The notes under the pieces are model-generated. The model did not search any database. It was not told where the DNA came from and worked only from the letters and a program-made list of their open reading frames with translations. Positions 1-64,000 of a DNA stretch of 64,000 bases are shown piece after piece (position 1 is the first letter of the stretch; each line of letters begins with the position of its first letter). The DNA is taken from positions 15,405 through 79,404 of the forward strand of contig JBDREC010000103.1 of assembly GCA_043820105.1 (NCBI GenBank), read 5' to 3'. The translations under genes and the position numbers were made by a program. The stretch is from Pseudomonadota bacterium (lineage in GTDB: Bacteria > Bdellovibrionota_F > JAHFAK01 > JBDREC01).

Positions 1-40
1 TAATTGAATCCAAGGATCAGCATGTTTTTTTTCTTGAGTC
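1..40 (-). CDS. 5' end of an unidentified gene running off the window (MTQEKKHADPWIQL...)
   Basis: ATG at 38-40 on minus strand with GGAGG 5 nt upstream; frame open to window edge; only 13 codons visible. Confidence 0.3.
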
Positions 41-184
41 ATTTGACCTCCAAAATAATCATTATGTTTTAATGAATTATAGTAAACCTTTACATAAAGT
101 TTCAAGTTTAAAAGTGAAAATTTATTTTAGATTTGCTATTTTTTAATTATCATAATATTAGCTCATTTCTTTGTTTTGTAGGAA

Positions 185-859
185 ATGGAGTTTTTCATGG
201 AAGCTGTTATAATTGTAAAACGTATTGTCATGTTTATTGTGCCTTTTATTTTATCTTTATCAGTGCATGAATTTGCTCATGCCTGGATGGCAAATAGATT
301 GGGAGATCCAACAGCCAAAAATCTTAAAAGAATGACCTTAGATCCACGATCTCACATTGATTTATTTGGATCAATAATTTTTCCACTTATAAATATAATT
401 TTTCCATCAGCACTTTTTTTTGGTTGGGGAAAGCCAGTTCCTGTTAATCATTTGAATTTTAAAGATGCAAAAAAAGGCATGTTATGGGTATCTCTTGCTG
501 GCCCTGTGTCTAATGTCATTTTGGCAATTATTTGTGCTGTAATTTATCGTATAATAATTAATACCTATCCTATTATTCTAATGGTAAATAGTGGTTTTAC
601 GATTTTACAACCACTTGTAATATTTCTCAATATAATGATTTCAATAAATGTAGCCCTTGCTTTTTTTAACATGATTCCAGTTCCTCCCCTTGATGGAAGC
701 AAGATTTTAGCGGGTGTTTTGCCTGATAAATATACGGATCTTATTTACAGGTATGAACAATTTGGTTTTTTCTTTTTGATGATTCTATTAATTACTGGCT
801 TATATAGAATATTTGCATTTCCAGCGGTGTTATTTATTAAAATATTGACTGGAGTTTGA
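185..859 (+). CDS. Peptidase M50 family membrane zinc metalloprotease (site-2 protease-like)
   Basis: HExxH (HEFAH) in hydrophobic context plus NMIPVPPLDG (N-x-x-P-x-x-x-LDG) motif; multiple predicted TM segments. Confidence 0.7.
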   Translation: MEFFMEAVIIVKRIVMFIVPFILSLSVHEFAHAWMANRLGDPTAKNLKRMTLDPRSHIDLFGSIIFPLINIIFPSALFFGWGKPVPVNHLNFKDAKKGMLWVSLAGPVSNVILAIICAVIYRIIINTYPIILMVNSGFTILQPLVIFLNIMISINVALAFFNMIPVPPLDGSKILAGVLPDKYTDLIYRYEQFGFFFLMILLITGLYRIFAFPAVLFIKILTGV

Positions 860-905
860 TTAATATATATGTAGCTACCAGCTGTAATCTAATCAAAGAA
901 AAGAT

Positions 906-1622
906 ATGACACAGGAATTTAAAGTAAACATAGATATTTTTGAAGGTCCAATGGATCTTTTGTTATATCTTATTAATAAAAATGAAATTGATATTTTTGA
1001 TATTCCTATTGCAAAGATTACAGAAGAGTTCATTCTTTATCTTGATAAAATGAAAGAAATGAATATTGAGATTGCCTCTGAGTTTATTCTCATGGCAGCG
1101 ACTCTCATGTATATTAAGTCGAAAATGCTTCTGCCTATTGAAGGAGAAGATGAAGCAGGTGAAGAACTTGATCCAAGAGCTGATCTAGTTGCTCAGCTGC
1201 TTGAGTATAAGAAGTTTAAAAATGCAGCTCAAGCATTTGAACAATTTAATAGACTTGATAGAGAAATATTTAAAAGACCTGAAGATGTGATTTTGCCGGA
1301 TGAAGTTACTGTTGTTAGTGATCAAGTAGATATTTCCTTATTTGATTTGGTTGACGCCTTTCAAAAAGTCGTAAATAGGGTGAAATTAAAAGATGGTATT
1401 ACTCTTGACCCTGAACGTTTTACAATTCAAGAAGGGATAGATAAAATTTTAAATAAATTAGAAGAGAAAAACCGCATCTATTTTGAAGATGTATTTGAAA
1501 ATGTTTTTGATAAGATAGATCTGATTGTTTTATTTTTAGCACTTTTAGAGATTATTAAAGCAGGGCTTGTTAAAGTGTTTCAGGTGTCTGTAAATGAGCC
1601 AATAATTATAGAGAAGTCATAG
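906..1622 (+). CDS. scpA: Segregation and condensation protein A (kleisin ScpA)
   Basis: N-terminal FEGPMDLLLYLI...IDIFDIPIA signature typical of ScpA; followed directly by scpB. Confidence 0.8.
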   Translation: MTQEFKVNIDIFEGPMDLLLYLINKNEIDIFDIPIAKITEEFILYLDKMKEMNIEIASEFILMAATLMYIKSKMLLPIEGEDEAGEELDPRADLVAQLLEYKKFKNAAQAFEQFNRLDREIFKRPEDVILPDEVTVVSDQVDISLFDLVDAFQKVVNRVKLKDGITLDPERFTIQEGIDKILNKLEEKNRIYFEDVFENVFDKIDLIVLFLALLEIIKAGLVKVFQVSVNEPIIIEKS

Positions 1623-1658
1623 CTTAGCTTGTGGCTTGTAGCTTGTAGGGAAGAATAA

Positions 1659-2357
1659 ATGGAAAAAGAAAAAATTAAATCAATAATAGAATCAATACTT
1701 TTTGTTTCATCTGAACCTGTTTCTAATTCAAAACTTAGAGAGATTATTGGTAAAGACTATGGTGAAATAATTAAGGAAGCTATTGAAGAATTGGAAGAGG
1801 ATTTTGATAAGGAATATCATGGCATAGCATTGGAGAATGTCGCGAATGGTTGGCAGTTTAGAACAAAAGAAGAAAATGCACAGTTTATAATAAATTTCAA
1901 GAAGATCAAACCACAAAGAATTTCTAAGGCTTCAATGGATACTCTGGCAATTATAGCTTATCAACAACCGATAACAAAAGCAGAGGTTGAAAAATTAAGA
2001 GGAGTTGATTCTTCTGGTGTTATAAAAATGCTGCTTGCCAGGAAATTAATTAGGATTATTGGGAAGAAAGAGGAAGCTGGTCGACCAATGATTTATGGAA
2101 CCTCTAGTTTTTTTCTTGAGTCGCTTGGTTTAAAGAATTTGAAAGATTTGCCTCCACTATCAGAGTTTGAAGAGGCTCAGGCAGTTTTGGATGAGGATGA
2201 AGATTTAGAAGAGGGAGAAGTAGAAGTAGAGGTAGAGGAAGAAATAGAGAACAATGATAATGATGTCGTGCACGAACACGAGCACGTTCACGAGCACGTT
2301 CACGAGCACGAGCACGAGCACGAGAAAGATGAGGGGGAGGAGATTGATGAAGATTAA
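1659..2357 (+). CDS. scpB: Segregation and condensation protein B with unusual acidic His/Glu-repeat C-terminal tail
   Basis: IESILFVSSEPVS...ITKAEVEKLRGV winged-helix ScpB pattern; C-terminus HEHEHVHEHVHEHEHEHE encoded by cacgag repeats. Confidence 0.8.
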   Translation: MEKEKIKSIIESILFVSSEPVSNSKLREIIGKDYGEIIKEAIEELEEDFDKEYHGIALENVANGWQFRTKEENAQFIINFKKIKPQRISKASMDTLAIIAYQQPITKAEVEKLRGVDSSGVIKMLLARKLIRIIGKKEEAGRPMIYGTSSFFLESLGLKNLKDLPPLSEFEEAQAVLDEDEDLEEGEVEVEVEEEIENNDNDVVHEHEHVHEHVHEHEHEHEKDEGEEIDED

Positions 2358-3069
2358 GATAGCGAAATATTTGGCTGATTGTGGGATAGCTTCTAGAAGG
2401 AAATCTGAAGAATATATTTTACAAGGGCTTGTTAAGGTTAATGGCAAGGTTTGTAAAAACGTGGCTGAAAGAGTTGATCCTTCAGAGGATAGTATTAAAT
2501 ATAGAAATAGGATGCTTACTAGTACAGCTCCAAAATTATATTATTTAATAAATAAACCTAGAAATGTTATTTCAACTTGTGCAGATGAACATGGGAGAAA
2601 GACTGTTCTTGAGCTATTGCCAAAGCTAAAATCAACTGTTCGGCTTTTTCCAGTTGGTAGGCTGGATTACGATTCAAATGGTCTTATGCTTTTAACTAAT
2701 GATGGAGAGCTTGCAAATAAATTAATGCACCCAACTTATAAGTTTGATAAGGTCTATGAAGTAAAGTTATTTAAAAAGGATACTCCTGATAAAATTAAAG
2801 AAAAATTAGAAAAAGGAGTGAAGTTAGATGATGGCTTTGCAAAAGCCGAGGCAGTCAAAATAGCTAAAGTTACTCCCCAGTACATTTGGCTTAAGATTAC
2901 TTTAAAAGAAGGCAGAAATCATATTATCAAAAGACTTTGCGATGCCTTTGGATACAAATCCTTACGAATCAAGAGAGTTAGTATGGGGCCTTTGTCTGTT
3001 AAAGGAATTACCTCTGGTGGTTATAGAACTTTGTTTAAGAAAGAGAAAGAAGTTTTGGGGATTCTTTAG
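2347..3069 (+). CDS. RsuA/RluB-family pseudouridine synthase with S4 RNA-binding domain
   Basis: S4-like N-terminus (KIAKYLADCGIASRRKSEEYILQGLVKVNG) and catalytic-core-like FPVGRLDYDSNGLMLLTNDGELANKL; start set at ATG 2347 rather than the ORF-track 2254 which would overlap scpB. Confidence 0.75.
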   Translation: MKIKIAKYLADCGIASRRKSEEYILQGLVKVNGKVCKNVAERVDPSEDSIKYRNRMLTSTAPKLYYLINKPRNVISTCADEHGRKTVLELLPKLKSTVRLFPVGRLDYDSNGLMLLTNDGELANKLMHPTYKFDKVYEVKLFKKDTPDKIKEKLEKGVKLDDGFAKAEAVKIAKVTPQYIWLKITLKEGRNHIIKRLCDAFGYKSLRIKRVSMGPLSVKGITSGGYRTLFKKEKEVLGIL

Positions 3070-3212
3070 TTGCTGGTGATGAAAATGTTATATTGGTAAG
3101 CTCGCAATTTTTTAATATCAATTAATAATCTAATAAAAATTTTTATGTATTCTCTTAACTCTTAATCTTTAATCTTTAATTTTAAATTTTGAATTTTGAA
3201 TTTTGAATTAAT

Positions 3213-4205
3213 TCATATCTTCCTTCCCAATCCTAATTTATTCTCAACCTTTTTTAGCTTCTTATAAGAAATATTATTTGCTTTTTCTGCTCCAGCATCA
3301 AGAATTTCGGCAAGTTTATCTGAGTTTCTTATTTCATTAAATCTGTCCTGGATTGGTTTAATCTTTTCAACTACAATATTTGCTAGATCTTGTTTAAAGG
3401 TTCCATAATTTGAACCTTCATACTTTTTTTCAATTTCTTCAAATTTTAACTCAGTAAAAACTGAATAAATGGACATAAGATTTGCAATGCCTGGTTTTTT
3501 ATCTTTATCAAATTTCACTTCAGTTCCTGAATCAGTTACTGCTGATTTTACCTTTTTCTCAATTCTTTTTAAGTCATCAAGCAAAAGAATATAACCTTTG
3601 TCAGAATCATCAGATTTGCTCATTTTTTTTGTGGGATCTTGCAAGTCAGCAATTCTTGCTCCAACATTAGGAATGAAGGTTTCAGGTAAAGTAAAGATGT
3701 CACCATATTTGTTATTGAAACGTTGTACAAGCTCTCTGGTAAGCTCAACATGTTGTTTTTGATCATCTCCAACAGGAACAAGGTCAGCATCATATAAAAT
3801 AATGTCAGCTGCCATTAGGGAAGGGTAGGTAAATAGGCCAGCTGACAAGGCTTTTTCAGATCCATTTCTTGTTTTATCCTTAAATTGGGTCATTCTATTT
3901 AATTCACCCATATAAGTATGACATTCCATGATCCAGCCAAGTTGGGCGTGTGCTGGAACTTCTGATTGGATAAAGATTGTAGACTTCTCAGGATCAATTC
4001 CGCAGGCAATGTATAAGGCAGCTATATCCAGAATCCTTTTTCTAAGTTCAAGTTTTTCCTGTGGAACTGTGATTGCATGCTGATCAACAATGCAGAAAAA
4101 ACATTCATGCTGGTCTTGAAGTTTTACAAAGTTTCTAATTGCGCCAATATAGTTTCCTAGTGTTAAATCGCCAGAGGGCTTAATGCCAGAAAGAATTCGA
4201 GCCAT
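3213..4205 (-). CDS. trpS: Tryptophanyl-tRNA synthetase
   Basis: Class I aaRS N-terminal motif region (GIKPSGDLTLGNYIGA) and KMSKS motif; length 330 aa. Confidence 0.85.
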   Translation of the reverse strand: MARILSGIKPSGDLTLGNYIGAIRNFVKLQDQHECFFCIVDQHAITVPQEKLELRKRILDIAALYIACGIDPEKSTIFIQSEVPAHAQLGWIMECHTYMGELNRMTQFKDKTRNGSEKALSAGLFTYPSLMAADIILYDADLVPVGDDQKQHVELTRELVQRFNNKYGDIFTLPETFIPNVGARIADLQDPTKKMSKSDDSDKGYILLLDDLKRIEKKVKSAVTDSGTEVKFDKDKKPGIANLMSIYSVFTELKFEEIEKKYEGSNYGTFKQDLANIVVEKIKPIQDRFNEIRNSDKLAEILDAGAEKANNISYKKLKKVENKLGLGRKI

Positions 4206-4272
4206 TTTTACTTACCTATTTCATTTACATCCTTTGATGATTATTCATGATTAGATAGAATGCAAGAGAAAA

Positions 4273-4896
4273 TTAGTTTTTAGTCAATCTTTGCGCTACT
4301 TCAAAAATATTGCTATCTGCAATTGCTTTAAGCTTTTTTTTAATAATTCTTGAGTAGTATTCTGCTTCTGTTTTATTCAAATATTCATTATTTAGTTTTT
4401 TTAGAATGATTTGTTTTTGTTTTTTTGAAAATAAAATTGATAGATTGTGTTGAAAAGCAAGCTCATTTTTAGCAAGCTCTTTTTGTAATATTAGCTCTTG
4501 TTTGTTTCTTTTATATAGCTTGAAAAGGTCATAATATTTATCTTTTTCTTGAGAAGATAATGGTTGATTTGTTTTATCTGGGCCAAGGTGTGACTCAATT
4601 AAATTGCTTAGAGGTGTTTTTATTTGTAATTCTGTCCAAATTGAACATAATTTATTGAGAAAAATATTAGAAAAATTTTTAACATTAAAATATTCTGCAC
4701 TTTTCGGATTTGTATTAAGGTTTAATATATAAAAAGGTAATATATCTTTGAGTCTTTCATTGTCAGAAGCTAATATAAAATGAATAATATCTTGATCGAG
4801 TTTTTCAATGTTTGTTTGTATTAAATCAATTCCTTTTGTTCCCAGGTAAGAGGAAATTAATTTATCTAGTGCCAGGTTTTTATTAATTTTTGACAT
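4273..4896 (-). CDS. Hypothetical protein, downstream partner of nucleotidyltransferase-like gene
   Basis: ORF overlapping the upstream gene by 31 nt, suggesting co-translation; no recognisable motif. Confidence 0.4.
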   Translation of the reverse strand: MSKINKNLALDKLISSYLGTKGIDLIQTNIEKLDQDIIHFILASDNERLKDILPFYILNLNTNPKSAEYFNVKNFSNIFLNKLCSIWTELQIKTPLSNLIESHLGPDKTNQPLSSQEKDKYYDLFKLYKRNKQELILQKELAKNELAFQHNLSILFSKKQKQIILKKLNNEYLNKTEAEYYSRIIKKKLKAIADSNIFEVAQRLTKN

Positions 4897-5474
4897 TGCT
4901 TATTTGTCTCTTTATCAGTTTTTATTAATCTTAAAAAATATTCTATATTACTTTTCGCAAGATCTAATGAGTGCATAGAAATTTTAAAGGTTTCCATGTA
5001 CTGATTTATTAATTCTAAAGCATTAATATGAAAATGCTCAAAACATATAATTGAATCATCAATATCTCTTTTAGCGGAGCGAAACAGCTTTGTAATTATC
5101 AAGTCCAATGGATTAAGACATAATAATGCTAATTTTCTGGTTTTTAAAATTTGTATTGAGTTTTTATTTGAGTCCTGGGTTAATTGGGTTGAGAAAATAT
5201 ATCCAGCTTTAAATAAATAAAATCTATATTGATAAACAGGGGATGTATCCCATGAAAACGATGATGTTTTGCTAAAGCCCAGGTCATTAAAAGTGTTTGT
5301 AATTATTTCATAATCTTTATTAAAAGGAATATCAAAATCAATATCAATTGTTGAATCTTTCAAATCAAGCAGTGTCAAAGCAGTTCCTCCAACTGCTACC
5401 ATGGTGACTTTTTGTTTAAAGTACTTTGAAACTTCCTTTAAAAGGGAAATAAGATCAGATTTGTATATATTCAT
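4866..5474 (-). CDS. Putative nucleotidyltransferase-fold protein (AbiEii/MNT-like)
   Basis: VAVGGTALTLL ... STIDIDFDI resembles the GG-x-A ... D-x-D nucleotidyltransferase motif; assignment by motif only. Confidence 0.35.
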   Translation of the reverse strand: MNIYKSDLISLLKEVSKYFKQKVTMVAVGGTALTLLDLKDSTIDIDFDIPFNKDYEIITNTFNDLGFSKTSSFSWDTSPVYQYRFYLFKAGYIFSTQLTQDSNKNSIQILKTRKLALLCLNPLDLIITKLFRSAKRDIDDSIICFEHFHINALELINQYMETFKISMHSLDLAKSNIEYFLRLIKTDKETNKQCQKLIKTWH

Positions 5475-5647
5475 ACAAATTATTGTATAAAATTAAACAA
5501 ATAATGTCAGGCGAGAATTGTTTCTATGTTTTAGCTTGTAGCTGGTAGCTTGTAGGGGGGAAAAGAATTATCCTAGCCGTGATTATGTGTTTGTTACTAA
5601 ATTTCTAGATCATTGAGAATTGAAAATTGCTTGTTGATTATTGATTA

Positions 5648-7018
5648 TTACTCTTCAGTAGATTCGGCTGTATCTTCTTCAGCGTTATATGTTAAACTTT
5701 CAACAGTGGGTCTTGGTAAGAGATTTTGATATTTTCCATATGTGTGGATTGCACAATCTCTACCATCACCAGTACCAAAAAAGCCTATTCCTACCATAAC
5801 ACATTCATTGTCATCGCAGTTATCAAGGTCTGACAAGGAAAAAGTAACATCTGCAGAACCTGCATCTGTGCCAGCTTCTTTCGTCTTATCAGCTTCTGAT
5901 TTTTCTGTTTCTAACCAACCGTAAGATGTGGAACCAAGTGAATTCCATTCATCTTTAATTTTTCTTGTATAAAAAGTGCCTTCTAAATTGCAATCTTCAC
6001 CTGATAAGCCAAGACCTGTTAATACGGCACTTGGACTATCACTAACGTCGATCATTGTATCCGGTTCATCTCCAATGCAACCTTCCCAGACCTTTCCATC
6101 ACCAGTAAAGCCAACTTCAGCTGTGAGAGTTTCTCCTAATTCTCCACTGGGATATAATATTTTATAAAGTACTTTTACACATTGAACATCATCACAATTA
6201 TCACAACCAGCATCGCTAGTGGCTGCTATTTCTAGGCCTGTTATAAGCTTATCGTCATTTTCTGTTGCATCAATATACATTTCAGATTCCAGAAATGTTC
6301 CTAATCCATCATAAAAAGTATCACCACTAAATTCACCTTGTACTTCAATAATCATATCTTCAAGATCTAAAGTAATATCTTCTGTTAAATTAGTTTCACA
6401 TTCAAAGAACATTGTTTCATAATATTCTTCACCATCTATTGCATTTGCTTCGTATAGCCTGTAAGTTATTGTTCCACAGCATTCGCTTTCAGATAAAGCA
6501 TCTGGGCAATCTTCGCAGGCATCACCAAGGCCATCAATATCAGCGTCTGCCTGGTCTTCATTTGGAATATATCTACAGTTATCAATTGAGTTTTCTATAT
6601 TATCCAAATCATCATCATCTTCTTCACATACATCACCGACTCCGTTTTCATCTTCATCAAGTTGATCTTCATTAGCTGTGTTTGGGCAATTATCATCAAC
6701 ATCATTAATAGTATCACCATCTGTGTCGATGTTATCCATAGCTTCTTCACAAGTAGTAGCACATGCCAGATAGTCTTCTTTGTCTAGAATTGGATCATAT
6801 TCAGTTGAGCATTCAATTACACATTGAGTATAGACTTCATCAGGCGGATCAGTATCACCATCGCCATCACCATCACCATCACCACCATCACCGTCCCCAT
6901 CACCATCGCCGCCTGGCACTTGATCGCGTGCTGTTGATTTTGCACAACTTGTAAAAGATGAAGCCACTAATGAGAAAGCCAAAAGTAGCAAAAATAGAAT
7001 AAATAATTTCTTTAGCAT
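5648..7018 (-). CDS. Secreted lipoprotein with GD-repeat linker and thrombospondin type 3-like calcium-binding repeats
   Basis: Signal peptide with lipobox-like SSFTSC; (GD)n tract; DTDGDTINDVDDNCPNTANEDQLDEDENGVGDVCE and DNCRYIPNEDQADADIDGLGDACEDC match the TSP3 pattern; start at MLKKLF with GGAGG 8 nt upstream. Confidence 0.6.
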   Translation of the reverse strand: MLKKLFILFLLLLAFSLVASSFTSCAKSTARDQVPGGDGDGDGDGGDGDGDGDGDTDPPDEVYTQCVIECSTEYDPILDKEDYLACATTCEEAMDNIDTDGDTINDVDDNCPNTANEDQLDEDENGVGDVCEEDDDDLDNIENSIDNCRYIPNEDQADADIDGLGDACEDCPDALSESECCGTITYRLYEANAIDGEEYYETMFFECETNLTEDITLDLEDMIIEVQGEFSGDTFYDGLGTFLESEMYIDATENDDKLITGLEIAATSDAGCDNCDDVQCVKVLYKILYPSGELGETLTAEVGFTGDGKVWEGCIGDEPDTMIDVSDSPSAVLTGLGLSGEDCNLEGTFYTRKIKDEWNSLGSTSYGWLETEKSEADKTKEAGTDAGSADVTFSLSDLDNCDDNECVMVGIGFFGTGDGRDCAIHTYGKYQNLLPRPTVESLTYNAEEDTAESTEE

Positions 7019-7081
7019 GATCATATCCTCCAATTTCTAAGTAAATGTGCAAAAAACTTAAATTTAGTTTCTTGCGTCTAT

Positions 7082-7115
7082 CTAAGATAATACACTATTT
7101 TTACAATTATCTTAG
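7082..7115. promoter_or_regulatory. Perfect 10-bp inverted repeat (CTAAGATAAT-N14-ATTATCTTAG), candidate operator upstream of the TSP3-lipoprotein gene
   Basis: Read directly from sequence; sits 64-97 nt upstream of the minus-strand start at 7018. Confidence 0.3.
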
Positions 7116-7580
7116 TTTGAGCCTTTGTTTTATAGTGTATAGGTGCAAATATGATGCCGAATATTAGGCTGGGGAAAAATAACAATAAAATCAATGGGAT
7201 GTGTTTTGTTGCCAACTCTTTTTTATGTTAAATGCGGTAGTATATCTAACGTTTTTTTACATTTTAGTATCCACAAATTAAATCCAAATAATAATCCAAA
7301 ATCCAAAATTCAAAATCCAAAATTAATCCTCACTTGTAGATCCTTCTTCATAGTCTGGATTATCTGTAGCTGATTGAACTTCAACATCTTGTATAACTTA
7401 AAAATCATGATATTCATAGAACATGTTAAATAATATAAAGCAAAGGATGTGCCATAAATAAAGTTTTAATATTAGTATTTAATTATCAGATAGTTACAGA
7501 TCCTGGCCTGGAAATTATAATTCCAAAGAAGGGATTGATTCTTTATTAATTTTGAATGGTGACTGATGACAGGTGACCAA

Positions 7581-8774
7581 TTAACCCCTTGTTCCCTTGT
7601 TCCCTTGGGCTCTTGTTCTCTTAACCAAAACCTTAGCCCAAATCTGCCTTCTCCTCCCCCATAAAATCATAGGACAGATCAATAGTATCATCATCATCAG
7701 ATCAATTGTATCAGGATTAGAATTTATATATGCACAACCAGAACCATCACTAACACTCCAGCCTGAACCTGATGAAGATCCATAGTAATTTCCACCACCT
7801 GAATCAAAAACTTTAAAAGCTTTTTCTAATTTATCTTCAATACCTGCAGAGTTTGCAACTATTACATGATATTCTCCTTCTTTTGCACCTCTTAAATCAG
7901 CTTCACCGCTCATTGTCTGGCCATCTGAGTCAATTCTTATATTTCTTACAACTATTGCATCATCTTCTGAACCATCTTTAATAAGTCTAATTGATGATGT
8001 TTCCTTGAATTTAGACCCAGTTATTGAAGAAAGGGAAATTGTACCTGTGTTTGTTCCTGAAGATGGAGATATTCCTTCAAGAATTGGTTCAATTGGATCA
8101 ATTGATGGATAAAGATGCAGAATTCCGTTCATGTCATCATCTTCTAAAGACCTTGCATTTGTTGCACCAGGACTCGCTGCATAATACATTGTAGCAGCCC
8201 TTTCAAGTGAAGAGGCATCAGGAGACTCTGAATTATGATCAAGACCATAAAAATGGCCCGCTTCATGTGTAATAATATTTTGAATATCTATTTTTGAAGT
8301 ATAAGAATCAGAATCTGAATCAACTACTGACCAATCAAAGTATTCACAATTAATGTGGATGTCTGAATCTAATATTTCATCATTTTTAAAACTTGAAACT
8401 GTTACAGCTAATGCGTGTTCACTAGGGTGAAAATCAAGGTTTTGCCAGCCATCGCTAACTGCTTCAATTACATTGTGTCCATCATTATCAGAGTTTGATC
8501 TATCTGTTAATCCAAGGTAATAAGCTTGCACATCAGTGCCTGGAACTTGTGCCCATGTATTCATTGAATTTTTTAAAGCATTTATTGAATCAGTCTTATT
8601 TACATTTGTTCCAGAGCATTTTGAAAAAACATTTTCATTTATTTCGTAAGTTACTTCATTTTCTTGCCATTTTAGTTCTTTTCCATCATTTAAAATTACT
8701 GTGAAAGCTATAGAATGTGTTAGAAGGGCTAGGTTAAGGCCAGCAACGATTATGAAAAAGAAATATTTCTTCAT
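7581..8774 (-). CDS. Secreted metzincin-type zinc metalloprotease with C-terminal sorting-signal-like tail
   Basis: N-terminal signal peptide; HEAGHFYGLDH = HExxHxxGxxH metzincin zinc-binding motif; C-terminus Gly/Ser-rich then GC, hydrophobic stretch, RRR. Confidence 0.7.
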   Translation of the reverse strand: MKKYFFFIIVAGLNLALLTHSIAFTVILNDGKELKWQENEVTYEINENVFSKCSGTNVNKTDSINALKNSMNTWAQVPGTDVQAYYLGLTDRSNSDNDGHNVIEAVSDGWQNLDFHPSEHALAVTVSSFKNDEILDSDIHINCEYFDWSVVDSDSDSYTSKIDIQNIITHEAGHFYGLDHNSESPDASSLERAATMYYAASPGATNARSLEDDDMNGILHLYPSIDPIEPILEGISPSSGTNTGTISLSSITGSKFKETSSIRLIKDGSEDDAIVVRNIRIDSDGQTMSGEADLRGAKEGEYHVIVANSAGIEDKLEKAFKVFDSGGGNYYGSSSGSGWSVSDGSGCAYINSNPDTIDLMMMILLICPMILWGRRRQIWAKVLVKRTRAQGNKGTRG

Positions 8775-8912
8775 AGGAAAAACCTATCCTTTTGTTTCTT
8801 GTTCTTACAAAAATTGAAGAAAAATATAACTTTTTCAAAGCCCAAATTCTTTTTAGTAAATCTCAAAATTTTAAAACTCCTAAACTAATAGAAGTTTTTA
8901 AATTATAAGACT

Positions 8913-9503
8913 TTACATTGTAAGGTCTTTTAAAAATTCATCTAAATAAAATTTATTTTTAATTTCACTAGGATCAACTTTCATAAGCTTTCCAGTAAAG
9001 CGATCTTTTTTTAGTAAACTAACTTCAGTACTTGAATTTACTATTATTTCTCTTCCAGAAATTGCATCTTCAATTACTGTGAATTTTCCAAGTGAATATG
9101 CTAAAACTTCAGAGAAGTTAATATTTCTAAAAGCTTCAATATTTACATCTTTGACTGAATCTCTTAAAAATAATAAAACATTCTCACCATCTTTAAATGC
9201 AGGCGCTCCAAAAACCTTTACACCTTCACCATTTATTTTACCACCTGGATTTAATATTTCTATATATGAATTAGTTGGTTCATTTTTATAACTTTCTGTA
9301 ACTTCAACTGTTACTTTTGTATAAACCATGTTTGAGCCTTCTAATTTCTGAGCTTCCTGGGATATTACAGTGCCTTTTACAAGGTATTTTGAGTTTTCAT
9401 ATAGATCGTATTTATCCATATATAAAAGTGTTGTTGAAATGCATGGAAAAGTTGCCATCAAAAAAGCTATCAGAATTATTATTTTAGAAGTTTTTAAACT
9501 CAT
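8913..9503 (-). CDS. Hypothetical secreted protein (putative lipoprotein) upstream of the metzincin
   Basis: N-terminal hydrophobic signal with Cys (FPCIS); no catalytic motifs recognised. Confidence 0.4.
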   Translation of the reverse strand: MSLKTSKIIILIAFLMATFPCISTTLLYMDKYDLYENSKYLVKGTVISQEAQKLEGSNMVYTKVTVEVTESYKNEPTNSYIEILNPGGKINGEGVKVFGAPAFKDGENVLLFLRDSVKDVNIEAFRNINFSEVLAYSLGKFTVIEDAISGREIIVNSSTEVSLLKKDRFTGKLMKVDPSEIKNKFYLDEFLKDLTM

Positions 9504-9754
9504 ATCTCCAACTCTACATAATTAACCTTAGCGATTGACTCTTTTAAGTCCGTATAATAATATTTTAGCAAATTTAGTGATAATAGGCAATAGGCAGAGA
9601 TCACAAAAATTAAATTTTTTCATATAATTAGAGCACGTTTTTGTTATGGCCCAAATAATGCAGTAATATCGGCCAGATATGCTGCTTGTGAAAAAATGAC
9701 ATAAAGCAAAAAAAAATAATTTTTTTCGTTTTTTTTTAATACGGAGGTTTTTTT

Positions 9755-11158
9755 ATGACAATTAGAACAAGATTTGCACCAAGTCCAACTGGTTTTTTGC
9801 ATATTGGTGGGGCTAGGACTGCACTTTATAGCTATTTATATGCAAAGGCAAATAAAGGTAAATTTGTATTAAGAATTGAGGATACAGATACCGAAAGGTC
9901 CACAAAGGAATATGAAGAAGATATTCTAGCTTCAATGAAATGGTTAGGTCTTGATTGGGATGAGGGACCATTTTATCAATCAAAAAATGTGGATATCTAT
10001 AAGGAAGCTATAGATAAACTTTTTGAAAACGGTATGTTATATAAATGCTATTGCTCAAGAGAAAGACTTGACAAGGTTCGTGAAGAGGCAATGAAAGCAG
10101 GAGGAAAACCCAAGTATGATGGGAAATGCCGTGAATTCAATGAACATAAAGACGAGCCATATGTTATTAGATTTAAAATGCCGCAAGTTGGTCAAGTCCT
10201 GGTAAATGATTTGATTAAAGGTGAAACAACTTTTGATAACAGTGAGTTAGATGATTTAATAATTGTTAGGCAAAATGGAGCTTATACTTATAATTTTGTA
10301 GTTGTTATTGATGATGTTGAAGAAAAGATTACTCACATTGTTCGAGGTGATGATCATTTAAATAATACTCCAAAACAATTACATATTTACAATGCATTAG
10401 GAGCAGAGCCTCCAATTTTTGCACATTTACCTATGATTTTAGGACCAGATAAACAAAGATTATCAAAAAGACATGGAGCAACAGCTGTATCTGCTTATAA
10501 AGATGCAGGTTATTTACCTCATGCAATGCTGAATTATCTGCTTCGTCTTGGATGGTCCCATGGAGATGATGAGATTTTTTCAAAAGATGAAATGGTCCAA
10601 AAATTTCTTAATGGAAATCTAGGTAAGTCATCTTCTATTTTTGATATGGATAAATTTACCTGGCTAAATGGTCATTATATTAGGCATGAAACTGATGAAA
10701 AGTTGGTTGAACTATTAGGTGAAAAGCACCCGCAAGTTATAGAAAATAAAAACGAAAAAGTGTTAGAACTTGTTCGTCTATGCAAGGAAAGAGCAAAGAC
10801 AATAAATGAATTATATGATTGGATTTCTTTTTATTTTAAAGACGAAATTGCATATGATGAAACAGCGAGTCAAAAGTTTTTAAAGGGAAATGTATTAGAA
10901 CCATTTACAGAATTATATGAAAAATTAAATTCTCTTGAAGATTTCAAAGAAGAAGCTGTGCAAAGTCTATTTATGGGTATTTTAGAAAAACACGAAATTA
11001 AACTTGTCAAACTTGCTCAACCAGTACGGGTAGCCCTAACTGGCAAAAGCTTTAGCCCAGGAATTTTTGAAGTCATTTCAATCCTCGGCAAAGACAGAAC
11101 AATTTCCCGCCTTGAAAAGGGACTTGAATTTATTAAAGAGCGAGTTGTTGCTAGCTAG
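9755..11158 (+). CDS. gltX: Glutamyl-tRNA synthetase
   Basis: HIGH-type motif (PSPTGFLHIGGARTA) and KMSKS-type motif (RLSKRHG); 467 aa. Confidence 0.85.
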   Translation: MTIRTRFAPSPTGFLHIGGARTALYSYLYAKANKGKFVLRIEDTDTERSTKEYEEDILASMKWLGLDWDEGPFYQSKNVDIYKEAIDKLFENGMLYKCYCSRERLDKVREEAMKAGGKPKYDGKCREFNEHKDEPYVIRFKMPQVGQVLVNDLIKGETTFDNSELDDLIIVRQNGAYTYNFVVVIDDVEEKITHIVRGDDHLNNTPKQLHIYNALGAEPPIFAHLPMILGPDKQRLSKRHGATAVSAYKDAGYLPHAMLNYLLRLGWSHGDDEIFSKDEMVQKFLNGNLGKSSSIFDMDKFTWLNGHYIRHETDEKLVELLGEKHPQVIENKNEKVLELVRLCKERAKTINELYDWISFYFKDEIAYDETASQKFLKGNVLEPFTELYEKLNSLEDFKEEAVQSLFMGILEKHEIKLVKLAQPVRVALTGKSFSPGIFEVISILGKDRTISRLEKGLEFIKERVVAS

Positions 11159-11166
11159 CACATTTT

Positions 11167-11191
11167 AGCTTGTAGCTACCAGCTACAAGCT
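11167..11191. repeat. Palindromic intergenic element AGCTTGTAGCT-ACC-AGCTACAAGCT between convergent gltX and nlpD
   Basis: Perfect 11-bp inverted repeat with 3-nt loop; related copies at 1623-1650 and 5533-5560. Confidence 0.6.
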
Positions 11192-11200
11192 AGAATATAT

Positions 11201-11926
11201 TCAAAAATTAATATAACTTTCAGGATCAATTGATTCTACTCCTGAGCGTAATTCGAAGTGGAGATGGTTATTTTCTGCGTTTCCTGTGTTGCCAACTTCA
11301 GCGATATAATCTCCTTTTTGGACTTTATCGCCTTCTTTTACTAAGTTTTTGCTATTGTGTGCATAAACTGAGGTGAAATCTTGTTCGTGCTTGATAATTA
11401 CTAAATTTCCGTAGTCTTCTAGTTCTGATCCTGAATATACCACTACACCAGCTGCACAGGCTTTTATTTTGCTTCCTTTTGCTGCTTTTATATCTATACC
11501 ATGGTGTTTTTTGCCAGATCTATATCCATATTTTGATGTAATATTTCCAGATACTGGAGAAATGAATTGTAAAGTGCTTTTAGGTATTGCTTTTTCTTTT
11601 TTGGCAACTGGTGGTTTATAAGTATTTCTTTTTGCTGGTTTTGAAATAGCTTGGTCAATTCTAATAAGTCTGTCTGCACCTGGAATAAAGATTAGATCCC
11701 CTTCTGCAACTGACAAAGAAGTCATTTTATTTGCTTTAATAATATCTTTTTTAGCAATTTTATAAGCTTTAGATATCATGTCAAGGTCAACACCTTCAGT
11801 TACTTTATGATATACGCCGCCTTTTATGTCGATAATGTAGCTGTGGATTGGACCGCAGGAGGAAATTGATAATAATATTATGGCGTACAGCGTACAGAGT
11901 ACGGCGTGTTTAATTTTCAAATCCAT
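11201..11926 (-). CDS. nlpD: M23 family peptidase lipoprotein (NlpD-like)
   Basis: Lipobox (LSISSCG); HHGIDI ... YAHNS ... GNTGNAENNHLHFELR M23 zinc-site pattern; surE-pcm-nlpD order as in E. coli. Confidence 0.75.
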   Translation of the reverse strand: MDLKIKHAVLCTLYAIILLSISSCGPIHSYIIDIKGGVYHKVTEGVDLDMISKAYKIAKKDIIKANKMTSLSVAEGDLIFIPGADRLIRIDQAISKPAKRNTYKPPVAKKEKAIPKSTLQFISPVSGNITSKYGYRSGKKHHGIDIKAAKGSKIKACAAGVVVYSGSELEDYGNLVIIKHEQDFTSVYAHNSKNLVKEGDKVQKGDYIAEVGNTGNAENNHLHFELRSGVESIDPESYINF

Positions 11927-12551
11927 GTCTCCCTATTAGTTTTACAAATCTGCAGGCTCCTTCGCTTAAGATTTCAATATCTTCTTCACCTTTAATAAAT
12001 ACTTTAAGAATTTGTGAATCTTCATCTCCAATTGGGATGACAATTTTACCACCAATTTTTAGCTGTTCAATATATGTTCTTGGTATTTCTGGAGATGCAG
12101 CTGAAACAATTACAGCATCAAAAGGGGCTTCTTCAGCATAACCTAAAGTTCCATCTGATACTAAAAGTCTAGCATTATAATAATTAAGTTCATCAAGTGT
12201 TTTTTGTGCATTTCTTGAAAGTTCTTTAATTCTTTCTATTGAAAAAACTTTTTTTACAATTTCTGCTAAGATGGCTGTCATATATCCTGAGCCAGTGCCG
12301 ATTTCTAAGACTTTTTCATTTCCCTTTAATTCCAATAATTCTACCATTAATGAGACAATGTAGGGTTGGGAAATCGTTTGAGCAAAACCTATTGGAAGAG
12401 GATAGTCACCATATGCTCTAAGATATAAAGCTTCATCAACAAACATATGCCTTGGAACTTTTTTAAAGGCTTCAATAACTTTTATGTCTTTTATGCCTCT
12501 AGGGATTAATTGTGTGTTAACCATCTTGTTGCGTTCATATTGAAATTCCAC
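11910..12551 (-). CDS. pcm: Protein-L-isoaspartate O-methyltransferase
   Basis: SAM-binding motif VLEIGTGSGY; conserved surE-pcm arrangement. Confidence 0.8.
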   Translation of the reverse strand: MEFQYERNKMVNTQLIPRGIKDIKVIEAFKKVPRHMFVDEALYLRAYGDYPLPIGFAQTISQPYIVSLMVELLELKGNEKVLEIGTGSGYMTAILAEIVKKVFSIERIKELSRNAQKTLDELNYYNARLLVSDGTLGYAEEAPFDAVIVSAASPEIPRTYIEQLKIGGKIVIPIGDEDSQILKVFIKGEEDIEILSEGACRFVKLIGRHGFEN

Positions 12552-13301
12552 TTAGAATATTTTCCTTTCCTGTAAATCTTTTATTGCATCTAAGTCGGTA
12601 ACCTCGGTTTTAATCGGTGTTATTGAGATTTTATTTTCTTGTAATGCATAACAATCACTGCCCATACCATGACCCTTGGTATCAGCTACGCCCGTAAACC
12701 AGTAATAATCCCTGCCAATGGGGTCAATTCGTTTTTCTAAATTTTCTTTATATATCTTACTTCCTAATTTAGTTATTTCAACTCCTTTTATTTGATCATA
12801 GGGAAGATTGGGAATGTTTATATTATAAAGTATGTTATTGGGTAATTCATTTGATAATAGTTTTTTTGCAAAAACTTGTGCAAATTTTGCAGCGCTTTCA
12901 TAAATTGGATCTGAAAATGTGGCTAATGAAATTGCAAATGCTGGGACTTCTCTGTAAATAGCTTCCCAGGCTCCAGCAATGGTTCCTGAATAAAAGATAT
13001 CCTGGCCAACATTTTGACCAAGGTTTATGCCTGAAATTGCTAAGTCTGGCTGGCCATTGCAAATGTGTTGTATCCCTGCATTTATGCAATCACTTGGTGT
13101 GCCTTTTACAGCATAGATGTTTTCTTCAAGCTTTTTTATCCTAATTGGCTCTGCAATAGTGATGGATCTTCCACAGCCTGAAACTTCAACATTTGGAGCA
13201 GCAATATAAACTTCACCAATTTCCTTCATGTACTGGGCTAAAATTCTTATGCCTTTAGCGTGTACACCATCATCATTTGTTAACAATATCTTTATTGACA
13301 T
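12552..13301 (-). CDS. surE: 5'/3'-nucleotidase SurE
   Basis: N-terminal ILLTNDDGVHAKGI signature of SurE. Confidence 0.8.
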   Translation of the reverse strand: MSIKILLTNDDGVHAKGIRILAQYMKEIGEVYIAAPNVEVSGCGRSITIAEPIRIKKLEENIYAVKGTPSDCINAGIQHICNGQPDLAISGINLGQNVGQDIFYSGTIAGAWEAIYREVPAFAISLATFSDPIYESAAKFAQVFAKKLLSNELPNNILYNINIPNLPYDQIKGVEITKLGSKIYKENLEKRIDPIGRDYYWFTGVADTKGHGMGSDCYALQENKISITPIKTEVTDLDAIKDLQERKIF

Positions 13302-13302
13302 A

Positions 13303-13950
13303 TTATATTTCCTGTTTTTTTGAATCTTTTAAAAAGTTTTCAATAGCAATAGAAGTTAGTTCATGTTCAGTAATGATGGGAATTAAATCAGGTGTTATGG
13401 TAATTTCATTAATTCCAGCTGCCAAGGTTTTTTCAACATGTGCTCTTGTTTTAAAGCTCGCACAAAGGATTTTTGAGTTAAATTTATTTTCATAAAAAAT
13501 AGTTGAAAGCTCTACTAAAAAAGTAAAGAAATCCAGATTCGCTTTTTCCATTCTGCTCACGTAAGGGATAACATAATCAGCCCCTGCTTTTGCTGCCAAA
13601 ACCCCTTGAGAAATAGAAAAACAAGCAGTTGCAGCTGTTTTTACTCCAATTTCAGAAAGCCTTTCAATTGCTTTTAAGCCCTCAAAGTTAATTGGTATTT
13701 TAACAATAATTCTATTGCAGGATAAATCACTTAATTTATGAGCTTCATTAATGATATTTTCAGCATTAGTTTCTGTAACTTGAGCGAAAATAACGCCATC
13801 GCTTAATTCTGCGATTTTGGGAATTATTGTCTTAGTAGTTTCTCCAACTTTTGCACAAATTGTTGGATTTGTAGTAATTCCATCAAAAAGTTTTGGATTA
13901 TAATACTTTAAAATTTCAGCAGTATCAGCAGTATCTAAAAATATTTTCAT
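13303..13950 (-). CDS. Transaldolase / fructose-6-phosphate aldolase family (short Tal/Fsa type)
   Basis: MKIFLDTADTAEI ... GITTNPT and Schiff-base Lys context IIVKIP; start moved to the internal ATG at 13950. Confidence 0.7.
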   Translation of the reverse strand: MKIFLDTADTAEILKYYNPKLFDGITTNPTICAKVGETTKTIIPKIAELSDGVIFAQVTETNAENIINEAHKLSDLSCNRIIVKIPINFEGLKAIERLSEIGVKTAATACFSISQGVLAAKAGADYVIPYVSRMEKANLDFFTFLVELSTIFYENKFNSKILCASFKTRAHVEKTLAAGINEITITPDLIPIITEHELTSIAIENFLKDSKKQEI

Positions 13951-14157
13951 AAAACCTCTTTTATAAGTGGTAAGTGGTAAGATGTAAGTAGTAAGTATTA
14001 CTTTTAGTAATAATTTGTCAAACAACATTTCATTGAAATAAAATATCTTTAAACTTAATAAATTAACTTGATATTTTTATCATAATGGATGAATTTTAAA
14101 ATGTATTTTTTTTAACTTATTGTTCCAAATTGATTAATTATGTGATAGGGATTTTCA

Positions 14158-14601
14158 ATGGATGTTGGAAATAACGGCTCTAGCCGTAAAGTGCTCTCTG
14201 AAATAAATGTTACTCCCTTTGTTGATGTTATGCTTGTCTTATTGGTTATTTTTATGGTTACTGCTCCTTTGATTCAACATGGAGTAAAAGTAAACCTCCC
14301 AAAAGCAGACACAACAGCTATTGAGCCTTCAGAAAAAGAACAACTCATTGTAACAATAGATAAAAATAAAAACATATTTATATTAGCAGATAAGTATTCT
14401 TATGAGGATTTTGTTGTAAAAATACTAAGTATTGCGAAAAACAAAAAGGATAAAAAGGTTTTTTTAGGGGCTGATGGTAGTCTTAACTATGATGTAATTA
14501 TTAAAATCATGGCTATTATGAAAAACGCAGGTTTTGAGGAGATAGGTTTAATTACAGAGCCGGATATTGAGAAAACAGTGATGAAGAGTAAAGAGCTTTG
14601 A
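14158..14601 (+). CDS. tolR: ExbD/TolR family biopolymer transport protein
   Basis: NVTPFVDVMLVLLVIFMVTAPL single-TM ExbD/TolR signature; context tolA-tolB-pal downstream; no adjacent tolQ/exbB. Confidence 0.7.
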   Translation: MDVGNNGSSRKVLSEINVTPFVDVMLVLLVIFMVTAPLIQHGVKVNLPKADTTAIEPSEKEQLIVTIDKNKNIFILADKYSYEDFVVKILSIAKNKKDKKVFLGADGSLNYDVIIKIMAIMKNAGFEEIGLITEPDIEKTVMKSKEL

Positions 14602-14712
14602 TGCTGGTTGCTGGTGTTGCTTTCTCTGGTGCTCTGGTGATCTGGTGCTCTGGTGACCAAGATTAAGACTTAAGATTAAGATTTAAGATTAAGATTTAAG
14701 ATAAAGCTAAAG
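14602..14712. repeat. Low-complexity tandem-repeat spacer between tolR and tolA (CTGGTG-like block then ATTAAGA-like block)
   Basis: Read directly; contains a 21-codon hydrophobic ORF (14601-14666) overlapping the tolR stop as TGATG. Confidence 0.6.
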
Positions 14713-15603
14713 ATGGAAAAAATTAAGAGGAAAACAAGGTCGCATATTGGGACATTTATTGTAATGTTTGTGTTATCTTTGTCTGCACATCTATTTGCTT
14801 TTTATTTTCTGGCAAAAAGATATCCTGACAGTCTTGATAAGATTGAGATTCCTAAGATTAAATCAGTAAAGGGATATTTAATTTCGCAAGATGAGCTTTT
14901 AATTAAGGAAGTTTTAAAAATTAAGCAGCGAACAAAGCTTGCTGCTCCTAAATATACTCCACCCCCACCAAAACAAGTTGTTCCAAAAAACGTAGTTAAG
15001 CTTCCACCAAAGGAAGTTGAAAAGCCTAAGCCTAAAAAGACGAAGAGGCAAATTGAAAAGGACAAAGCTTTAGAAAATATTAAGAAGAAAATTGAAAAGA
15101 AGATTATTACCGAGAAAAAATTACCTATAAAAACTGATCCAACAGAAACACGTGAGGCTCCAAAGGCTGAGAATTTTCCTGTTCCAGAAGGGTGGAAGGA
15201 GACGGAGACAGCTAAGCTTAAGATTCCACTTGGTAGCCAAACCGGAAATGAAGGTGGCAAAGAATTAAATGAAGATATGATTAATTATGAAATCGCCAAG
15301 TATGGGCTTTTACTTAAAGATAGCATTATAGGCAATTTTATCTTAAGTAATAAACGAGCTCTTAGAGAAAATCCTGATATTGAAATACATGTAAGTGTAA
15401 AGACAGATTCAAATGGAAGATTAATTTTTATGGAACTTGTAAAAAGCTCTGGAGTTGATTCCTTAGATGGACAATGTCTAAGCGCTATAAAAAAGACTGA
15501 ACCATTTCCCAGACCCCCTCTTATTTTAAAAGGAAGATCTAGCTTCACTTTTAAATTTATTTTTCCTGGCAAAGATTTACTAAAACTTATTAATGAGGAA
15601 TAG
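14713..15603 (+). CDS. tolA: TolA/TonB-family protein (N-terminal TM anchor, Pro/Lys-rich spacer, TonB-C-like domain)
   Basis: Membrane anchor, PPPPKQVVPKNVVKLPPKEVEKPKPKK spacer, C-terminal domain; position between tolR and tolB. Confidence 0.6.
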   Translation: MEKIKRKTRSHIGTFIVMFVLSLSAHLFAFYFLAKRYPDSLDKIEIPKIKSVKGYLISQDELLIKEVLKIKQRTKLAAPKYTPPPPKQVVPKNVVKLPPKEVEKPKPKKTKRQIEKDKALENIKKKIEKKIITEKKLPIKTDPTETREAPKAENFPVPEGWKETETAKLKIPLGSQTGNEGGKELNEDMINYEIAKYGLLLKDSIIGNFILSNKRALRENPDIEIHVSVKTDSNGRLIFMELVKSSGVDSLDGQCLSAIKKTEPFPRPPLILKGRSSFTFKFIFPGKDLLKLINEE

Positions 15604-15605
15604 CT

Positions 15606-16952
15606 ATGAAGAAAACAATTTTTACAACTTTGTTAATGTTTATTTTAACTTGCACTTCATCCGTCAATGCTGAAGAAAAGGAGATTGTTATCACAATTGA
15701 CGATTTTCAGAAAAAGGCAACTCCAATTGCTATTGTTCCTTTTGTGGATCTTGGAGATGTAAAATATAATCATAAGGATTGGGCTTATCTTCATCAAACT
15801 ATACTTGATGACTTAGGTTTAACAGGGTGGTTTCGCCTCATTAAAGAAGACGCATTTTTAGCTTCAGCTCCAAAAGAAATTAGCGATTTTTCTGTATCAA
15901 AAATTCCCTTTCAAAAATGGGCTGTTTTAGATGCAGTATATTTATTAATGGGATTTTATAAAAAAGATGGAACTAAAGTTACTGTTAACTACTATCTTTA
16001 TAATGTAATTCAAAGAAAGCTTATTGTTAGCCAATCGCTACACAGCTCTAATCATATGGGAAGAAAAACAGCTCATAGAGTTGCTGACAGGGTTGTTGAA
16101 TATATTACTGGTGAAATGGGAATCTTTGAAACAAAGATTGTAGGAACCTATGTCACCTATGAGGGCGGAAATAAGATTGAACAAATTTTTATATCTGAAT
16201 TTGATGGTAAAAATATTGAAATGAAAACAAGTGGGAAAAATAAAAATCTTTCTCCTGCCTGGTCAAGTGATGGAAAGAAGATTGTATTTGTATCTGATAG
16301 AAGAGGTTCCTGGGAACTTAATATAATAGATTGGATCCAGAAAAAAATATATCCAATTACAAAACTTGAAACCACTATCATTAGTCCTACATTTAATCCT
16401 ACTAACGATGAAATCGTTGCCGCAATGTCTGTGAAGGGCGATACTAAGCTTTTTAGGTTCTCTCAAACGGGTAAGATGCTGCAACAATTGACAAAAGGTT
16501 GGAATAGCATGGATATTCAGCCAAGCTTTAGTCCTGATGGCACAAAAATTGCATTCTCTAGTAGTAGAAGTGGAAGACCTCAGATCTATGTAATGGATGC
16601 AAATGGCAATAATGTCAAGAGGTTAACCTTCGGTGAAATGAAAGATCAATGTCCAGCCTGGTCCCCAAAAGGGGACAAGATTGTCTATGCATCGCAGGAT
16701 GCGGACAAACATATGGACATATTTGTTATAAATGCTGATGGATCCGGGCAGCCTCAGAGGCTAACGTATGATAGTCGAAATAATGAAGATCCTACCTGGT
16801 CTCCGGATGGTCGTTTCATAGCATTTTCAACAGATAGGGAAAGGGGTAAGTATCACGTTTGGATTATGAATAAGGATGGTAAGAATGCAAGACCTTTGAC
16901 TAAGGGTAAAGGTGAATACATTATTCCATCGTGGTCCCCAAGAATTAAATAG
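15606..16952 (+). CDS. tolB: Tol-Pal system beta-propeller protein TolB
   Basis: Signal peptide; repeated SPxWSxDGxKIxF beta-propeller blades. Confidence 0.8.
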   Translation: MKKTIFTTLLMFILTCTSSVNAEEKEIVITIDDFQKKATPIAIVPFVDLGDVKYNHKDWAYLHQTILDDLGLTGWFRLIKEDAFLASAPKEISDFSVSKIPFQKWAVLDAVYLLMGFYKKDGTKVTVNYYLYNVIQRKLIVSQSLHSSNHMGRKTAHRVADRVVEYITGEMGIFETKIVGTYVTYEGGNKIEQIFISEFDGKNIEMKTSGKNKNLSPAWSSDGKKIVFVSDRRGSWELNIIDWIQKKIYPITKLETTIISPTFNPTNDEIVAAMSVKGDTKLFRFSQTGKMLQQLTKGWNSMDIQPSFSPDGTKIAFSSSRSGRPQIYVMDANGNNVKRLTFGEMKDQCPAWSPKGDKIVYASQDADKHMDIFVINADGSGQPQRLTYDSRNNEDPTWSPDGRFIAFSTDRERGKYHVWIMNKDGKNARPLTKGKGEYIIPSWSPRIK

Positions 16953-17030
16953 TTTTTCATCTTAAATGGGGGCTTGTAAAATCCAAAAGGATGATTAAAT
17001 AACTATTAAACGGTCAAATAGGAGTTTGAA

Positions 17031-17801
17031 ATGTACAAAATGTTGGGAGTTTTAATCTTAGCCTCTATTATTTTAGCAAGTTGCTTAACAAAAGCACCTT
17101 ACAAAGAAATAAATGAAGCTCAAGATGCCATGAGAAATGCTGTAAAGGCAAATGCACCTCAATATGCACCTAAAGAATTTGAATCAGCGCAAGAAGCAAT
17201 GGATAGAGCTACAAATGATCTTGTTGGCCAGGATTTTAATGGCGCAAGACATAATGCGAAAGTAGCCTCAGAACTTGCATATTTTGCAAAGATCGCTGCA
17301 ATTAGAAATAAAGATTGTATGGATGATACCTTGCTTGGTGAAGAAAGCATTACTGAATCCAACCTTGACGCTGGTTTAAAGGCACTTTCACTTGCAGATG
17401 AGCAAGAAGCAGCTGATTCATTTAAAGATTCATCAGTTTCAGAAGGCTTACTTGCTGAATTTGATGAAGCTGGATTAAAAGTGATTTATTTTGATTTTGA
17501 TCAGTATCAAATTAAAAAAGACCAGGAACAAAATGTATCAAAGAATATTAATTTCTTAAAGAAATATGATAATGTGAATTTGCTTGTTGAAGGTCATTGT
17601 GATGTTAGAGGAAGTAATGAATACAATTTAGCCCTTGGACAAAAAAGAGCTTATGCTATTCAAGACTTTTTTGATAAAAATGGCATCAGCCAAAAAAGAG
17701 TTAAGCTTGTTAGCTTTGGCGAGGAAAGACCTGCATTAATAGGTTCTGGCGAAGATATCCACTCAAAAAACAGAAGAGTTGAGTTTCAAATCACAGATTA
17801 G
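17031..17801 (+). CDS. pal: Peptidoglycan-associated lipoprotein (OmpA-like domain)
   Basis: Lipobox (LASC); OmpA-like C-terminal domain (VEGHCDVRGSNEYNLALGQKRAYAI ... RVEF). Confidence 0.75.
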   Translation: MYKMLGVLILASIILASCLTKAPYKEINEAQDAMRNAVKANAPQYAPKEFESAQEAMDRATNDLVGQDFNGARHNAKVASELAYFAKIAAIRNKDCMDDTLLGEESITESNLDAGLKALSLADEQEAADSFKDSSVSEGLLAEFDEAGLKVIYFDFDQYQIKKDQEQNVSKNINFLKKYDNVNLLVEGHCDVRGSNEYNLALGQKRAYAIQDFFDKNGISQKRVKLVSFGEERPALIGSGEDIHSKNRRVEFQITD

Positions 17802-17888
17802 TTTCAAAAGATCTTTTTTATTTTTCTTGAAACATCTAATTTTAATTTATATCCTTTAAAATACAAAAATAACTAAAGGTATAGTTCC

Positions 17889-19088
17889 ATGAAAAAATAT
17901 TTTCTTTTACTTTTCGTTCCCTTGATAATGTTTTCATGTTATGAAAAAAATAGTAAAAAAAGTACTCAGCCTAATGAGACTAAGAAAGTTAAAAAACAAG
18001 AACCCTCAGGAAGATTTGTTATAACATACACAACAAATAATTTTGGCGAAATATCAGACTGTGGTTGTGCAACTTTACAGTTAGGTGGACTTGCTAAAAG
18101 AATCACAATGCAAAATGAAATAAGGGGTGAGGGACTTGATCTTCTTTATTTGGATTCAGGTGATTATTTTTCAAAATCTCATATTTATCCAGAATTTTTA
18201 TTGGAAGATTTTAAAAAACGAGCGAACTTGTTGGCCCTCGGTGCGGAAAAACTTGAAATCTCTGCTTTAGCTCCAGGTGAAACAGATTTTGTTTTAGGCA
18301 AAGAATATTTGACAAGCACTGCTTTACCCTATGTATCTGCAAATATCGTCAACTCTGATAACTCTAAACCATATTTTGACCAATATGTTGTTAAAAATGT
18401 TGGCGGATATAAAGTTGCAATTACAGGTGTCATTGAAGAACGTTTTTCAAAATTATTTGATCAAAAGAATATGGGTATTAAATTTCTCAATATTAAAGAT
18501 TCCTTAAAGAGCTTGATTCCAAAGTTAAAGATAGTTGCAGATCTTGTAATAGTATTGGCTCATGTTGATGAAGAGACTATGGCTCAGTTAGTTACAGAAG
18601 TTGCTGGAATTGACTTTGTTATTTCCGGTCATAATGGAGTTTTAATGCATGAGGCAAGAAAATATGGCAACACCTTTTTCTTTGAAGCTGAAAAAAGAGG
18701 AAAGTATGTTGGACGAATTGATTTTGATGTGAAGTCAGCTCAAGGCTTTAAAAATGATATTTCCGGTGTTAAAAAATTAGAAAAACAACTTTGGTGGGTG
18801 AAAGAAGAGATATCAACTTTCAAAAAAGAAGCAAATTTGCCTGAAAATGCAAGCAAAGAAGACTTATTAAAAGCTTTCAAAGATGATGCTTTTTCCTTGA
18901 AAGAAATAGATGCACAATTTACTAAACTTAGCGAATTAGAAACAAAGCTTGCATCTATTCAATTACCAGTTAGTGGTGGTTTCTGGCATACTATCTTGCC
19001 TGTAGAAGAAGATATTGTTGATGATCCCGAATTTTTAAAGAAGTATGAAGAATTAGAAGAACAAAGAAAAGAAAAACAAGAAAAATAA
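17889..19088 (+). CDS. Lipoprotein with degenerate calcineurin-like metallophosphoesterase/5'-nucleotidase-like domain and C-terminal coiled coil
   Basis: Lipobox (MFSCY); ITYTTNNFGEI in place of the usual metal-binding D-x-H-G; occupies the position where cpoB/ybgF follows pal in E. coli. Confidence 0.4.
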   Translation: MKKYFLLLFVPLIMFSCYEKNSKKSTQPNETKKVKKQEPSGRFVITYTTNNFGEISDCGCATLQLGGLAKRITMQNEIRGEGLDLLYLDSGDYFSKSHIYPEFLLEDFKKRANLLALGAEKLEISALAPGETDFVLGKEYLTSTALPYVSANIVNSDNSKPYFDQYVVKNVGGYKVAITGVIEERFSKLFDQKNMGIKFLNIKDSLKSLIPKLKIVADLVIVLAHVDEETMAQLVTEVAGIDFVISGHNGVLMHEARKYGNTFFFEAEKRGKYVGRIDFDVKSAQGFKNDISGVKKLEKQLWWVKEEISTFKKEANLPENASKEDLLKAFKDDAFSLKEIDAQFTKLSELETKLASIQLPVSGGFWHTILPVEEDIVDDPEFLKKYEELEEQRKEKQEK

Positions 19089-19129
19089 ATTATTTTTAAG
19101 CAATGTAAATAAATAAATTTGAAAAAATT

Positions 19130-19570
19130 ATGAGTGAAATAATAATTACTATTGCCTTTATTATTGTTATTTATGTTTTCTTTTTCCAGGGGAAAAATAA
19201 GAAACCAGTTAATAAAATCATATTAAAGGAAAATGATCAAATAATTGCAGATAATGTTCGATGTGCTTATCTTACATTTCAAAGAATGGTTGGCTTGTTA
19301 AATACTCCATCAATTAATAAAGGTGAAGCATTAATAATTGATCCTTGCAAAGCTATTCATATGAAGTTTATGGGTTTTTCTATTGATGCTGTTTTTATAG
19401 ATAAAAAAGGTGAAATTGTTGCAATTTATGAAGACCTGGAACCTCAAAAAAAATATAGGGTATTTAGGCCAGGTAATAAAGCTAAAGCAGTTATTGAGCT
19501 TCCATTGTCTACAGTAAAAAAACATGAATTAAAGTTAGGTCAAATTCTTGAATTTATTTATGATGAATAG
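19130..19570 (+). CDS. DUF192-family protein
   Basis: N-terminal TM plus IDPCKAIHMKFMGFSIDAVFIDKKGEIV ... ELPLSTV pattern recalled for DUF192. Confidence 0.5.
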   Translation: MSEIIITIAFIIVIYVFFFQGKNKKPVNKIILKENDQIIADNVRCAYLTFQRMVGLLNTPSINKGEALIIDPCKAIHMKFMGFSIDAVFIDKKGEIVAIYEDLEPQKKYRVFRPGNKAKAVIELPLSTVKKHELKLGQILEFIYDE

Positions 19571-19584
19571 TTCTTTTGATAAGT

Positions 19585-20463
19585 CTAATTTTTTAAAATA
19601 ACTGATCCTGATTCAATATCAATTATGTATGTATAAATTTTATCGTGATTTTTTAAATATTTAAAGTCAATAGCATTCCCTACATCAAGCAAACAACGAT
19701 TAGTATTGCTTTCAATAGGTGTGTTGTCACTATTGATAAAAGAAAAAGCAGGGTTTAGTTTCTTTTTAACTGCTATTGTAAAATTAAATGCTTGATTTGG
19801 TTTTTCTTTAAAACAGGACTCGAATTTTTCAATATAAAGTTTTATTGAATTTGGGTTTTCAAAATGAGAGTTTAAGGAATAAAATTTTTCTTTAGCAAGC
19901 ACATTTTCACGATCTAATTCAAAAACAATTTGATAATTTTCTAAAGCACATCTTAAGTTAGAAGTATTTTCACACGCTTTAGCCAGATTTAGTCTATAAA
20001 TTGCGATATCTGGTTTGTTCTCAATAAGCCACCTATATCCTATCATTGCTTCTTCAAATCTTCCTAAATCAAAATAAGTATTATAAATATTAAATCTATA
20101 TCCCTCATTATCAGGTTGAATATCAATTGCTTTTTGAAAGTTAATTAAAGCGTCTTCTGTGTCTCCTGACATTTTCAATACAATTGCATAAAGATTAATT
20201 GCATCTGAGTCATGGGTTAGTTGCTTTAAGTATAGCTCTAAAAGCTTTTTTGCTTCTGATAGGCTAGGTTTGCCAAGACTGTTTTTTAATGGAGGTGATA
20301 TTTCATTAACATATAATATTTTTTTTGCTCTTGCTAAATATTCACTGGCTGGCATAGAAGGGTAACCCCAAAAACCACCACCTGATCTAGTTGAGCAACT
20401 AGTAAAAACCATAATAAAACAAGTAAAAATTATTAAATAAATGCTTAAAATTCGCTTATTCAT
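19585..20463 (-). CDS. TPR-repeat lipoprotein
   Basis: Lipobox (FTSCST) after MNKRIL start with AAGGA RBS; repeated 34-residue TPR-like helical motifs. Confidence 0.55.
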   Translation of the reverse strand: MNKRILSIYLIIFTCFIMVFTSCSTRSGGGFWGYPSMPASEYLARAKKILYVNEISPPLKNSLGKPSLSEAKKLLELYLKQLTHDSDAINLYAIVLKMSGDTEDALINFQKAIDIQPDNEGYRFNIYNTYFDLGRFEEAMIGYRWLIENKPDIAIYRLNLAKACENTSNLRCALENYQIVFELDRENVLAKEKFYSLNSHFENPNSIKLYIEKFESCFKEKPNQAFNFTIAVKKKLNPAFSFINSDNTPIESNTNRCLLDVGNAIDFKYLKNHDKIYTYIIDIESGSVILKN

Positions 20464-20719
20464 TTTATAACAATCCTTTTTTGCTAATATTAATACTGTC
20501 AGAATCATGCCTATAAAAAATAATTTAATCAATGATATATTATTTTGATATCCCACGTCAAAGAAAAATTTCAGCATTGGCTGTATCAAACTTGAGAAGC
20601 AAAGTATCAAATTTGCAAATATTCATTATGAGACAAAGAGTTTAGCTCTTGTAATAAAAGGAAACAATCATGGCCCTGTTTTTGCAATATGTGTATTAAA
20701 AGCGGATTGGGAGAATATT

Positions 20720-21712
20720 ATGTTAAATGAAAATACTCAAATAAAAGACTTAAAGATTGATAGAAAAATTGCTGATGGCGGTATGGGTGAAATATTTTTA
20801 GGCAAATGTGATTTTCTGGTTAATGATGAAGCACATTCAAGGCAAGTTGTTTTTAAACGAATGAAAAAAAGGAATAATCAAGCTAAGTATTTCCAAAAAA
20901 ATCATTTAGTACAAGAGGCTCAAAAGTATATGTTTTTAAGGCATGAAAATTTTCCGAAGTGCTATGGAATTTATTCTAAGTTTCCATACGAATATTTGAT
21001 TTTAGAACATGTTAACGGTTATAGCTTAAGGGAAATTTTGAACTATGTTTGGTCAAAGCAGGATAAGTTGGAAGAAACATTTATAATATATGTTTGGATT
21101 GAAGTTATAAAAAGTTTAATTGCTTTGAATAATATAAGCTATAAGGGCTTGGGCATTATTCATAGAGATATTACACCTCATAATATTATGGTTTCTATGG
21201 ATGGAAAAATTAAGTTAATAGATTTTGGGATATCGGTTTTTTATGAAAAAAAATATGTGCATGAGAATAGGTTTATTGCTGGTAAACCTTTATATATGTC
21301 ACCTGAACAATCTTCATACAGCGATATTGACTTAAGAAGTGATATCTACTCCCTATCAATCACAATGTATGAAGCTTTATCCAGGATACCTTTAATTAAA
21401 AAATACTGTGATTTAAGTTTTCAAAAAGATGAAATTATTTTAGGTTTAAAAAAAGACAGTGATATTAGTTTAAAATGTAAAAGGATATTAAAAAAAGGAC
21501 TTTCAATTGAAAAAAACAAACGGTTTTCCTCGCCAAAAGAAATGCATAAAAGAATTATACATGATTTTGGTTTTGTAAATCGCAGGGCAATATTTCCTTA
21601 TTTGAATCTGCTATTAAAAGAAATGGAAAGTAAAAATGGGATTTTAAAAGAATTAGATGACGAGAAAACAACTTTAAATTTTTATTTTACGGAAGGCCAA
21701 GAAAAACGATAA
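20720..21712 (+). CDS. Hanks-type serine/threonine protein kinase
   Basis: Catalytic loop HRDITPHN, DFG motif (LIDFGIS) and SPEQ activation-segment motif. Confidence 0.7.
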   Translation: MLNENTQIKDLKIDRKIADGGMGEIFLGKCDFLVNDEAHSRQVVFKRMKKRNNQAKYFQKNHLVQEAQKYMFLRHENFPKCYGIYSKFPYEYLILEHVNGYSLREILNYVWSKQDKLEETFIIYVWIEVIKSLIALNNISYKGLGIIHRDITPHNIMVSMDGKIKLIDFGISVFYEKKYVHENRFIAGKPLYMSPEQSSYSDIDLRSDIYSLSITMYEALSRIPLIKKYCDLSFQKDEIILGLKKDSDISLKCKRILKKGLSIEKNKRFSSPKEMHKRIIHDFGFVNRRAIFPYLNLLLKEMESKNGILKELDDEKTTLNFYFTEGQEKR

Positions 21713-21840
21713 TAATTAATTATATTTATAAAGGGTTATTTCTACAATCTCTGAGCGTTGGAAAAGCCTCATGTATGGTCCCCAGGTAGCAGTGCCAGCA
21801 TAAGGAAACAAGCAAAACTCCTGCGAAAATGACTAGAATT

Positions 21841-22545
21841 TTATTCATTTAAATAAGTCTTAAAAATTATTTTTAGATCATCAAGCAAGTTTTCACTTAA
21901 TAAAAAACTCACAATTCCACCTTGAGTATTTAGCTTAACAACAGCATTTAAATTGGCATCTTCAATTTTAACTTCTTTTAATCTTTCACAAAAGGCTCTA
22001 TTCATAATATCAATCTCAGAGTATATTTTTTGAAGTCCTTTTAGCTCAATATCAGGAAATTTGTCTTCTTTTAATAAAAAGTATTGGGCTACAAGATACA
22101 TAGATACAACTCTGTACATTGTTTCAACGTCTGTTGAAAATGGAAGGTGATATCTAACCATTGGTTTTAGTTTGGATACAACAGGGCAATCAGAAGCTGC
22201 CATTAAAAAGCCCATTAAGGAGCTAATTCCTTGTTGAAGGCTTGTTTTTTTGGAATAGGTTCTCATATTTGTTTCGCAAGTAATTAGCACTTCTTCATAT
22301 GAAAGCGATTTTGAATATGTTTCAATAACATCAATTACATTTATTGCAATAGGGCAATTGGAGTGTTTTTGAGGATCAAGTTTGCAATTTGGGCATTGAT
22401 TGTGGGAAAGTTGTACCCAGTCTGGAAAGCATGTCCTTTCTTTTGGTACAAGAGATAAAGTGTTTTCATTTAGATCTAATGTGAAAACATTTTCTTTTCC
22501 GTCAGCATGCTTAAATATATATTTAAAAGTAAGAATGTTATTCAT
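21841..22545 (-). CDS. Hypothetical Cys-containing protein
   Basis: Cys cluster CFPDW ... NQCPNCK ... SNCPIA suggests a metal-binding module; no family assigned. Confidence 0.4.
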   Translation of the reverse strand: MNNILTFKYIFKHADGKENVFTLDLNENTLSLVPKERTCFPDWVQLSHNQCPNCKLDPQKHSNCPIAINVIDVIETYSKSLSYEEVLITCETNMRTYSKKTSLQQGISSLMGFLMAASDCPVVSKLKPMVRYHLPFSTDVETMYRVVSMYLVAQYFLLKEDKFPDIELKGLQKIYSEIDIMNRAFCERLKEVKIEDANLNAVVKLNTQGGIVSFLLSENLLDDLKIIFKTYLNE

Positions 22546-22721
22546 TTTATTTCCATTTCTCTATGATAATATGCAAATACAGAGACAAATAGTGATGAAA
22601 AAGATGAAATTAATCAAGTTTTAATAGCACGGAATATATTTATAAAAAAAAGAATTCTTGCTTGTGTATAAAATTTAATATATGGATTTTTACTTTCATT
22701 ATTAATGAATAGGGCATAAAA

Positions 22722-23153
22722 ATGTCTAGAGAGCAAGCTTTTGTCCATAAAACAAAAGAAGATGTAGCCATTGTATATGTAAAAAGAAGCACAGCCTGTG
22801 AGCACTGTAATTCAAAGTCAGTTTGTCAAACTATTGATTCAGGAATGAATGAAATCAAAGTAAAAAATTCAATCTCAGCTAAAGAAGGAGACACTGTCAT
22901 TATAGAACTTGGATCCACAAAAGTAGTTAAAGCTTCTTTATTGGTTTATGGTTTGCCTATATTTTCATTTCTTATAGGAGCTATTTTCGGATTTTCTTTT
23001 AGTAATATTCTATCAATTAGCAAGGACAGTGCGGCTTTAATTTTTGGTTTTAGTGCTGTTTGCATTTCAATTGTAATAATTAAGCTTGTTTCTAATAAGC
23101 TAGAAAAATCTGGAACTTTCACTCCTGATATTATCAAGATACTCAAACAATAA
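22722..23153 (+). CDS. RseC/MucC-family membrane protein
   Basis: N-terminal AIVYVKRSTACEHCNSKSVC followed by two TM helices, typical RseC/MucC layout. Confidence 0.55.
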   Translation: MSREQAFVHKTKEDVAIVYVKRSTACEHCNSKSVCQTIDSGMNEIKVKNSISAKEGDTVIIELGSTKVVKASLLVYGLPIFSFLIGAIFGFSFSNILSISKDSAALIFGFSAVCISIVIIKLVSNKLEKSGTFTPDIIKILKQ

Positions 23154-23307
23154 TAATAAATTGACATATTATCAAAAATGGGAATTCATGGATTATTAAA
23201 AATGAGAATTTAATGATTTGACATATTGCATTAAATTTGTTAGTGCTTTCACATCTTTAGGTTACGGAGGTCAACTTAGATCAGGATATCCATGATAATC
23301 AAATCTT

Positions 23308-24435
23308 TTGGCAAAGAAATTAATATTAGGAAGATACTATAAAATGGTATGTAATAAAAGTAATGTTTTTTGTTTAATAAATTATAAATTAATCTTTTTT
23401 GTAATTGTAGCTTTTGTTTTGTTGATTAATTCAAGTTTACCGAAAAATTTTCAAGAAGCTGAAAATGAGCAGAAAAGAATATTTATCATTTTTAGCTATC
23501 CAATTGGTCCTTGGACAAAGGGTATTTTAAGAGGTTTTGAGCAGAAATTAAAAAATGGAAATGTAAAATATGAGTTAAAAACTTATGTTTATCATAGTTT
23601 ATATTTTATAAACAAGTCAGACACCGTAATAAGAGAAGAAATTGAAACTATTAAGCAGAAAATTAAAGACTTTAAAGCTGATTATATAATAGTTTTTGAT
23701 GATGAGGCGGCTGATGAAATTGTTTCAAAAATGTACTCCCTGGAGATTCCAATATTATTTGGAGGAATAAATAAGAAAAAAGAAGATGTCAAATGGCTTA
23801 AAAAAAACAGAAATATTACTGGTTATTTTGAATGGTTTCCATATGGGAAATCATTAAATTTGCTTTTAAACTTAACAAATAATAAAGTAAAAAAGATTTC
23901 AATTATTTCTTCTCAAAATCCTACATCAAAAATTATTATTGATCAAATGAAGACATTTTTTGAAGAGGAAAACAAAACTCAAGTTAAACTTTCTAAGATT
24001 TATAAATATGAAAAATGGACTGAATGGAAAAATGCTGTTTTAGAAATGAACAAGTCAGTTGACGCTTGTTATTTGGTTCTGCCTTATAATGTAGTCGATA
24101 AACAAGGCATTCGAATGGACTTAAAGGTCATGGCTAACTGGTTGCAAGCCAATGTCAAGATACCTGGTTTGGCGATTTCAGCAGTTGGTTTATCCATGGG
24201 AATGATTGCTACAATCGCAATTACACCTGAAATCGTTGGAGAAGATCTTGGAAATCTTATTTATAAAAATGTTAAGAAGAATATAAGTATAAATAAAATG
24301 ACATATCAAAGTCAGAGCAAAGGAGAGATAATGATTAATAAGAGTAAAATGGATCTTCTTGGCTTAAAAATACCTATTGATTTGTTAAATTACGCGATAA
24401 TTTATAATAACCCTAAATTAAATATGGAAGAATAA
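23308..24435 (+). CDS. Periplasmic substrate-binding-like protein partnered with the downstream histidine kinase
   Basis: N-terminal TM/signal, approx 340-aa soluble domain; stop 1 nt before the kinase start; family assignment tentative. Confidence 0.4.
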   Translation: MAKKLILGRYYKMVCNKSNVFCLINYKLIFFVIVAFVLLINSSLPKNFQEAENEQKRIFIIFSYPIGPWTKGILRGFEQKLKNGNVKYELKTYVYHSLYFINKSDTVIREEIETIKQKIKDFKADYIIVFDDEAADEIVSKMYSLEIPILFGGINKKKEDVKWLKKNRNITGYFEWFPYGKSLNLLLNLTNNKVKKISIISSQNPTSKIIIDQMKTFFEEENKTQVKLSKIYKYEKWTEWKNAVLEMNKSVDACYLVLPYNVVDKQGIRMDLKVMANWLQANVKIPGLAISAVGLSMGMIATIAITPEIVGEDLGNLIYKNVKKNISINKMTYQSQSKGEIMINKSKMDLLGLKIPIDLLNYAIIYNNPKLNMEE

Positions 24436-24436
24436 A

Positions 24437-27400
24437 ATGAGAAAACAAGATTATGTTTTGTTTATATTAATAGCCATTGTGCCAGTGGTATTCTTGAGCT
24501 ATCTTTTTTATAATTCTGTTATTGGCAATTCGAGACAAAATATGATGAACCATATAAATTATGAAATAAACAGTAATCTAAAGGAAGTTGCTAATTATAT
24601 AGATTTTAGGAAAAAAAACCTGGTTCACCTAAGTACCTTAAAAGATTTTTCAATTGCTACATATTATGAAAGATATGAAGGTATTGAAAGACTTTTTAAT
24701 TCTTATATTAATAATGATAGAGAAATTTATGGACTCTTGTTTTTTAATCTAGAAGATAAGTTGTTGGCTTTTAACACTTTTGATAATGCGGGTAAGTATA
24801 TAAATGATCCCAAAAACTATTGGCAGGTAATTTATAATAAAATTAATTTTTACAATGACTTTCTTGGCTCACTTCCTGATTCTGATAACACAAGAAAAAT
24901 TGTGGTTTATTCAAAAGTATATAATGAATTTGAAGATGTTCTTGGTAAAGTAGTCGTAATTTATCACAACAATTATTTGGGTACCTTTTTTAGGAATACT
25001 TATAAAAAATTAAAAAACATACATAAACTGGACAGTGATTATTATTTGACCTTAAAGTCAAGGCACAGAGAGGATTTGATTTTAGTTTCTGGGAATTTAA
25101 AAGATGATATTAAAGAAAAGAAATTTATTAAAAATAAAAAATTATACAACTATTTTCAAAAAGATGCCAGTATAGAGGATGGGCTTTCCCTATTAACATC
25201 ATTCAGAATATTAAACAAACAATTGTTTTATAAAAACTTTCAATTAGAAGTAATTTTTATTTTAGTTTTTGCCTTATCAATTGGAATAATAATTATACTT
25301 TCAATGGTTTTAATTAAAAAAAGCTTCCGTCCAACAAAACTAGTTTTATCTAAGCTCGAAGAACTTTCTCATGGAGATTATAGTAAGCTGTCTTCTGAAA
25401 AGGATCCCTATACTAAATATTACGTTGATATAGCGAACTCTTTAATTGATAGAATTGAATCTTTAAGAAAAATTCAAGATAAGAATTCAAAGCTGGCTGC
25501 CATCGGTCAAACCGCTGCCTTGCTAGCTCATGATATTAGAAAACCATTTTCGAATTTGAAGTCATTTTTGGATATGTTTGAAACTTATAAACACAATAAA
25601 AATGCTTTAGAAGCAGCAAAAAAATCTGTTCAAACATCCATTGCTCATGTTGAAAGAATGGTTGGTGATATTATTGATTTTTCAAAGTCAACTCATCTTG
25701 ATCAAAGTGATGAACAGCTAAGTTCGATTATAGATTTGGCTTTAAAGGAAATCGCCAGTGGATTTTCCGATCTAGATATTTCCTTTTGTTATGATATTAA
25801 TCATACCTTAAAACCTTTTGTTGATAAAGATAGAATGATACGTGTGTTTTCTAACATTTTATCTAATGCAATTGAAGCAATTACCATAATTGGGAAAAGA
25901 AGCTATGGAACAGTATGGATTAAGAGTACTGATCTTTTAATAGATGATAAAAAATATATAGAAATCATAATTGGAAATGATGGACCAAATATTTTAGATG
26001 ATGATTTGGAAAAATTATTTGATTCATTTTATACAAAAGGAAAAAAACGTGGAACTGGCTTGGGCCTAGCTTCTGCTTATAGCATTATTAAAAAGCATGG
26101 CGGTTCATTGATGGCTCGAAATACGGAAGATGGATTTGGTGTAGAATTCGTGATAATAGTTTCAGGTTCACAATATTTAGATAAAGGCAAAATTGATATT
26201 TTACCAGGAAAATTGAAAGAAATTGTCTTTGTTGAAGAACAGGCAGAAGATAGATTTAATAAGCCAAACCTTGCCTTATTAAACACAACAAGTAATTTCC
26301 ATAAGTTAATATTGATAGAAGACGAAGCTTTATACAGGGCATCTGTGAGAAATCTTATTAGCAGTGATGAAATATTAAATAAATCAATTGTCCTTTATGA
26401 GGCTAATAATGTTGAAGACTCTATAACTTTAATTAAAAAAGAAAATATAAAGATAGCTATTGTTGATATTGATTTAAAACAAAATATGAATGGCTATGAT
26501 TTTTTAAGAGAAGTAAAACAGCAAAATTTAAAGGTGCTTTCACTAGTTCATTCAAATAGGTATTTAAAAGATGATATGAAAAAAGCATATGAGTTGGGAG
26601 CCTGTGCCTATATGAACAAACCATTGACTCTCAATGGTCTTTTGAATTTTATGGAAATAGCTTTAAAGAAGCAGAAACAATCCTATGGTGAACTTGAGAA
26701 AAATAGATTCAAAGCAAATAATGCAAAATCCTTGGTCTGTTTTATTGTTGATGATTCAGTAATATCCAGAAAGTATTTTAAAAGCATGATTCAAAATATT
26801 TTAATGGACCATGAATTTATGGTTTTTGAATTTTCTGATCCTCAAGAGGCTTTGGATGCTTTTGGTAAGCTGAAACCACAATTGGTTTTTACAGATCAAT
26901 ATTTTGAAAATAATTTAAATTTTCTGGGCACTGATTTTATAAAAAGTATAAGAATGCAGAGTAAAGAAACCAAGATTTACTTATACTCAAATACTTCTGA
27001 TGATATTCTTAAGGACATGTCAAAAGACTATGATGTTAATGCAACAATAATACCTGATATTTCATTTGAAGATTTGAAAACTATTGTTTTTAGAGATTTG
27101 CATGTTGATAAAATGGAAAATAAATTAAGTGGGATTGATATTGATGAGTATATTCCAAAGTTATTTCATGATATTAATAAACCAATATCAAATACTTTTA
27201 TGATATTTAATTCCTGCAAAAGTGTTTTAAATAATGAGTCACAAGAGAAAATCATAGAAATGCTCACTCGACATAAAGAAGAAATAAAAAAAGTTATACA
27301 TGAAAATAAAAAAAAGATATATCAAGGAAAAGAGTTGTTGAGCAGGTATCCTGGATTAGATGTTGATGCGATTATAATGCACTATAACTCTCAGTTTGAT

Positions 27401-27544
27401 TTTATCCAAAACTATATTGAAAAAGATCTTTCTGAAACATTTTTTAATGTCCAAGAAAGAGATAAAATTCTATTATCACTTCAAGAAATTAATAAAAACA
27501 ATAATAGGCTTGCTAAGGATGTTATATCTGTGGTTTTAAACTAG
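24437..27544 (+). CDS. Hybrid sensor histidine kinase with C-terminal receiver domains
   Basis: TM sensor region; H-box LLAHDIRKPFSNL; HATPase G-box GTGLGLASAYSIIKKHGG; receiver-like segments with IAIVDIDL. Confidence 0.75.
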   Translation: MRKQDYVLFILIAIVPVVFLSYLFYNSVIGNSRQNMMNHINYEINSNLKEVANYIDFRKKNLVHLSTLKDFSIATYYERYEGIERLFNSYINNDREIYGLLFFNLEDKLLAFNTFDNAGKYINDPKNYWQVIYNKINFYNDFLGSLPDSDNTRKIVVYSKVYNEFEDVLGKVVVIYHNNYLGTFFRNTYKKLKNIHKLDSDYYLTLKSRHREDLILVSGNLKDDIKEKKFIKNKKLYNYFQKDASIEDGLSLLTSFRILNKQLFYKNFQLEVIFILVFALSIGIIIILSMVLIKKSFRPTKLVLSKLEELSHGDYSKLSSEKDPYTKYYVDIANSLIDRIESLRKIQDKNSKLAAIGQTAALLAHDIRKPFSNLKSFLDMFETYKHNKNALEAAKKSVQTSIAHVERMVGDIIDFSKSTHLDQSDEQLSSIIDLALKEIASGFSDLDISFCYDINHTLKPFVDKDRMIRVFSNILSNAIEAITIIGKRSYGTVWIKSTDLLIDDKKYIEIIIGNDGPNILDDDLEKLFDSFYTKGKKRGTGLGLASAYSIIKKHGGSLMARNTEDGFGVEFVIIVSGSQYLDKGKIDILPGKLKEIVFVEEQAEDRFNKPNLALLNTTSNFHKLILIEDEALYRASVRNLISSDEILNKSIVLYEANNVEDSITLIKKENIKIAIVDIDLKQNMNGYDFLREVKQQNLKVLSLVHSNRYLKDDMKKAYELGACAYMNKPLTLNGLLNFMEIALKKQKQSYGELEKNRFKANNAKSLVCFIVDDSVISRKYFKSMIQNILMDHEFMVFEFSDPQEALDAFGKLKPQLVFTDQYFENNLNFLGTDFIKSIRMQSKETKIYLYSNTSDDILKDMSKDYDVNATIIPDISFEDLKTIVFRDLHVDKMENKLSGIDIDEYIPKLFHDINKPISNTFMIFNSCKSVLNNESQEKIIEMLTRHKEEIKKVIHENKKKIYQGKELLSRYPGLDVDAIIMHYNSQFDFIQNYIEKDLSETFFNVQERDKILLSLQEINKNNNRLAKDVISVVLN

Positions 27545-27573
27545 TACCGCTAAAAGAAAAAGGGGTTTTGTTA

Positions 27574-28962
27574 ATGGTAATGCAAAAAAAATTATTAATT
27601 GCTGATGATGAATATTCTGTTAGGGCATCATTATCTTTAATACTTGGCAAGAAATATTCCATTGTTGAAGCAGATAGTTTTACTTCATGCATTGATGCTT
27701 ATAAAAATAATGATATTTCTCTGACCATTCTAGATATTGACTTTAAAGAAGATAAAGATGGACTTAATCTTTTAAAGCAAATTAGGCAGATTGATAAATC
27801 AGCACCTGTTATTATGCTATCAGATATTATTTCAATAAATAAAATAGTGGAATCCATGAAACTTGGGGCTTACGATTATATTGCAAAATCTTCAGATAAC
27901 CTCAAAGAAGATCTCTTAATTAGAATTGAAAACTGTTTGCGTAGAAGCGTAAGAGAAAAATGCTATGAACTTTTAAAGACTAAAGTAAAAAAAGAACATC
28001 ATATTGTAACACAAGATAAAAGTATTTTGGCAGCCCTGAATGAAATTAATTCAATAGGTGAAATGAATATTTTAATAGAAGGTGAGACAGGTGTTGGAAA
28101 AACTCCTGTTGCTCTTTATGCAAACACTGTTTTGTCAAGCAGCAGTAAAGCTAGACCCTTTGTTCGCATAAATTGTGCAGGTTTGAATAGGGCCAGACTC
28201 CAGGATGAACTTTTTGGCCATAAAAAAGGTGCATATACTGGAGCTGAAAATGATAAGCAGGGGCTTGTAGAGCTAGCTAATAATGGAGATCTGTTTTTTG
28301 ATGAAATAGGGGACCTTGACCTTGAGTGCCAAGCTGAGCTACTAATGTTTTTAGATAGCGGTGAGTTTAGAAGACTTGGAGATCCAATTTTAAGGAGTAC
28401 AAATTGCAGGATTGTCTGTGCCACAAATAGTAATTTAAAACAAAAAGTTAATGATGGAAGTTTTAGACACGATCTTTATTCAAGAATTTCTCAGTGTCCG
28501 TTTGTAATCCCTCCTTTGAGAGATAGAAAACAGGATATTAAAATAATTATGGAATATTATATTAATGAGTTCGCAGGTTTTGATAAACCTTACGAAAAAA
28601 AAATATTAGAAACATTTAACGATTATCATTGGTATGAAGGAAATGTGCGTGAATTAAAAAATGCAGTTCTTTACATGTGTCAAAAATCAAAGAAAGAAGA
28701 GATGATTAAGTTTTCTCATATTAATTATGAGTATCTTAAGGAAAATAGTTCCTTTAATAATAATGGTCAGCAAAAGCTCATTGATAAGGAAAAAATATTT
28801 GATTTAGGCCTTGAAAATTATCTGAAATATATTGAAAAGGATATTTATAAAGAAATAATCGATGGAGAAAAGGATTTAAGAATTCTTGCTAAAAAGTTAA
28901 AAGTTCCTGAATCCACATTTTATAGAAAACTTAAAAGCTATAAGATCAGCAAAGATTACTGA
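27574..28962 (+). CDS. Sigma-54-dependent response regulator (NtrC family)
   Basis: Receiver domain (LLIADDE ... LDIDF), AAA+ Walker A GETGVGKT, sigma-54 interaction-like GAYTGA, C-terminal HTH. Confidence 0.8.
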   Translation: MVMQKKLLIADDEYSVRASLSLILGKKYSIVEADSFTSCIDAYKNNDISLTILDIDFKEDKDGLNLLKQIRQIDKSAPVIMLSDIISINKIVESMKLGAYDYIAKSSDNLKEDLLIRIENCLRRSVREKCYELLKTKVKKEHHIVTQDKSILAALNEINSIGEMNILIEGETGVGKTPVALYANTVLSSSSKARPFVRINCAGLNRARLQDELFGHKKGAYTGAENDKQGLVELANNGDLFFDEIGDLDLECQAELLMFLDSGEFRRLGDPILRSTNCRIVCATNSNLKQKVNDGSFRHDLYSRISQCPFVIPPLRDRKQDIKIIMEYYINEFAGFDKPYEKKILETFNDYHWYEGNVRELKNAVLYMCQKSKKEEMIKFSHINYEYLKENSSFNNNGQQKLIDKEKIFDLGLENYLKYIEKDIYKEIIDGEKDLRILAKKLKVPESTFYRKLKSYKISKDY

Positions 28963-29031
28963 TTTATTTTTGATAGAACAATTTCTTTACAAGTAATTGA
29001 TAAAAGTATAAATTCTTTCATAATTTATTTA

Positions 29032-29089
29032 AACCTAAACAAGGCGATTTATTTTTTGTAAACAAAAAATAAATCGCTTTGTTTAGGTT
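29032..29089. terminator. Long imperfect inverted repeat (26-bp arms, 6-nt loop) between the NtrC-like gene and the downstream kinase
   Basis: AACCTAAACAAGGCGATTTATTTTTT-GTAAAC-AAAAAATAAATCGCTTTGTTTAGGTT, one mismatch; could be a terminator, binding site or small repeat element. Confidence 0.4.
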
Positions 29090-29112
29090 AAAATTTAATA
29101 AGGACAATATAA

Positions 29113-30573
29113 ATGGATTATATGATCTCCATCTATTTTTTTTATGGCTTGTCATTTATTATTCTTGGAGTTTCTGTTTTTATTTATCCAAAGGATAACA
29201 GTTATTTTAAAATTTCAAAACACTTTTGGCTAATTGGCTTATTTGGTATCCTTCAAGGTTTTAATGAATGGATAGATCTTCTAATATATCTTGATTTTGA
29301 ACCACATATCTTAGATTTGAATTATTTAGGTTTGTTTATTGGCTTAATATCTTTTGTTCCTTTACTACAATTTGGCATTAGTCTTATTGTTGAGTGGTAT
29401 GAAGTTAATGGCTTTATTGTTAAATTTATGCCCATGCTCATTTTTCTTGTTTGTCTGCTGGTAATCGGTGTAATTGGATTTGATTACAATGGTGGCCAGA
29501 TTTTAGGACGTTATAGTATTGGCCTTCCTGGTTCAATCTTTACTTCAATTGCTCTTTTAATGTTTGCCAGACAATATGATAAAAAAACTTTGTTTAATAT
29601 AAAAAATGACTTTCATGTTGCCTCATTTTTATTTGCTCTTTATGCAATTTTTGCAGGACTCATTACACCTGTTGGTAATTTTTTTCCAAGTAATATTTTT
29701 AACAATGAAATCTTTTTTGATATTTTCGGTTTTGATGTACATGTTTTTAGAGCTTTAATTGCCTTTGGTTTATCTATTTGTATAGTTAGAAGTCTCAGAA
29801 TATTTGATTTAGAAAACAAAGAAAAATTAAAAAATTTAAATAAAATGATTCTTGAAAAGAATGAAAAATTATCCCAATTTGATAAATTAAAATCTGCCTT
29901 TGTTGCAAATGTTTCTCATGAGTTTAAAAATCCTTTAGCAATTATTAAAAGTAATGTGGAATTTTTAGAAGAACTTCTCGCACCTAAAATGGACAATGAT
30001 CAAAAGGAATTGTTTGCTTCATCAATTAAAGTCACTAATCGTCTCACACGCCTTGTTAACGATCTCTTAGATCTGTCGAAAATTGAATCCGGAAAAATGG
30101 AAATTAAAAAAGAAATTATTGATTTAAAGGAAATGTTAAATGAAGTTATTGCATCTTTTAAGCTTATTTCTGCTAAAAAGAATATTGAGATTGCAACTAA
30201 TATTGATAATAATATTGGGGTTATCATTGGAGATAGAGATAGGTTAATAGAAGTTTTATCCAATATATTGAATAATTCTGTGAAATATAGCCCTGAAAAT
30301 ACACGTGTTGAAATAAGTGTTGAAGGCTGTGAAAAACTCTGTAAGTTTAGCATAAAAGACCAGGGCCCTGGGATTCCTGTAGAATACAGAGCTAAAATAT
30401 TTGATAAATTTGAGAGAATTAAGTCAGAGAAACAAGAAGGAACTGGTTTGGGTTTGCCAATTGCTAAAGATATTGTTGAACTTCACAAGGGGCGAATTTG
30501 GATAGAAGATACAAATGATCAAAGTGGAAGCAAGTTTGTCTTTGAAATTCCAAGGACAATACTAAATAGATAA
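29113..30573 (+). CDS. Sensor histidine kinase with polytopic membrane N-terminus
   Basis: Multiple TM helices; H-box VSHEFKNPLAII; HATPase motifs (NSVKYSP, DQGPGIP, GTGLGLPIAKDIVELHKG). Confidence 0.75.
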   Translation: MDYMISIYFFYGLSFIILGVSVFIYPKDNSYFKISKHFWLIGLFGILQGFNEWIDLLIYLDFEPHILDLNYLGLFIGLISFVPLLQFGISLIVEWYEVNGFIVKFMPMLIFLVCLLVIGVIGFDYNGGQILGRYSIGLPGSIFTSIALLMFARQYDKKTLFNIKNDFHVASFLFALYAIFAGLITPVGNFFPSNIFNNEIFFDIFGFDVHVFRALIAFGLSICIVRSLRIFDLENKEKLKNLNKMILEKNEKLSQFDKLKSAFVANVSHEFKNPLAIIKSNVEFLEELLAPKMDNDQKELFASSIKVTNRLTRLVNDLLDLSKIESGKMEIKKEIIDLKEMLNEVIASFKLISAKKNIEIATNIDNNIGVIIGDRDRLIEVLSNILNNSVKYSPENTRVEISVEGCEKLCKFSIKDQGPGIPVEYRAKIFDKFERIKSEKQEGTGLGLPIAKDIVELHKGRIWIEDTNDQSGSKFVFEIPRTILNR

Positions 30574-30643
30574 TTAAAACAATGGCATAGCTATTCAATG
30601 GCCGAAATAAATTTATTGTCAATAGCATATCTCTAGATCAATT

Positions 30644-30672
30644 TTGCATTTATCATATAATTTTGCTATAAT
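30644..30672 (+). promoter_or_regulatory. Near-consensus sigma-70-type promoter (TTGCAT-N17-TATAAT with TGc extension) upstream of the LamG-like lipoprotein gene
   Basis: Read directly: -35 at 30644-30649, -10 at 30667-30672, start codon at 30741. Confidence 0.45.
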
Positions 30673-30740
30673 CGTATGTATAGTTAATAATTTAAGCAAA
30701 TCTGCTTAATTGTTAAGAGTTTTGTTGGGGAGACTACATT

Positions 30741-32369
30741 ATGAAGATTATACCTCGGAAAAAACTGTTTGCATCTCTTTTACTTTTATTTCTTTTTTCA
30801 TGTCAGCCAACAGAGGATTTGAAGATTGAAGACGGAAGCAATAATGAAAATCAGTCAAATATTTCTGAAGAAGATCTAGAGCTGATAGCTGATCTTAGAA
30901 TTAATTTAAGCGCTCAAATAGATTATGAATCAGTTTTAAATGATATAGGTGATCGCAGTTATATTATTACAAGAACTGATATTATTACCAGGACAGATAT
31001 CATAACAAGAACTGACATGAATTTTGAGCAAGATTTCAACGTATCAATTATTCCTAAAAGTGTTATTTCAAAGAAAAGTTCACTTTCCGAGATTACAGAT
31101 CCTTCTGAGCTATATATGCTTATTACATTAGAGCAGGCGTCTTCTACAGAAACATTAAAATCAATAAAGAATTTAAATGAAACAAAAATGGTTTATGGAT
31201 ATGCTTTCACCGATGAAGATGGAAGTTTTTTATTAAATGCCCCTTTAATTGACCTGGACCTTGAACTAAGATCCTATTTTTTAACAGAAACTAATGAGCT
31301 GATCTTTTATAGTGTTATAAAGTCCTTGGATGATGAGGGTACGATTAACTTTGCATCTTTAATACTTGATGAAGTTAATGAAAGTGAGATTGCTGATGAA
31401 AAAGAAGGATTTTTCTTAGCCAATGCAAGTATTGACATTAATTTGGGTCGATTTAATGCTGTTGCTGGAGAATTAACTGGAGAATTTCAAACTTTTTCTG
31501 AACTTATTGCTGAAGCTATTTTAGAAGAAATTGAAACCTATACAGCTGGTGGTGGCGATTTAGGTGATGGAGATGGTGACGGTGACGGCGACGGCGATGG
31601 AGATGGCGACGGCGATGGTGACGGCGATGGTGACGGCGACGAGGAAGAAAATCCATTTTCAGAAATGGGCCTTTATTTTGCCTTTAATGAGGGAAGTGGA
31701 GATTCCTTCTCATCTGATGCTTCAGTCACTCTAGCAATGGAAGAGGATATGTGGGAAACAAATCCTGCGAATGTCAAAGCTGGGAATTCCTCTCTCTATC
31801 TCCCAAATCAACCAAATAGGGAATGTGTAATTGCTGAACAGCTACCAGAAATTACAAATCAGTTAACTATTATGGCGTGGGTAAAGGCAGAGGCAGGGTT
31901 TTTGAATGAAAACCTAGGAAAACCTCTCGTTATAGTAAGTAAATATGATGATGATTACTATGAAAACAGTTCATTAAATCTATACCTAAGTGGTACAAAT
32001 ACAAGGTGGGAGCTTGTTTTTGAACTTTTCAGAGATGATTCTTCAATGGAAATTGGACAGAACTCTGTGAGTGCTAATTTGCAACCTGATATCTGGTACC
32101 ATATTGCTGCAGTATATGATAAGGGGTATATTTATCTTTATTTGGATGGTATTTTGTTAACAGATATCGATCCAGAAGAACGCGGTGATGGTAGTTTGTC
32201 AAATATCCTTGATAGCACAGATGTAAATCTTGTAATTGGGGCAGAGCAAAATGGTGAAAATGAATTAGGTAAAATATATCGTTCGAATTTTGAAGGACTA
32301 ATGGATGAAGTATTTATATTAAATCAGGCTTTATCAGAAAGCCAGATTTATGATTATCTTAATCCTTAA
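30741..32369 (+). CDS. Secreted lipoprotein with IITRTD x3 repeat, long (GD)n tract and C-terminal LamG/ConA-like lectin domain
   Basis: Lipobox (LFSCQ); GDGDGD...GD tract encoded at 31563-31640; C-terminal LTIMAWVKAE ... IWYHIAAVYD ... LYLDG ... EGLMDEVFILNQAL resembles laminin-G/pentraxin-like fold. Confidence 0.55.
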   Translation: MKIIPRKKLFASLLLLFLFSCQPTEDLKIEDGSNNENQSNISEEDLELIADLRINLSAQIDYESVLNDIGDRSYIITRTDIITRTDIITRTDMNFEQDFNVSIIPKSVISKKSSLSEITDPSELYMLITLEQASSTETLKSIKNLNETKMVYGYAFTDEDGSFLLNAPLIDLDLELRSYFLTETNELIFYSVIKSLDDEGTINFASLILDEVNESEIADEKEGFFLANASIDINLGRFNAVAGELTGEFQTFSELIAEAILEEIETYTAGGGDLGDGDGDGDGDGDGDGDGDGDGDGDGDEEENPFSEMGLYFAFNEGSGDSFSSDASVTLAMEEDMWETNPANVKAGNSSLYLPNQPNRECVIAEQLPEITNQLTIMAWVKAEAGFLNENLGKPLVIVSKYDDDYYENSSLNLYLSGTNTRWELVFELFRDDSSMEIGQNSVSANLQPDIWYHIAAVYDKGYIYLYLDGILLTDIDPEERGDGSLSNILDSTDVNLVIGAEQNGENELGKIYRSNFEGLMDEVFILNQALSESQIYDYLNP

Positions 32370-32420
32370 AATCTATTTTCTTAATATTATTTTTCAAATA
32401 TATTTTTGATCGTTCAAATT

Positions 32421-33863
32421 TTAATTAGTTCCCTTCCTGAAATTCACTTTTTACGATCAATTTAAAGAGCAATTTCACAACTTTTGTATCTAATGAAATT
32501 TTCATACATGAATCGATCAACAAATGACTCTAAGAAGTGTTTTAATCAAAAAGCAGACGAACCCCGCCTTTATTTTAAAGCGTTTTCGATAAATCAGACT
32601 ATATATAATTGCTGTGCTAATTTAACAGATGTCTCGCTATCATCAGCAAATTAGCCGAGATAACCGATGACCATGCAAAACTTTTGAACGATTCAAAACC
32701 TGACAAGTTACACCTATCCAAACTAAAGCATCTCTTCAAAAAGGAGATCATTCCTTCTATGCCTGCACGAAAATCGCGCAGTCTTTTGTAGACCCAGGTG
32801 CTTTTTACCATATCGATTATTTTGATCCCTCTCTTACGGCTGAACATTACATCTTTTACTCCAAGCTCTTTGATTTCTTTTACATTATCCTTTGAAGCAA
32901 AGCCTCCATCCATCGCGACTTGCCTTGGCAATCGATTAAAAACATCTTCTTGCCTTTCAACCATTTTTACTGCTAATGAGGTATCAGAAGGATTGCCTTT
33001 TTCTATTTTTAAATCTGTAATTAATCCTGAAACTCCACTTGTAAGTGCTATTTTATGACCAAATTCAGTTTCTCGTTTTTTCTCTGATCTAGTGTTTAGG
33101 ATGCCCATTCTGCGCCTTTTTGCTCGTTTTGTATGGTCTATGAAATTAAATCCATTTACATCTAGCTTATCTTTTGCCTTCATCATAATTCTTGATAAAA
33201 CTCTAACACAATCATATAGCAATGATGAATCATAAGGTTTATGAATGTTTGTTTCCGTTTCAGTACAGTCAATTCTTACCTTCCTGCCTTTCTCAATTCC
33301 TTTTTCTACTGCAATTTTGATTAAGATTATATTTATTGACTCTAATGTAGTTGGTTTTAATTTTTTTATAGCTCGTTGAAGTGCAGACTTTTTCGGAGGA
33401 CAATCAGCAAAACCAATTCTACAAAAGTTGCGATAAGTTCTTGAATCAGCTAAATGAAAGGCCAATTGTTCATAGCTAAAGTTATTCATTTGCTTTATAA
33501 TGAGCAAACGAATTGCAAGCTCAGCACTAACCCCATTACGACCTATCTTGGGTTTCTTCCTTCCCGCAATAAGATCAGCATGAACAAGCTCCATGATCTT
33601 TTTTGATTCGTCTAATAGTTCTGATATTTTTTCCAATTCTTTTGCATGTTGATGTTCAAAATTTGTCTCGACAAGTGCTTGTTGATGTTTTATGATTTCT
33701 CTCATCAGGGCTTTTCCTCCTTCAATATTGCGGTGTTCCGCAATATTGTTTGAATTTTAGATTATATTTGGAGGATACAAAAGCCCTGATTATTTTTCAA
33801 GAATATTGTCTCTTTTGCCTGATTTTTCTGCTATTTAGAATTTCGGGATGGGAACTATTTAGA
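32421..33863. mobile_element. IS element of the IS4/IS5 superfamily, approx 1.44 kb, with imperfect 25-bp terminal inverted repeats
   Basis: Left end TTAATTAGTTCCCTTCCTGAAATTC (32421-32445) matches the reverse complement of the right end 33838-33863 at about 21/25 positions; single DDE-type transposase ORF inside. Confidence 0.6.
32617..33705 (-). CDS. DDE transposase (IS4/IS5 superfamily)
   Basis: C-terminal RAGIEGMISFLKR ... signature and DCTETETNIHKPYDSSLL region typical of IS4/IS5-type transposases; lies between terminal inverted repeats. Confidence 0.7.
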   Translation of the reverse strand: MREIIKHQQALVETNFEHQHAKELEKISELLDESKKIMELVHADLIAGRKKPKIGRNGVSAELAIRLLIIKQMNNFSYEQLAFHLADSRTYRNFCRIGFADCPPKKSALQRAIKKLKPTTLESINIILIKIAVEKGIEKGRKVRIDCTETETNIHKPYDSSLLYDCVRVLSRIMMKAKDKLDVNGFNFIDHTKRAKRRRMGILNTRSEKKRETEFGHKIALTSGVSGLITDLKIEKGNPSDTSLAVKMVERQEDVFNRLPRQVAMDGGFASKDNVKEIKELGVKDVMFSRKRGIKIIDMVKSTWVYKRLRDFRAGIEGMISFLKRCFSLDRCNLSGFESFKSFAWSSVISANLLMIARHLLN

Positions 33864-34084
33864 GCATTAACACCTTCCGAAATGGCGTCATTAGAAAATT
33901 ATTAAAAAATGTTTTTTATTGCCTTCCTTTTTTAAATGACATAATATATCTAAATTAATTAAAACATTGTTTTTTGGTGTTGGAACTTGCGAATTAAAAG
34001 ACATATTTTTATTGTTAGTATATTTTTACTTTACTCCATAAATTCTTATGCATCTTCTTTTTTATTTTTTTCTTTGTTCAGTGC

Positions 34085-34276
34085 TTGTGCATCGCCAGGG
34101 AAGATATTATTGTTGAGGTTGATTCATCAGAGCCCCTTATGAACAGTGAAGAATTTACTACAAAATTTATAACCGGATTAGACAACTTATGTGACTATTT
34201 TGATGAACTGATAATATTTGGAGAAGCTCTTAAATCAGACGATATTTCAAAAATCTATGATTTCTATACAAAATAA
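34085..34276 (+). CDS. Small acidic ORF of uncertain reality, possibly remnant of a gene disrupted by the IS
   Basis: ORF-track start is TTG; internal ATG lacks an RBS; 20 nt upstream of the next gene. Confidence 0.2.
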   Translation: MCIAREDIIVEVDSSEPLMNSEEFTTKFITGLDNLCDYFDELIIFGEALKSDDISKIYDFYTK

Positions 34277-34296
34277 AATTTGCCAGAGAGGAAAAT

Positions 34297-35403
34297 ATGG
34301 ACGGGAAGGTTTTCTATCTTAGACTCTATGATGTTGGAGGCACTATTGATATAAGAAAACTAAAAGAAAGAGTTAAGGACTCAACAAAGAAATTAAAGCT
34401 TTCTATTCAATCTTTTTCTTCAAATTATTTTGATTTGCCTTCATATTTTGTTATGGAAACTTCGTGTGTAAATTTGGAAACTTCATTTGGGTGTTTTGAA
34501 ATTGAACCGGAAATTAAAATATTTCCAATAGGGGTTGTTTCCTTAAGTATCTGCGTTGAATTTAATGGGATATCATTTGAGAAGTTGAATGAATACCATG
34601 AATTAAAAATAATTGATAATGGCGAGGAAAAAGAGCTTCAAACTTTTTTTCGAAAACATTTTGATGATGTCATGCAAAAGATAAAGTTTGCCTTGACCGA
34701 GATATATGAAATTGATGTAGCACCTGAAATTTACACCGTTTTTTGCGTACATAATACTGACGGAATATCTGTTGATGATTTATTAAGCACTCATAGAAAA
34801 AAACTAGCTGGTTTGATTACAAATGATAAAACTTATAAAAATTTGGGTGAAAAACAGGTCGATGATATCCTGAACTGGTGGTTTTCTTATGATAAAAACG
34901 ACTTAACAGTACTTGATTGGGATGCAGCTTTTATTGTTGATTCAAAAAAAGATTTTGATGCCATGCTTTTTGTTTTTGAAATCAGCAATATTATGCTTCT
35001 TGAGCTTAAAACTTATGATATATACTTAAATAAAATTTTAGAAAAAGCATATAGAGATATAGACAAATTTTATGGTAAAAAATTGAAATTTTCTATTCCC
35101 AGTATAACTTTAAAAGAAATTATAAAAACAAGGATGGATTTTTTAAAAATGACAGATCAGCTGACAAATACTACGAAATTTTTAGGAGAATGGTTTTTTG
35201 CCAAAGTTTATAATGCATGTACTGATAAATTTCATTTAAATGACTGGGAAAAAAGTATAAATAAAAAGCTTGCAACATTGAATGAACTCTATACTGTTCT
35301 TTCAGATTCGATGAGAAACAGGGCAGCCTTAGTACTTGAATCAAGTATAGTTCTATTGTTCATTGTTGATGTAATAATTCTTGTTATTCCATTAATTTTC
35401 TAA
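34297..35403 (+). CDS. Hypothetical protein with C-terminal membrane anchor, first gene of the radical-SAM cluster
   Basis: GAGG RBS 7 nt upstream; C-terminal hydrophobic helix LVLESSIVLLFIVDVIILVIPLIF; no family recognised. Confidence 0.5.
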   Translation: MDGKVFYLRLYDVGGTIDIRKLKERVKDSTKKLKLSIQSFSSNYFDLPSYFVMETSCVNLETSFGCFEIEPEIKIFPIGVVSLSICVEFNGISFEKLNEYHELKIIDNGEEKELQTFFRKHFDDVMQKIKFALTEIYEIDVAPEIYTVFCVHNTDGISVDDLLSTHRKKLAGLITNDKTYKNLGEKQVDDILNWWFSYDKNDLTVLDWDAAFIVDSKKDFDAMLFVFEISNIMLLELKTYDIYLNKILEKAYRDIDKFYGKKLKFSIPSITLKEIIKTRMDFLKMTDQLTNTTKFLGEWFFAKVYNACTDKFHLNDWEKSINKKLATLNELYTVLSDSMRNRAALVLESSIVLLFIVDVIILVIPLIF

Positions 35404-35592
35404 AATAATTCTTATAATGTGCACTACTTTCCTGCTTCCACTGATAAGCTTCAAATATCACAAAGTAATTTTATGCACCGCTTTTGACGGGGTACTTTTA
35501 GATCGAAATCTTTAACTTGACTAGTATTTAAATTAAATCAATAGAATGGATTATTGCAAAAAACTAAAAGTTATTAAACCTAGGTTATTAAA

Positions 35593-37218
35593 ATGAATAA
35601 AAAAAAATTAATATACAGTTCGATAAAAGCCATTAAAATTAGTGAACCTAGGATTGAACATTTACAAAAAACAATTGAAAACTTGCTTGGCATAGTTGAA
35701 TTTGAATATAAAGGAAAACCCGTCAAAATAGATGCTTTTAGATTAAAAAAGCTTAAAACATGGGCTAATAATCATTGTCATTATTCTTCTTTTATTAATT
35801 TTGACCTTGCTCGTGAATGTAATATTAACTGTGTTTTTTGTGTTCATCACGGTGACCCGAAAGATCTAATCTTTGAAAATGGCAAGTGTCATATTTCAGA
35901 AGAAGAGTTTTATACTAGATTAAAATATTACAATCCAACCTTACAAACTGGTTTGTTTATACCTTTATATAGGTGGAGAGAAGCTCTTCTTAGTGAAAAA
36001 TCGATAAAATATTTTAAAAAAATTAGAGAAAAAACTAATGGATTATTGACATTCTGGTCAAATGGATCCGTTTTAACGGAAAAAGTTATTAAAAAATTAA
36101 GTAAACTTAAACCAATTTTTTTAATGCTATCGTTAAACAATGCAAGAGAAGAATATCGCTTCAAATTTATGAATGATAAAAATCCTAAAATAGCCATAGA
36201 TTCTCTTAAACTTCTAGATAAACATCAGATAGCCTATGCTGTTAGTATTTTAAAATGGCCAGGTGTTGATATTGAAAGTCTTGAAGAAACTGTTTTTTAC
36301 GTATCAAAACACAATCCAATTTTCATTAGATTTATACTGCCGGGTTTTACAAAATATTCTAACCTTCCTAAAAAACACCAATTTGAAAACATTGAAGATG
36401 AATGGAAATGTATTATTAAATTGGCCAATAAACTGAGAAATAAAATATCCTGTCCTTTGCTTACTGTGCCGATGGTGTATGAAGATGATTTCTATCATAA
36501 GAAGATAGATAAATTAATAGTAGGGGGGGTAGTGAAAAACGCCCCTGCTTACAATTTAATAAAAAACAAAGACATTATCCTTGGAATTAACAATATTACA
36601 GTTGGAGGAAGACAAGAGGGAGTTGATTATTTAACAAGTCTTTATGAATATAAAAAACTCAAAAAAATTAAGCTGAAAGTCTTAAGACAAAAACAAATAA
36701 TTTATGTTACATTAACAAAGCATCCATATAGTTTTCCTTATACTAGAGAATATGAAGAAATTTATTCATTTCCCTTTGGTATGATTTTTGCCAATGGGTT
36801 TGATGATATGACAATCCAGGGAATAGCCAAAATTATTGAAGAAAACAAAGCAAAAAATGTAGTTATATTTGTAAGTGATTTAATAAAACCATCCTTCTTA
36901 AAAACAATTAAAAGGTTAAAATTAAAACAATATTTAAGGGATAATTTTAAAGCAAAGTTTAGAGTAGAAACAGCTGAGAATGATTTTTTTGGCAAAGCAA
37001 TCTTACCAGGAAGTCTACTTGTTTGCGATGATTACATAAAAAGAATTAAAACTTTATTAAAGGAAAATATAAAGATAGATCTTATTATAATTCCCTCCTC
37101 CATATTTTTTTCTTCAATGGGCTGGAAGAGAGATTTAAAGGGAGATATATTTAAAAAAATAGAAAAAGAATGCAAAATAAAAGTAGAAATAATTGATTGC
37201 GAGATAATGAATAATTAA
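35593..37218 (+). CDS. Radical SAM enzyme with internal PDZ-like domain
   Basis: CxxxCxxC (CNINCVFC) near residue 77; PDZ-like segment LIVGGVVKNAPAYNLIKNKDIILGINNITVGG; 541 aa. Confidence 0.6.
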   Translation: MNKKKLIYSSIKAIKISEPRIEHLQKTIENLLGIVEFEYKGKPVKIDAFRLKKLKTWANNHCHYSSFINFDLARECNINCVFCVHHGDPKDLIFENGKCHISEEEFYTRLKYYNPTLQTGLFIPLYRWREALLSEKSIKYFKKIREKTNGLLTFWSNGSVLTEKVIKKLSKLKPIFLMLSLNNAREEYRFKFMNDKNPKIAIDSLKLLDKHQIAYAVSILKWPGVDIESLEETVFYVSKHNPIFIRFILPGFTKYSNLPKKHQFENIEDEWKCIIKLANKLRNKISCPLLTVPMVYEDDFYHKKIDKLIVGGVVKNAPAYNLIKNKDIILGINNITVGGRQEGVDYLTSLYEYKKLKKIKLKVLRQKQIIYVTLTKHPYSFPYTREYEEIYSFPFGMIFANGFDDMTIQGIAKIIEENKAKNVVIFVSDLIKPSFLKTIKRLKLKQYLRDNFKAKFRVETAENDFFGKAILPGSLLVCDDYIKRIKTLLKENIKIDLIIIPSSIFFSSMGWKRDLKGDIFKKIEKECKIKVEIIDCEIMNN

Positions 37219-37235
37219 AAGAATTAAGGATATAT

Positions 37236-37439
37236 ATGTCAAATCCAAATCTTTCAAATACTAAAGACTTCATTTATAGATACAAAATAAATACCAATAA
37301 ACCAGAAATGGATCTTGTTTCATTTTATAAACAGCAAATTAAAGACTTATTAGAGATTGTTGATCTATATTCTAGCAATAAGAAAATTAACTTAAATGGA
37401 TTTTCTTTTATAAATAAAAATAAAATTCACAAACTCTAA
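37236..37439 (+). CDS. Small protein (67 aa) between the two radical SAM genes; candidate precursor peptide or accessory factor
   Basis: AAGGA RBS 8 nt upstream; no Cys; C-terminus NLNGFSFINKNKIHKL rich in aromatic/Asn/Lys residues. Confidence 0.4.
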   Translation: MSNPNLSNTKDFIYRYKINTNKPEMDLVSFYKQQIKDLLEIVDLYSSNKKINLNGFSFINKNKIHKL

Positions 37440-37464
37440 TTAATATTATTTTAAAGAAAAAAAT

Positions 37465-38265
37465 ATGAATTTAAGTTTCAAGTTAACAAATAAATGCAAT
37501 TATAAGTGTAAGTACTGCTATTTAGCTCCTACTAAAAAAACAACTAATTTAAAATTAGAACATTTTGATAAGTTTCTTCAGTTCGCTGATCCAAAAAAAG
37601 ATTTAATAACCCTGTCAGGGGGTGAACCAACTTTGCACCCTGAAATAGATAAGATCTTAAGGCGCCTTGAGCATCACCAGATACGAATCTGTACAAATGG
37701 CACTTATCTTCAAAATATAATCCAAATGTTGGTACCTGAACATACAACTATTGATCTAAGTTTCCATTATTTTAACCGCCAAATTAAAAATGCTATTTCT
37801 CTTCTCATAAAATATAAGATAGAATATTTTATTAATATTGTCATACATGATGCAACTAAAAATAGGTTAAAAGAAATTATTGAACATACAAAACCTACAA
37901 AAAATTATCATCTTCTACACCCAACTGCAACAGATTCAAACACTATAGATGAAATCCAAGAAAATCAGTGGCGAACTTTAGTAAAAACAGCTAAAATTAT
38001 TTTTGATAAATATAATAAAAAAGTTTTTTATGAAAAATCATATAAAGATAAAACAGATAACTATTTTAGAAAAAAAATATGCTCTGGAACATATTCCAAT
38101 TTTATTGATGAGTATGGAAGAATATATCCATGTTCCTTCGGACCTGAATATGGTTTACCCTCTCTTAAGAAAACAGGTTCAATAAATTTTCATTCGAATT
38201 GTCCTTATTTGAAAAGTTCTATAGATAAAACTAAGACTTGCCCTTTTTTTATGGTGTTGCTGTAA
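37465..38265 (+). CDS. Radical SAM enzyme with C-terminal Cys-rich auxiliary-cluster (SPASM/twitch-like) region
   Basis: CxxxCxxC (CNYKCKYC) at residues 11-18; C-terminal Cys at CSGT, YPCSF, SNCPY, KTCPF. Confidence 0.65.
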   Translation: MNLSFKLTNKCNYKCKYCYLAPTKKTTNLKLEHFDKFLQFADPKKDLITLSGGEPTLHPEIDKILRRLEHHQIRICTNGTYLQNIIQMLVPEHTTIDLSFHYFNRQIKNAISLLIKYKIEYFINIVIHDATKNRLKEIIEHTKPTKNYHLLHPTATDSNTIDEIQENQWRTLVKTAKIIFDKYNKKVFYEKSYKDKTDNYFRKKICSGTYSNFIDEYGRIYPCSFGPEYGLPSLKKTGSINFHSNCPYLKSSIDKTKTCPFFMVLL

Positions 38266-38269
38266 AATT

Positions 38270-38395
38270 TTAGATTATTTTCAAATTCACAGTTTTATCC
38301 TTAACTGATCTTATAGGTTTCTCAATAGTTTTTCTCATAATAGATTCAGAAATTTCTTTGGTATTTTTTTTTATTCTAGTTTTTTTTGCTGGCAT
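38270..38395 (-). CDS. Unannotated 41-codon Lys-rich small ORF (MPAKKTRIKKNTKEISESIMRKTIEKPIRSVKDKTVNLKII)
   Basis: ATG at 38393-38395 on minus strand with GGAGA RBS approx 9 nt upstream; below the ORF-track length cut-off. Confidence 0.3.
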   Translation of the reverse strand: MPAKKTRIKKNTKEISESIMRKTIEKPIRSVKDKTVNLKII

Positions 38396-38631
38396 CTTAG
38401 TTTTCTCCTGTTTTAAACAAAATACATAATAATAATTTTATCGCAAGTTGTCATGATTGTCAAATTGTTTGTAATTTATTACATAGTGTTTCAAAATAAT
38501 CTGAAAAATTGCTGTGGGTTTAAAAGAATATTTTAAATTGACTTTGATGCAATAATACTCAAATGTTTAGCACAAAAATTGGTTAAAATATTATTTTATA
38601 TGCCAATTTTAATCATTAATTACACATTAAA

Positions 38632-39612
38632 TTGAAATTTATCAATATGGAAAATATAAGCAAACTATTTATAGAAGCCTTAAAGTTAAATAGTCTTGAA
38701 TTGCTTCGCCAAATACCTAAATCAGATTTACACAACCATGGCTTGCTTGGAGGAAGGCTAGATGAATATAAGAAATGGCAAAGATGTAATATTCCAAAAC
38801 CTCCTAATCGATTTTATAGTTTTAAAGCTTTTACAGACTATGTTGATAATGAAATTGCAATTAATTTCAAAGGGTGTAATTTACAGGACCTAAAACAGAA
38901 AATTACTTTTCTTATTGAATCAGCCTTTAGAGAAGCAAGAAAAGATAGCATTAAAATATTTGATATGAGTGTTGATGTATCTCTGCAAAATCTCTTTCAT
39001 GGAAATATAAAAGAGTTAATAAAATTTTTAAGTAATATTCATAAAAAAATAGCACCTCAAATTATTTATCGCCCATGTCTTGGAATAATTCGAACTACTA
39101 AACTTGAAGAATTTGAAAAACTTGTGTTTTCTTGTATTGAATCAGGTTTTTTTAAGTCAATAGATCTTTATGGAGATGAATATTATGGAAATATTAAGTC
39201 ATTTAGAAAAATATTTCAACGAGCAAAACAAGCAGGATTGAAATTAAAAATGCATGCAGGGGAATTTCGAGATGCAAGTTATGTAATAAAATGTATTGAA
39301 ACACTCGAAATTGATGAGATTCAACATGGCATATCAACTGCAAAATCCTTAGAAGCAATGAAATATCTCTATAGAAACAAAATTCGGTTAAATATCTGTC
39401 CTACAAGTAACATTAAGTTAAATAGAATTAAAAATTATGCTATTCATCCAATTCGTATTTTATATGATAATGGTGTGAATGTGACAATTAATTCAGATGA
39501 TATTATGATCTTCAATCAATGTGTTTCTGAAGAATACTTGAATCTTTTTAATGCTGATTTATTTAGCGCAAATGAACTGGATAATATTCGTATAACTGGA
39601 TTAGATCATTGA
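38632..39612 (+). CDS. Adenosine/AMP deaminase-like amidohydrolase
   Basis: PKSDLHNHGLLGG (metal-binding HxH near N-terminus) and VTINSDD near C-terminus resemble the adenosine deaminase family. Confidence 0.5.
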   Translation: MKFINMENISKLFIEALKLNSLELLRQIPKSDLHNHGLLGGRLDEYKKWQRCNIPKPPNRFYSFKAFTDYVDNEIAINFKGCNLQDLKQKITFLIESAFREARKDSIKIFDMSVDVSLQNLFHGNIKELIKFLSNIHKKIAPQIIYRPCLGIIRTTKLEEFEKLVFSCIESGFFKSIDLYGDEYYGNIKSFRKIFQRAKQAGLKLKMHAGEFRDASYVIKCIETLEIDEIQHGISTAKSLEAMKYLYRNKIRLNICPTSNIKLNRIKNYAIHPIRILYDNGVNVTINSDDIMIFNQCVSEEYLNLFNADLFSANELDNIRITGLDH

Positions 39613-39667
39613 ATTAAAATCAACCTTACATTAGAATGGTTATACAAAATAATTCCAGAGGAAGTTT

Positions 39668-40192
39668 TCAGCTAAGACACGTAATGTGCTCTGGCGCTAC
39701 TTTCCCAAGTGTCTTAACAAAAGTAACTTTTGAGTCATTTAAGTCATAAAAATCTTTTAATATACTTTCTTGGATATAGCCATTTTTTAAGTAAAATTGC
39801 CTGGTAGACTCATATTGAGGCTTAGAAGAAGTTTCAGCATATATATTTTTTCCGCCAAAACTGGCTATTTTTTGTTCTGTTTCTTTTAATAAATTTGACC
39901 CTATTTTTTGTCCTCTACAATCATTAGAAATTGCAATCCAATATAAATCATAACTACTTTTTGTACAAGCAATGTGCCCGAAAGAAGTGAAACCAACTGT
40001 TTTATTGTTATATTCTGAAAAGATAAAATTATATCCGCTTTTAATTCCTTTATCTAATCTTTCTTTAACAATCTCAACTGCTGTATCAATTTCATAATCA
40101 TGAAAAAAGCCAGTTGACGCAGTGATGAGTTTTACATTTTCGAGATCTTTTACTGATACTTCTTCTCGAAAATTTAATGATTTGTTTTCCAT
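39668..40192 (-). CDS. GNAT family N-acetyltransferase
   Basis: Acetyl-CoA-binding motif region CRGQKIGSNLL; last gene of the KamA/ATP-grasp operon. Confidence 0.65.
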   Translation of the reverse strand: MENKSLNFREEVSVKDLENVKLITASTGFFHDYEIDTAVEIVKERLDKGIKSGYNFIFSEYNNKTVGFTSFGHIACTKSSYDLYWIAISNDCRGQKIGSNLLKETEQKIASFGGKNIYAETSSKPQYESTRQFYLKNGYIQESILKDFYDLNDSKVTFVKTLGKVAPEHITCLS

Positions 40193-40222
40193 ATAATCCT
40201 TAAATAAATTAGTTAATAATAT

Positions 40223-41212
40223 TTAAATAGAATCCGAGATGATACTTTTTACAATTTCAAAAATGTCAATTCCACTTTCTGCGGCGGCTGCTACAAATCC
40301 AGCATCTGGAGAAAGACATGGATTAATATTGATTTCAAGTACAAATGGATTATTGTTTTTATCAATTCTAAAATCAACCCTTGCATAACCCATAACATCA
40401 AAAACATTCCAACACTTTACAGATATATTTCTAAGTTTTTTTAATAAGGTATAATCTTTTTTCTCAAATTTAAAATTCCGCTTTGTATTGATATATTCAA
40501 AGGACTGTTCATCCCATTTTGCTTTATAAGCAATAATTTTAGGTTTATTTTCAGGAAAATTAATAAATTGAATTTCAGCACACGGCAAAACTGTTGGTGT
40601 TTTCTTTTGATTTCCAAGCAAAGCGATGTTAAATTCTCTGCCATCAATATATGATTCAATAAAATATTCATTTAGAATTATTTTATTTTTGTTCTTGTAC
40701 TTTATTAAGTCATTTTTTGTATAAAAAACAGACTTATCATTTAAGCCTTTTGATGCATGATCATAAATAGATTTTAATATATATGGGGGTTCAAATGAAA
40801 TATTATCATTTGATAAATCACTTAACAAAACCGAATTAGGAGTAGAAACATTATTTAGGCGTAATAATTTTTTTAATAATAATTTGTTTGTTGTTAAATT
40901 AAAGGTAAAAGCTTTTGAGCCTGTATATTTTATTCCCATTGAATCAAGCAATGCAGGAATGATAGCAGCAAGATTATCTTTATTTGCAATTGACTCAACC
41001 AAATTAAAAACAAATGATATTTTATTTTCTTTTAATTTTATTAATAGCTTTTCTAGGTTAAGGTTTACAGGAATTTCAATTGGATGATAAGCAAGCTTGC
41101 TTAAAGCATTTTTAATATATTTAACTTGAGTATATGTATCAAGATCATCTAAGGATGATTGAGAAGATAATTTGCCATATAATATTCCAATATTTTTCAT
41201 GTCTTGTTTCAT
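40223..41212 (-). CDS. ATP-grasp ligase, D-Ala-D-Ala ligase-like
   Basis: ATP-grasp C-terminal motifs (YIDGREFNIALLG; YARVDFRIDKNNNPFVLEININPCLS); 4-nt overlap with upstream ATP-grasp gene. Confidence 0.65.
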   Translation of the reverse strand: MKQDMKNIGILYGKLSSQSSLDDLDTYTQVKYIKNALSKLAYHPIEIPVNLNLEKLLIKLKENKISFVFNLVESIANKDNLAAIIPALLDSMGIKYTGSKAFTFNLTTNKLLLKKLLRLNNVSTPNSVLLSDLSNDNISFEPPYILKSIYDHASKGLNDKSVFYTKNDLIKYKNKNKIILNEYFIESYIDGREFNIALLGNQKKTPTVLPCAEIQFINFPENKPKIIAYKAKWDEQSFEYINTKRNFKFEKKDYTLLKKLRNISVKCWNVFDVMGYARVDFRIDKNNNPFVLEININPCLSPDAGFVAAAAESGIDIFEIVKSIISDSI

Positions 41213-42183
41213 TTAATTCTTTTTTTTGCAAAATAAATTATTTTACTGATTAATTCTTCATAAGAAATATTTACTTTTTTACAAAGTATTATAAGATCTC
41301 CGACAACAGGATGTATGCCAGCCAAGGGATTTACTTCTAAAAAATTTGGTCTGCCATATTTATCACTTTTAATGTCTATTCTTCCAGCATCCCTACAACC
41401 TAAAACTTTCCAGGCATTTAAAGCAAGATTCATTGCCAGCCTTGCTTCTTCATCATTAACAAGATTATATTCGACTCTATCTAAATAGTTTTCTTTATTT
41501 GAATAAGTATAAAGCTCTTTTTCCGCGTTTTGATTTAGCAATATTTCTAATGTACCAATTGCTTCTGCCTCATCGCCTGTTCCTATGATTCCAACTGTAA
41601 ATTCTCTGCCTGGTAAAAAATCTTCAGCTAAAACAGGTTGCGAGAAATTTTTTAGTAAATTTTCTGCCATTGATTTTAGCTGATCAATATTTTCAACTTT
41701 TGAAAGATGAGATATCCCTTTTCCAGTGCCTTCTGCAAGAGGTTTAACAATAATAGGGAAGTTTAAATTAAAATTATCTATATCCTTAATATCTTCAATA
41801 ATAAAAAAATCAGGTGTTAATAATTTTGCATCTCTTACAATTCTTTTAGTCATTGCCTTATGAAGGGTTAATGATAAAACCAAAGGATCAGAAAATGTAT
41901 AGGGGATATTATAAGCATCAAGGATTGCAGGAACTTGAGCTTCCCTTCCAAAACCCTTAACACCTTCTGCAATATTAAAGACCAGATCCCATTTTTCTTC
42001 CTTGCATAGTCTTGAAACAAGGTTTTTTATGTGTCCAATTCTTGTAGTTTGATGCCCTAAACTTTTTAGTGTAGTGTCTATTGCATCAATAGTTGCTAGT
42101 TGATCAAATTCCGCAACTTCTTCTTTTCCATAACCCATTTCTAGATAATCATCTTTTAGATCATATGTAATTCCAATATGCAT
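41209..42183 (-). CDS. ATP-grasp ligase, D-Ala-D-Ala ligase-like
   Basis: GREFTVGIIGTGDEAEAIGTLEIL and GRIDIKSDKYGRPNFLEVNPLAG match Ddl-family ATP-grasp patterns. Confidence 0.65.
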   Translation of the reverse strand: MHIGITYDLKDDYLEMGYGKEEVAEFDQLATIDAIDTTLKSLGHQTTRIGHIKNLVSRLCKEEKWDLVFNIAEGVKGFGREAQVPAILDAYNIPYTFSDPLVLSLTLHKAMTKRIVRDAKLLTPDFFIIEDIKDIDNFNLNFPIIVKPLAEGTGKGISHLSKVENIDQLKSMAENLLKNFSQPVLAEDFLPGREFTVGIIGTGDEAEAIGTLEILLNQNAEKELYTYSNKENYLDRVEYNLVNDEEARLAMNLALNAWKVLGCRDAGRIDIKSDKYGRPNFLEVNPLAGIHPVVGDLIILCKKVNISYEELISKIIYFAKKRIK

Positions 42184-42219
42184 TGGAAACTCCTTTTTAA
42201 AATATTTATTTTAATAAAA

Positions 42220-43527
42220 TTATTTTGATTTAGCTTTTTTGTTTAAGGGATATTTATAAAGTAATCCTTTATAATTTTTAAGGATGATATCATTTTCATT
42301 GATACTATCAACATAATTGGGAAGAAGTGGTATTTTACCACCACCATCAGGCGCATCAATAACAAATGTTGGAATAGCATACCCACTTGTATGCCCTCGT
42401 AAGCCATTTATAATTTCAAGACCTTTTTCTATGGGGGTTCTGAAATGAGCTGAACCCACAATTGGATCACATTGATATAGATAATAGGGTCTAACACGAA
42501 TTTTTAGTAAATTATGAAAAAGTGTTTTCATTGTTTTAATATTATCATTAATCCCTGCAAGCAAAACTGTTTGACTTCCAAGAGGGATACCATAATCAGC
42601 TAATCTGTTGCATGCTTGACTAACTTCAGGTGTTATTTCATTCGGGTGAGTGAAATGAATACTTAAATATAAAGGTTGATATTTTTTAAGTATCCTTAAT
42701 AAATTTATTGTAATACGCTGAGGTAATACTACAGGTGCCTTGGTTCCTATGCGAATTATCTCAACATGAGGAATTTGTCTGAGTCTACTGAGTAAATATT
42801 CAATTTTATTATCTACAACAATGAGCGGATCTCCTCCTGACAACAATACATCTCTGATATTTTTATTTTGTTCTATATAGTTTAAAGCTTTTTCCCAATA
42901 ATTAACTTTAAAACGATATTTATCATTTGGTCTCATGATTCGAGATCGAGTACAATATCTGCAATTTGAGGTGCAAAATTTTGTTACTAAAAGTAAAACC
43001 CTATCAGGATATCTATGAACAATTCCAGGAACTGGACTGTCTTTATCTTCGCCAAGGGGATCAAAGTTTTCTTCTGGAGAATGTATGAGTTCTTTAGTTA
43101 TAGGAATTACAGTTTTTTTGATGTAACTATTTTTTGCCAGGCTTGCATAATAGGGGGTCATTGTAACTAAAAACTTATTTTCAAACAATGATATAGCTTT
43201 TTTTTCATCTTCACTTAATTTTATTATTTTTTCTATTTTTGAAAGACCGTGCACTCTGTTTTTCAATTGCCATTGCCATGAATTCCAATCATTATTACTG
43301 GCTTCAGGATAATATTTATTTCTAAATTCATCTGATGTTGAACTTATTGTAAAAAATTCATTTGCTTTTGAATCCCTCTTGTCTAAATAATTTATAGATA
43401 GGATACCATTCTGTAATGAATTTGTTTCTAAAGAATTGGAATTTATTAGATTACTAGCAAGTAAATTATTCTCAATAGAAAGTGGCGGAGGCTCTCCATC
43501 TTCTAAACCGATTATTTTATTTATCAT
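42220..43527 (-). CDS. Lysine 2,3-aminomutase-family radical SAM enzyme (KamA/AblA/EpmB-like) with approx 80-aa N-terminal extension
   Basis: WQWQLKNRV ... TPYYASL N-terminal signature; CxxxCxxC as CTSNCRYCTRS; extension rich in Asn/Ser/Leu. Confidence 0.75.
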   Translation of the reverse strand: MINKIIGLEDGEPPPLSIENNLLASNLINSNSLETNSLQNGILSINYLDKRDSKANEFFTISSTSDEFRNKYYPEASNNDWNSWQWQLKNRVHGLSKIEKIIKLSEDEKKAISLFENKFLVTMTPYYASLAKNSYIKKTVIPITKELIHSPEENFDPLGEDKDSPVPGIVHRYPDRVLLLVTKFCTSNCRYCTRSRIMRPNDKYRFKVNYWEKALNYIEQNKNIRDVLLSGGDPLIVVDNKIEYLLSRLRQIPHVEIIRIGTKAPVVLPQRITINLLRILKKYQPLYLSIHFTHPNEITPEVSQACNRLADYGIPLGSQTVLLAGINDNIKTMKTLFHNLLKIRVRPYYLYQCDPIVGSAHFRTPIEKGLEIINGLRGHTSGYAIPTFVIDAPDGGGKIPLLPNYVDSINENDIILKNYKGLLYKYPLNKKAKSK

Positions 43528-43751
43528 ATAAAACTATCTTAAAAATTAATAAAAGTTTATTTATTTATGTGACTATTACTATAAAATATCTTTAAGGAAG
43601 TAAATAGAATAATTATATAAACATAAAATATTATTAAAATAAGGCCTGCGGCTACAATTTTTATCAATATAATCAATTCCAATAGAATTTAAAATTTAGA
43701 ATTAATTGCCGGATAAAATAAATCATACGCTTGTTTTGTGTCTAGTTCTAG

Positions 43752-44557
43752 TTAGATTCTGCCTAAAAAGTGGGCAAAATAAATTGTAAAAAACTTCAGG
43801 ATTTTAAATGTCTTTATTTAAAAAACAATTTCATTATAAGTTAGATTATATTTTCCGCAATAATATTTATAGCAAAAAAGGCTGGAATATTACCTGTTTC
43901 AGCCCTCAATATCCACAAGCTAAACCAAGACGCTTTATATTAAAAGAAATCGCAGTAAAATAAAGCTGCAATCGAAAATTTAATTTCCCACGATATCTAC
44001 ATCTGCAAAAACCGTATCCTCTTTTCAATGCTGATATCGTTCCCTCAATCGCATTTCTATTTTTCATCTCTTCTTTATACTCATCTGTCTTCATCAACTT
44101 TCTTGCTTCATCATGATCGACTACTCTCTGTCGCCAGACTGATAACAATTGATAACTAAAACCTGCATATTCCAGGTCAAGCTCTAATGCAATTTTCCAG
44201 TCTAATCTAAATATCAGATTTTGAATCGTTTGCCTGTCAGGAAGCTTTTCCAGAAACTGTAATATTGTTACACACATTAATAACCTCGGTGACACTGGTG
44301 GTCTTCCACCTTCTTTATACATCTGTTCGAAATCAGTATCTAATATTTTGGGAAATATAAATTCATGACATACCTTCACATGATCTCTGATTTCTGGAAA
44401 CACATTTAACATGATACCCGCCTTGAATAATGATTGTTGATTGTACTTTGATAAGTCCTTTGGCATCTATATTATATAAGCATTATCTGCACTTTGTAAA
44501 GATCTTGAGCTTAATTATTTGCTTAATATTTTAGCCCACTTTTTAGGCAGAATCTAA
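43752..44557. mobile_element. Internally deleted IS5/IS1182-like element (approx 806 bp) with perfect 24-bp terminal inverted repeats
   Basis: TTAGATTCTGCCTAAAAAGTGGGC at 43752-43775 is the exact reverse complement of 44534-44557; encloses a transposase ORF lacking the catalytic core. Confidence 0.75.
43906..44466 (-). pseudogene. Truncated transposase: IS5/IS1182-like N-terminal domain fused to C-terminal tail, DDE core missing
   Basis: N-terminal GRPPVSPRLLMCVTILQFL ... (DUF772-like) joined to C-terminal AIEGTISALKRGYGFCRCRYRG ... NIKRL; only 186 aa. Confidence 0.6.
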
Positions 44558-44712
44558 TTAAATTTTAAACCTATATCTTTGTAAATTGTTATTAAATTTT
44601 TAGTTTTGCTCTGACCCTAAAATTCCCAAAATTCCAACCATAAAATTCTGACCAAAATTTAAAAATTATTCTAAAATTATTGGCAATTGTAGAATGTCAA
44701 ATCCTAATCATA

Positions 44713-45000
44713 TTAAACTTTAGCTGCGCCAATGACACAGCTCAAAAGATATTGAACGCCATTGTTAAGGTTACCTGAAATGCAATAACTCATTTCGTCT
44801 GTTTCATTACCGCTAGTGCAACTGGGAACGACCATCCAGTATGAAGGTCCGGAACCCACACCGCAATCAGCACCTGAGGCGCTTTCTCCTGATTGGCATG
44901 ATTTGCCCCGCGTACTTGGCGTGGTAGCACCTGAGCCAGTCGAACAGTACAGTCTTTTTAAGTTGAGTAGAGTGTGTAATATTGGAGGAGAATACTTCAT
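44713..45000 (-). CDS. Small Cys/Gly/Ser-rich protein with conserved MKY...P.L...L..L.YC.TGSGA N-terminus (paralogue 1)
   Basis: ATG at 44998-45000; paralogue of 63233-63577 with the same N-terminal pattern and Cys roughly every 12-15 residues. Confidence 0.5.
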   Translation of the reverse strand: MKYSPPILHTLLNLKRLYCSTGSGATTPSTRGKSCQSGESASGADCGVGSGPSYWMVVPSCTSGNETDEMSYCISGNLNNGVQYLLSCVIGAAKV

Positions 45001-45301
45001 AATTACCACCTTTATAACTGAATAACGCTGAGAAGATACGCAACAGTTAGTAGCTTTTCATACTTACTTCTATTAATCTTTAACCTGATAGGTTACCTAT
45101 TTTAGTTATCACCTCGTGTGTGGGTTCTAATGCATGTGACCGAACAAACACTTAGGAAATAGAATTAAACTATGCAAAACCAAAAATATTGTCAATGTGG
45201 AATATTGTCAATTATATTTTCTTCACTAACTGAGCAGGTAGTAGTTATGGGACTGACATGCGTATTAATAATCAAGATTATGCATTAGAAAAAAATTCAA
45301 A

Positions 45302-45320
45302 GGGGTCAGGCCTTGACAAT
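45302..45320 (+). repeat. REP-like element copy (GGGGTCAGGCCTTGACA core) upstream of RAYT gene
   Basis: Same core at 45397-45420 (direct) and 46567-46588 (inverted). Confidence 0.5.
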
Positions 45321-45396
45321 AGACAACAAATCAATAATTTTACTGAAAAATATAGCTAACTTTTGAAAATACATGAAATTATCAATATTAGAAATA

Positions 45397-45420
45397 GGGG
45401 GGGGGCAGGCCTTGACATTC
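45397..45420 (+). repeat. REP-like element copy (GGGGGCAGGCCTTGACATTC) upstream of RAYT gene
   Basis: Core CAGGCCTTGACA shared with 45302-45320 and the inverted copy at 46567-46588. Confidence 0.5.
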
Positions 45421-45589
45421 GGCAGCAGGTTCCCTTTTATACAAAGTGTTTTTTTCCTTTAATTCTTTTTCTTTCTCCATTTTTAAGACAAATCTATAAA
45501 GACTTTGAGCTACTGAAGCATTATTAATTGAACTCTGTTTGAATATTAAGCTCCATATATTTAGGAACTAATCAATTTAGGGGTAATTT

Positions 45590-46582
45590 ATGCCTAGACC
45601 TAAAAGAATTGAATATGAAGGTGCTTGGTATCACGTCATGAATAGAGGTGCTAGCAAGAAAAACATTTTTCATTCACATGATGACAGGAACTTTTTTTTA
45701 AAAATGCTAGCGCATGTCAGTGATCAATGGAATTTTCAGACACATGCCTATTGTTTAATGACAAATCATTATCATTTGCTTGTGCATACACCAAATCTTG
45801 GCTTGTCAGAAAGTATGCGACATCTTTCTTCAATTTATACAATGAGATATAATAAGAAATATAAAAGGGATGGAGCATTGTTTAGAGGTAGATTCAAATC
45901 AATATTGTTAGATAGGGATGATTGTGCATCAGCAATATTAAGATACATTCACCAAAATCCCGTAAAGGCAGGTTTATGTAAAAATGTAGAATCATACAAG
46001 TGGTCTAGTCACAGAGCATATTTAAATGAAAAAAATAAACCGTCATTTCTATATACAGATGAGATATTGAAAGATTTTGCAAAGATTAGTTCTAAGGCAA
46101 GGCGAAAATTGCATGAGTTTGTGACTGGAAGAGAATCTAAAGATTTTATTAACTCTATAGAAGGGCCAAGACCTGTATCTGTAATGGGATCAGAGGGTTT
46201 TAGAGATTGGATAAAAGATAATTATTTATATAAAGTAAACAAAGATAAGTTAATTTCAACAGCAAGAAGTAATAAGCGCCCTGAAATTATACCAAAGCAA
46301 ATGTTATCATATGTTAGCTCTGAATTCAGTGTCAGTAAAAAAAGCATTATGGAAAATAAGTCTGGATCCATTGCAAATATACCAAGACTGACATATTTAT
46401 ATTTATTGCATAAAATTGCAGGTTTTACACATAATGAAATCGCTGAGATAAGCAAATCAGGAAACAAAGCTTCAGTAGCTCAAAACATTTATCGTTTTTC
46501 AAGGAGATTGGAAGAGGATGAATGTTTGGGCGAAAGGATTAAAGGTATGAAGGGGAATTTGTTGTCGAATGTCAAGGCCTGA
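45590..46582 (+). CDS. REP-associated tyrosine transposase (IS200-like HuH Y1 transposase) with C-terminal HTH-like extension
   Basis: YHVMNRG N-terminus, HuH motif HYHLLVH, catalytic Tyr context RYIHQNPVKAGL; flanked by inverted REP-like repeats. Confidence 0.7.
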   Translation: MPRPKRIEYEGAWYHVMNRGASKKNIFHSHDDRNFFLKMLAHVSDQWNFQTHAYCLMTNHYHLLVHTPNLGLSESMRHLSSIYTMRYNKKYKRDGALFRGRFKSILLDRDDCASAILRYIHQNPVKAGLCKNVESYKWSSHRAYLNEKNKPSFLYTDEILKDFAKISSKARRKLHEFVTGRESKDFINSIEGPRPVSVMGSEGFRDWIKDNYLYKVNKDKLISTARSNKRPEIIPKQMLSYVSSEFSVSKKSIMENKSGSIANIPRLTYLYLLHKIAGFTHNEIAEISKSGNKASVAQNIYRFSRRLEEDECLGERIKGMKGNLLSNVKA

Positions 46583-46588
46583 CCCCTC
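46567..46588 (-). repeat. REP-like element copy in inverted orientation immediately downstream of RAYT gene
   Basis: GAATGTCAAGGCCTGACCCCTC is the reverse complement of the upstream REP core; overlaps the RAYT stop region. Confidence 0.5.
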
Positions 46589-46591
46589 GTC

Positions 46592-46933
46592 TTAGTTCTT
46601 TCTCCATTTTTGATACTTTTCTTTCATGATTTTGCTTAAACCTGCTTTTTTTTCATTTACCCAGCTTGCTTCACCAATAAAATATTTGCATTCTTCATGC
46701 AATCGTTCCTTGACCGCCTCCCAGGCATCCATGAATGATTCAATCAGCTCCTGGTATTTTTTCTGTCTTTCTTTTGGAGTGCAGCCCAGACCCTCATAAA
46801 TCGGAGATGGGGTAATTAAAGGATCTTCTTTCCCTTCAGCATAATAAGCATAGGATGAAAACTTGTTCCAAAACTGGTTCCAGGGCCCAGTCATAGTTAT
46901 GGAATCTAAGAGTAACATGAAAATAGCAATCAT
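46592..46933 (-). CDS. Hypothetical protein
   Basis: ORF only; no recognised motif. Confidence 0.3.
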   Translation of the reverse strand: MIAIFMLLLDSITMTGPWNQFWNKFSSYAYYAEGKEDPLITPSPIYEGLGCTPKERQKKYQELIESFMDAWEAVKERLHEECKYFIGEASWVNEKKAGLSKIMKEKYQKWRKN

Positions 46934-47268
46934 CCTGCAAAACAGCAGATCTTGGAACAGAAGGTATAAATTGGCTTTATAAAAGTTAAGATGAAATTTT
47001 TATATACAAAAATTATGCAAAAAAAGTAGGGTTGAATGAAATTAAGTGCTTGGAATGAAAATATAGATCAAATATCGAAAAACTTTCCAAAATCAAAGCT
47101 TGGATTTCGGAATCTGAAAAGATTTGCACCTCCGTATTTATGGTTTTTTGTAATTTAAGAACATAAAATTAGGAAAAATAAGGCCTCCAGTCAATATATT
47201 AAGAGATCTTGTGATTTGGGAGTGGTATGTAAAGGACGTTTAAAAATATACTTTATTTATGACTTATT

Positions 47269-48522
47269 TTAATTATTTCCAATTCCATATAGTAGAAAAG
47301 ATTGGAAATGATATGCATCTATTTTTTCTTTATTATTATTAAAAAAACGTAATCCTATATCTGCAATAGGTCCTGTTTTATCATTATTAAATTCATAAAT
47401 GACCTCACCTAAGTTTGTATCAAATTCTTTTACTTCCAGTTCTATTGGCACTTCTTCATCATCGTACGGGTACAATACAACTTGAACATATTTCACATCT
47501 GGAATTCCAACTAAAGCTTGATATTCTGACATAAATTTTCTTGCTTTGCTATTGTCCTCTGATGCTAGGTACTCTTTGCTCAGTAATGCAGATATTATTA
47601 ACTGATAATTATCATCATTTTTGGTACCAGTAATTATTGGTTCATAAAAGAAAACATCATCCTTACTGATTGCATTTAAATTATTTGTACGAGAATGATA
47701 TGCCTTTATTGGTACAGGTGGATCTTGGTAAAGCTCATATGAAGCAATACCTTTACTTAAAGTCATATCAGGAGAATCTATAAAAAAATATGGGTCAAAA
47801 TATCTTTTGAAAGTATATACTGGCAAATTATTATAATCAAATATAAGAGTTTCTTCAAAAAGTTTATCTATTGGAAAATAGTACTCAATGAGAAAAATAT
47901 TATCATAATCTTTCTTAAAATATTTATAAAAAATGGGGTGTTCAAATTGAATTATTTCTCCAATTTTAAATAAGAATCCCTTTGTAATTTCTATTCTTGC
48001 AGAACCCCCTGTTTTAGGTATTTCATTATTTTCAAAAATCTCATCATATCTTACTTTGATTTTCCCATTTTCAATTGTAAAGTTCCCTGTAACTTCATAT
48101 CTATATTCAAAGAAATAGTAATGTCTTACATATACATTAACCTCTGATTCCATTTTTTCGAAATCAAATTTTATATAAACTTGCATATCATATTCTGGAC
48201 GATCTTTATATTGATCGTGAAAATCATAAATGGTCTCACCTTTATGCTTAATGTTTGCTAATTGATAGAGAACACTATTGCGCTTATAAAGTTTCTTTAG
48301 ATCTTCAATCTTTTCAATATCAGTTTTTACTATTGGCTTTGGAGGATCAGGAATCGGTGGTTTTGGTAGATCTAGAACTGGAGGAGTCGGAGGGATAGGT
48401 GCTGGTTCGTGAAGAATAACAGTAGGTTTAGGTTTAGATGTGGGCTTAGAAGTGTTTCCGTTACATCCGATTAATAAAGAAATTGTAATAAATATAGGGA
48501 TAAAAAGTTTGATGACTTTCAA
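47269..48522 (-). CDS. Hypothetical lipoprotein with Pro-rich linker
   Basis: Lipobox (LLIGCNG); PTPPVLDLPKPPIPDPPKP linker. Confidence 0.5.
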   Translation of the reverse strand: MKVIKLFIPIFITISLLIGCNGNTSKPTSKPKPTVILHEPAPIPPTPPVLDLPKPPIPDPPKPIVKTDIEKIEDLKKLYKRNSVLYQLANIKHKGETIYDFHDQYKDRPEYDMQVYIKFDFEKMESEVNVYVRHYYFFEYRYEVTGNFTIENGKIKVRYDEIFENNEIPKTGGSARIEITKGFLFKIGEIIQFEHPIFYKYFKKDYDNIFLIEYYFPIDKLFEETLIFDYNNLPVYTFKRYFDPYFFIDSPDMTLSKGIASYELYQDPPVPIKAYHSRTNNLNAISKDDVFFYEPIITGTKNDDNYQLIISALLSKEYLASEDNSKARKFMSEYQALVGIPDVKYVQVVLYPYDDEEVPIELEVKEFDTNLGEVIYEFNNDKTGPIADIGLRFFNNNKEKIDAYHFQSFLLYGIGNN

Positions 48523-48590
48523 TAGAGATCTCCCAATATATTGAAAGGCGATTTATGTAACGCTAAGCAGTAAAGGTCAAGGGAATAATC

Positions 48591-48794
48591 TCACCCAATC
48601 CCAAACCTCTTAATCTTATTAAACAAAGTCTTTCGACTTATCCCCAAATCATCAGCGGTCTTTGTCCTATTATCAAAATTATCTTTAAGCCTTTCAACAA
48701 TTATTTTCTTTTCATTGAATTCAGCAAAATCGTTGCAAGTGATAGCTGTAAAACTTGATGCATCATTGTTTTTTATTCTTAGGGGTAGGTGCAT
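48591..48794 (-). pseudogene. Fragment encoding only a Fis-type HTH (C-terminal end of an NtrC-family activator)
   Basis: TADDLGISRKTLFNKIKRFGI matches the C-terminal HTH of sigma-54 activators; no AAA+ domain upstream. Confidence 0.45.
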
Positions 48795-48878
48795 TAGATC
48801 TAACTTGCAGCATTGGAATGTCGTTTCGTTTTTATTTTAGAAAGTAATACATGGGTTTTAAGGGGTGTTTTAAGGATA

Positions 48879-48933
48879 TGCGAGAGGGGGGACTCGAACC
48901 CCCACACCTCACGGCACCAGATCCTAAGTCTGG
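48879..48933 (-). tRNA. Partial tRNA-Leu(TAG): anticodon arm, long variable arm, T arm and 3' acceptor strand only
   Basis: Minus-strand read gives CCAGA-CTTAGGA-TCTGG, TGCCGTGAGGTGT, GGGGG-TTCGAGT-CCCCC, CTCTCGC-A; no D arm or complementary 5' acceptor strand upstream. Confidence 0.6.
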
Positions 48934-49050
48934 CGCGTTGATTTTAAGAGTTGCCATGAAATCAATATGTTAAGGTTTTTGGTGATAAGGGAATTCTAAA
49001 TATCTTCTAAATTATACATGTAGTAACCGAATTTATGTAATGAGGTTGCT

Positions 49051-49260
49051 ATGACATTTCAGAAAAGATTGCTTTATTTGAGAAAAAGAAACTGCTTAAC
49101 GATTAGGCAGGTGAGTGAAAAATTGGGGGTTTCACAATCAACTTATTTTCAGTGGGAAGTTGAATCGTTTCCTACGAAGCCGGTTTATTATAAGATGTTG
49201 GCTATGCTTTATGAGTTGGATCTTGAGATGTTGATGTTTGGGGATAAAAAAGACTGTTAA
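49051..49260 (+). CDS. XRE-family helix-turn-helix transcriptional regulator (69 aa)
   Basis: LTIRQVSEKLGVSQSTYFQWE HTH pattern; GAGG RBS; its 3' portion is duplicated at 50752-50890. Confidence 0.6.
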   Translation: MTFQKRLLYLRKRNCLTIRQVSEKLGVSQSTYFQWEVESFPTKPVYYKMLAMLYELDLEMLMFGDKKDC

Positions 49261-49338
49261 TTTGAATTGTTTTATATTATTATTTATTCCAATTAATTAT
49301 AACAATTTAAACTTAAGTTTATGCATATGGAGCTAATA

Positions 49339-50748
49339 ATGACCAAAAAAGAACTGGATTTAATTTTACATGAAGGGGAAAACTATAAAATCGAGTTCAA
49401 AGAAAATGTTAACTCTGATTTGTCAAAAGAAATGGTTGCTATGGCAAATTCATCTGGAGGTAGGATATTTATTGGGATTAATGATAAAAACGAAGTAATA
49501 GGTGTGAAAGCAACAAATGCTTTGTTATCTAAAATTCAGAATATGGCCCAGGATTGTGATCCCTCAATTATTATCAACATTAATACTTATAAAAATATTT
49601 TAATTATTAATGTTAAAGAAGGTTTAAATAAACCATATCGCTGTAGTAAAGGTTTTTATACTAGGAATGGTTCAAATTCACAGAAAATGACAACCAGAGA
49701 GATAACTGAATTTGTGCAAGCAGAAGGTAATGTTAGGTTTGATGAAAAGCTTCGGGAAGATATAAATATAAGTAAAAAAATTAAAAAAGAACTGCTTAAT
49801 CATTATTTGCAATTAGCAAACATTAATAAGACAATGGATGATGAATTTATACTAGAAAATTTAGGAGTACTGGAGCAAAAGAATAAGAAATCATATCTTA
49901 ATAATGCTGGGCTATTGTTTTTTTGCGATTCTACTAACCCACATCTTCATTATGCAAATATTACTTGTGCTTTATACAAGGGCAGTGAAAAGCTAAATGT
50001 TTTGGACAGAAAAGATTTTTCATCTGATATAATTTCTAATATCGAAGATACCATGTTGTTTTTGAAAAAGCATTTAAATCTTAGATATGAAATAACATCA
50101 TTAAGAAGAAAGGAAATTCTTGAGCTGCCTGAAGTTGCTTTGCGTGAAGCAGTAGTCAACGCTGCTTGCCACAGAGACTATTTTGAAAAAGGTGCCAATA
50201 TTATGGTTGAGATATTTGATGATAGGGTCCAAATAACTAACCCTGGTGGATTGCCTAAAGGCTTGTTACCAGAAAAATTTGGAACCAGAAGCGTATCAAG
50301 AAATCCTTTAATCACTTCATTGTTCCATCGTGTTGGCTACATTGAAAAAATGGGAACAGGTATAGGTAGAATAAGAAAGTCCCTCAAGGAATCAGGTAAT
50401 TCAGAAGCTGTATTTGAATATGACAGTTTTTTTTCAGTGATATTTAAAAGATCTATCTTAGAAAATGGAGCTAGTTCAGACATACAAGTTACCGGACAAG
50501 TCACCGGACAAGTTCCCGAACATGTCACCAAACTACTTAGTATATGCAAAGGAGAGTTGTCTCGTAGTGAATTGCAGGATATATTAAAATTAAAGCACAG
50601 AGAGAACTTTGTGAATTTATATCTAAACCCAGCATTGGAATCTGCTTTTATCGAAATGACAATTCCAGGCAAACCAAGATCAAGCAAACAAAAATACCGC
50701 TTAACAAAAAAAGGGAAAGATTATTTAAAGAAACTGCCTGAAAATTAA
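49339..50748 (+). CDS. Schlafen/AlbA_2-like domain protein with HATPase_c_4-like domain and C-terminal wHTH (COG2865-type regulator)
   Basis: N-terminal KELDLILHEGENYKIEFKE ... ANSSGGRIFIGIND; central REAVVNAACHRDYF ... NPGGLP ... SRNPLI ... MGTGIGRI; VTGQVTGQV linker repeat; start at ATG 49339 with GGAG RBS. Confidence 0.6.
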   Translation: MTKKELDLILHEGENYKIEFKENVNSDLSKEMVAMANSSGGRIFIGINDKNEVIGVKATNALLSKIQNMAQDCDPSIIININTYKNILIINVKEGLNKPYRCSKGFYTRNGSNSQKMTTREITEFVQAEGNVRFDEKLREDINISKKIKKELLNHYLQLANINKTMDDEFILENLGVLEQKNKKSYLNNAGLLFFCDSTNPHLHYANITCALYKGSEKLNVLDRKDFSSDIISNIEDTMLFLKKHLNLRYEITSLRRKEILELPEVALREAVVNAACHRDYFEKGANIMVEIFDDRVQITNPGGLPKGLLPEKFGTRSVSRNPLITSLFHRVGYIEKMGTGIGRIRKSLKESGNSEAVFEYDSFFSVIFKRSILENGASSDIQVTGQVTGQVPEHVTKLLSICKGELSRSELQDILKLKHRENFVNLYLNPALESAFIEMTIPGKPRSSKQKYRLTKKGKDYLKKLPEN

Positions 50749-50752
50749 GCAC

Positions 50753-50890
50753 GTGAGTGAACGAATAGGTGTTTCGCAGTCAACTTATTTCCAGTGGGAG
50801 GTTGAATCGTTTCCAACGAAGCCGGTTTATTATAAGATGCTGGCTAAGCTTTATGGGTTTGATGTTGATAGGTTGATGTTTGGGGGGTGA
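50753..50890 (+). pseudogene. Duplicated 3' fragment of the xre-like gene (approx 85% identical to 49100-49260)
   Basis: Direct nucleotide comparison; begins right after the Schlafen-like gene stop; lacks the 5' part of the HTH. Confidence 0.55.
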
Positions 50891-51172
50891 TTAAAGGGAT
50901 AAATAGCGTCCTTATGACCTGCCACAGAATAAGATTATTAATTAGTTGGTAGGGACGAGGGGGCAAAGGTGTTGTTGCTTAATTCAGCTTGATAGCTATC
51001 ATATTTATCGCAAAAGAGATTATGTTTTATCAATATTCATTGTTGCTATTTCTCGTAATTCTTATCACATTTGGAGGTGTTGAAAATTATAGTAAAAAAT
51101 ATTATGCAATACGAAAAAAAATGATGAAAAAGAACGAGCAGATGGCTTGTGTAATCAATTGGGGGATATCAG

Positions 51173-51418
51173 ATGAAAAATGATGATACAATAAGAGTTT
51201 CAGAATTAATAGAAATTCTAAATAAATACCCAAAAGATATGGTAGTTGTAACAGATGGATATGAAAGCGGTTATGAAAATATACTTTACCCTGGAATAAT
51301 TGATGTTATCCTGGAACCTGAAAACATGTATTTTGACGGTGAATATCAAAATGCTAACGATAAGGATAAAAACAAACTTGAAGTATTAGCTATTAGGCGA
51401 AATAAAAGATGGGATTAA
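51173..51418 (+). CDS. Hypothetical small protein (81 aa)
   Basis: GGGGGA RBS approx 7 nt upstream of ATG. Confidence 0.35.
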   Translation: MKNDDTIRVSELIEILNKYPKDMVVVTDGYESGYENILYPGIIDVILEPENMYFDGEYQNANDKDKNKLEVLAIRRNKRWD

Positions 51419-51729
51419 GGGGAGGATCACCATGAAGCTTAAAATGAAAAATTAGAGAAGGTTTCTATAAATTGTGCAGGATCTTCAACGCTTGGTGATT
51501 CTGAAGAAGATAATGCCAATTGCTATTCAGTTTATAAATTTACCTACAACAGGATTGAGGAAGAGCAAATAAAGATGATTGAATAATTGTAAATAAAAAA
51601 TATTTAATTTATCTGAAAATTTAGGATGGTTTTGTTTAAGGATGATTTGAATTTAATGTATCTTATTGCTATTTATTTTCTTGTATTTAAACATATATTG
51701 AAAAGTATCAAAGGGGAAAATGAAAAAAA

Positions 51730-52413
51730 ATGTGTTTTAAATCTTATTTATCTTTCCATGTCATAACATCAACATATTTAGTTCTTTTAATGTGTATAGC
51801 AATCCTTACGTGTTTTTATGGTACGGTAATAATAATACTTTTAAAAAACACGGATAAGAAAAATAGGGGAAAATTCATTAAAAGCTACTTTACCAAAGAC
51901 AAACTATATAAGGAAAGTGCAAGTTTAGGGGCATTTATTGCCCTGATTTTATCCTATTTTTACCTTTATTACAAAAGCAATGGAATAGGAGATATACGAT
52001 TCATAGTTGCACTTGAAGAGAGTCCTCTTATAAGCCTTATATGGAGTGCATTTGCAATTGGTTTTATAATAAGAGCTTTTTATCATGGATTTTGTGAAAT
52101 AAGAGATGCAAGAGTTATTGTTAAGGGATATAAAAAATGGATTAAATGGAAGAGATTTCACTTCGTTTGGTCTATAGCAGAAATATTATCCATGTTTATT
52201 CCGTCTACTTTAATTGTAAAAGGATGGATAAAAGGCTTGTCTTTGGGAGTAAGAATATTAAGCCCTGTGCTTCGGAAGGCACTGTCTAAAAAGGTTGATA
52301 AAATAATTCATTCAGAAATATCAAAATCCATTGGGGCAGCAATTATTAATGGCGTCCTGGAATATTTTGCAAGAATAGTATTTATTCTTTTAGCGATTAA
52401 CATTGTGACTTAA
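51730..52413 (+). CDS. Hypothetical polytopic membrane protein
   Basis: Several predicted TM helices; no motif recognised. Confidence 0.4.
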   Translation: MCFKSYLSFHVITSTYLVLLMCIAILTCFYGTVIIILLKNTDKKNRGKFIKSYFTKDKLYKESASLGAFIALILSYFYLYYKSNGIGDIRFIVALEESPLISLIWSAFAIGFIIRAFYHGFCEIRDARVIVKGYKKWIKWKRFHFVWSIAEILSMFIPSTLIVKGWIKGLSLGVRILSPVLRKALSKKVDKIIHSEISKSIGAAIINGVLEYFARIVFILLAINIVT

Positions 52414-52980
52414 TTCATTGAGATTTAATAAAATATATAAAAATCCAAATTGTTTAAAAACATCGGTTTGCTAGCCGCTTACATTGGAAATAAAATAAAT
52501 ATATACAATGGAAAATTAAATTTTTTTTTTAACACCTGAGCTTATATGGTGGTTGTGATGGTATTGGCCCATATAGGATAACTGAAGACGATGGGAAATG
52601 TGCCTAATAAGCCAAGGGATTTTATAAAGGTTCTTCTGGAAAAGGAATCTGCCATAAGATTTTCCTATTTATGATTATTTGCATATTCAGGAAAATGCAC
52701 TATAACAGATGGTTGTGACAGGTTAGGGCATTTGCATGAAGAAAATTTTAGAACACCTGATATCGAAGATTATACTTTAATATCAAAATTAGCAAGTTAT
52801 GGGTGCAATGAAAACATGATTTCATGATTTGAAATAACAATTATGTGTAAGGTTTGCAAAAAGATGACTACAAATAAGAAAATTTGGTATTTCAAATCAT
52901 ATCAATTCAAATAGATAAAATATTACTTCATTTTCTTATTCAAAATTAATAAATCACAGATATTTATATAATTGATAAAC

Positions 52981-54804
52981 TTAATTAATTCTTTTTAAAT
53001 ATACATGTACTTGTTCATAAATTTCCTTATAAGTTCCATCTTTCTTCAACCAGTTATTTGTATCAGTAGATATCCAATCTTCTTTTTTATATTCTTTTTT
53101 TCCTTCCTTTTTTACATCTAATCTATTTTGTAATGAATTGATAATTTTTAAAATATAGTTATCAAAATCTTCTCCAATCTCCAAGCAATACTGTGAATTT
53201 TTTGAAATATATTTTTGACCGTGTAATGTTTTAAGTTTATCTTTTAAATTATCAATAGTTGAAATACTATTAATATCATTTTTGAAAAAATAGATTGCAC
53301 TCAAAGCAAGTATTACATCATTTATATAATTATTTTGAAGAATTTCATACTTCATAATATTATTGTTTTTTATCTGATTAATCTTTTCTGATATTCTATA
53401 AGATAGCATTAATTTATGAAATTGGTCTTCTTCATTTATTGTCATGCTAAAAATATTATCATAACAATGATCTGAAAAAACAAGTTTATATCTTCCTTTT
53501 GTAGATATTGGTATTTGGAGAAAAAAAGACATAAAAGATATTCCAATATCTATGTTCTTAATCTTTAAATGCAAAGGACTTTTACCAAAAGGATTACGGT
53601 ACTTGCTTTTTTCAACAGTTGCCCATTCACCGTCCTTTTTGTCATAAAAGATTCCAACATCATCAAGGAATTTAAAAATTTTAACTTGTATTCTATCACC
53701 TGAATGTAGATCTCTTGTGCTAATAGCATTTTGACTATTACTGGCAACAGCAATATCCTTTGAAATTTTTGAAATTTTTGATTTTTTATTTATTTTTGTA
53801 AGTCGCATTAGAATCTGTACATTGTCAGGCAATTCGTTTACAATTCTTGTTAATGTCTTTGTAGTCTGTCCACCATTAACAATTTGAAAATTAGTAATCT
53901 GTAGTTTATTTTCATTTAATATCTTAAAGTCTTCACATATTGAATTGATACCATTGTTTAATATCCAAAAATTGGAACGACTACCTTTTGAGTATTCGTG
54001 TTTAATTTTTGAATTGATTTCATTTTCTCCTTTATAATAACGGACATTTAAAGCTAAAATCATCTCTTTATGTTTTTCTATTATAGGCCTCAAGGAGTTC
54101 GCTTTTATACTCGTAACAATAGTTTCAATTTCGGTTTTATCGTTATCATCATAAAAGTTTGAACATTTTTTAAAATATTCTTTTTCTACAATATCTATGA
54201 TTATTTCATTTTTAGGCATTTCAGTATCATCATAAAGCATTTCAAGACGGTTATAGTCAAAAAAATCAGGATAAAAATTAATTCCTTTATCTTCATAATT
54301 AGTGAATAATGCCATTATGTCAGTTTTGATATTGGTAGAATCAAAGGTGTTGTCTATATAATAAAAGTAAATATTATAATTATTATTTTCAATATTTTGA
54401 GGTGTTAATAAAGTATTAATTTCGTTATCAATTATTTTTTGTAACTTTTTGTTCGGTTTTTGCTCATCATAATTTATTTTTAAAAGCCGATCTATAAATT
54501 TTTTATTTTTTCTAATCTCATCTGTATTTAATAGATTATTATTTGAATATTTGAATTGAAATACATATATATCATGGTTATTTTGATTAGTAAAAATAGC
54601 ATCATTCCCTAAATCATTTGACATATCAACAATGTGCTCTTTAATGAACTCATTAATGTCTATGCCATCGTAGTCAAATTCAATTATTTTCCTGCTAAAA
54701 CACTCTTTAATAATAAAATGACCAAATGCTGTACCATCATTAGGATAATTAAAGGTTTCTCTTAAATCTGAAACCTGATCTTTTATTCTTTCATAAAAAC
54801 TCAT
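52981..54804 (-). CDS. AIPR-like abortive-infection family protein (putative)
   Basis: N-terminal restriction-endonuclease-like region (YDGIDI ... GNDAIF ... IYVFQFKYS) and central FQIVNGGQTTKTL motif as recalled for AIPR; start set at ATG 54804 with AGGAGA RBS. Confidence 0.45.
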   Translation of the reverse strand: MSFYERIKDQVSDLRETFNYPNDGTAFGHFIIKECFSRKIIEFDYDGIDINEFIKEHIVDMSNDLGNDAIFTNQNNHDIYVFQFKYSNNNLLNTDEIRKNKKFIDRLLKINYDEQKPNKKLQKIIDNEINTLLTPQNIENNNYNIYFYYIDNTFDSTNIKTDIMALFTNYEDKGINFYPDFFDYNRLEMLYDDTEMPKNEIIIDIVEKEYFKKCSNFYDDNDKTEIETIVTSIKANSLRPIIEKHKEMILALNVRYYKGENEINSKIKHEYSKGSRSNFWILNNGINSICEDFKILNENKLQITNFQIVNGGQTTKTLTRIVNELPDNVQILMRLTKINKKSKISKISKDIAVASNSQNAISTRDLHSGDRIQVKIFKFLDDVGIFYDKKDGEWATVEKSKYRNPFGKSPLHLKIKNIDIGISFMSFFLQIPISTKGRYKLVFSDHCYDNIFSMTINEEDQFHKLMLSYRISEKINQIKNNNIMKYEILQNNYINDVILALSAIYFFKNDINSISTIDNLKDKLKTLHGQKYISKNSQYCLEIGEDFDNYILKIINSLQNRLDVKKEGKKEYKKEDWISTDTNNWLKKDGTYKEIYEQVHVYLKRIN

Positions 54805-54903
54805 AATAAATCTCCTATTTAAAAATTCAATTGTATCTATCATGTCATGAATTAATAGTCAAAATTCACTCAAGCTAATTAAAAAATTTGGTTCTCGTCC
54901 GTC

Positions 54904-55506
54904 TTACGATAACAACTTCGCGATAGATGGAACTATAAGATCGTGACTTAAACCTTGAGTATGCCGGGCGGAATGATCCAGATCAGGCATCTGGTTTTTT
55001 ATACATTTTGATTCCGTGTGATAATAAATATTATTCAATGCACCTTCGTGTATAAAACGCTTTTTAAGATTTGCTATATTTTTTTTATTTGAACCTCCCC
55101 AGACATACCATCTCCATGGAAAGACTCTATTTTCAGAATCACATTTGGGAGGTTTATCATAATTCGACAGTTCGATAATTGCTTCATCTAGTGAGGGATT
55201 ACATAAGTAAAACAAATTCTGAACCTGAATATATGAATTTCTGGAATATGTTTTGTTAGAATATTCATAGGCTTTTTCAACGATTGAACGAACATTCGGT
55301 AATAGTTTGTCATTTGACAGTTTAATTTTTTGAATTCCCGATATTGACAGATCAGTGGGTTTTGCAGAACCCGGGTTCTTTCCTGCAATTGCTCCAATGC
55401 ATGTATCGTTTGCTTCAGGTTTTGCAATAGATTCAAGATATATTCTTGTATCAAACCTGAAAATATTGGAGCCATCCTTTTTAAATATTGCCCAATAGAA
55501 AGCCAT
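54904..55506 (-). CDS. DUF1643-like protein
   Basis: CIGAIAGKNPGSAKPTD, IQVQNLFYL and WYVWGG resemble the DUF1643 pattern recalled from memory; GAGGTG RBS. Confidence 0.4.
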   Translation of the reverse strand: MAFYWAIFKKDGSNIFRFDTRIYLESIAKPEANDTCIGAIAGKNPGSAKPTDLSISGIQKIKLSNDKLLPNVRSIVEKAYEYSNKTYSRNSYIQVQNLFYLCNPSLDEAIIELSNYDKPPKCDSENRVFPWRWYVWGGSNKKNIANLKKRFIHEGALNNIYYHTESKCIKNQMPDLDHSARHTQGLSHDLIVPSIAKLLS

Positions 55507-55872
55507 AAATCACCTCTTATTAAAATATATTCTTATTGATACCTTAATCAACCTTCACAATAATTACATTAGTCCACCTTGCAAGACTCATTTTAATGAA
55601 TATATTACCTGGAAATCAATATGCCAAAAAATAATTAGAGCAAAGCTCAAATCTTTGTGTTTTCATTTAATTTATGGATACAGTAAACAAATCTATAGGG
55701 AAGCGTGAATATATCTATAATATCGAAGCGCAGTTCATCTATTTTCTTTTTTGTTTTACCATGACAAATATCAAGAATATATTTTTTAAGATTAAAGATT
55801 ATTCTCTATTTATTATTATGTATTATTCTTATTGGAATATAAATAAGGTTGTTTTTTAGGTTGAATTTTAAT

Positions 55873-56142
55873 TTAGCTATTTGCAAATCTTAATCCCATA
55901 AAAGGTATTTCTTCAATTTCAAGATCCTTCCATCCAGTATATCCAAAAACCATATCTGATAATTTTCCCTTTATACGGTATTCATCATAGACTTTTTTTC
56001 CTTCTGTGCTGGCGAAGATAACCTTACCTTTTATCACTATATTTTTGTTGGAATCTTTCTTTTTTTCCTTAAAATTATCCAGCAAAACAAAAGTATTAGG
56101 ATACATTTTTTTAATTTCATCCCATGTCATTAGTTCTTCCAT
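55873..56142 (-). CDS. Hypothetical small protein (89 aa)
   Basis: ORF only. Confidence 0.3.
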   Translation of the reverse strand: MEELMTWDEIKKMYPNTFVLLDNFKEKKKDSNKNIVIKGKVIFASTEGKKVYDEYRIKGKLSDMVFGYTGWKDLEIEEIPFMGLRFANS

Positions 56143-56306
56143 TTTGATTATCCATTTAATGTTTTATTTAATATTTAATAATTTATAATTTTACATATCT
56201 TACGAATAAAGGCAATACGAATTAAATAGGTTTTTAAAAAAAATAATCCAAAGATTGACCCAATCTGACAAACATTCATGATAAATAAGTCTGTTTAAAA
56301 TTAAAT

Positions 56307-58727
56307 ATGATTAACAAAGGAAAACTGGTGAATATGATGGATACTAAATATGGTTTTTCACATTTGCATTTGCATACCCAATATAGTCTGCTGGATTCAA
56401 CAATAAAAATAAGTGATCTTATAGAAACAGTTAAAAAACTAGACATGGACTCTGTAGCAATTACAGACCATGGAAATCTTATGGGAGCGATTGAATTCTA
56501 CAAGGAAGCAAAAAAACAGGATATAAAAGCAATTATAGGCTCTGAGGTTTATATTGCACAAACTGGGCGTTTTGATAAAAGTACAAAACTGCATCATCAT
56601 CTTGTTCTGCTCGCGGAAAACAATACTGGGTACATTAATCTCATAAAACTTGTCAGCATAGGATATACAGAAGGATATTATAATGTCCCAAGAATAGACA
56701 ACGAAGTTTTAAGGCAACATTCTGAAGGACTAATAGGACTATCTGGTTGTATGGGTGGAGAAATTCCGCATTACATTTTAAGAGATGAACTTTCCACAGC
56801 AATTAAAGCTGCAATGGAATATAAAACAATTTTTGGAGCTGAAGCATTTTATCTTGAACTTCTGGAAACAGGATTGTCAGGTCAGAAAAAAGTAAATGAC
56901 GGACTTATTCATATATCAAAAGAATGTAACATTCCCCTTGTTGCTACTAACAATTGTCATTATTTAAAAAAAGAAGAGCATCAGGTTCATGCAGTTTTAT
57001 CGTGTATTCAAGCAGGGAAAACATTAGATGAAATCGAAATTGAAACTGATCAGCTATATCTGAAATCAGCACATGAAATGCTGGACCTTTTCAAGGATCA
57101 TCCTGAAGCAATCCAAAACACAAAGAAAATTGCAGACAGATGCAACGTAGAAATTGAACTTGGCAGGAAACAGCTGCCTCATTTTCAGACACCGGAAAAA
57201 ATTTCTCATGCAGCTTTTCTTGAAAAACTTGCCTTTGAAGGATTGGATATGAGATTTGACACAATTATAAGCGATAGGAACATATCAAAATACACTAAGA
57301 GATTGAAACATGAACTTGAAGTTATAAATAACAAAGGATTTGCTGCATATTTCCTTGTGGTCTGGGATTATGTAAAATATGCCATGGAAGCAGGGATTCC
57401 AGTGGGACCTGGAAGAGGTTCCTCTCCAGGTTGTCTTGTTGCTTATTTGCTAGGAATAACAGACATTGATCCGGTAAGATACAGCCTGCATTTTGAAAGG
57501 TTTCTGAATCCTGACAGGGATATATTGCCTGATTTTGATATAGACTTCGGCTACGATCAAAGGGATGAAGTTATAGAATACATTACAAAAAAGTGTGGGA
57601 AAAACAAGGTATCCAAAATAATAACATATGTAACTTTCAGAGCAAGAAGTGTCATCAGGGATGTAGGAAGAGCTCTTAATATTCCATATGACGAGGTTGA
57701 TAAGGTAGTAAAGCTTTTATCTGAATTTTTTGATATGAGTCTTGAAAGAGCATTAGAGCTTAAACCAGAACTTAATAAAATACATGAAAAAAACAAAATA
57801 TACCAGGATCTAATTAGGTTTTCATTCACATTAGAGGGACTTAAGCGTCACACAGGTGTTCATACATGTGGCATTGTAATATCTCCAAAAGCACTTACCC
57901 AATATATTCCATTATATTGCAACACATCTGGTGATCAGATAAGTCAGTTTACAAAAGATGAACTGGAAGATATAGGACTTGTAAAATTTGATATTCTTGG
58001 TCTTAAAGCATTAACCGTTTTGGATAATGCCTGTAAACTGATAAATAAAAATGGTGATGAAATATTTGATATAAAACAAATACTACATGATGATCCAAAA
58101 GTATTTGAACTGCTTACATCAGGAAACACATCAGGTGTTTTCCAGTTTGAAAGTTGTGGAATTAAGGATATCATAAAAAAGATAAAACCAGACTGTTTTG
58201 AAGATATAATTGCAGCTTACGCATTATACAGACCAGGTCCATTAGCCAGCGGCATGACAGAAGATTTTTGGAAAAGAAAACATGGACTCATTGCAAGCAA
58301 TTATCCACATCCAAAGCTTGAAGATATTTTAAAAGTAACATATGGAATTATTGTCTACCAGGAACAGATAATGGAAGCAGCTTCAAGAATTGCAGGATTG
58401 CCTTTTCAACAGGCGGATATTTTACGCAGAATAATGGGCAAGAAGAAAGCCAATCAAATAGAAAAGCAAAAGGAAATCTTCGTAGAAGGTGCCAGGAAAA
58501 ATGATATATCATATGAAAAAGCAAATGAGATATTTGATCTTTTAGAATATTATTCAGGATACGGTTTCAACAAGGCACATGCTGCAGCTTATGCATTGAT
58601 CTCATACAGATGCGCATATCTTAAATGTCATTATCCTATGGAATATTCTGCAGCCTTAATATCTTCAGAAAAAGATAACCCTGAAAAGGCATTGAGATAT
58701 CTTAAGGAATGGAAAAGCATGAATTAA
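56307..58727 (+). CDS. dnaE: DNA polymerase III alpha subunit (DnaE), C-terminally truncated: PHP domain and polymerase core only (806 aa)
   Basis: PHP motif FSHLHLHTQYSLLD; polymerase-core GYGFNKAHAAAYALISYRCAYLKCHYP; ends about 45 residues after this motif, where a full-length DnaE would continue for several hundred residues. Confidence 0.7.
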   Translation: MINKGKLVNMMDTKYGFSHLHLHTQYSLLDSTIKISDLIETVKKLDMDSVAITDHGNLMGAIEFYKEAKKQDIKAIIGSEVYIAQTGRFDKSTKLHHHLVLLAENNTGYINLIKLVSIGYTEGYYNVPRIDNEVLRQHSEGLIGLSGCMGGEIPHYILRDELSTAIKAAMEYKTIFGAEAFYLELLETGLSGQKKVNDGLIHISKECNIPLVATNNCHYLKKEEHQVHAVLSCIQAGKTLDEIEIETDQLYLKSAHEMLDLFKDHPEAIQNTKKIADRCNVEIELGRKQLPHFQTPEKISHAAFLEKLAFEGLDMRFDTIISDRNISKYTKRLKHELEVINNKGFAAYFLVVWDYVKYAMEAGIPVGPGRGSSPGCLVAYLLGITDIDPVRYSLHFERFLNPDRDILPDFDIDFGYDQRDEVIEYITKKCGKNKVSKIITYVTFRARSVIRDVGRALNIPYDEVDKVVKLLSEFFDMSLERALELKPELNKIHEKNKIYQDLIRFSFTLEGLKRHTGVHTCGIVISPKALTQYIPLYCNTSGDQISQFTKDELEDIGLVKFDILGLKALTVLDNACKLINKNGDEIFDIKQILHDDPKVFELLTSGNTSGVFQFESCGIKDIIKKIKPDCFEDIIAAYALYRPGPLASGMTEDFWKRKHGLIASNYPHPKLEDILKVTYGIIVYQEQIMEAASRIAGLPFQQADILRRIMGKKKANQIEKQKEIFVEGARKNDISYEKANEIFDLLEYYSGYGFNKAHAAAYALISYRCAYLKCHYPMEYSAALISSEKDNPEKALRYLKEWKSMN

Positions 58728-58778
58728 AAGATCAACTATGACAAATTGCACACATAAATCTCATCAGGACAGAGATAT

Positions 58779-60287
58779 TCAAGGAAGGGCACAGATGTTC
58801 TCCAGCTCCTCCAAAAGTTTCACCATCGCCAATGTATCCTGACCACAATAAACTTTAAGAGCCTTGTAGATCTTTTCCTTTATTTCTAATTCAGTTGAAT
58901 CTGAGATCATCTCTAAATATTTAAGTGAGGCTATTCCTCCTTCTCCGATTTCAAGATCGTGGTAATTCATGTTGGGAATAAAAGCAGGGAGCACTTTTTT
59001 AATGGATGCTGAACCCTCCTGATTTGGATGATATAAGAAGCGTTGTTTAAATGGGATCAATAGGTCTTTCATTTTTTGGTTAATTTCTAAAAGCTCCTTT
59101 TTATATTCAGGAAAAGCAGCGGCAAGCGATTTGTTGATAGTAGCTTCAAAAGGTTTATTGTAAACTATGACGGTTCCAGCACATTTGCCATTTTTACAAC
59201 AGGATGAAACAAGCATTTTGACCAAACCTGCTCTTGGATCAGAAAATTCATTGTGCAAATATTCAAGGTGTTCAAGTGTGCCACCCTTTTTTTTCTGGAT
59301 ATGCAGAGAAAACTGAAAGGGAACCTGTCCATAGGGTTTTGTTCCATCAAAAAGCGGAATAGCAGGAAAAATAGTTTCATAATCAAGAAAATATAGGGGA
59401 TATTTTAGCAGTTTTAAAAAATCGTCTATTTTTGCTTTATCCTTATAAATTTCACCATTTTGATAACTTTCAATATCAATTCTTTGTTTGCTGCTAAGAT
59501 CAAGGTCTAAAGGGATATCTCCGACCTTAATAATATTTTGATCTAAAAGTTTTTTAAGCTTATTTTTATTTCTTTTAAATATATTATAGACTGAATATTT
59601 TGGGATGCTACTCCAGCAGTAGTCAATAAAATCACAGTCAAAAGGATTGTTACAATGAGAACCCACAGGAATTTCAAACTCTTCAGACTGGGATAATATT
59701 TTCAAAAACTTCTGCACATTTCTTTTTACTTTAGCTTGTCCTTTAATTGCAGCTTCTGTTACATCTTCAAGAACAAAAAATTCAGAAAGATCAATTTCTC
59801 CATTCTTAATAAATTTATTATTTATATGCATTAATATTGATTTATTGATTTTATAGCCCGCGTTTTCAAAAACATACCGTTGAAAAGCAACATCATCAAG
59901 GTGATATTTTGCAACATGAGTGGATTGCTTAACTTCAATCATGTCCCAGCCCTGACCATCAGCTGCCTTTCTAAGAATATCAATCCTGCAAAACAAGCCC
60001 TCTGTGGTTGAAGCAGTTGCCTCAAAAATAATAGCCGAGCCGCCTGCTATATTTTTTTTCGTGGAATCAATAGCACCAGGAATATTTTTGTAATCTTCAG
60101 TAATCTCAATTCCAGCTTTAAAATATTTCTGTGCGAGTTTCCCAACTTCATGTCCCTGATCAAAAGTATGCTGTAAGGATAAAGGTATTTCTTCAGGTAA
60201 AAGATCTTTTCTGTGTTTATGAAGCCAAAGTCTGAGAGGACATTGGCAGCCTAAAAGATAGTTCGATTTTGAAAGTAAAAGTTGCAT
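58779..60287 (-). CDS. Predicted nuclease: Cas4-like PD-(D/E)xK domain with Fe-S Cys ligands fused to DUF2779-like (DnaQ-like) exonuclease domain
   Basis: N-terminal GCQCPLRLWL, RIDIL ... DMIEVKQS, C-terminal CNNPFDCDFIDYC Cys cluster; second half YFLDYETI ... VPFQFSLH. Confidence 0.5.
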   Translation of the reverse strand: MQLLLSKSNYLLGCQCPLRLWLHKHRKDLLPEEIPLSLQHTFDQGHEVGKLAQKYFKAGIEITEDYKNIPGAIDSTKKNIAGGSAIIFEATASTTEGLFCRIDILRKAADGQGWDMIEVKQSTHVAKYHLDDVAFQRYVFENAGYKINKSILMHINNKFIKNGEIDLSEFFVLEDVTEAAIKGQAKVKRNVQKFLKILSQSEEFEIPVGSHCNNPFDCDFIDYCWSSIPKYSVYNIFKRNKNKLKKLLDQNIIKVGDIPLDLDLSSKQRIDIESYQNGEIYKDKAKIDDFLKLLKYPLYFLDYETIFPAIPLFDGTKPYGQVPFQFSLHIQKKKGGTLEHLEYLHNEFSDPRAGLVKMLVSSCCKNGKCAGTVIVYNKPFEATINKSLAAAFPEYKKELLEINQKMKDLLIPFKQRFLYHPNQEGSASIKKVLPAFIPNMNYHDLEIGEGGIASLKYLEMISDSTELEIKEKIYKALKVYCGQDTLAMVKLLEELENICALP

Positions 60288-60727
60288 ATTTTAATCCTTA
60301 TTGATTTAACTCATTTTATTATAATGTATCAGCATGTCAATTAATGACTTCTTTTGTTGTATTTATATTTTTAAAGGATGTTGTTCATAATATGACTTCC
60401 TTTACCAAAAATATCTAAATTTTATTGCTTATTCAGGCTGTATAAATATCCTGATTTTAGTAAAATTGAAACAAATATCTTTATTAATGGATATCCAAAT
60501 AAAATAATCCATGGAACAGAATCGAAAATCCAAAGTAATACCTATTGGAGAAACCATAATAATAGCCAGTTTTCCAGTTTCAGATAGTAAATTTCTCATT
60601 TTAGTGATAAAAGTCTTTTGATCAACTTTTTCACATGACTTTTTTCATGGCAATAACTAAGATATATCACTTATTTAAAAAGCATTCTTTCAAGAGGAGT
60701 TATGGAAGCTAAAAGGAATCAACTACA

Positions 60728-62083
60728 ATGAACAAAAAAGAACTAGACTTCATTATTAAACAAGGTGAAGGTCAGCATATAGAGTTTAAAGAATCTTTTG
60801 ATAAATCTCTTGTTAAAGAAATAATTGCTTTTGCAAATGCTCAAGGGGGCAGGATTTATTTAGGGATAAATGACAAAGGACTAATAAAAGAAATTAATAT
60901 TACAAATTCCTTGAAATCTCAAATTCAGGATATTGCTAAAAATTGTGATCCTTCAATTCTTGTCAATTTAAGTGCATATAAGAATATATTAATTGTTAAT
61001 GTTCATGAAGGAAATGACAAACCTTATTCTTGTTCAAGTGGATTCTATTTAAGGATGGGAGCAAATACACAAAAGTTAACGCGAGATGAAATCATGCAAT
61101 TTGCCATTTCCGAAGGAAAAAAACTGTTTGATGAGCAAATTTGTGATGATTTTGTTTTTTTAGATGATTTTGATGAAGATAAACTGAAAAGTTACTTAAA
61201 AGAAGCAAAAATTGAAAGCGAGCTTGATAATAAATCAATCCTTTTAAACCTTGGTGTTGCAAAACTTATAAATAAGCAATTCAAATTTACGAATGCTGGG
61301 ATACTATTTTTTGCAAAAAAACCTTCAAAATATTTTATGACAACAAAGGTAGTTTGTGCTGAATATGCAACAAACGAAAAAGTTAAAATATTAGATCGTA
61401 AGATTTATGATGAGGGTATTTTAAAAAACCTAAAAAATGCAATTAACTTTATAAGTAAAAGAATTAAAATAGAATTTGAAATTAAATCTGCTAAAAGAAA
61501 GGAAATCCCACAATTTCCAGAGGAAGCTTTTAGAGAAGCAGTTGTTAATGCCATAATGCATAGAGATTATTTTGATAAAACCTCTGAAATTATGATTGAA
61601 TGTTACAGGAATAAAATTGTTGTTTATAATCCCGGAGGACTTGTCAAATGGTTAAGACCCGAAGAATTTGGAAAAATTAGTAAACTTAGAAACCCTTTAA
61701 TTGCTTCACTTTTATCAAGAACAATATATGCTGAAAAAATGGGAACTGGCATAAAAAGAATGAATAAGGCTATGATCAAAGCCGGATTGAAAGAGCCTGC
61801 TTATGAATATTATGACACTTCTTTTTATACACAATTTGATGATAAAAATATCGAAAAAAGAAAAGGGAAAAGTTCGGTGAAAAGTTCGGTAAAAAGTACG
61901 GTGAAAAGTTCGGTGAAAATTCTTAATCTTATTAAAAAAGATGCATATATTACAATTCCAGAAATCGCTAAAACCCTAAATTTAACAACAAGAGCAATTG
62001 AAAAGCAAATAGCAAACTTAAAAAAAACAGGCAAAATAAAAAGAATTGGCCCTGACAAAGGCGGATATTGGGAGGAATTATGA
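60728..62083 (+). CDS. Schlafen/AlbA_2-like domain protein with HATPase_c_4-like domain and wHTH (paralogue 2)
   Basis: KELDFIIKQGEGQHIEFKE ... ANAQGGRIYLGIND; REAVVNAIMHRDYF ... NPGGL ... RNPLIA ... MGTGIKRM; KSSVKSSVKSTVKSSVK linker from a 15-bp tandem repeat. Confidence 0.6.
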   Translation: MNKKELDFIIKQGEGQHIEFKESFDKSLVKEIIAFANAQGGRIYLGINDKGLIKEINITNSLKSQIQDIAKNCDPSILVNLSAYKNILIVNVHEGNDKPYSCSSGFYLRMGANTQKLTRDEIMQFAISEGKKLFDEQICDDFVFLDDFDEDKLKSYLKEAKIESELDNKSILLNLGVAKLINKQFKFTNAGILFFAKKPSKYFMTTKVVCAEYATNEKVKILDRKIYDEGILKNLKNAINFISKRIKIEFEIKSAKRKEIPQFPEEAFREAVVNAIMHRDYFDKTSEIMIECYRNKIVVYNPGGLVKWLRPEEFGKISKLRNPLIASLLSRTIYAEKMGTGIKRMNKAMIKAGLKEPAYEYYDTSFYTQFDDKNIEKRKGKSSVKSSVKSTVKSSVKILNLIKKDAYITIPEIAKTLNLTTRAIEKQIANLKKTGKIKRIGPDKGGYWEEL

Positions 62084-63138
62084 AGGCCACCAAAGAATCC
62101 AATCCTACCTATCAGAATGCAATTACCATAGTTGAGATATTTCTTTATTTAAAGCAGTTTCCAAGAGGTGTTTTATCATCTCAAATACAAGAGGAATATT
62201 ATCAGGATAAGGATGACAGGACCTTTCATAGAGTTAAAAAAGCCCTGGAAGATTTTCTTTTTGATCCTCAAGGTGATAAGGTATTCTTTTTTGAAGGCGA
62301 GGGTAAAAATCAGACTATACGCTTGCATCCAAAGCATTTTAATACCTCTGATGTAATGGAATGGCATCTCTTTGGTTTAATGATGTCCAATGTAATGATG
62401 ACCAACATCAAGGGTGATGTGGATTCCTCGCCTGATATTAAAAGCGGGGTGCTGCAATTGCGTGATCTTATTGTTAGTAATCTTGAAGCTGATTTTTATA
62501 AGAGTAATGCAGATGGTGAAATAAGCGAAGTTAGAGAAAATCTATTAAATAAAATTAAGAAGAAATATTACTGCAAGAAAGTTGGGCAGAAGATTTATGG
62601 CAAAGATGACAAATCAACTGAGATCCTTGATAAAATTACACAGGCTTTATATAAAGAAAACAAGCTAAAGATTCATAAGTATAAAAATGAAAAAAAGAAA
62701 GACTGGGTATTTTCACCTTATACACTTTTATCATATAATGATGCCTTTTATGTAATGGGAAAGCTTGCAAAGGGCTATATGCTTACCCTTGCTATTGACC
62801 GGATTGATGAGCTTGAAGTTTTGAAGAAAACCTTTAATTATCCCAAAGACTATCATCCCTCAGAGATTCTCAATAAAGGCTTTGGAGTAGGGGACGTGAA
62901 TCAGGAGGCTGTTAAAGTTGAGCTCTTGTTTGACCAGGCTGTTTCCTATCTAATCACAGAACGTTTTTGGCATCATTCACAAATGATTACAGAAAAAGAA
63001 GATGGTTCTGTTTTACTGGAAATGGAAGTGCCTGACAGCTTTGAGTTAAGAAAGTTTGTTTTGAGTTTTGGGTCAAATGTGAAAGCATTAGCGCCAGATT
63101 CGCTTGGACAATTTATTAAAGAAGATAAGAGCAAATAG
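62080..63138 (+). CDS. WYL-domain transcriptional regulator (wHTH-WYL-WCX; BrxR/CapW/PafBC-like)
   Basis: N-terminal wHTH, central WVFSPYTLLSYNDAFYVMGK WYL-like segment, C-terminal WCX-like region; start ATG 62080 overlaps upstream stop as ATGA. Confidence 0.5.
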   Translation: MKATKESNPTYQNAITIVEIFLYLKQFPRGVLSSQIQEEYYQDKDDRTFHRVKKALEDFLFDPQGDKVFFFEGEGKNQTIRLHPKHFNTSDVMEWHLFGLMMSNVMMTNIKGDVDSSPDIKSGVLQLRDLIVSNLEADFYKSNADGEISEVRENLLNKIKKKYYCKKVGQKIYGKDDKSTEILDKITQALYKENKLKIHKYKNEKKKDWVFSPYTLLSYNDAFYVMGKLAKGYMLTLAIDRIDELEVLKKTFNYPKDYHPSEILNKGFGVGDVNQEAVKVELLFDQAVSYLITERFWHHSQMITEKEDGSVLLEMEVPDSFELRKFVLSFGSNVKALAPDSLGQFIKEDKSK

Positions 63139-63232
63139 ATAGTATTCCTCTGTTCTAGATTAAGGTAAAACGAACATAGAAGGTTTATTAAGCTGAAACA
63201 TAATAAAGTAATGCGACAATTTGCCCTTTAAT

Positions 63233-63577
63233 TTAAAAACCTACTTCAGTATTTGAGCGGCCTTGAGAACATGTAGTTCCAACATTTGCACTGCCTTCAT
63301 AGCAGCCACCATTTACAACGGTATTATTGTTATTAGTTCCAGCATTGCAAACACCATAATAAAAACTTCCAGATGTATTTGATGGTCCAGTGTAACATCC
63401 GCGGTTAACGCCTACATTGGCTCCAGTTCCGGTTGAACAATAAGAATCTCCGCTTATTCCACTTCCGGATCCGCAAAGGGTGTTGGATGCTATGCTTCCA
63501 CTTGCACCTGAACCTGTATAGCAATAGTTTAAGCCAGGCAATGAAATGTTTATAAGCTTAGGCGTTAGGTATTTCAT
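63233..63577 (-). CDS. Small Cys/Gly/Ser/Asn-rich protein with conserved MKY... N-terminus (paralogue 2)
   Basis: ATG at 63575-63577 with GGAGA RBS 8 nt upstream; Cys at regular approx 13-residue intervals; paralogue of 44713-45000. Confidence 0.55.
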   Translation of the reverse strand: MKYLTPKLINISLPGLNYCYTGSGASGSIASNTLCGSGSGISGDSYCSTGTGANVGVNRGCYTGPSNTSGSFYYGVCNAGTNNNNTVVNGGCYEGSANVGTTCSQGRSNTEVGF

Positions 63578-63758
63578 TATTTTTTTCTCCAGAATATTAG
63601 AATAAAAACCCAATAATAATGCTCATGTATTTGAGTTCTTTTATTTATTATTTTATACCTATTTGCAAACAAAAAACTATATAAAATTAAAAATATGCAC
63701 TTTTCCATTCTGTGGTATTTTCCTGATAGTTTTGAATATAGTTAAATATTATGTTTAC

Positions 63759-63986
63759 TTACATCTTTCCATTACAATACCACCTGGTTTTGCCATCAAC
63801 TTTTTCAGAATAAATTGGAACACCTGCTTTTTCAATAGCTTCAATGTCCCTGCGTAAAGTTCTTAAAGATACCTTGAAATCTAAAATAATTTTTTGATGA
63901 ATATCTTCAAGGCTTACTCCAAACCTTGCTTTTTCTATAATTTTACAGATTCTTAAAATCCTTGCTACCTGATCTCCTCTGGCCAT
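63759..63986 (-). CDS. Small HTH DNA-binding protein (DeoR/HTH_11-like, resembling the N-terminal domain of WYL regulators)
   Basis: ATG at 63986 with GGAGG RBS 5 nt upstream; ARFGVSLEDIHQKIILDFKVSLRTLRRDIEAIEKAGVPI HTH pattern; 75 aa only. Confidence 0.5.
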   Translation of the reverse strand: MARGDQVARILRICKIIEKARFGVSLEDIHQKIILDFKVSLRTLRRDIEAIEKAGVPIYSEKVDGKTRWYCNGKM

Positions 63987-64000
63987 AGATGCCTCCCGAC

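Follow-up and report, generated by a model that had tools for sequence, protein, structure and literature searches.

The dnaE open reading frame in this stretch of DNA encodes the 5' 70% of a DnaE1-type DNA polymerase III alpha subunit. Rather than representing a novel type of polymerase, the fragment is most probably either an unremarkable gene remnant or the product of a mis-join in the assembly. The analysis covered the whole stretch of 64 kb (the window), and the features on either side of the break are listed in Table 1. The same ORF is deposited at NCBI as MFH1729778.1, with the start placed at Met11 (position 56337), under the GenBank name 'DNA polymerase III subunit alpha'.

Table 1. 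Features around the truncated dnaE gene (positions in the window).
Feature	Position	Strand	Description
Upstream flank	52981..56142	-	all genes divergent from dnaE
AIPR/AbiU	52981-54843	-	upstream flank
Unannotated 200-aa ORF	54904-55506	-	upstream flank
PDC-M08A candidate	55873-56142	-	89 aa; PADLOC
Truncated dnaE ORF	56307..58727	+	806 aa; PHP, palm/thumb and fingers
Breakpoint zone	58722..58778	.	last DnaE-homologous codon AAT (N806), TAA stop 58725-58727, 51-nt spacer 58728-58778
Nuclease gene	58779..60287	-	Cas4-like PD-(D/E)xK and DUF2779 (RNase H-like exonuclease fold); 502 aa, complete, convergent with dnaE
Downstream flank	60728..63138	+	SLFN-type protein and WYL regulator
SLFN/AlbA_2-HATPase_c_4-wHTH protein	60728-62083	+	downstream flank
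WYL-WCX regulator	62068-63138	+	downstream flank

The Pfam domains matched in the ORF were PHP (PF02811, residues 19-185, 179 bits), DNA_pol3_alpha (PF07733, residues 304-565, 307 bits) and DNA_pol3_finger (PF17657, residues 569-732, 205 bits), and no Pfam match was obtained for HHH_6 (PF14579) or for an OB domain. The top DnaE homologues were 1140-1175 aa long, all with HHH_6 and most with OB; HHH_6 was present in 8/8 full-length homologues tested and begins where the stop of the ORF aligns. The NCBIfam model for DnaE, NF004226, scored 1064.2 bits against an equivalog cut-off of 1002 and was covered at positions 5-801 of 1146. Pfam, this partial model coverage and the alignments with full-length homologues all bear out the claim of the initial annotation that the C-terminal portion is lacking. 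The beta-clamp-binding motif (Q..LF, normally located after (HhH)2) is absent, the sole match to Q..[LMIF]F being QKEIF at residue 721 within the fingers, and in P0002, the nearest homologue, the clamp motif is QLNLF at 908. Likewise, the OB fold and the tau-binding CTD were found neither in the ORF (Pfam) nor elsewhere in the window (tblastn). The truncated DnaE keeps the polymerase active site, but given the loss of (HhH)2, the beta-clamp motif, OB and the tau-binding CTD, what is known of the family suggests that it would be unable to act as the processive replicase.

The catalytic motifs PDFDIDF and KFDILGL align to those of Taq and E. coli, and no internal stops or frameshifts were found across the 806 codons. 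The PHP domain and the Pol3 core had both been described as intact; both are present, but the PHP site carries a D216N change in the metal-ligand motif 'ATND', at a position that is invariant in 117 homologues, and other invariant motif residues are also altered.

The ORF ends one residue past the conserved Met of '..MGI.VLPPD..', which places the end at the junction of the fingers with the start of the HHH_6/beta-binding domain and not inside a conserved block as was initially thought. The end does follow GYGFNKAHAAAYAL (residues 751-764), at a measured distance of 42 residues instead of about 45, and the gap to the convergent minus-strand nuclease gene exists but is one nucleotide shorter than the 52 nt first reported. 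Alignments of full-length homologues (tblastn) terminate at 58724-58733, and the stop of the ORF lies 1-2 codons beyond the end of homology. Frameshift or read-through was rejected, as the frames after the stop are unlike DnaE and a second in-frame stop occurs 10 codons on. Given that DnaE homology ends at the last codon in all frames, this indicated a structural breakpoint and not a frameshift. When eight C-terminal homologue sequences were used as tblastn queries, the missing 3' part was found nowhere in the 64 kb, including the 5.3 kb downstream. An intron or RNA element interrupting dnaE was rejected (no Rfam family at gathering score in the whole window), as was an intein at the break (no intein sequence, and the cyanobacterial split models place the site 53 aa upstream), and no tRNA was found in the window.

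The neighbouring nuclease gene is a convergent gene of the proposed Cas4-like/DUF2779 type, with DUF2779 (PF11074) matched over the full profile at 6.5e-41 and 140 bits; the Pfam Cas4 match remained under the cut-off (17.4 against 22.7 bits) and the PADLOC Cas4 matches were weak. An architecture of DUF2779 with an N-terminal Cas4-like PD-(D/E)xK domain has been described (PMC3985635, PMC13621843). The C-terminus facing dnaE is intact, since the UU173-family model (650 positions) was matched as far as position 638, which corresponds to residue 489 of the 502. Accessory genes flank dnaE on both sides (AbiU, PDC-M08A, two SLFN genes, WYL, an IS remnant and a Y1 transposase), unlike positions 1-20 kb of the window, which hold housekeeping genes. 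All neighbours of dnaE are convergent or divergent, so that it has no operon partner.

The GC3 values of dnaE (0.249) and of the DUF2779 gene (0.276), together with the codon usage of both, match those of housekeeping genes. The best homologue of the dnaE fragment showed 54% identity, compared with 55-57% for GltX on the same contig, and no closer relatives than this 54% were found in any collection searched. The gene neighbourhood of the nearest homologue had nothing in common with the window, and only one compositionally similar NCBI match was obtained, from Atribacteria. Judged from the sequence, the fragment looks native to the genome's own lineage. A plasmid or phage origin was rejected, the best identities there (about 45%) being lower than those of chromosomal matches. 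An assembly chimera had been among the initial suggestions, and a chimera between two genomes was rejected as unlikely, given equal codon usage and GC3 on either side of the junction; a mis-join within one genome stays as a rival explanation.

The fragment was compared with its family consensus using GltX, a single gene, as the divergence control. In alignment columns that are at least 95% conserved, mismatches amounted to 14.8% in the dnaE fragment and 8.5% in GltX; scores against PDB outgroups, expressed relative to those of homologues, were about 84% and about 92%, and Pfam bits relative to homologues were 0.86-0.89 and 0.93-0.95, respectively. By these three measures the dnaE fragment is about twice as distant from the family consensus as GltX. 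In simulations of neutral drift, the share of runs in which the 806-codon frame stayed open was 19% at a nucleotide divergence of 1% and 4% at 2%, i.e. a divergence of at least 2% closes at least 96% of the frames. A frame of this length without a stop, considered together with the simulation, indicated that the truncation is very recent or that the ORF is still under selection.

We tentatively favour, at less than even confidence, a real and recent break, with the fragment being a non-essential truncated copy or a remnant. A structural rearrangement would have cut the native dnaE between 58,722 and 58,778, so that it came to abut the complete and unrelated DUF2779 nuclease gene; the site of the cut would belong to a variable region that spans 20 kb or more and is rich in defence genes and transposase remnants, and a working dnaE is presumably located elsewhere in the genome. 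The kinds of event proposed at the outset (insertion, second copy and chimera) are all possible and each is now constrained. The description 'decayed island-borne second copy' agrees with the flanks, both of which are defence-related or mobile, but 'decayed' does not suit a frame that is open and has kept its catalytic motifs, and in the case of an insertion into dnaE the 3' part is not nearby, with none in the 5.3 kb downstream or in the window. Several observations speak against the remnant reading: the 120 best database matches did not include a second dnaE from the MAG, the frame is still open, a single assembly is involved and the divergence control is GltX alone.

Somewhat less probable than the remnant reading is a mis-join inside a single genome or population, in which case the real dnaE would be unbroken and the contig would jump from codon 806 to another locus of the same organism. 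The junction is known from one assembly only (the protein cluster has one member on one contig), as would be expected of such an error, and an essential gene that is cut and yet fully open with intact catalytic motifs resembles an artefact. The lack of a second dnaE of the MAG points the same way, and so does the spacer, in which no hairpin, terminator or other native-looking 3' signal was found; furthermore, fragmented dnaE genes in databases have often been put down to sequencing or assembly error (PMC3919608), and two examples (L005 and L011) were met in this analysis. These points have to be set against a junction at which no repeat, att site, IS end, low-complexity run or N was found and whose sequence is shared with nothing else in the window. 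Composition is unchanged across the junction, the upstream flank is accessory as well and would leave dnaE in an island anyway, and the extra divergence from consensus is unexpected for a normal sole replicase.

There is a slim chance that a deep-branching AT-rich lineage builds its replicase or an accessory polymerase from a stand-alone PHP-Pol3 protein, which would be either one partner in a DnaE spread over two genes with no intein or a clamp-independent mini-polymerase of a defence island. For the former, an improbable case, the (HhH)2-OB-CTD part would have been moved by rearrangement or island insertion, would be expressed elsewhere and would associate with the N-terminal part without an intein. 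The cut falls exactly at a domain junction, at the HHH_6 start and directly past the conserved Met, the ORF is intact with a conserved active site, and the database matches included no further dnaE from this MAG, all of which are compatible with a two-piece enzyme; however, the C-terminal piece is absent from the 64 kb. In a 50% representative library many matches of about 350 aa to the C-terminal part start at 'MGI.VLPPD', but most of these are gene-calling fragments from the conserved Met on contigs of 1-5 kb, and 0/10 of the AT-rich stand-alone matches looked up carry the accession of the MAG. No precedent for an intein-less split was met in the surveys consulted, and the intein evidence given above argues in the same direction. 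Still less probable is a 'mini-DnaE' with a role of its own (in repair or in a defence island) and no need for clamp or tau binding. A frame that is open in spite of about twofold extra divergence, which is rare under neutral drift, the defence genes on both sides and the D216N ligand change, suggesting altered constraints, would be in line with such a protein. Nevertheless, no PADLOC defence model matches the fragment, no homologue with this architecture occurred among the matches listed, an operon partner is lacking, nearly all members of the family have (HhH)2 and a stop 1-2 codons past the end of homology is what an accidental break in AT-rich DNA would give.

An event of this sort belongs to an already known kind, and its present value is mainly that of an annotation and quality flag, given that MFH1729778.1 passes the equivalog cut-off at 70% of the enzyme and that the junction at about 58.72-58.78 kb matters for inferences on gene content or completeness of the MAG. 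If the break were real and this were the sole dnaE, replication would depend on an enzyme in two pieces or on one without the nearly universal (HhH)2 and the clamp-binding parts, and either case would interest those who study replication.

Compared with canonical DnaE1 (E. coli, T. aquaticus and M. tuberculosis), the PHP, palm, thumb and fingers were aligned end to end, reaching E. coli residues 6-803 and, in Taq, residue 863. The motifs PDFDIDF, KFDILGL, GPGRGS, ADILRR and FNKAH are retained, whereas (HhH)2, the clamp-binding motif, OB and CTD are missing and 39/264 near-invariant positions are altered. The split-intein DnaE of cyanobacteria resembles the present case in that an ORF of its own, about 800 residues long, encodes the N-terminal polymerase part. 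The cyanobacterial split at GYG|FNK (PMC3919608) corresponds to Q753 here, i.e. 53 aa upstream of the ORF end; the NF007079 match stops and the NF005616 match starts at Q753, and beyond it 53 aa of extein continue with no intein half. Cyanobacterial DnaE-N terminates with half of an intein and is accompanied by a gene for DnaE-C (PMC3919608), neither of which was seen here. Short DnaE3 and DnaE2 proteins (Thermotogae, Tenericutes and some DnaE2) share the missing C-terminal domains (OB and/or CTD), but they keep (HhH)2, which is lost here, and most co-occur with PolC or DnaE1 (PMC3919608). Nearly all C-family polymerases share a PHP-Pol3-(HhH)2 core, and the natural short forms drop CTD or OB plus CTD but not (HhH)2 (PMC3919608). 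Identity as an error-prone DnaE2/ImuC was rejected (560.8 bits for NF004225, for which the cut-off is 939).

Two database sequences with shortened dnaE genes were also rejected as natural forms. L005 (protein P0036, 856 aa) is not a natural short DnaE, since an OB-containing 271-aa ORF is located directly downstream and dnaE is thus broken in place. L011, which is 53% identical to the present ORF and breaks at the same codon position, is not a natural split, as judged from a base missing in an A7 run, 2.7x coverage and an ATGA overlap. In both of these frameshifted genes the remainder of dnaE follows in another frame, whereas here unrelated DNA follows.

In this single assembly, a dnaE gene of native type is cut by a structural breakpoint at the Pol3/(HhH)2 junction and adjoins unrelated DNA in a region of defence genes and mobile elements. 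The early end of dnaE beside a convergent nuclease gene, as described in the initial annotation, was borne out (see table). Pfam recognized PHP, Pol III alpha catalytic and finger domains in the DnaE fragment and no domain beyond these, and the NCBIfam DnaE equivalog NF004226 was matched over positions 5-801 of 1146 with 1064 bits (cut-off 1002), the scores against the error-prone DnaE2 and PolC models being far under their cut-offs. Among solved structures, the fragment aligned continuously with residues 6-803 of E. coli alpha and up to residue 863 of T. aquaticus alpha. The motifs PDFDIDF, KFDILGL, GPGRGS, ADILRR and FNKAH are all present, and the protein ends ...LKEWKSMN. The end was correctly located after the GYGFNKAHAAAYAL motif, with two small adjustments: the terminus lies 42 rather than about 45 residues beyond it, and the spacer to the nuclease gene is 51 nt, not 52.

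A length above 1100 aa (mostly 1140-1175 aa) is shared by 117 of the 120 top-ranking database homologues; according to precomputed Pfam lists all 117 carry HHH_6, the Pfam domain for (HhH)2, and most carry OB. Alignment to full-length homologues agreed with the earlier statement that the C-terminal portion is absent: HHH_6 through the C-terminal domain is not encoded, and the homologues' C-terminal parts gave no tblastn match anywhere in the 64-kb window. In the eight homologues rescanned HHH_6 begins exactly at the position where the fragment ends, so that the end is a domain junction and not, as had been proposed, inside a conserved block. The clamp-binding motif QLNLF (residue 908 in the nearest homologue) falls within the missing portion, and the fragment matches Q..[LMIF]F just once, at QKEIF within the fingers.

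Alignments of full-length homologues to the window terminated at 58724-58733 (tblastn), none of the three forward frames past the stop was DnaE-like, a second in-frame stop follows ten codons later, and the last codon, N806, is still homologous by comparison with a homologue having the same unusual 'MN'. Judging from the alignment ends, the non-DnaE frames and the homology through N806, the break lies between 58,722 and 58,778. The end of dnaE is a structural breakpoint and does not result from a frameshift or nonsense mutation. In the spacer, neither a hairpin (z = +1.4) nor a terminator-like site was found; the junction sequence has no copy, even in part, elsewhere in the window and contains no Ns; and neither tRNA genes nor Rfam elements were found in the window.

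Features of the variable region and of the dnaE junction (window coordinates unless residues are indicated)
Feature	Position	Strand	Description
IS5-like transposase gene	32617-33705		full-length, separate from IS remnant
Gene cluster	35593-43527		two radical-SAM, adenosine-deaminase-like, GNAT, two D-Ala-D-Ala-ligase-like ATP-grasp, lysine-2,3-aminomutase-like radical-SAM
IS remnant	43749-44560		31-nt inverted repeats (94%) around 186-aa DDE transposase fragment
GGGGTCAGGCCTTGACA-type inverted hairpin repeats	45301-45331 and 45401-45442 vs 46545-46587		flank Y1 ORF
Y1 (IS200-like) transposase ORF	45590-46582		330 aa, exceeds 112-residue Y1 domain match
159-nt direct repeat	49085-49243 and 50727-50885		86% identical, brackets first SLFN/AlbA_2 gene
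SLFN/AlbA_2 gene, first paralogue	49321-50748		HATPase_c_4, C-terminal Fic-like_C
200-aa ORF	54904-55506	-	no match in Pfam, NCBIfam, PADLOC
89-aa ORF	55873-56142	-	full-length match to PADLOC candidate PDC-M08A, E 2.6e-12
DnaE fragment ORF	56307-58727	+	806 codons
PHP domain	residues 19-185		Pfam
Pol III alpha catalytic domain	residues 304-565		Pfam
Finger domain	residues 569-732		Pfam
GYGFNKAHAAAYAL motif	residues 751-764
dnaE stop codon	58725-58727	+
Spacer	58728-58778		51 nt between dnaE and DUF2779-gene stops
DUF2779 / Cas4-like gene	58779-60287	-	502 aa, full DUF2779 domain, weak Cas4-like N-terminal region
SLFN/AlbA_2 gene, second paralogue	60728-62083		HATPase_c_4, C-terminal winged HTH
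WYL-WCX gene	62068-63138		overlaps final 16 nt of second SLFN/AlbA_2 gene
126-aa ORF	63233-63613	-	Gly/Ser/Cys/Asn-rich, no family match in Pfam or NCBIfam

The architecture of the DUF2779 gene is that reported for its family (PMC3985635, PMC13621843), and its C-terminus is complete, position 638 of 650 in the UU173-family model being reached at residue 489 of 502. The window is chromosomal, with scpA/scpB, trpS, gltX, surE, pcm, tolB and pal at 1-20 kb. A variable region starts at about 32 kb and holds the IS5-like transposase, the IS remnant, the Y1 transposase, two SLFN/AlbA_2 proteins, AIPR/AbiU, the PDC-M08A candidate directly upstream of dnaE and the WYL-WCX regulator. The fragment has defence/mobile-type genes on both flanks and is divergent or convergent with every neighbour. 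The 200-aa ORF may be a partner of the adjacent PDC-M08A ORF, the cluster at 35593-43527 may serve to modify small molecules or peptides, and the Y1 transposase with its hairpins (45301-46587) resembles a REP/RAYT arrangement. By eye, the 159-nt repeat looks like a short coding segment for an XRE-type HTH that is present twice.

The fragment corresponds to GenBank MFH1729778.1 ('MAG: DNA polymerase III subunit alpha [Pseudomonadota bacterium]', 123,279-nt contig), and the housekeeping control GltX (MFH1729734.1) is encoded on the same contig. GC3 was 0.249 for the fragment and 0.276 for the DUF2779 gene, and GC3 and codon usage were the same as in housekeeping genes. The closest non-self matches showed 54% identity for DnaE and 55-57% for GltX, which indicated that the organism belongs to an isolated lineage and that the fragment lies at the distance from other sequences that vertical inheritance would give. 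For DnaE of plasmids and phages identity was at most about 45%, and the fragment is native in type rather than a mobile-element polymerase. No relative above 45% was found in species-representative genomes and JGI metagenomes, the genes around the nearest homologue (nadB-like upstream; 23S_rRNA_IVP and CSD downstream) have no counterpart in the window, and the sole NCBI match of similarly AT-rich composition was from Atribacteria. A non-exhaustive search for a second dnaE or a detached C-terminal part from the MAG found none.

Divergence was compared with one control gene, GltX, for all three measures. Where alignment columns showed at least 95% conservation across about 117 homologues, the fragment had 14.8% mismatches (other sequences: mean 1.2%, maximum 7.1%), and GltX 8.5% (mean 1.0%, maximum 9.2%). 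Relative to three homologues, which for DnaE were trimmed to the length of the fragment, phmmer scores against distant PDB outgroups were about 84% for the fragment and about 92% for GltX. As ratios to homologue values, Pfam bit scores were 0.86-0.89 and 0.93-0.95, respectively. By these measures, the divergence of the fragment is roughly double that of the one control gene. The 39 deviant positions are evenly spread and include changes at residues invariant in all homologues (D216N, G31S, P75A, G442V, A520T/A521C, S757A). D216N replaces the metal-ligand Asp of the PHP 'ATND' motif, invariant in 117 homologues, with Asn, and the PHP site may be inactive; at this position the Taq PDB entries have Asn (3E0D) or Asp (2HPI). 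The fragment has no internal stops. With neutral substitution simulated to nucleotide divergences of 0.5, 1, 2 and 3%, the frame stayed open in 47%, 19%, 4% and 0.3% of runs, respectively. Any extra divergence therefore built up under continued selection on the frame. Either the truncation is recent or selected, or it is not real.

PHP-Pol3-(HhH)2 is a nearly universal core of C-family polymerases in about 2000 genomes (Timinskas et al., PMC3919608); natural variants have lost the CTD or OB and CTD, 99% of DnaE1 carry a clamp motif after (HhH)2, and frameshifts, some of them sequencing or assembly errors, usually account for dnaE genes that occur in fragments. A 2026 survey, which leaves out truncated sequences, reports no form ending before (HhH)2 (PMC12926913). 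Since neither survey reports such a form, a protein ending there is outside known functional architectures. We infer that the encoded protein cannot serve as a processive replicase. Two shorter hits were rejected as precedents. The dnaE of metagenome contig L011 (ENA ERZ24794648 NODE_135799), 53% identical to the fragment, breaks at the exact codon position of its end, where an A7 run (GCAAAAAAATGAAT, 1530-1560) is one base short; this creates an ATGA stop/start overlap, and the remaining gene comes directly after. The contig is unrelated and AT-rich, and at its 2.7x coverage the break is likely an error, although the A7 run is also a slippery sequence. In the 856-aa hit P0036, too, the gene is broken in place. 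Separately, a stand-alone C-terminal DnaE piece of 384 aa, starting within the FNKSHSAAYA region, is annotated as a 'hypothetical protein' in Halanaerocella petrolearia (GAB6099314.1 / WP_459841215.1; contig of 1.44 Mb), and could reflect a split or broken dnaE in that genome.

The possibilities listed in the initial annotation were reasonable. Our tentative preference, held at somewhat less than even confidence, is for a real rearrangement, which would have left a non-essential truncated dnaE copy with a working polymerase gene elsewhere. Accessory genes on both flanks, the excess divergence, the universality of (HhH)2 and a junction free of repeats and of any shift in composition speak for this reading; the intact frame and the fact that no other dnaE was seen weaken it. 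That the assembly wrongly joined two parts of one genome or population is rather unlikely: the junction was observed once only and the frame of an essential gene is pristine, whereas the two sides have no sequence in common at the junction and the upstream flank of dnaE is island-like.

A functional DnaE in two pieces is improbable, its sole support being that the cut falls exactly at a domain junction. In the cyanobacterial split-intein DnaE the NCBIfam half-models meet at what is residue 753 of the fragment, 53 residues before its end, and the fragment contains no intein sequence. As a query, the last 361 residues of the nearest homologue retrieved from a 50% representative library many proteins of about 350 aa starting 'MGI.VLPPD' at conserved internal Met residues, mostly from 1-5 kb contigs; these were rejected as the detached C-terminus, being gene-calling fragments, and 0/10 AT-rich candidates examined came from the MAG. 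We give an intein-less split or clamp-independent DnaE a slim chance, and a stand-alone mini-polymerase with its own role is very doubtful. In its favour is the maintained frame inside a defence island; against it, no neighbouring gene could form an operon with it, no defence model matches it and none of its homologues shares its architecture.

In practice, these results chiefly call for caution about the annotation and quality of MFH1729778.1 and of the contig that carries it. They give no sign of a new biological mechanism; truncation or fragmentation of dnaE and the mis-joining of contigs are both already known.

Follow-up and report, generated by a model that had tools for sequence, protein, structure and literature searches.

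How is a protein that joins a Cas4-like nuclease to an exonuclease to be understood when it is encoded in a 64,000-nt stretch of DNA (hereafter, the window) in which no CRISPR locus was recognized? The initial annotation, made from the letters of the DNA, read the gene as a fused Cas4-like PD-(D/E)xK and DnaQ-like (DUF2779) nuclease. Our analysis shows that the gene encodes a single chain with two different DNA-cutting domains, the activities of which are putative, and that its product is an ordinary member of the very large, previously described and still uncharacterised DUF2779 family. What is new here is that this gene and its closest relatives often adjoin a WYL-type stress or defence regulator.

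Membership in the DUF2779 family

The ORF, which begins with an ATG and includes its stop codon (Table 1), encodes a protein identical (100%) to the NCBI MAG protein 'DUF2779 domain-containing protein [Pseudomonadota bacterium]'. Among the scored candidates, 3778 homologues reached E ≤ 1e-3, the best non-identical one at E = 1e-174 with 98% coverage, and the ORF thus is not a chance occurrence. Within a library clustered at 50% identity, 8751 cluster representatives matched at E ≤ 1e-3 and 2700 at E ≤ 1e-30. Close homologues share 48–54% identity over 96–99% of the query, more distant representatives (34–46% identity) align over residues ~4–498, and the protein is collinear along its entire length with DUF2779 members, in which an N-terminal PD-(D/E)xK domain precedes the C-terminal DUF2779 domain. 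The Pfam match to DUF2779 (PF11074; E = 6.5e-41, aa 299–428) covers profile positions 1–126 of 126, and its 140 bits exceed the gathering threshold of 23.3.

The fusion, initially treated as unusual, turns out to be how members of this family are normally built, and the combination of a Cas4-like domain with an exonuclease was published in 2014 and again in 2026 (PMC3985635, PMC13621843). DUF2779 has been assigned to a clade of 3'-5' exonucleases and its co-occurrence with DUF83 has been recorded (PMC3985635), and HHpred analysis of a Mycoplasma member led to the same two-nuclease reading (PMC13621843). A biochemical assay of any member was not found in the literature that we located on DUF2779/PF11074.

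The family (PF11074; family F.17 of the RNase H-like superfamily) includes Mycoplasma MMSYN1_0389, Ureaplasma UU173-like proteins and M. bovis Mbov_0804. It is represented in bacteria and some archaea by thousands of 50%-identity clusters and has been retained in the reduced genomes of Mycoplasma, CPR bacteria and Rickettsiales. The protein described here has the architecture of the family, with a Cas4-like N-terminal and a DEDDy C-terminal domain, and the same conserved acidic residues. It is ~500 aa long, whereas the model of the longer Mycoplasma form, UU173, has 650 positions, only the C-terminal part of which matches; furthermore, the protein and its close relatives keep four Fe-S-type cysteines, compared to only two in MMSYN1_0389 (PMC13621843). 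The gene in the window adds no new architecture but represents the family cleanly and in full, retaining both active sites and the four cysteines. The family is among the more widespread uncharacterised nucleases, and one of its genes is quasi-essential in the minimal cell JCVI-syn3.0.

Table 1. Features of the DUF2779 gene and the adjacent divergent operon (positions in the window)
Feature	Positions	Strand	Basis
DUF2779-family two-nuclease protein, complete ORF, 502 aa	58779..60287	-	homology searches, AlphaFold2 model
N-terminal Cas4/RecB-type PD-(D/E)xK domain, aa 1-232	59592..60287	-	
Helical linker joining both nuclease domains, aa 233-296	59400..59591	-	secondary structure of model
C-terminal DEDDy-type 3'-5' exonuclease domain (DUF2779 domain), aa 297-502	58782..59399	-	
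Divergent intergenic region, candidate operator sites	60288..60727	.	repeated motif and inverted repeat
Near-consensus sigma-70-like promoter (candidate), TTGACA-16-TAAAAT, 11/12, ~25 bp upstream of ATG	60313..60340	-	consensus match only
Schlafen/AlbA_2 + HATPase_c_4 + winged-HTH protein, 451 aa, first gene of divergent operon	60728..62083	+	Pfam, PADLOC
WYL + WCX domain regulator, 356 aa	62068..63138	+	Pfam; PADLOC WYL E=1.5e-23

Two nuclease folds with conserved active sites

The AlphaFold2 model of the protein is confident (pLDDT 95.4, pTM 0.89), and each of its halves matches the expected class of nucleases. In fold searches, one half matches Cas4, MGME1, Dna2 and Exo5, and the other matches the exonuclease domains of family-B polymerases, MrfB, ExoI and Pol III epsilon. 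The matches include Cas4-Cas1-Cas2 (8d3l, 7mi4) and Cas2-DEDDh (8fyc) complexes and, over the whole length, giant-virus proteins that combine PD-(D/E)xK and YprB-like domains (TMq ~0.6). Of 120 representatives at only 34–45% identity, at least 90% retain both active sites. Searches of PDB sequences with phmmer and hmmsearch, run with the single protein, a full-length profile of 120 sequences and separate profiles of the N- and C-terminal domains, matched no Cas4 or DEDD structure and yielded chance-level matches (EGLN1, Vip1, an MCP) along with a weak, Exo II-like match to Pol I. Residue equivalence to Cas4 and DEDD nucleases therefore rests on the motif pattern and fold matches, by which both predicted catalytic sets are present.

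The description of the N-terminal half as Cas4/RecB-like agrees with its Cas4-type fold matches and with the RecB-type motifs (hhD, ExK and Q-helix) arranged on a PD-(D/E)xK core. The key residues are E89, D103, E118-V-K120 and Q136; D103, E118-x-K120 and Q136 are conserved and sit on consecutive strands and a helix of the model. At the DxEVK-like motif reported initially, the actual sequence is D115-M-I-E118-V-K120, and the true motif-II aspartate is D103, within RIDIL. Of the two HMM searches proposed, that for DUF2779 gave a match, whereas Cas_Cas4 (PF01930; aa 100–225, E = 0.0049) reached 17.4 bits against a threshold of 22.7; the PADLOC Cas4 models matched at E = 4e-4 and 8e-4. In its fold and motifs the domain resembles Cas4, although its score is under the Pfam Cas4 threshold. 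Six cysteines are found in this half (positions 14, 16, 100, 212, 218 and 224), and the four of them kept in at least 90% of the 120 diverse representatives, C16, C212, C218 and C224, are candidates for the four Fe-S ligands already suspected. One is N-terminal and three are C-terminal, with the spacing C-x5-C-x5-C, which differs from the canonical one, and together they are predicted from the sequence to bind an Fe-S cluster that would staple the N-terminal fold.

The YFLDYET motif singled out in the initial annotation is present at aa 299–305 and contains Exo I (D302/E304, in LDYET), which is followed, on an RNase H-like fold, by Exo II (N377-x2-F380-E381) and Exo III (Y480-x3-D484). Residues D302, E304, E381, Y480 and D484 are kept in at least 90% of the 120 representatives and are invariant in 71 loci; D408 is conserved as well. 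The third acidic residue is Glu381 across the family, in place of the Asp of the canonical DEDD pattern, with equivalence judged by motif pattern and fold. Tyr480 precedes the last Asp and, by this motif pattern, assigns the domain to the DEDDy type. The label 'DnaQ-like' accordingly holds with respect to the DEDD class and the intact acidic set but not with respect to the subtype, given that DnaQ is DEDDh.

Compared to Cas4, whether CRISPR-associated or solo (PF01930; PDB 4IC1, 8D3L, 7MI4), the protein scores below the family threshold, has a C-x5-C-x5-C arrangement, is fused to a second nuclease and is encoded outside any cas or CRISPR context in the window. PF13482 (RNase_H_2) did not match the protein at E ≤ 1, and hence the protein represents a sister family, rather than a member, of the COG2251/TM0106-MrfB/YprB group; its likeness to MrfB/YprB, to the COG2251/TM0106 'RecB-family nuclease + RNase_H_2' proteins and to the giant-virus YprB-like proteins is structural only. 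MrfB is a DEDDh enzyme with a helicase partner, MrfA, whereas the protein studied here carries a DEDDy motif and has no helicase partner. Of the Fe-S RecB-type nucleases that process DNA ends, AddB (in AddAB) and Dna2 work with a helicase or translocase, present as a domain or as a partner, and Exo5 and MGME1 are single-domain enzymes; to our knowledge, none of the four carries a DEDD exonuclease.

Genomic context

No CRISPR-like repeat array and no Rfam match were found in the window, and Cas families were absent from the Pfam and PADLOC matches of the scanned window ORFs (for 1–34 kb, from the best 25 of 35 families). Neighbour censuses of about 80 relatives likewise contained no cas genes. 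Within the window, the gene showed no link to cas1/cas2 or to a CRISPR array, and identification of the protein as a CRISPR-linked Cas4 was rejected, in line with the lack of CRISPR context stated at the outset.

The neighbourhood had been called defence-like, and the genes found there, encoding an AbiU/AIPR protein, two Schlafen-type ATPases and a WYL regulator, fit that description. The WYL gene overlaps the preceding Schlafen-type gene by 16 nt and lies 1.8 kb from the DUF2779 gene; its product is most similar (phmmer, E ~ 1e-22) to those of WYL genes located beside DUF2779 homologues in two other loci (L008 and L011). Schlafen-HTH-type proteins have been described as regulators in defence contexts, where their pairing with WYL proteins is typical (PMC5704561). 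As in WYL modules with BrxR/CapW-type repressors or the PafBC and DriD activators, the WYL-WCX regulator adjoins the putative effector gene in divergent orientation, and as in described defence loci, a Schlafen-ATPase-HTH gene accompanies it. Unlike in known WYL modules, no known defence system is attached and the effector is not in PADLOC, which includes no system model for the 502-aa protein beyond the weak Cas4 matches. The intergenic region contains an imperfect inverted repeat (60605–60647) and three copies of ATGACTTYYTT (at 60344, 60392 and 60635), that is, three of the five matches in the window, where 0.6 would be expected in total; the pattern was chosen post hoc, and therefore the clustering is only suggestive of operators. 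In the same window, dnaE is missing its 3' part.

Among 83 non-redundant DUF2779 loci, 22 have a WYL gene within 7 kb, and the density of WYL genes drops from 4.5 per 100 kb at 0–2 kb to 0.5 per 100 kb at 6–10 kb. The linkage is concentrated in the clade that includes the present gene (21 of 45 loci, compared to 2 of 38 in the remaining tree) and sets this clade apart from the rest of the family. The WYL gene is often accompanied there by a Cdc48-like AAA+ ATPase, and a recurrent operon consists of WYL, tandem AAA, an optional PDDEXK_4 gene and DUF2779. GmrSD, R-M and HKD-Snf2 genes are common neighbours of the relatives, and Abi genes are present as well. Across the relatives, the DUF2779 gene has no fixed operon partner: the flanking genes (two upstream and two downstream) of 76–77 loci match 137 and 156 different Pfam families, and a conserved partner was rejected in view of this heterogeneity in the censuses of ~76 loci. 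The possibility of a phage gene was rejected as well, with just 29 matching loci among the 2.9 million viral contigs of IMG/VR. The flanks of the homologues, as had been proposed for examination, are thus heterogeneous, free of cas genes and, in the clade of the query, linked to WYL.

A prior description of the link between WYL and DUF2779 was not found in a non-exhaustive search of the DUF2779/PF11074 literature and WYL reviews. Known WYL regulators sense ssDNA and govern both DNA-damage responses and defence islands (PMC9122601, PMC9186387). The linkage in this clade, found in the window and in roughly half of the closest relatives, suggests stress- or infection-induced expression, and this hint as to when the enzyme is made offers a handle on its function.

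Possible functions of the double nuclease

With moderate confidence, we favour a stand-alone DUF2779 double nuclease that would act on DNA ends of both polarities, be switched by the WYL regulator and belong to a variable island of defence and stress genes. The N-terminal nuclease, of the RecB/Cas4/Dna2/Exo5 type, would handle a free ssDNA end; its characterised RecB/Cas4-type relatives thread such an end and cut mostly 5'->3' or as ssDNA endonucleases. The C-terminal two-metal DEDDy exonuclease would remove nucleotides 3'->5', and jointly the two domains could trim or degrade ssDNA, whatever its polarity, or the two strands of a DNA end, with no need for a dedicated helicase partner. The gene would be driven by its own strong candidate promoter, divergent from the Schlafen-HTH and WYL operon, and the regulator, judging from its adjacency, might switch expression when it meets nucleic-acid signals, for example ssDNA that arises through damage or infection, whereupon the enzyme would process or destroy linear DNA. 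Several observations weigh against this scenario, namely, the subthreshold Cas4 score of the N-terminal domain, the PDB profile searches without a significant match, the departures of the cysteine spacing and the Exo II Glu from canonical patterns, and the absence of a WYL gene from more than half of the related loci. Retention of the family in reduced genomes also counts against it, being no less compatible with a housekeeping role than with an inducible one.

A constitutive nuclease of DNA repair or recombination, comparable to MrfB, AddB, Exo5 or MGME1, that processes ends or removes damaged strands is less probable; in that case, the gene would have its defence-like neighbours only because it lies in a variable region. 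The very broad distribution of the family, including CPR bacteria, Rickettsiales and archaea, the heterogeneity of most neighbourhoods, the rarity of DUF2779 in viral contigs and the repair enzymes among the best structural matches (MrfB, MGME1, Dna2, Exo5) are all compatible with such a role. The Mycoplasma member is quasi-essential in JCVI-syn3.0 (PMC13621843), and in cell culture an M. bovis mutant shows impaired growth. On the other hand, about half of the loci in the clade of the query are WYL-linked, and many are surrounded by GmrSD, R-M, HKD-Snf2 and Abi genes. Given that WYL regulators also control damage responses, this role overlaps with the WYL-switched double nuclease, and the two differ mainly with respect to inducibility and defence.

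We consider it somewhat less probable still that the protein is a dedicated anti-phage or anti-plasmid effector, derepressed through WYL on infection and destroying linear invader DNA, in a subset of loci together with a Cdc48/IteA-like AAA+ ATPase. The AbiU/AIPR, Schlafen-type and WYL neighbours in the window, the recurrent WYL operon with tandem AAA and optional PDDEXK_4 genes, the frequent defence genes around relatives and the defence-typical WYL and Schlafen-HTH pairing (PMC5704561) all point in this direction, but PADLOC has only weak Cas4 matches to the protein, the AAA partner is missing from the window, defence genes are lacking next to most family members and essentiality in a minimal Mycoplasma favours a core role (PMC13621843). 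More speculatively still, and on balance unlikely, the Desulfobacterota/Alphaproteobacteria clade to which this gene belongs could use the nuclease as the effector of a WYL-switched module that has yet to be described. Once ssDNA, or a different nucleic-acid signal of infection or damage, is sensed by the WYL regulator, the nuclease would be turned on and linear DNA would be chewed from both polarities, in a subset of loci with a Cdc48/IteA-like tandem AAA+ unfoldase and PDDEXK_4, and the module would represent a new defence system or an SOS-independent damage response.

An RNA-processing or nucleotide-salvage enzyme, with the DEDD domain serving as an exoribonuclease like RNase T, RNase D or oligoribonuclease, appears improbable: DNA exonucleases and the proofreading domains of polymerases head the fold matches, the characterised Fe-S RecB/Cas4-type partners all act on DNA, and the regulator context points to DNA. 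Least probable is a helper acting in trans for a CRISPR locus elsewhere in the genome, with Cas4- and DEDDh-type prespacer trimming combined in one protein; both nuclease classes trim prespacers in different CRISPR types and the fold matches include the corresponding adaptation complexes, but neither an array nor cas genes were seen in the window, nor cas genes around some 80 relatives, and the family is also found in Mycoplasma and CPR bacteria, whose genomes often lack CRISPR. If trimming of 5' and 3' ends is indeed combined in one chain, the stand-alone double nuclease would correspond, without a helicase, to AddAB-type end processing or to the trimming by Cas4 and DEDDh enzymes in CRISPR adaptation.

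A conserved two-nuclease protein

The DUF2779 gene of the window is clearly a real gene. It is a single long ORF with an ATG start encoding 502 aa, an NCBI MAG protein annotated as DUF2779 domain-containing and encoded on a 123-kb contig has the identical sequence, and a word-indexed search retrieved 3778 homologues, of which the best non-identical ones reach E~1e-174 and cover 98% of the query. When 1.84 billion cluster representatives were scanned exhaustively with HMMER, 8751 reached E<=1e-3 and 2700 of these E<=1e-30; almost all are ~490–500 aa long and collinear with the query over residues ~4–498. Viral contigs seldom carry the family (29 loci).

Pfam strongly matched DUF2779 (PF11074, E=6.5e-41) to residues 299–428; Cas_Cas4 on residues 100–225 stayed below threshold (17.4 bits versus a cut-off of 22.7), the PADLOC Cas4 models matched weakly (E~4e-4) and the NCBIfam UU173 model was matched only in its C-terminal part. 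Among 120 cluster representatives only 34%–45% identical to the protein, at least 90% retain C16, E89, D103, E118, V119, K120, Q136, C212, C218 and C224 in the N-terminal half, and D302, E304, F380, E381, D408, Y480, C481 and D484 in the C-terminal half; separate alignments of the two domains from 70 genomic loci gave the same picture. The chain combines active sites of two different nuclease classes, both intact and conserved, and its four conserved cysteines are placed as in the Fe-S RecB/Cas4/Dna2/Exo5 group. The YFLDYET motif singled out in the initial annotation lies at residues 299–305, and the residues of its ‘DxEVK’ motif are likewise present, reading D115-M-I-E118-V-K120, but the motif-II aspartate is D103.

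The AlphaFold2 model, built on an 84-sequence alignment, is confident (mean pLDDT 95.4, pTM 0.89). It places E89 in strand 86–93, D103 in strand 98–107, E118 and K120 in strand 114–120 and Q136 in helix 127–142, the predicted positions being those required by a RecB-type PD-(D/E)xK core; D302 and E304 on the first strand of the C-terminal domain, E381 at the start of helix 378–391, and Y480 and D484 on the long C-terminal helix are modelled as fits a DEDD fold. In a Foldseek search of the PDB the top match was type I-C Cas4 (8d3l_I, E=2.9e-4, probability 1.0), with MGME1 and AddB next. Because sequence-profile searches of PDB sequences reached no solved relative, the residue equivalences rest on motifs, secondary-structure positions and these fold matches. 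In the viral structure library BFVD, the two-domain model was matched over its entire length by giant-virus proteins annotated as ‘YprB RNase H-like’ (TMq ~0.6, lowest E 2e-15), so that the pairing of PD-(D/E)xK with a polB/YprB-like exonuclease is a recurrent design which, judging from the models, exists also in nucleocytoplasmic large DNA viruses. The matched proteins (E3T4R0 and others) come from CroV, Faunusvirus, Yasminevirus and Sylvanvirus.

The initial observation was confirmed and its interpretation supported; the fused architecture was correctly recognized but is not unusual, being the norm of the DUF2779 family and already published. A survey of the RNase H-like superfamily assigned PF11074 to the 3′–5′ exonuclease clade and noted that the PD-(D/E)xK-like DUF83 accompanies DUF2779 as it does COG2251/PF13482 (PMC3985635). 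In a 2026 analysis of JCVI-syn3.0, the quasi-essential MMSYN1_0389 was described as joining a Cas4-like nuclease to a DEDD nuclease that has Tyr before the last Asp, and as belonging to a widespread but uncharacterized family; unlike the protein studied here, this Mycoplasma homologue retains only two of the four cysteines (PMC13621843). Our literature searches found no biochemical study of any DUF2779 member. Novelty is therefore low, this being another member of a known, uncharacterized family whose architecture was already in print; the modest gain is a clade-specific WYL linkage and, in a subset, an AAA+ ATPase, which render DUF2779 function more testable.

Linkage to WYL regulators

GTDB species representatives contributed 80 genomic loci of relatives, and metagenomes several more; the taxa covered are Desulfobacterales, many Alphaproteobacteria, Verrucomicrobiota, Bacteroidota, Chloroflexota, CPR groups and a few archaea. 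Duplicate removal left 83 loci, in which ORFs within 7 kb were clustered all against all. Only two sizeable neighbour families recurred: a WYL-WCX regulator in 22 loci, the window among them, and a tandem AAA+ ATPase of 670–750 aa in 14 loci, in most of which its gene is immediately upstream and on the same strand. GmrSD, HKD-Snf2, PDDEXK_4, methylases and recombinases formed smaller groups. Resemblance of the AAA proteins to Cdc48/p97 and to the anti-phage ATPase IteA is only generic. A Pfam census of the two nearest genes on each side (146 proteins per side) returned 137 families upstream, led by WYL (11), AAA (8) and GmrSD_N (4), and 156 downstream, led by ResIII (5) and GmrSD_N (4), and disclosed no obligate partner.

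The WYL linkage is non-random: WYL genes number 4.5 per 100 kb within 2 kb of the DUF2779 gene but ~0.5 per 100 kb at 6–10 kb. In a neighbour-joining tree 21 of 45 loci in the clade of our protein are WYL-linked (several of its unlinked loci being short contigs) versus 2 of 38 elsewhere. The WYL protein of the window is closest to those encoded beside DUF2779 homologues in Desulfobacterales MAGs. In MAGs of Desulfobacterales and Alphaproteobacteria, a recurrent operon, not described in the literature searched, comprises a WYL regulator, the tandem AAA+ ATPase (Cdc48/IteA-like) and the DUF2779 nuclease, with an optional gene between the last two that encodes a PDDEXK_4 nuclease, a ClpP-like protease or a small DnaB_N-like product.

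Features of the window and operon loci of relatives (L numbers, loci carrying DUF2779 homologues)
Feature	Position	Strand	Remarks
Housekeeping genes	1–34 kb		tRNA synthetases, ScpA/B, SurE, Tol-Pal-type proteins, two-component systems
Radical-SAM/ATP-grasp cluster	35593–43527		Flanks 43906–44466 and 45590–46582
Schlafen/AlbA_2-HATPase_c_4-Fic_C	49321–50748	+	
AIPR protein	52981–54843	-	PADLOC AbiU E=1.3e-33; MzaE weak
200-aa ORF	54904–55506	-	No family match
dnaE ORF	56307–58727	+	PHP, NTPase and finger domains
DUF2779 gene	58779–60287	-	
Divergent spacer	60288–60727		440 bp
ATGACTTYYTT sites	60344, 60392, 60635		
Imperfect 17-nt inverted repeat	60605–60647		
Schlafen/AlbA_2-HATPase_c_4-wHTH	60728–62083	+	Divergent from DUF2779 gene; overlaps WYL-WCX gene
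12-nt tandem repeat	61867–61919		Encodes KSSVKS-type repeat of the preceding gene
WYL-WCX gene	62068–63138	+	Divergent from DUF2779 gene
126-aa ORF	63233–63613	-	Gly/Cys/Ser/Thr/Asn-rich
75-aa ORF	~63760–63990	-	
WYL-AAA-DUF2779 operon, L003	2303–7491		
WYL-AAA-DUF2779 operon, L008	4498–11479		
Same operon, L032, L033, L041, L043, L045, L072			

Regulation and possible function

A near-consensus promoter, TTGACA-16-TAAAAT, lies directly upstream of the DUF2779 gene. The spacer separating it from the Schlafen-WYL operon holds three of the five ATGACTTYYTT sites of the window and the inverted repeat, candidate operator sites which, the pattern having been picked post hoc, are only suggestive. 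WYL regulators respond to ssDNA and control defence islands or SOS-independent damage responses (PMC9122601, PMC9186387).

By analogy with its nuclease class, the N-terminal domain would bind an Fe-S cluster and cut ssDNA ends 5′–3′ or endonucleolytically, whereas the DEDDy domain would remove nucleotides 3′–5′; with both activities the enzyme could therefore trim or degrade DNA ends of either polarity and would need no helicase. Adjacency and recurrence suggest that the WYL regulator sets transcription of the gene. On balance, we lean towards a WYL-controlled DNA-end nuclease. A variant in which the enzyme serves constitutive repair is a tentative possibility; a transposon mutant in the DUF2779 gene of M. 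bovis is growth deficient in cell culture. Dedicated defence appears somewhat more doubtful; pairs of WYL-HTH and Schlafen-ATPase-HTH proteins are regulators seen in defence contexts (PMC5704561). These estimates do not sum to unity because both variants overlap the combined reading of a WYL-controlled nuclease. The window yielded neither a CRISPR-like array nor an Rfam family, and no Cas family stood among the matches listed for its scanned ORFs (the top 25 of 35 families for those in 1–34 kb); the initial annotation, too, had reported no cas genes or CRISPR array. A role in CRISPR adaptation is unlikely, and a role on RNA is unlikely as well.

Other genes of the window

From ~34 kb onward the window is variable. 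The radical-SAM/ATP-grasp cluster encodes three radical-SAM proteins, of which one is lysine-2,3-aminomutase-like, two ATP-grasp proteins resembling D-Ala-D-Ala ligase, a GNAT and an adenosine-deaminase-like protein. It borders on transposase genes of the DDE and IS200/Y1 types and may be a mobile cluster for biosynthesis or modification. The AIPR gene and the adjoining 200-aa ORF may form a small abortive-infection module. The two Schlafen genes are paralogues differing at their C-terminal ends, a Fic-like domain in one and a winged HTH in the other. The dnaE ORF, whose stop codon lies 51 bp from that of the DUF2779 gene, aligns with residues 6–803 of the 1160 of Escherichia coli DnaE and then stops, the C-terminal third (beta-binding/OB region) not being found in any frame of the window; the ORF may be a pseudogene or a second copy that is truncated, or it may reflect a rearrangement or a junction in the assembly. 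The 126-aa ORF, which has no family match in Pfam or PADLOC, is possibly a small secreted protein or spurious. The 75-aa ORF is similar to a WYL-type regulator in the N-terminal HTH part alone, then stops, and looks like a fragment of a second regulator, suggesting gene decay in the region.

Follow-up and report, generated by a model that had tools for sequence, protein, structure and literature searches.

When a gene for a Schlafen-type ATPase runs directly into the gene for a WYL regulator, do the two make up a distinctive two-gene system, or have familiar parts come to lie side by side? The question is raised by a 64-kb stretch of bacterial DNA (64,000 nucleotides; the window), in which a gene of 451 codons on the plus strand (ORF A, or pSlfn2; positions 60728–62083) shares its last four nucleotides with the start of a gene of 352 codons (ORF B; ATG at 62080, end at 63138, same strand). 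A sequence-only reading of the locus had proposed the couple as an unrecognized arrangement. We examined the domains of both proteins, the junction between their genes and the neighbourhoods of their homologues.

Domain composition of the two proteins

Pfam profile searches uphold the AlbA_2, HATPase_c_4, WYL and WCX assignments of the sequence-only reading, every match of ORF A lying above the gathering score. ORF A comprises a SLFN_AlbA_2 nuclease domain (residues 14–117, positions 60767–61078; E 3.3e-20, 73.2 bits against a cutoff of 25.3), a minimal GHKL/histidine-kinase-like ATP-binding domain (HATPase_c_4, residues 286–367, positions 61583–61828; E 9.2e-19, 67.7 bits) and a C-terminal winged helix-turn-helix (wHTH; residues 397–439, positions 61916–62044; HTH_24, 33.1 bits; HTH_11, 29.0 bits), all encoded on the plus strand. 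The defining motif of the active site in prokaryotic Schlafens is Ex4(E/D)xK (bioRxiv 10.1101/2025.07.24.666596); in ORF A the catalytic Ex4ExK is intact (E14-GQHI-E19-F-K21), and G13, E14, E19, F20, K21 and E22 show no variation across 35 aligned homologues. Also invariant among these 35, in the ATP-binding part, are E270, N274, N301-P-G303-G304, G339 and G341, of which N274 would be N-box-like, N301-P-G303-G304 G1-like with Asn replacing Asp, and G339 and G341 G2-like. The fold agrees with the profiles: Foldseek searches with an AF2 model (mean pLDDT 85) matched the full-length protein to PDB 3LMM (E 2e-21), the N-terminal domain to SLFN5/11/12/13/14 and the SAMD9 tRNase, the middle domain to the catalytic domains of HK853, CpxA and VanS, and the C terminus to MarR/Z-alpha wHTH folds.

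ORF A is full length and intact relative to its homologues, of which there are 1,989 at E ≤ 1e-10. By its AlbA_2 score, its Ex4(E/D)xK motif and its order of HATPase_c_4 then wHTH, it belongs, as an ordinary member, to the most widespread prokaryotic Schlafen class (nuclease, HisKinase-like ATP-binding domain, wHTH), pSlfn-HisKinase-HTH, which accounts for 19.2% of 5930 pSlfns (bioRxiv 10.1101/2025.07.24.666596). Members of this class are predicted to be stress- or phage-activated RNase effectors, promiscuous in defence loci, and ORF A would itself be an RNase.

The window also holds a paralogue on the plus strand, pSlfn1 (49339, or 49321, to 50748; AlbA_2, HATPase_c_4, a VTGQ repeat linker and a Pfam Fic-like_C wHTH), which is 41% identical to ORF A and has no WYL gene adjoining it. 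Both this paralogue and the in-frame tandem-repeat linkers reported earlier for the two ATPases are indeed present. The KSSV tetrapeptide-repeat linker of ORF A, KSSVKSSVKSTVKSSVK, is encoded by an in-frame 12-nt tandem repeat (×4.4; 61867–61919, plus strand) and is disordered in the AF2 model (residues 376–392, pLDDT < 50), and the VTGQVTGQV linker of pSlfn1 is likewise a 12-nt repeat (×3.2; 50484–50522). Period-4 repeats occur in 73 of 113 ORF A homologues, compared with 0 of 113 shuffled controls; the repeat linker is a trait of the whole family, not a peculiarity of these two genes. It is conserved at the site where C-terminal DNA-binding modules get exchanged.

ORF B, intact and full length relative to its homologues, combines a divergent N-terminal domain with a WYL domain (residues 181–247, positions 62620–62820, plus strand; Pfam E 5.9e-7, 29.8 bits against a cutoff of 21.8) and a WCX domain (residues 277–343, positions 62908–63108, plus strand; E 2.1e-13, 50.8 bits against 23.9); the PADLOC WYL model matches it at 1.5e-23. 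An exhaustive search of 1.84 billion representatives returned only five relatives at E ≤ 1e-30. A phmmer search of all PDB chains at E ≤ 1 matched entries for DriD and PafC but none whose chain name was BrxR or CapW. In an AF2 model built from five sequences, the WYL and WCX domains have pLDDT values of 70–90 and the N-terminal ~165 residues lie below 50. The N-terminal 175 residues match no Pfam HTH model, and hhalign against canonical WYL-family HTHs sets RTFHRVKKAL in recognition-helix register with a probability of just 4.6%; residues 9–81 adopt a helix-helix-helix-strand-strand pattern in the AF2 model, at pLDDT < 50, and the same domain is found as a stand-alone 85-aa ORF in another locus (L179). 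The N-terminal domain is a putative wHTH, and we place ORF B among the wHTH-WYL-WCX transcription factors as a rare variant that diverges at its N terminus.

Junction, upstream region and surroundings

The junction is as first described: ORF A ends ...GAA TTA TGA and the ATG of ORF B begins at 62080, an ATGA stop/start overlap of 4 nt (62080–62083) preceded on the plus strand by a Shine-Dalgarno-like GGGAGG (62070–62075). We found no intrinsic terminator between the genes, and the genes downstream of ORF B are convergent; given these features and the overlap, we infer that ORF A and ORF B form one transcription unit, of which ORF B is the last gene, with no promoter region of its own. The domain matches lie far above chance, and an overlap of 4 nt is commonplace where operons are compact. 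The window contains a second one at 41209–41212, and homologues of the ATPase overlap an unrelated downstream gene in 12 of 41 loci, their partners including HsdM, an Eco57I-like methylase, a TOTE primase and a conserved 1005-aa protein. Third-position GC content (GC3) differs across the junction, at 0.195 in ORF A and 0.334 in ORF B.

Upstream of ORF A lies a 440-nt intergenic region (60288–60727), the presumed promoter/operator region of the unit, adjoined by a divergent DUF2779/Cas4-like gene (58779–60287, minus strand) with a promoter-like TTGACA-16-TAAAAT at 60340–60313 on the minus strand. A search of this region for operators yielded one imperfect inverted repeat (60605–60647; 17-nt arms, 82% complementary, 9-nt spacer), 80–120 nt upstream of ORF A, and otherwise just a two-copy 12-nt direct repeat near the DUF2779 promoter. 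The inverted repeat is a weak candidate operator, since the DNA is AT-rich and the region upstream of the WYL homologue at locus L001 has no counterpart: neither an inverted repeat nor an obvious motif in common was found there.

The surrounding stretch is defence-island-like and rich in mobile elements, with an AIPR/AbiU gene at 52981–54843 and transposases at 43906–46582. What follows ORF B on its 3′ side is only small convergent ORFs and an orphan WYL-type HTH fragment of 75 aa that has kept no trace of a WYL domain. Neither Rfam models nor a tRNA scan gave a match in the window.

Neighbourhoods of the homologues

If the arrangement were a distinctive, recurrent ATPase-then-WYL pair, relatives of either gene should keep the partner; they do not. 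Among the 41 downstream neighbours of ATPase homologues that lie on the same strand there is no WYL gene, and 85 ATPase-homologue loci (~760 kb) contain a single one, non-adjacent, convergent and 2.5 kb away. Close homologues sit in other settings: one that is 64% identical (P0007) between a PLD-SNF2 helicase and an MmeI-type methylase, and one that is 60% identical (P0017) between sensor kinases. Viral contigs gave no WYL relatives and just four remote ATPase relatives, and plasmids gave 17 remote ATPase matches; the one neighbouring ‘DeoR regulator’ (H8) is simply the split-off HTH of the same ATPase gene.

From the WYL side the outcome is the same, with no AlbA_2/HATPase_c_4 gene at any of 80 loci of WYL relatives. 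Within the subfamily of ORF B itself the verdict comes from two loci, L001 and L176, where the WYL gene has other neighbours and no pSlfn partner; a third (L175) is too short to be informative, and the neighbourhood of a fourth, P0002, lies outside the sample. P0002 (MFH1728376.1) is a WYL copy 59% identical to ORF B, probably from the same metagenome-assembled genome, on a contig of 13,589 bp that carries no ATPase among the top 120 matches of either paralogue. Altogether, about 165 loci, surveyed in sets of at most 80 with crude ORF calling, yielded no second pSlfn–WYL pair. Homologues thus show no conserved pairing, the outcome that the sequence-only reading had itself named as refuting it. 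Absence of the pair from relatives with examinable neighbours makes the locus look like known parts that have come to adjoin locally, and not like a novel system of two genes.

The expectation that WYL regulators normally sit upstream of the system they control proved too strong. A co-directional gene ends within 150 nt upstream of the WYL gene in 28 of 52 loci of WYL relatives, and in 13 of these 28 the gap is at most 20 nt or the genes overlap. The gene directly upstream on the same strand is patatin-like at 20 of 80 such loci, the WYL proteins there being 22–38% identical to ORF B; a two-term literature search, judged by titles and abstracts, brought up no obvious description of this patatin-then-WYL pair. 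In pEFER, BrxR is encoded by the third ORF of the island, and defence genes lie upstream of 77 of 347 BrxR homologues (PMC9122601).

A separate observation concerns dnaE, which on two unrelated contigs is cut off at an identical point near a member of the rare ORF B-type WYL subfamily. The two truncated ends have no att-like DNA in common, and a search of the window for the remaining part, using as query the C terminus of E. coli DnaE, gave no match. Two further candidates for a dnaE–WYL association were set aside: at L111 the gene is a full-length housekeeping DnaE1 beside a CRISPR-associated WYL gene, and at L133 it is DnaE2, cases too heterogeneous to support a dnaE–WYL system.

Possible origin and function of the arrangement

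With moderate confidence, we favour the reading that the juxtaposition of ORF A and ORF B is secondary and lineage-specific and that the two are co-transcribed, with the WYL protein probably repressing the promoter that serves both genes, its own included. Secondary juxtaposition is indicated by the lack of conserved pairing on either side, by the placement of the closest ATPase homologues in other operons, by the variety of downstream genes that ATPase homologues overlap and by the GC3 gap. A regulatory role for ORF B is suggested by analogy: WYL repressors sense single-stranded DNA (ssDNA) and derepress their own operons (PMC11662680), and an order of ‘gene, then WYL’ is common among its relatives. 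Transcription of both genes would start in the 440 nt preceding ORF A; ribosomes would reach ORF B through its own Shine-Dalgarno motif, by termination and reinitiation at ATGA, or in both ways. A dimer of the WYL protein would repress the upstream promoter until a ligand, perhaps ssDNA or a nucleotide as for CapW, DriD and PafBC, releases it, and the protein would thereby set its own level and that of the Schlafen effector. DNA binding, ligand and repression are attributes that ORF B would presumably share with its class.

A lesser but appreciable chance attaches to the two genes having no functional link, ORF B being the stranded regulator of a system since lost or replaced and acting in trans or as an orphan. 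The non-conserved pairing and the difference in GC3 fit this reading too, and the subfamily member at L176 heads a tight row of its own (WYL, a 172-aa gene, Smr, a 77-aa gene and a NERD/UvrD helicase); the small convergent ORFs and the HTH fragment after ORF B suggest local decay. Against it, neither ORF is disrupted or shortened relative to its homologues, and the precise 4-nt overlap and Shine-Dalgarno motif keep ORF B expressed off the ORF A transcript, so that autoregulation of the shared promoter would touch ORF A in any case.

That the couple is a dedicated two-gene defence module, in which ssDNA would signal infection or DNA damage to the WYL protein, which would specifically license the Schlafen RNase, seems improbable to us. 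The tight overlap, the recurrent patatin-then-WYL pair and the ssDNA sensing of WYL repressors (PMC11662680) are in keeping with such a module, as is the activation of the human SLFN11 tRNase by ssDNA (bioRxiv 10.1101/2025.07.24.666596). Equally slim is the chance of the fuller version, a working sensor-effector cassette in which an ssDNA- or nucleotide-sensing WYL repressor would silence the Schlafen RNase until DNA damage or infection, as the transcriptional counterpart of ssDNA-activated SLFN11 and as one instance of an undescribed class of exchangeable effector-then-WYL cassettes, patatin-then-WYL being its common form. Against a dedicated module, among seven Schlafens assayed, which may or may not include a HisKinase-HTH type, only DUF262 and Ig-like fusions gave phage protection (bioRxiv 10.1101/2025.07.24.666596). 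The survey also tells against it, in that no other pSlfn–WYL pair appeared, the subfamily members at L001 and L176 had other partners, and the patatin-linked WYL proteins were only remotely similar to ORF B.

We consider it very improbable that ORF B is an antitoxin that neutralizes the Schlafen RNase by contact and also represses the operon: a toxin gene followed by an overlapping gene for a DNA-binding partner is the order of higBA- or mqsRA-type modules and the active site of ORF A is intact, but nothing here points to interaction between the two proteins, and ORF A homologues overwhelmingly lack such a partner and so need no antitoxin.

Were the pairing functional, it would join bacterial Schlafen nucleases to WYL sensors of DNA damage and give simple access to the question of how the commonest Schlafen architecture, still uncharacterized, is activated. 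As the evidence stands, it is a single non-recurrent adjacency of two known families and mainly reflects ordinary defence-island mosaicism; the more useful by-products are the period-4 repeat linker, the recurrent patatin-then-WYL pair and the identically truncated dnaE copies.

Comparison with known systems

The pSlfn-HisKinase-HTH proteins, whose only solved relative is DIP2311 (PDB 3LMM), resemble ORF A in three-domain order, Ex4ExK motif and defence-island context, and we see no architectural difference; what sets ORF A apart is its downstream WYL neighbour, seen in no other surveyed locus. In at least 1017 taxa this architecture is associated with BREX loci (PMC12839542), and bioRxiv 10.1101/2025.07.24.666596 demonstrates no function for it. 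The phage-activated tRNase RorSlfn5 (bioRxiv 10.1101/2025.07.24.666596) has Schlafen nuclease acidic residues, E15 and D20, that correspond to E14 and E19 of ORF A, but its sensor is an immunoglobulin-like domain that recognizes the T5 tail assembly chaperone, whereas ORF A has a GHKL-like domain and a wHTH instead.

ORF B shares with BrxR and CapW the WYL and WCX core and a defence-island-like context, and may share an N-terminal DNA-binding domain. BrxR homologues have been defined by BLASTP at E < 1e-5 against BrxR of E. fergusonii (PMC9122601). The BrxR/CapW regulators are recognized by a head-of-operon or divergent position together with inverted-repeat operators in their promoter; ORF B, by contrast, comes last in its unit, has a single imperfect inverted repeat upstream of ORF A and carries an N-terminal region of 175 residues that matches no HTH model. 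Its best matches among solved structures, DriD and PafBC, cover the last WYL strand (LAIDRI, R241) and WCX, but they are weak (E ~6e-5) and do not extend to the N-terminal domain; both are WYL activators of DNA-damage responses, with DNA-repair genes and no Schlafen gene among their targets. The gene order recurs in the patatin-like phospholipase-then-WYL pairs, where, as with ORF A and ORF B, a WYL-WCX gene comes directly after a co-directional gene for a putative effector, but the effector is a different one and the WYL proteins are remote from ORF B (22–38% identical).

A Schlafen-like ATPase gene overlapping a WYL gene

The Schlafen-like ATPase gene pSlfn2 (ORF A; window 60728–62083, + strand, 451 aa) and the WYL-WCX gene ORF B (ATG 62080 to 63138, + strand, 352 aa) meet at a junction reading GAA TTA TGA, where the ATG at 62080 creates the ATGA stop/start overlap (62080–62083) that the sequence-only reading had described; GGGAGG lies 5′ of it at 62070–62075. 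Given this overlap, the lack of a terminator between the genes and the convergent genes 3′ of ORF B, the sequence indicates that the two almost certainly share one transcript. Their GC3 values are sharply unlike (0.195 in ORF A versus 0.334 in ORF B). The domain assignments of both proteins are likewise borne out, all Pfam matches exceeding gathering scores: ORF A carries SLFN_AlbA_2 (residues 14–117, E 3.3e-20), HATPase_c_4 (residues 286–367, E 9.2e-19) and a C-terminal winged HTH (residues 397–439; HTH_24/HTH_11), and ORF B carries WYL (residues 181–247) and WCX (residues 277–343).

The ORF A family is very large (1989 matches at E ≤ 1e-10, many of them archaeal; best non-self match 64% identical), and the Schlafen catalytic motif Ex4(E/D)xK, here E14-x4-E19-x-K21, is invariant across the alignment. 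A confident AlphaFold model from 35 homologues (mean pLDDT 85) is disordered only in a repeat linker, residues 376–392. Foldseek matched this model over its full length to the uncharacterised protein 3LMM (E 2e-21), its N-terminal domain to SLFN5/11/12/13/14 and the SAMD9 tRNase, its middle part to histidine-kinase catalytic domains and its C terminus to MarR/Z-alpha-type wHTH domains.

The paralogue pSlfn1 (49339–50748, + strand; 41% identical to ORF A) is confirmed by Pfam as an AlbA_2, HATPase_c_4 and Fic-like_C protein, and the tandem-repeat linkers noticed in both paralogues are indeed in frame: 12-nt units, ×4.4 in ORF A (61867–61919) and ×3.2 in pSlfn1 (50484–50522), which encode a tetrapeptide repeat that joins HATPase_c_4 to the C-terminal wHTH. 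Such a linker is a trait of the whole family: at a threshold of at least 6/12 period-4 identities it occurs in 73 of 113 full-length homologues versus none of 113 shuffled tails, its sequence varying (KDTV, ERVG, KDLE, GLVD and others) and its period of 4 constant in most. Since proteins up to 74% identical to the pSlfn1 body end in HTH_24, not Fic-like_C, the linker marks the point at which C-terminal DNA-binding modules are exchanged; being a 12-nt tandem repeat in DNA, it could also change in copy number by slippage.

The pairing does not recur among the relatives surveyed

Had the two genes formed a recurrent ATPase-then-WYL pair, homologues of either should show it; those surveyed do not. 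With one genome scanned per GTDB species, homologues of ORF A (39–59% identical) turned up at 80 loci; at 41 of these, a same-strand ORF begins no more than 300 nt from the ATPase stop. These downstream genes are mixed (HsdM/N6_Mtase 4, type I S subunit 4, nucleotidyltransferases 3, many singletons), and in 12 of the 41 they overlap the stop, the overlapping partners including HsdM, an Eco57I-like methylase, a TOTE-system primase and a conserved 1005-aa protein. A WYL profile from 80 diverse relatives, run on every ORF of 85 ATPase loci (~760 kb), detected just one WYL gene, which lies 2.5 kb from the ATPase gene in convergent orientation (L073). The two closest homologues among those with contexts examined are flanked by a PLD-SNF2 helicase and an MmeI-type methylase (P0007, 64% identical to ORF A) and by sensor kinases (P0017, 60%).

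The WYL side agrees: neither hmmsearch nor tblastn found an AlbA_2/HATPase_c_4 gene in 80 metagenome loci of WYL relatives (469 kb). Among closer relatives of ORF B, one (locus L001, 51% identical) has a divergent lipoprotein-like gene upstream, another (locus L176, 35–39%) heads a row of other genes, and the sequence around a third (L175) is too short to show neighbours. P0002 (MFH1728376.1), a 59%-identical copy of ORF B (MFH1729781.1) with a close accession number, lies on a 13,589-bp contig and is a probable paralogue within the same MAG; none of the ATPases among the top 120 matches of either Schlafen paralogue is on a contig of that length. The arrangement is thus best read as a lineage-specific juxtaposition of two known kinds of gene, not a recurrent system.

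Other gene sets emerged from these loci. A patatin-like phospholipase gene (~410–500 aa) lies immediately 5′ of a same-strand WYL-WCX gene in 20 of 80 WYL-relative loci, all metagenomic (L094, L097, L102, L106, L109, L110, L112, L129, L130, L138, L140, L145, L152, L153, L156, L159 and others), a pair for which one narrow full-text search, judged by titles and abstracts only, gave no obvious description. In two archaeal MAGs, of Methanosarcinales and Woesearchaeota (L012 3581–6595 and L014 4550–7582), a ~1005-aa protein starts in an ATGA overlap with the stop of a pSlfn homologue; the two copies are 77% identical, have no Pfam match and are a candidate conserved partner of ORF A's Schlafen family.

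A putative autoregulator or a stranded one

By phmmer, searched exhaustively against 1.84 billion representatives, ORF B has 4859 matches at E ≤ 1e-3 and only 5 at E ≤ 1e-30; it therefore belongs to a tiny subfamily, whose hallmark is an unusual N-terminal region of 175 residues. This region has no Pfam HTH match; hhalign aligned it with canonical WYL-family HTHs in the right register, non-significantly (probability 4.6%), an AF2 model gives helix-helix-helix-strand-strand at low confidence, and it occurs elsewhere as a stand-alone 85-aa ORF. DNA binding by it is plausible. Among solved structures, sequence searches recovered DriD and PafC as the only relatives of ORF B.

CapW, BrxR and DriD bind ssDNA through the WYL domain, whereupon promoter binding is released or remodelled (PMC11662680). 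By analogy, ORF B would be a ligand-responsive autoregulator of a promoter in 60288–60727, and, through that promoter, would control the amount of the Schlafen effector ORF A as well; with only one imperfect inverted repeat (60605–60647) to serve as operator, autoregulation is a step that we infer. In the same intergenic region, a direct repeat, ATGACTTC(T/C)TTT, occurs at 60344–60355 and 60392–60403, 48 nt apart (2 matches versus 0.25 expected; 3 of 100 shuffles reached two), and adjoins a strong promoter-like site of the divergent DUF2779 gene.

The main rival to autoregulation is that ORF B is a regulator stranded by the loss of its system, a reading favoured by what lies 3′ of it, small convergent ORFs and an orphan WYL-type HTH, and by the subfamily member that heads a different operon in L176. 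The HTH is encoded by a 75-aa ORF (63759–63986, − strand) whose similarity to WYL-family regulators is confined to their N-terminal HTH_11-type domain (E 3.9e-10, local WYL profile); no WYL or WCX remnant follows in any frame. The ORF is a truncated regulator or else an orphan. The L176 protein (514 aa, ~130 extra C-terminal residues) begins a tight co-directional row at 6001–10421 (WYL, a 172-aa gene, Smr, a 77-aa gene and a NERD-UvrD helicase). The neighbours of this row, a candidate defence operon under WYL control, are a 199-aa DnaB_C-like fragment and an nSTAND-type ATPase. Convergent on ORF B is a 126-aa ORF very rich in Gly, Ser, Cys, Asn and Thr (63233–63613, − strand; …CYTGSGASGS…CGSGSGISGDSYCSTGTG…), with no Pfam, PADLOC or NCBIfam match, which could encode the precursor of a secreted or modified peptide or be spurious.

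Genomic surroundings

Between 44 and 64 kb the window resembles a mosaic of defence genes and mobile elements: besides pSlfn1, an AIPR/AbiU gene and the Cas4-like DUF2779 gene, there are a DDE transposase fragment and a Y1 transposase joined to a DnaA-C-like region. The 330-aa transposase ORF (45590–46582, + strand) has an N-terminal IS200-like/REP-associated tyrosine (Y1) domain and a C-terminal region weakly matching the DnaA C-terminal part (NCBIfam E ~2e-5). The 620-aa AIPR/AbiU-like gene (PADLOC AbiU 1.3e-33, Pfam AIPR 2.8e-32) adjoins a co-directional 200-aa ORF between the Schlafen paralogues (both within 52981–55506, − strand) and gives the region a defence-island-like character.

A DnaE1-type dnaE (56307–58727, + strand; 806 aa) matches positions 5–801 of the 1146-position PRK05673 model and lacks its C-terminal third; the remainder was not found within the window with an approximate E. 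coli DnaE C terminus as query. On the unrelated L176 contig (26% GC), a degenerate 407-aa DnaE fragment (10566–11789) ends at the same residue, 3 kb from the member of ORF B's rare WYL subfamily. The shared end point could reflect site-specific insertion into dnaE, natural splitting of the gene or decay of the copies; other dnaE–WYL adjacencies (L111, L133) look coincidental.

Comparison with known systems

ORF A is a member of an already known, catalogued kind of Schlafen, as its family size, fold matches, motif and the published architecture classes indicate. A 2025 preprint (bioRxiv 10.1101/2025.07.24.666596) that classifies 5930 prokaryotic Schlafens lists HisKinase fusions (34%) and HisKinase-HTH fusions (19.2%) as the commonest architectures and places a known defence gene within 10 kb of 69.6% of the genes; when it assayed Schlafens against phage, protection came only from a DUF262 fusion and an Ig-like fusion. 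A protein of Schlafen, minimal histidine kinase and wHTH adjoins BREX-type loci in at least 1017 taxa (2026 comparative study, PMC12839542). Nor is the order of a gene followed by WYL unusual, against the expectation that BrxR/CapW-type regulators normally lie upstream of the systems they control: by crude ORF calling, a co-directional ORF ends within 150 nt upstream in 28 of the 52 WYL-relative loci with enough upstream sequence, 13 of these with a gap of at most 20 nt or an overlap, and a nitroreductase gene precedes the homologue P0005. In the published record, brxR itself comes third among the ORFs of its island, and defence genes lie upstream in 77 of 347 BrxR homologues (PMC9122601).
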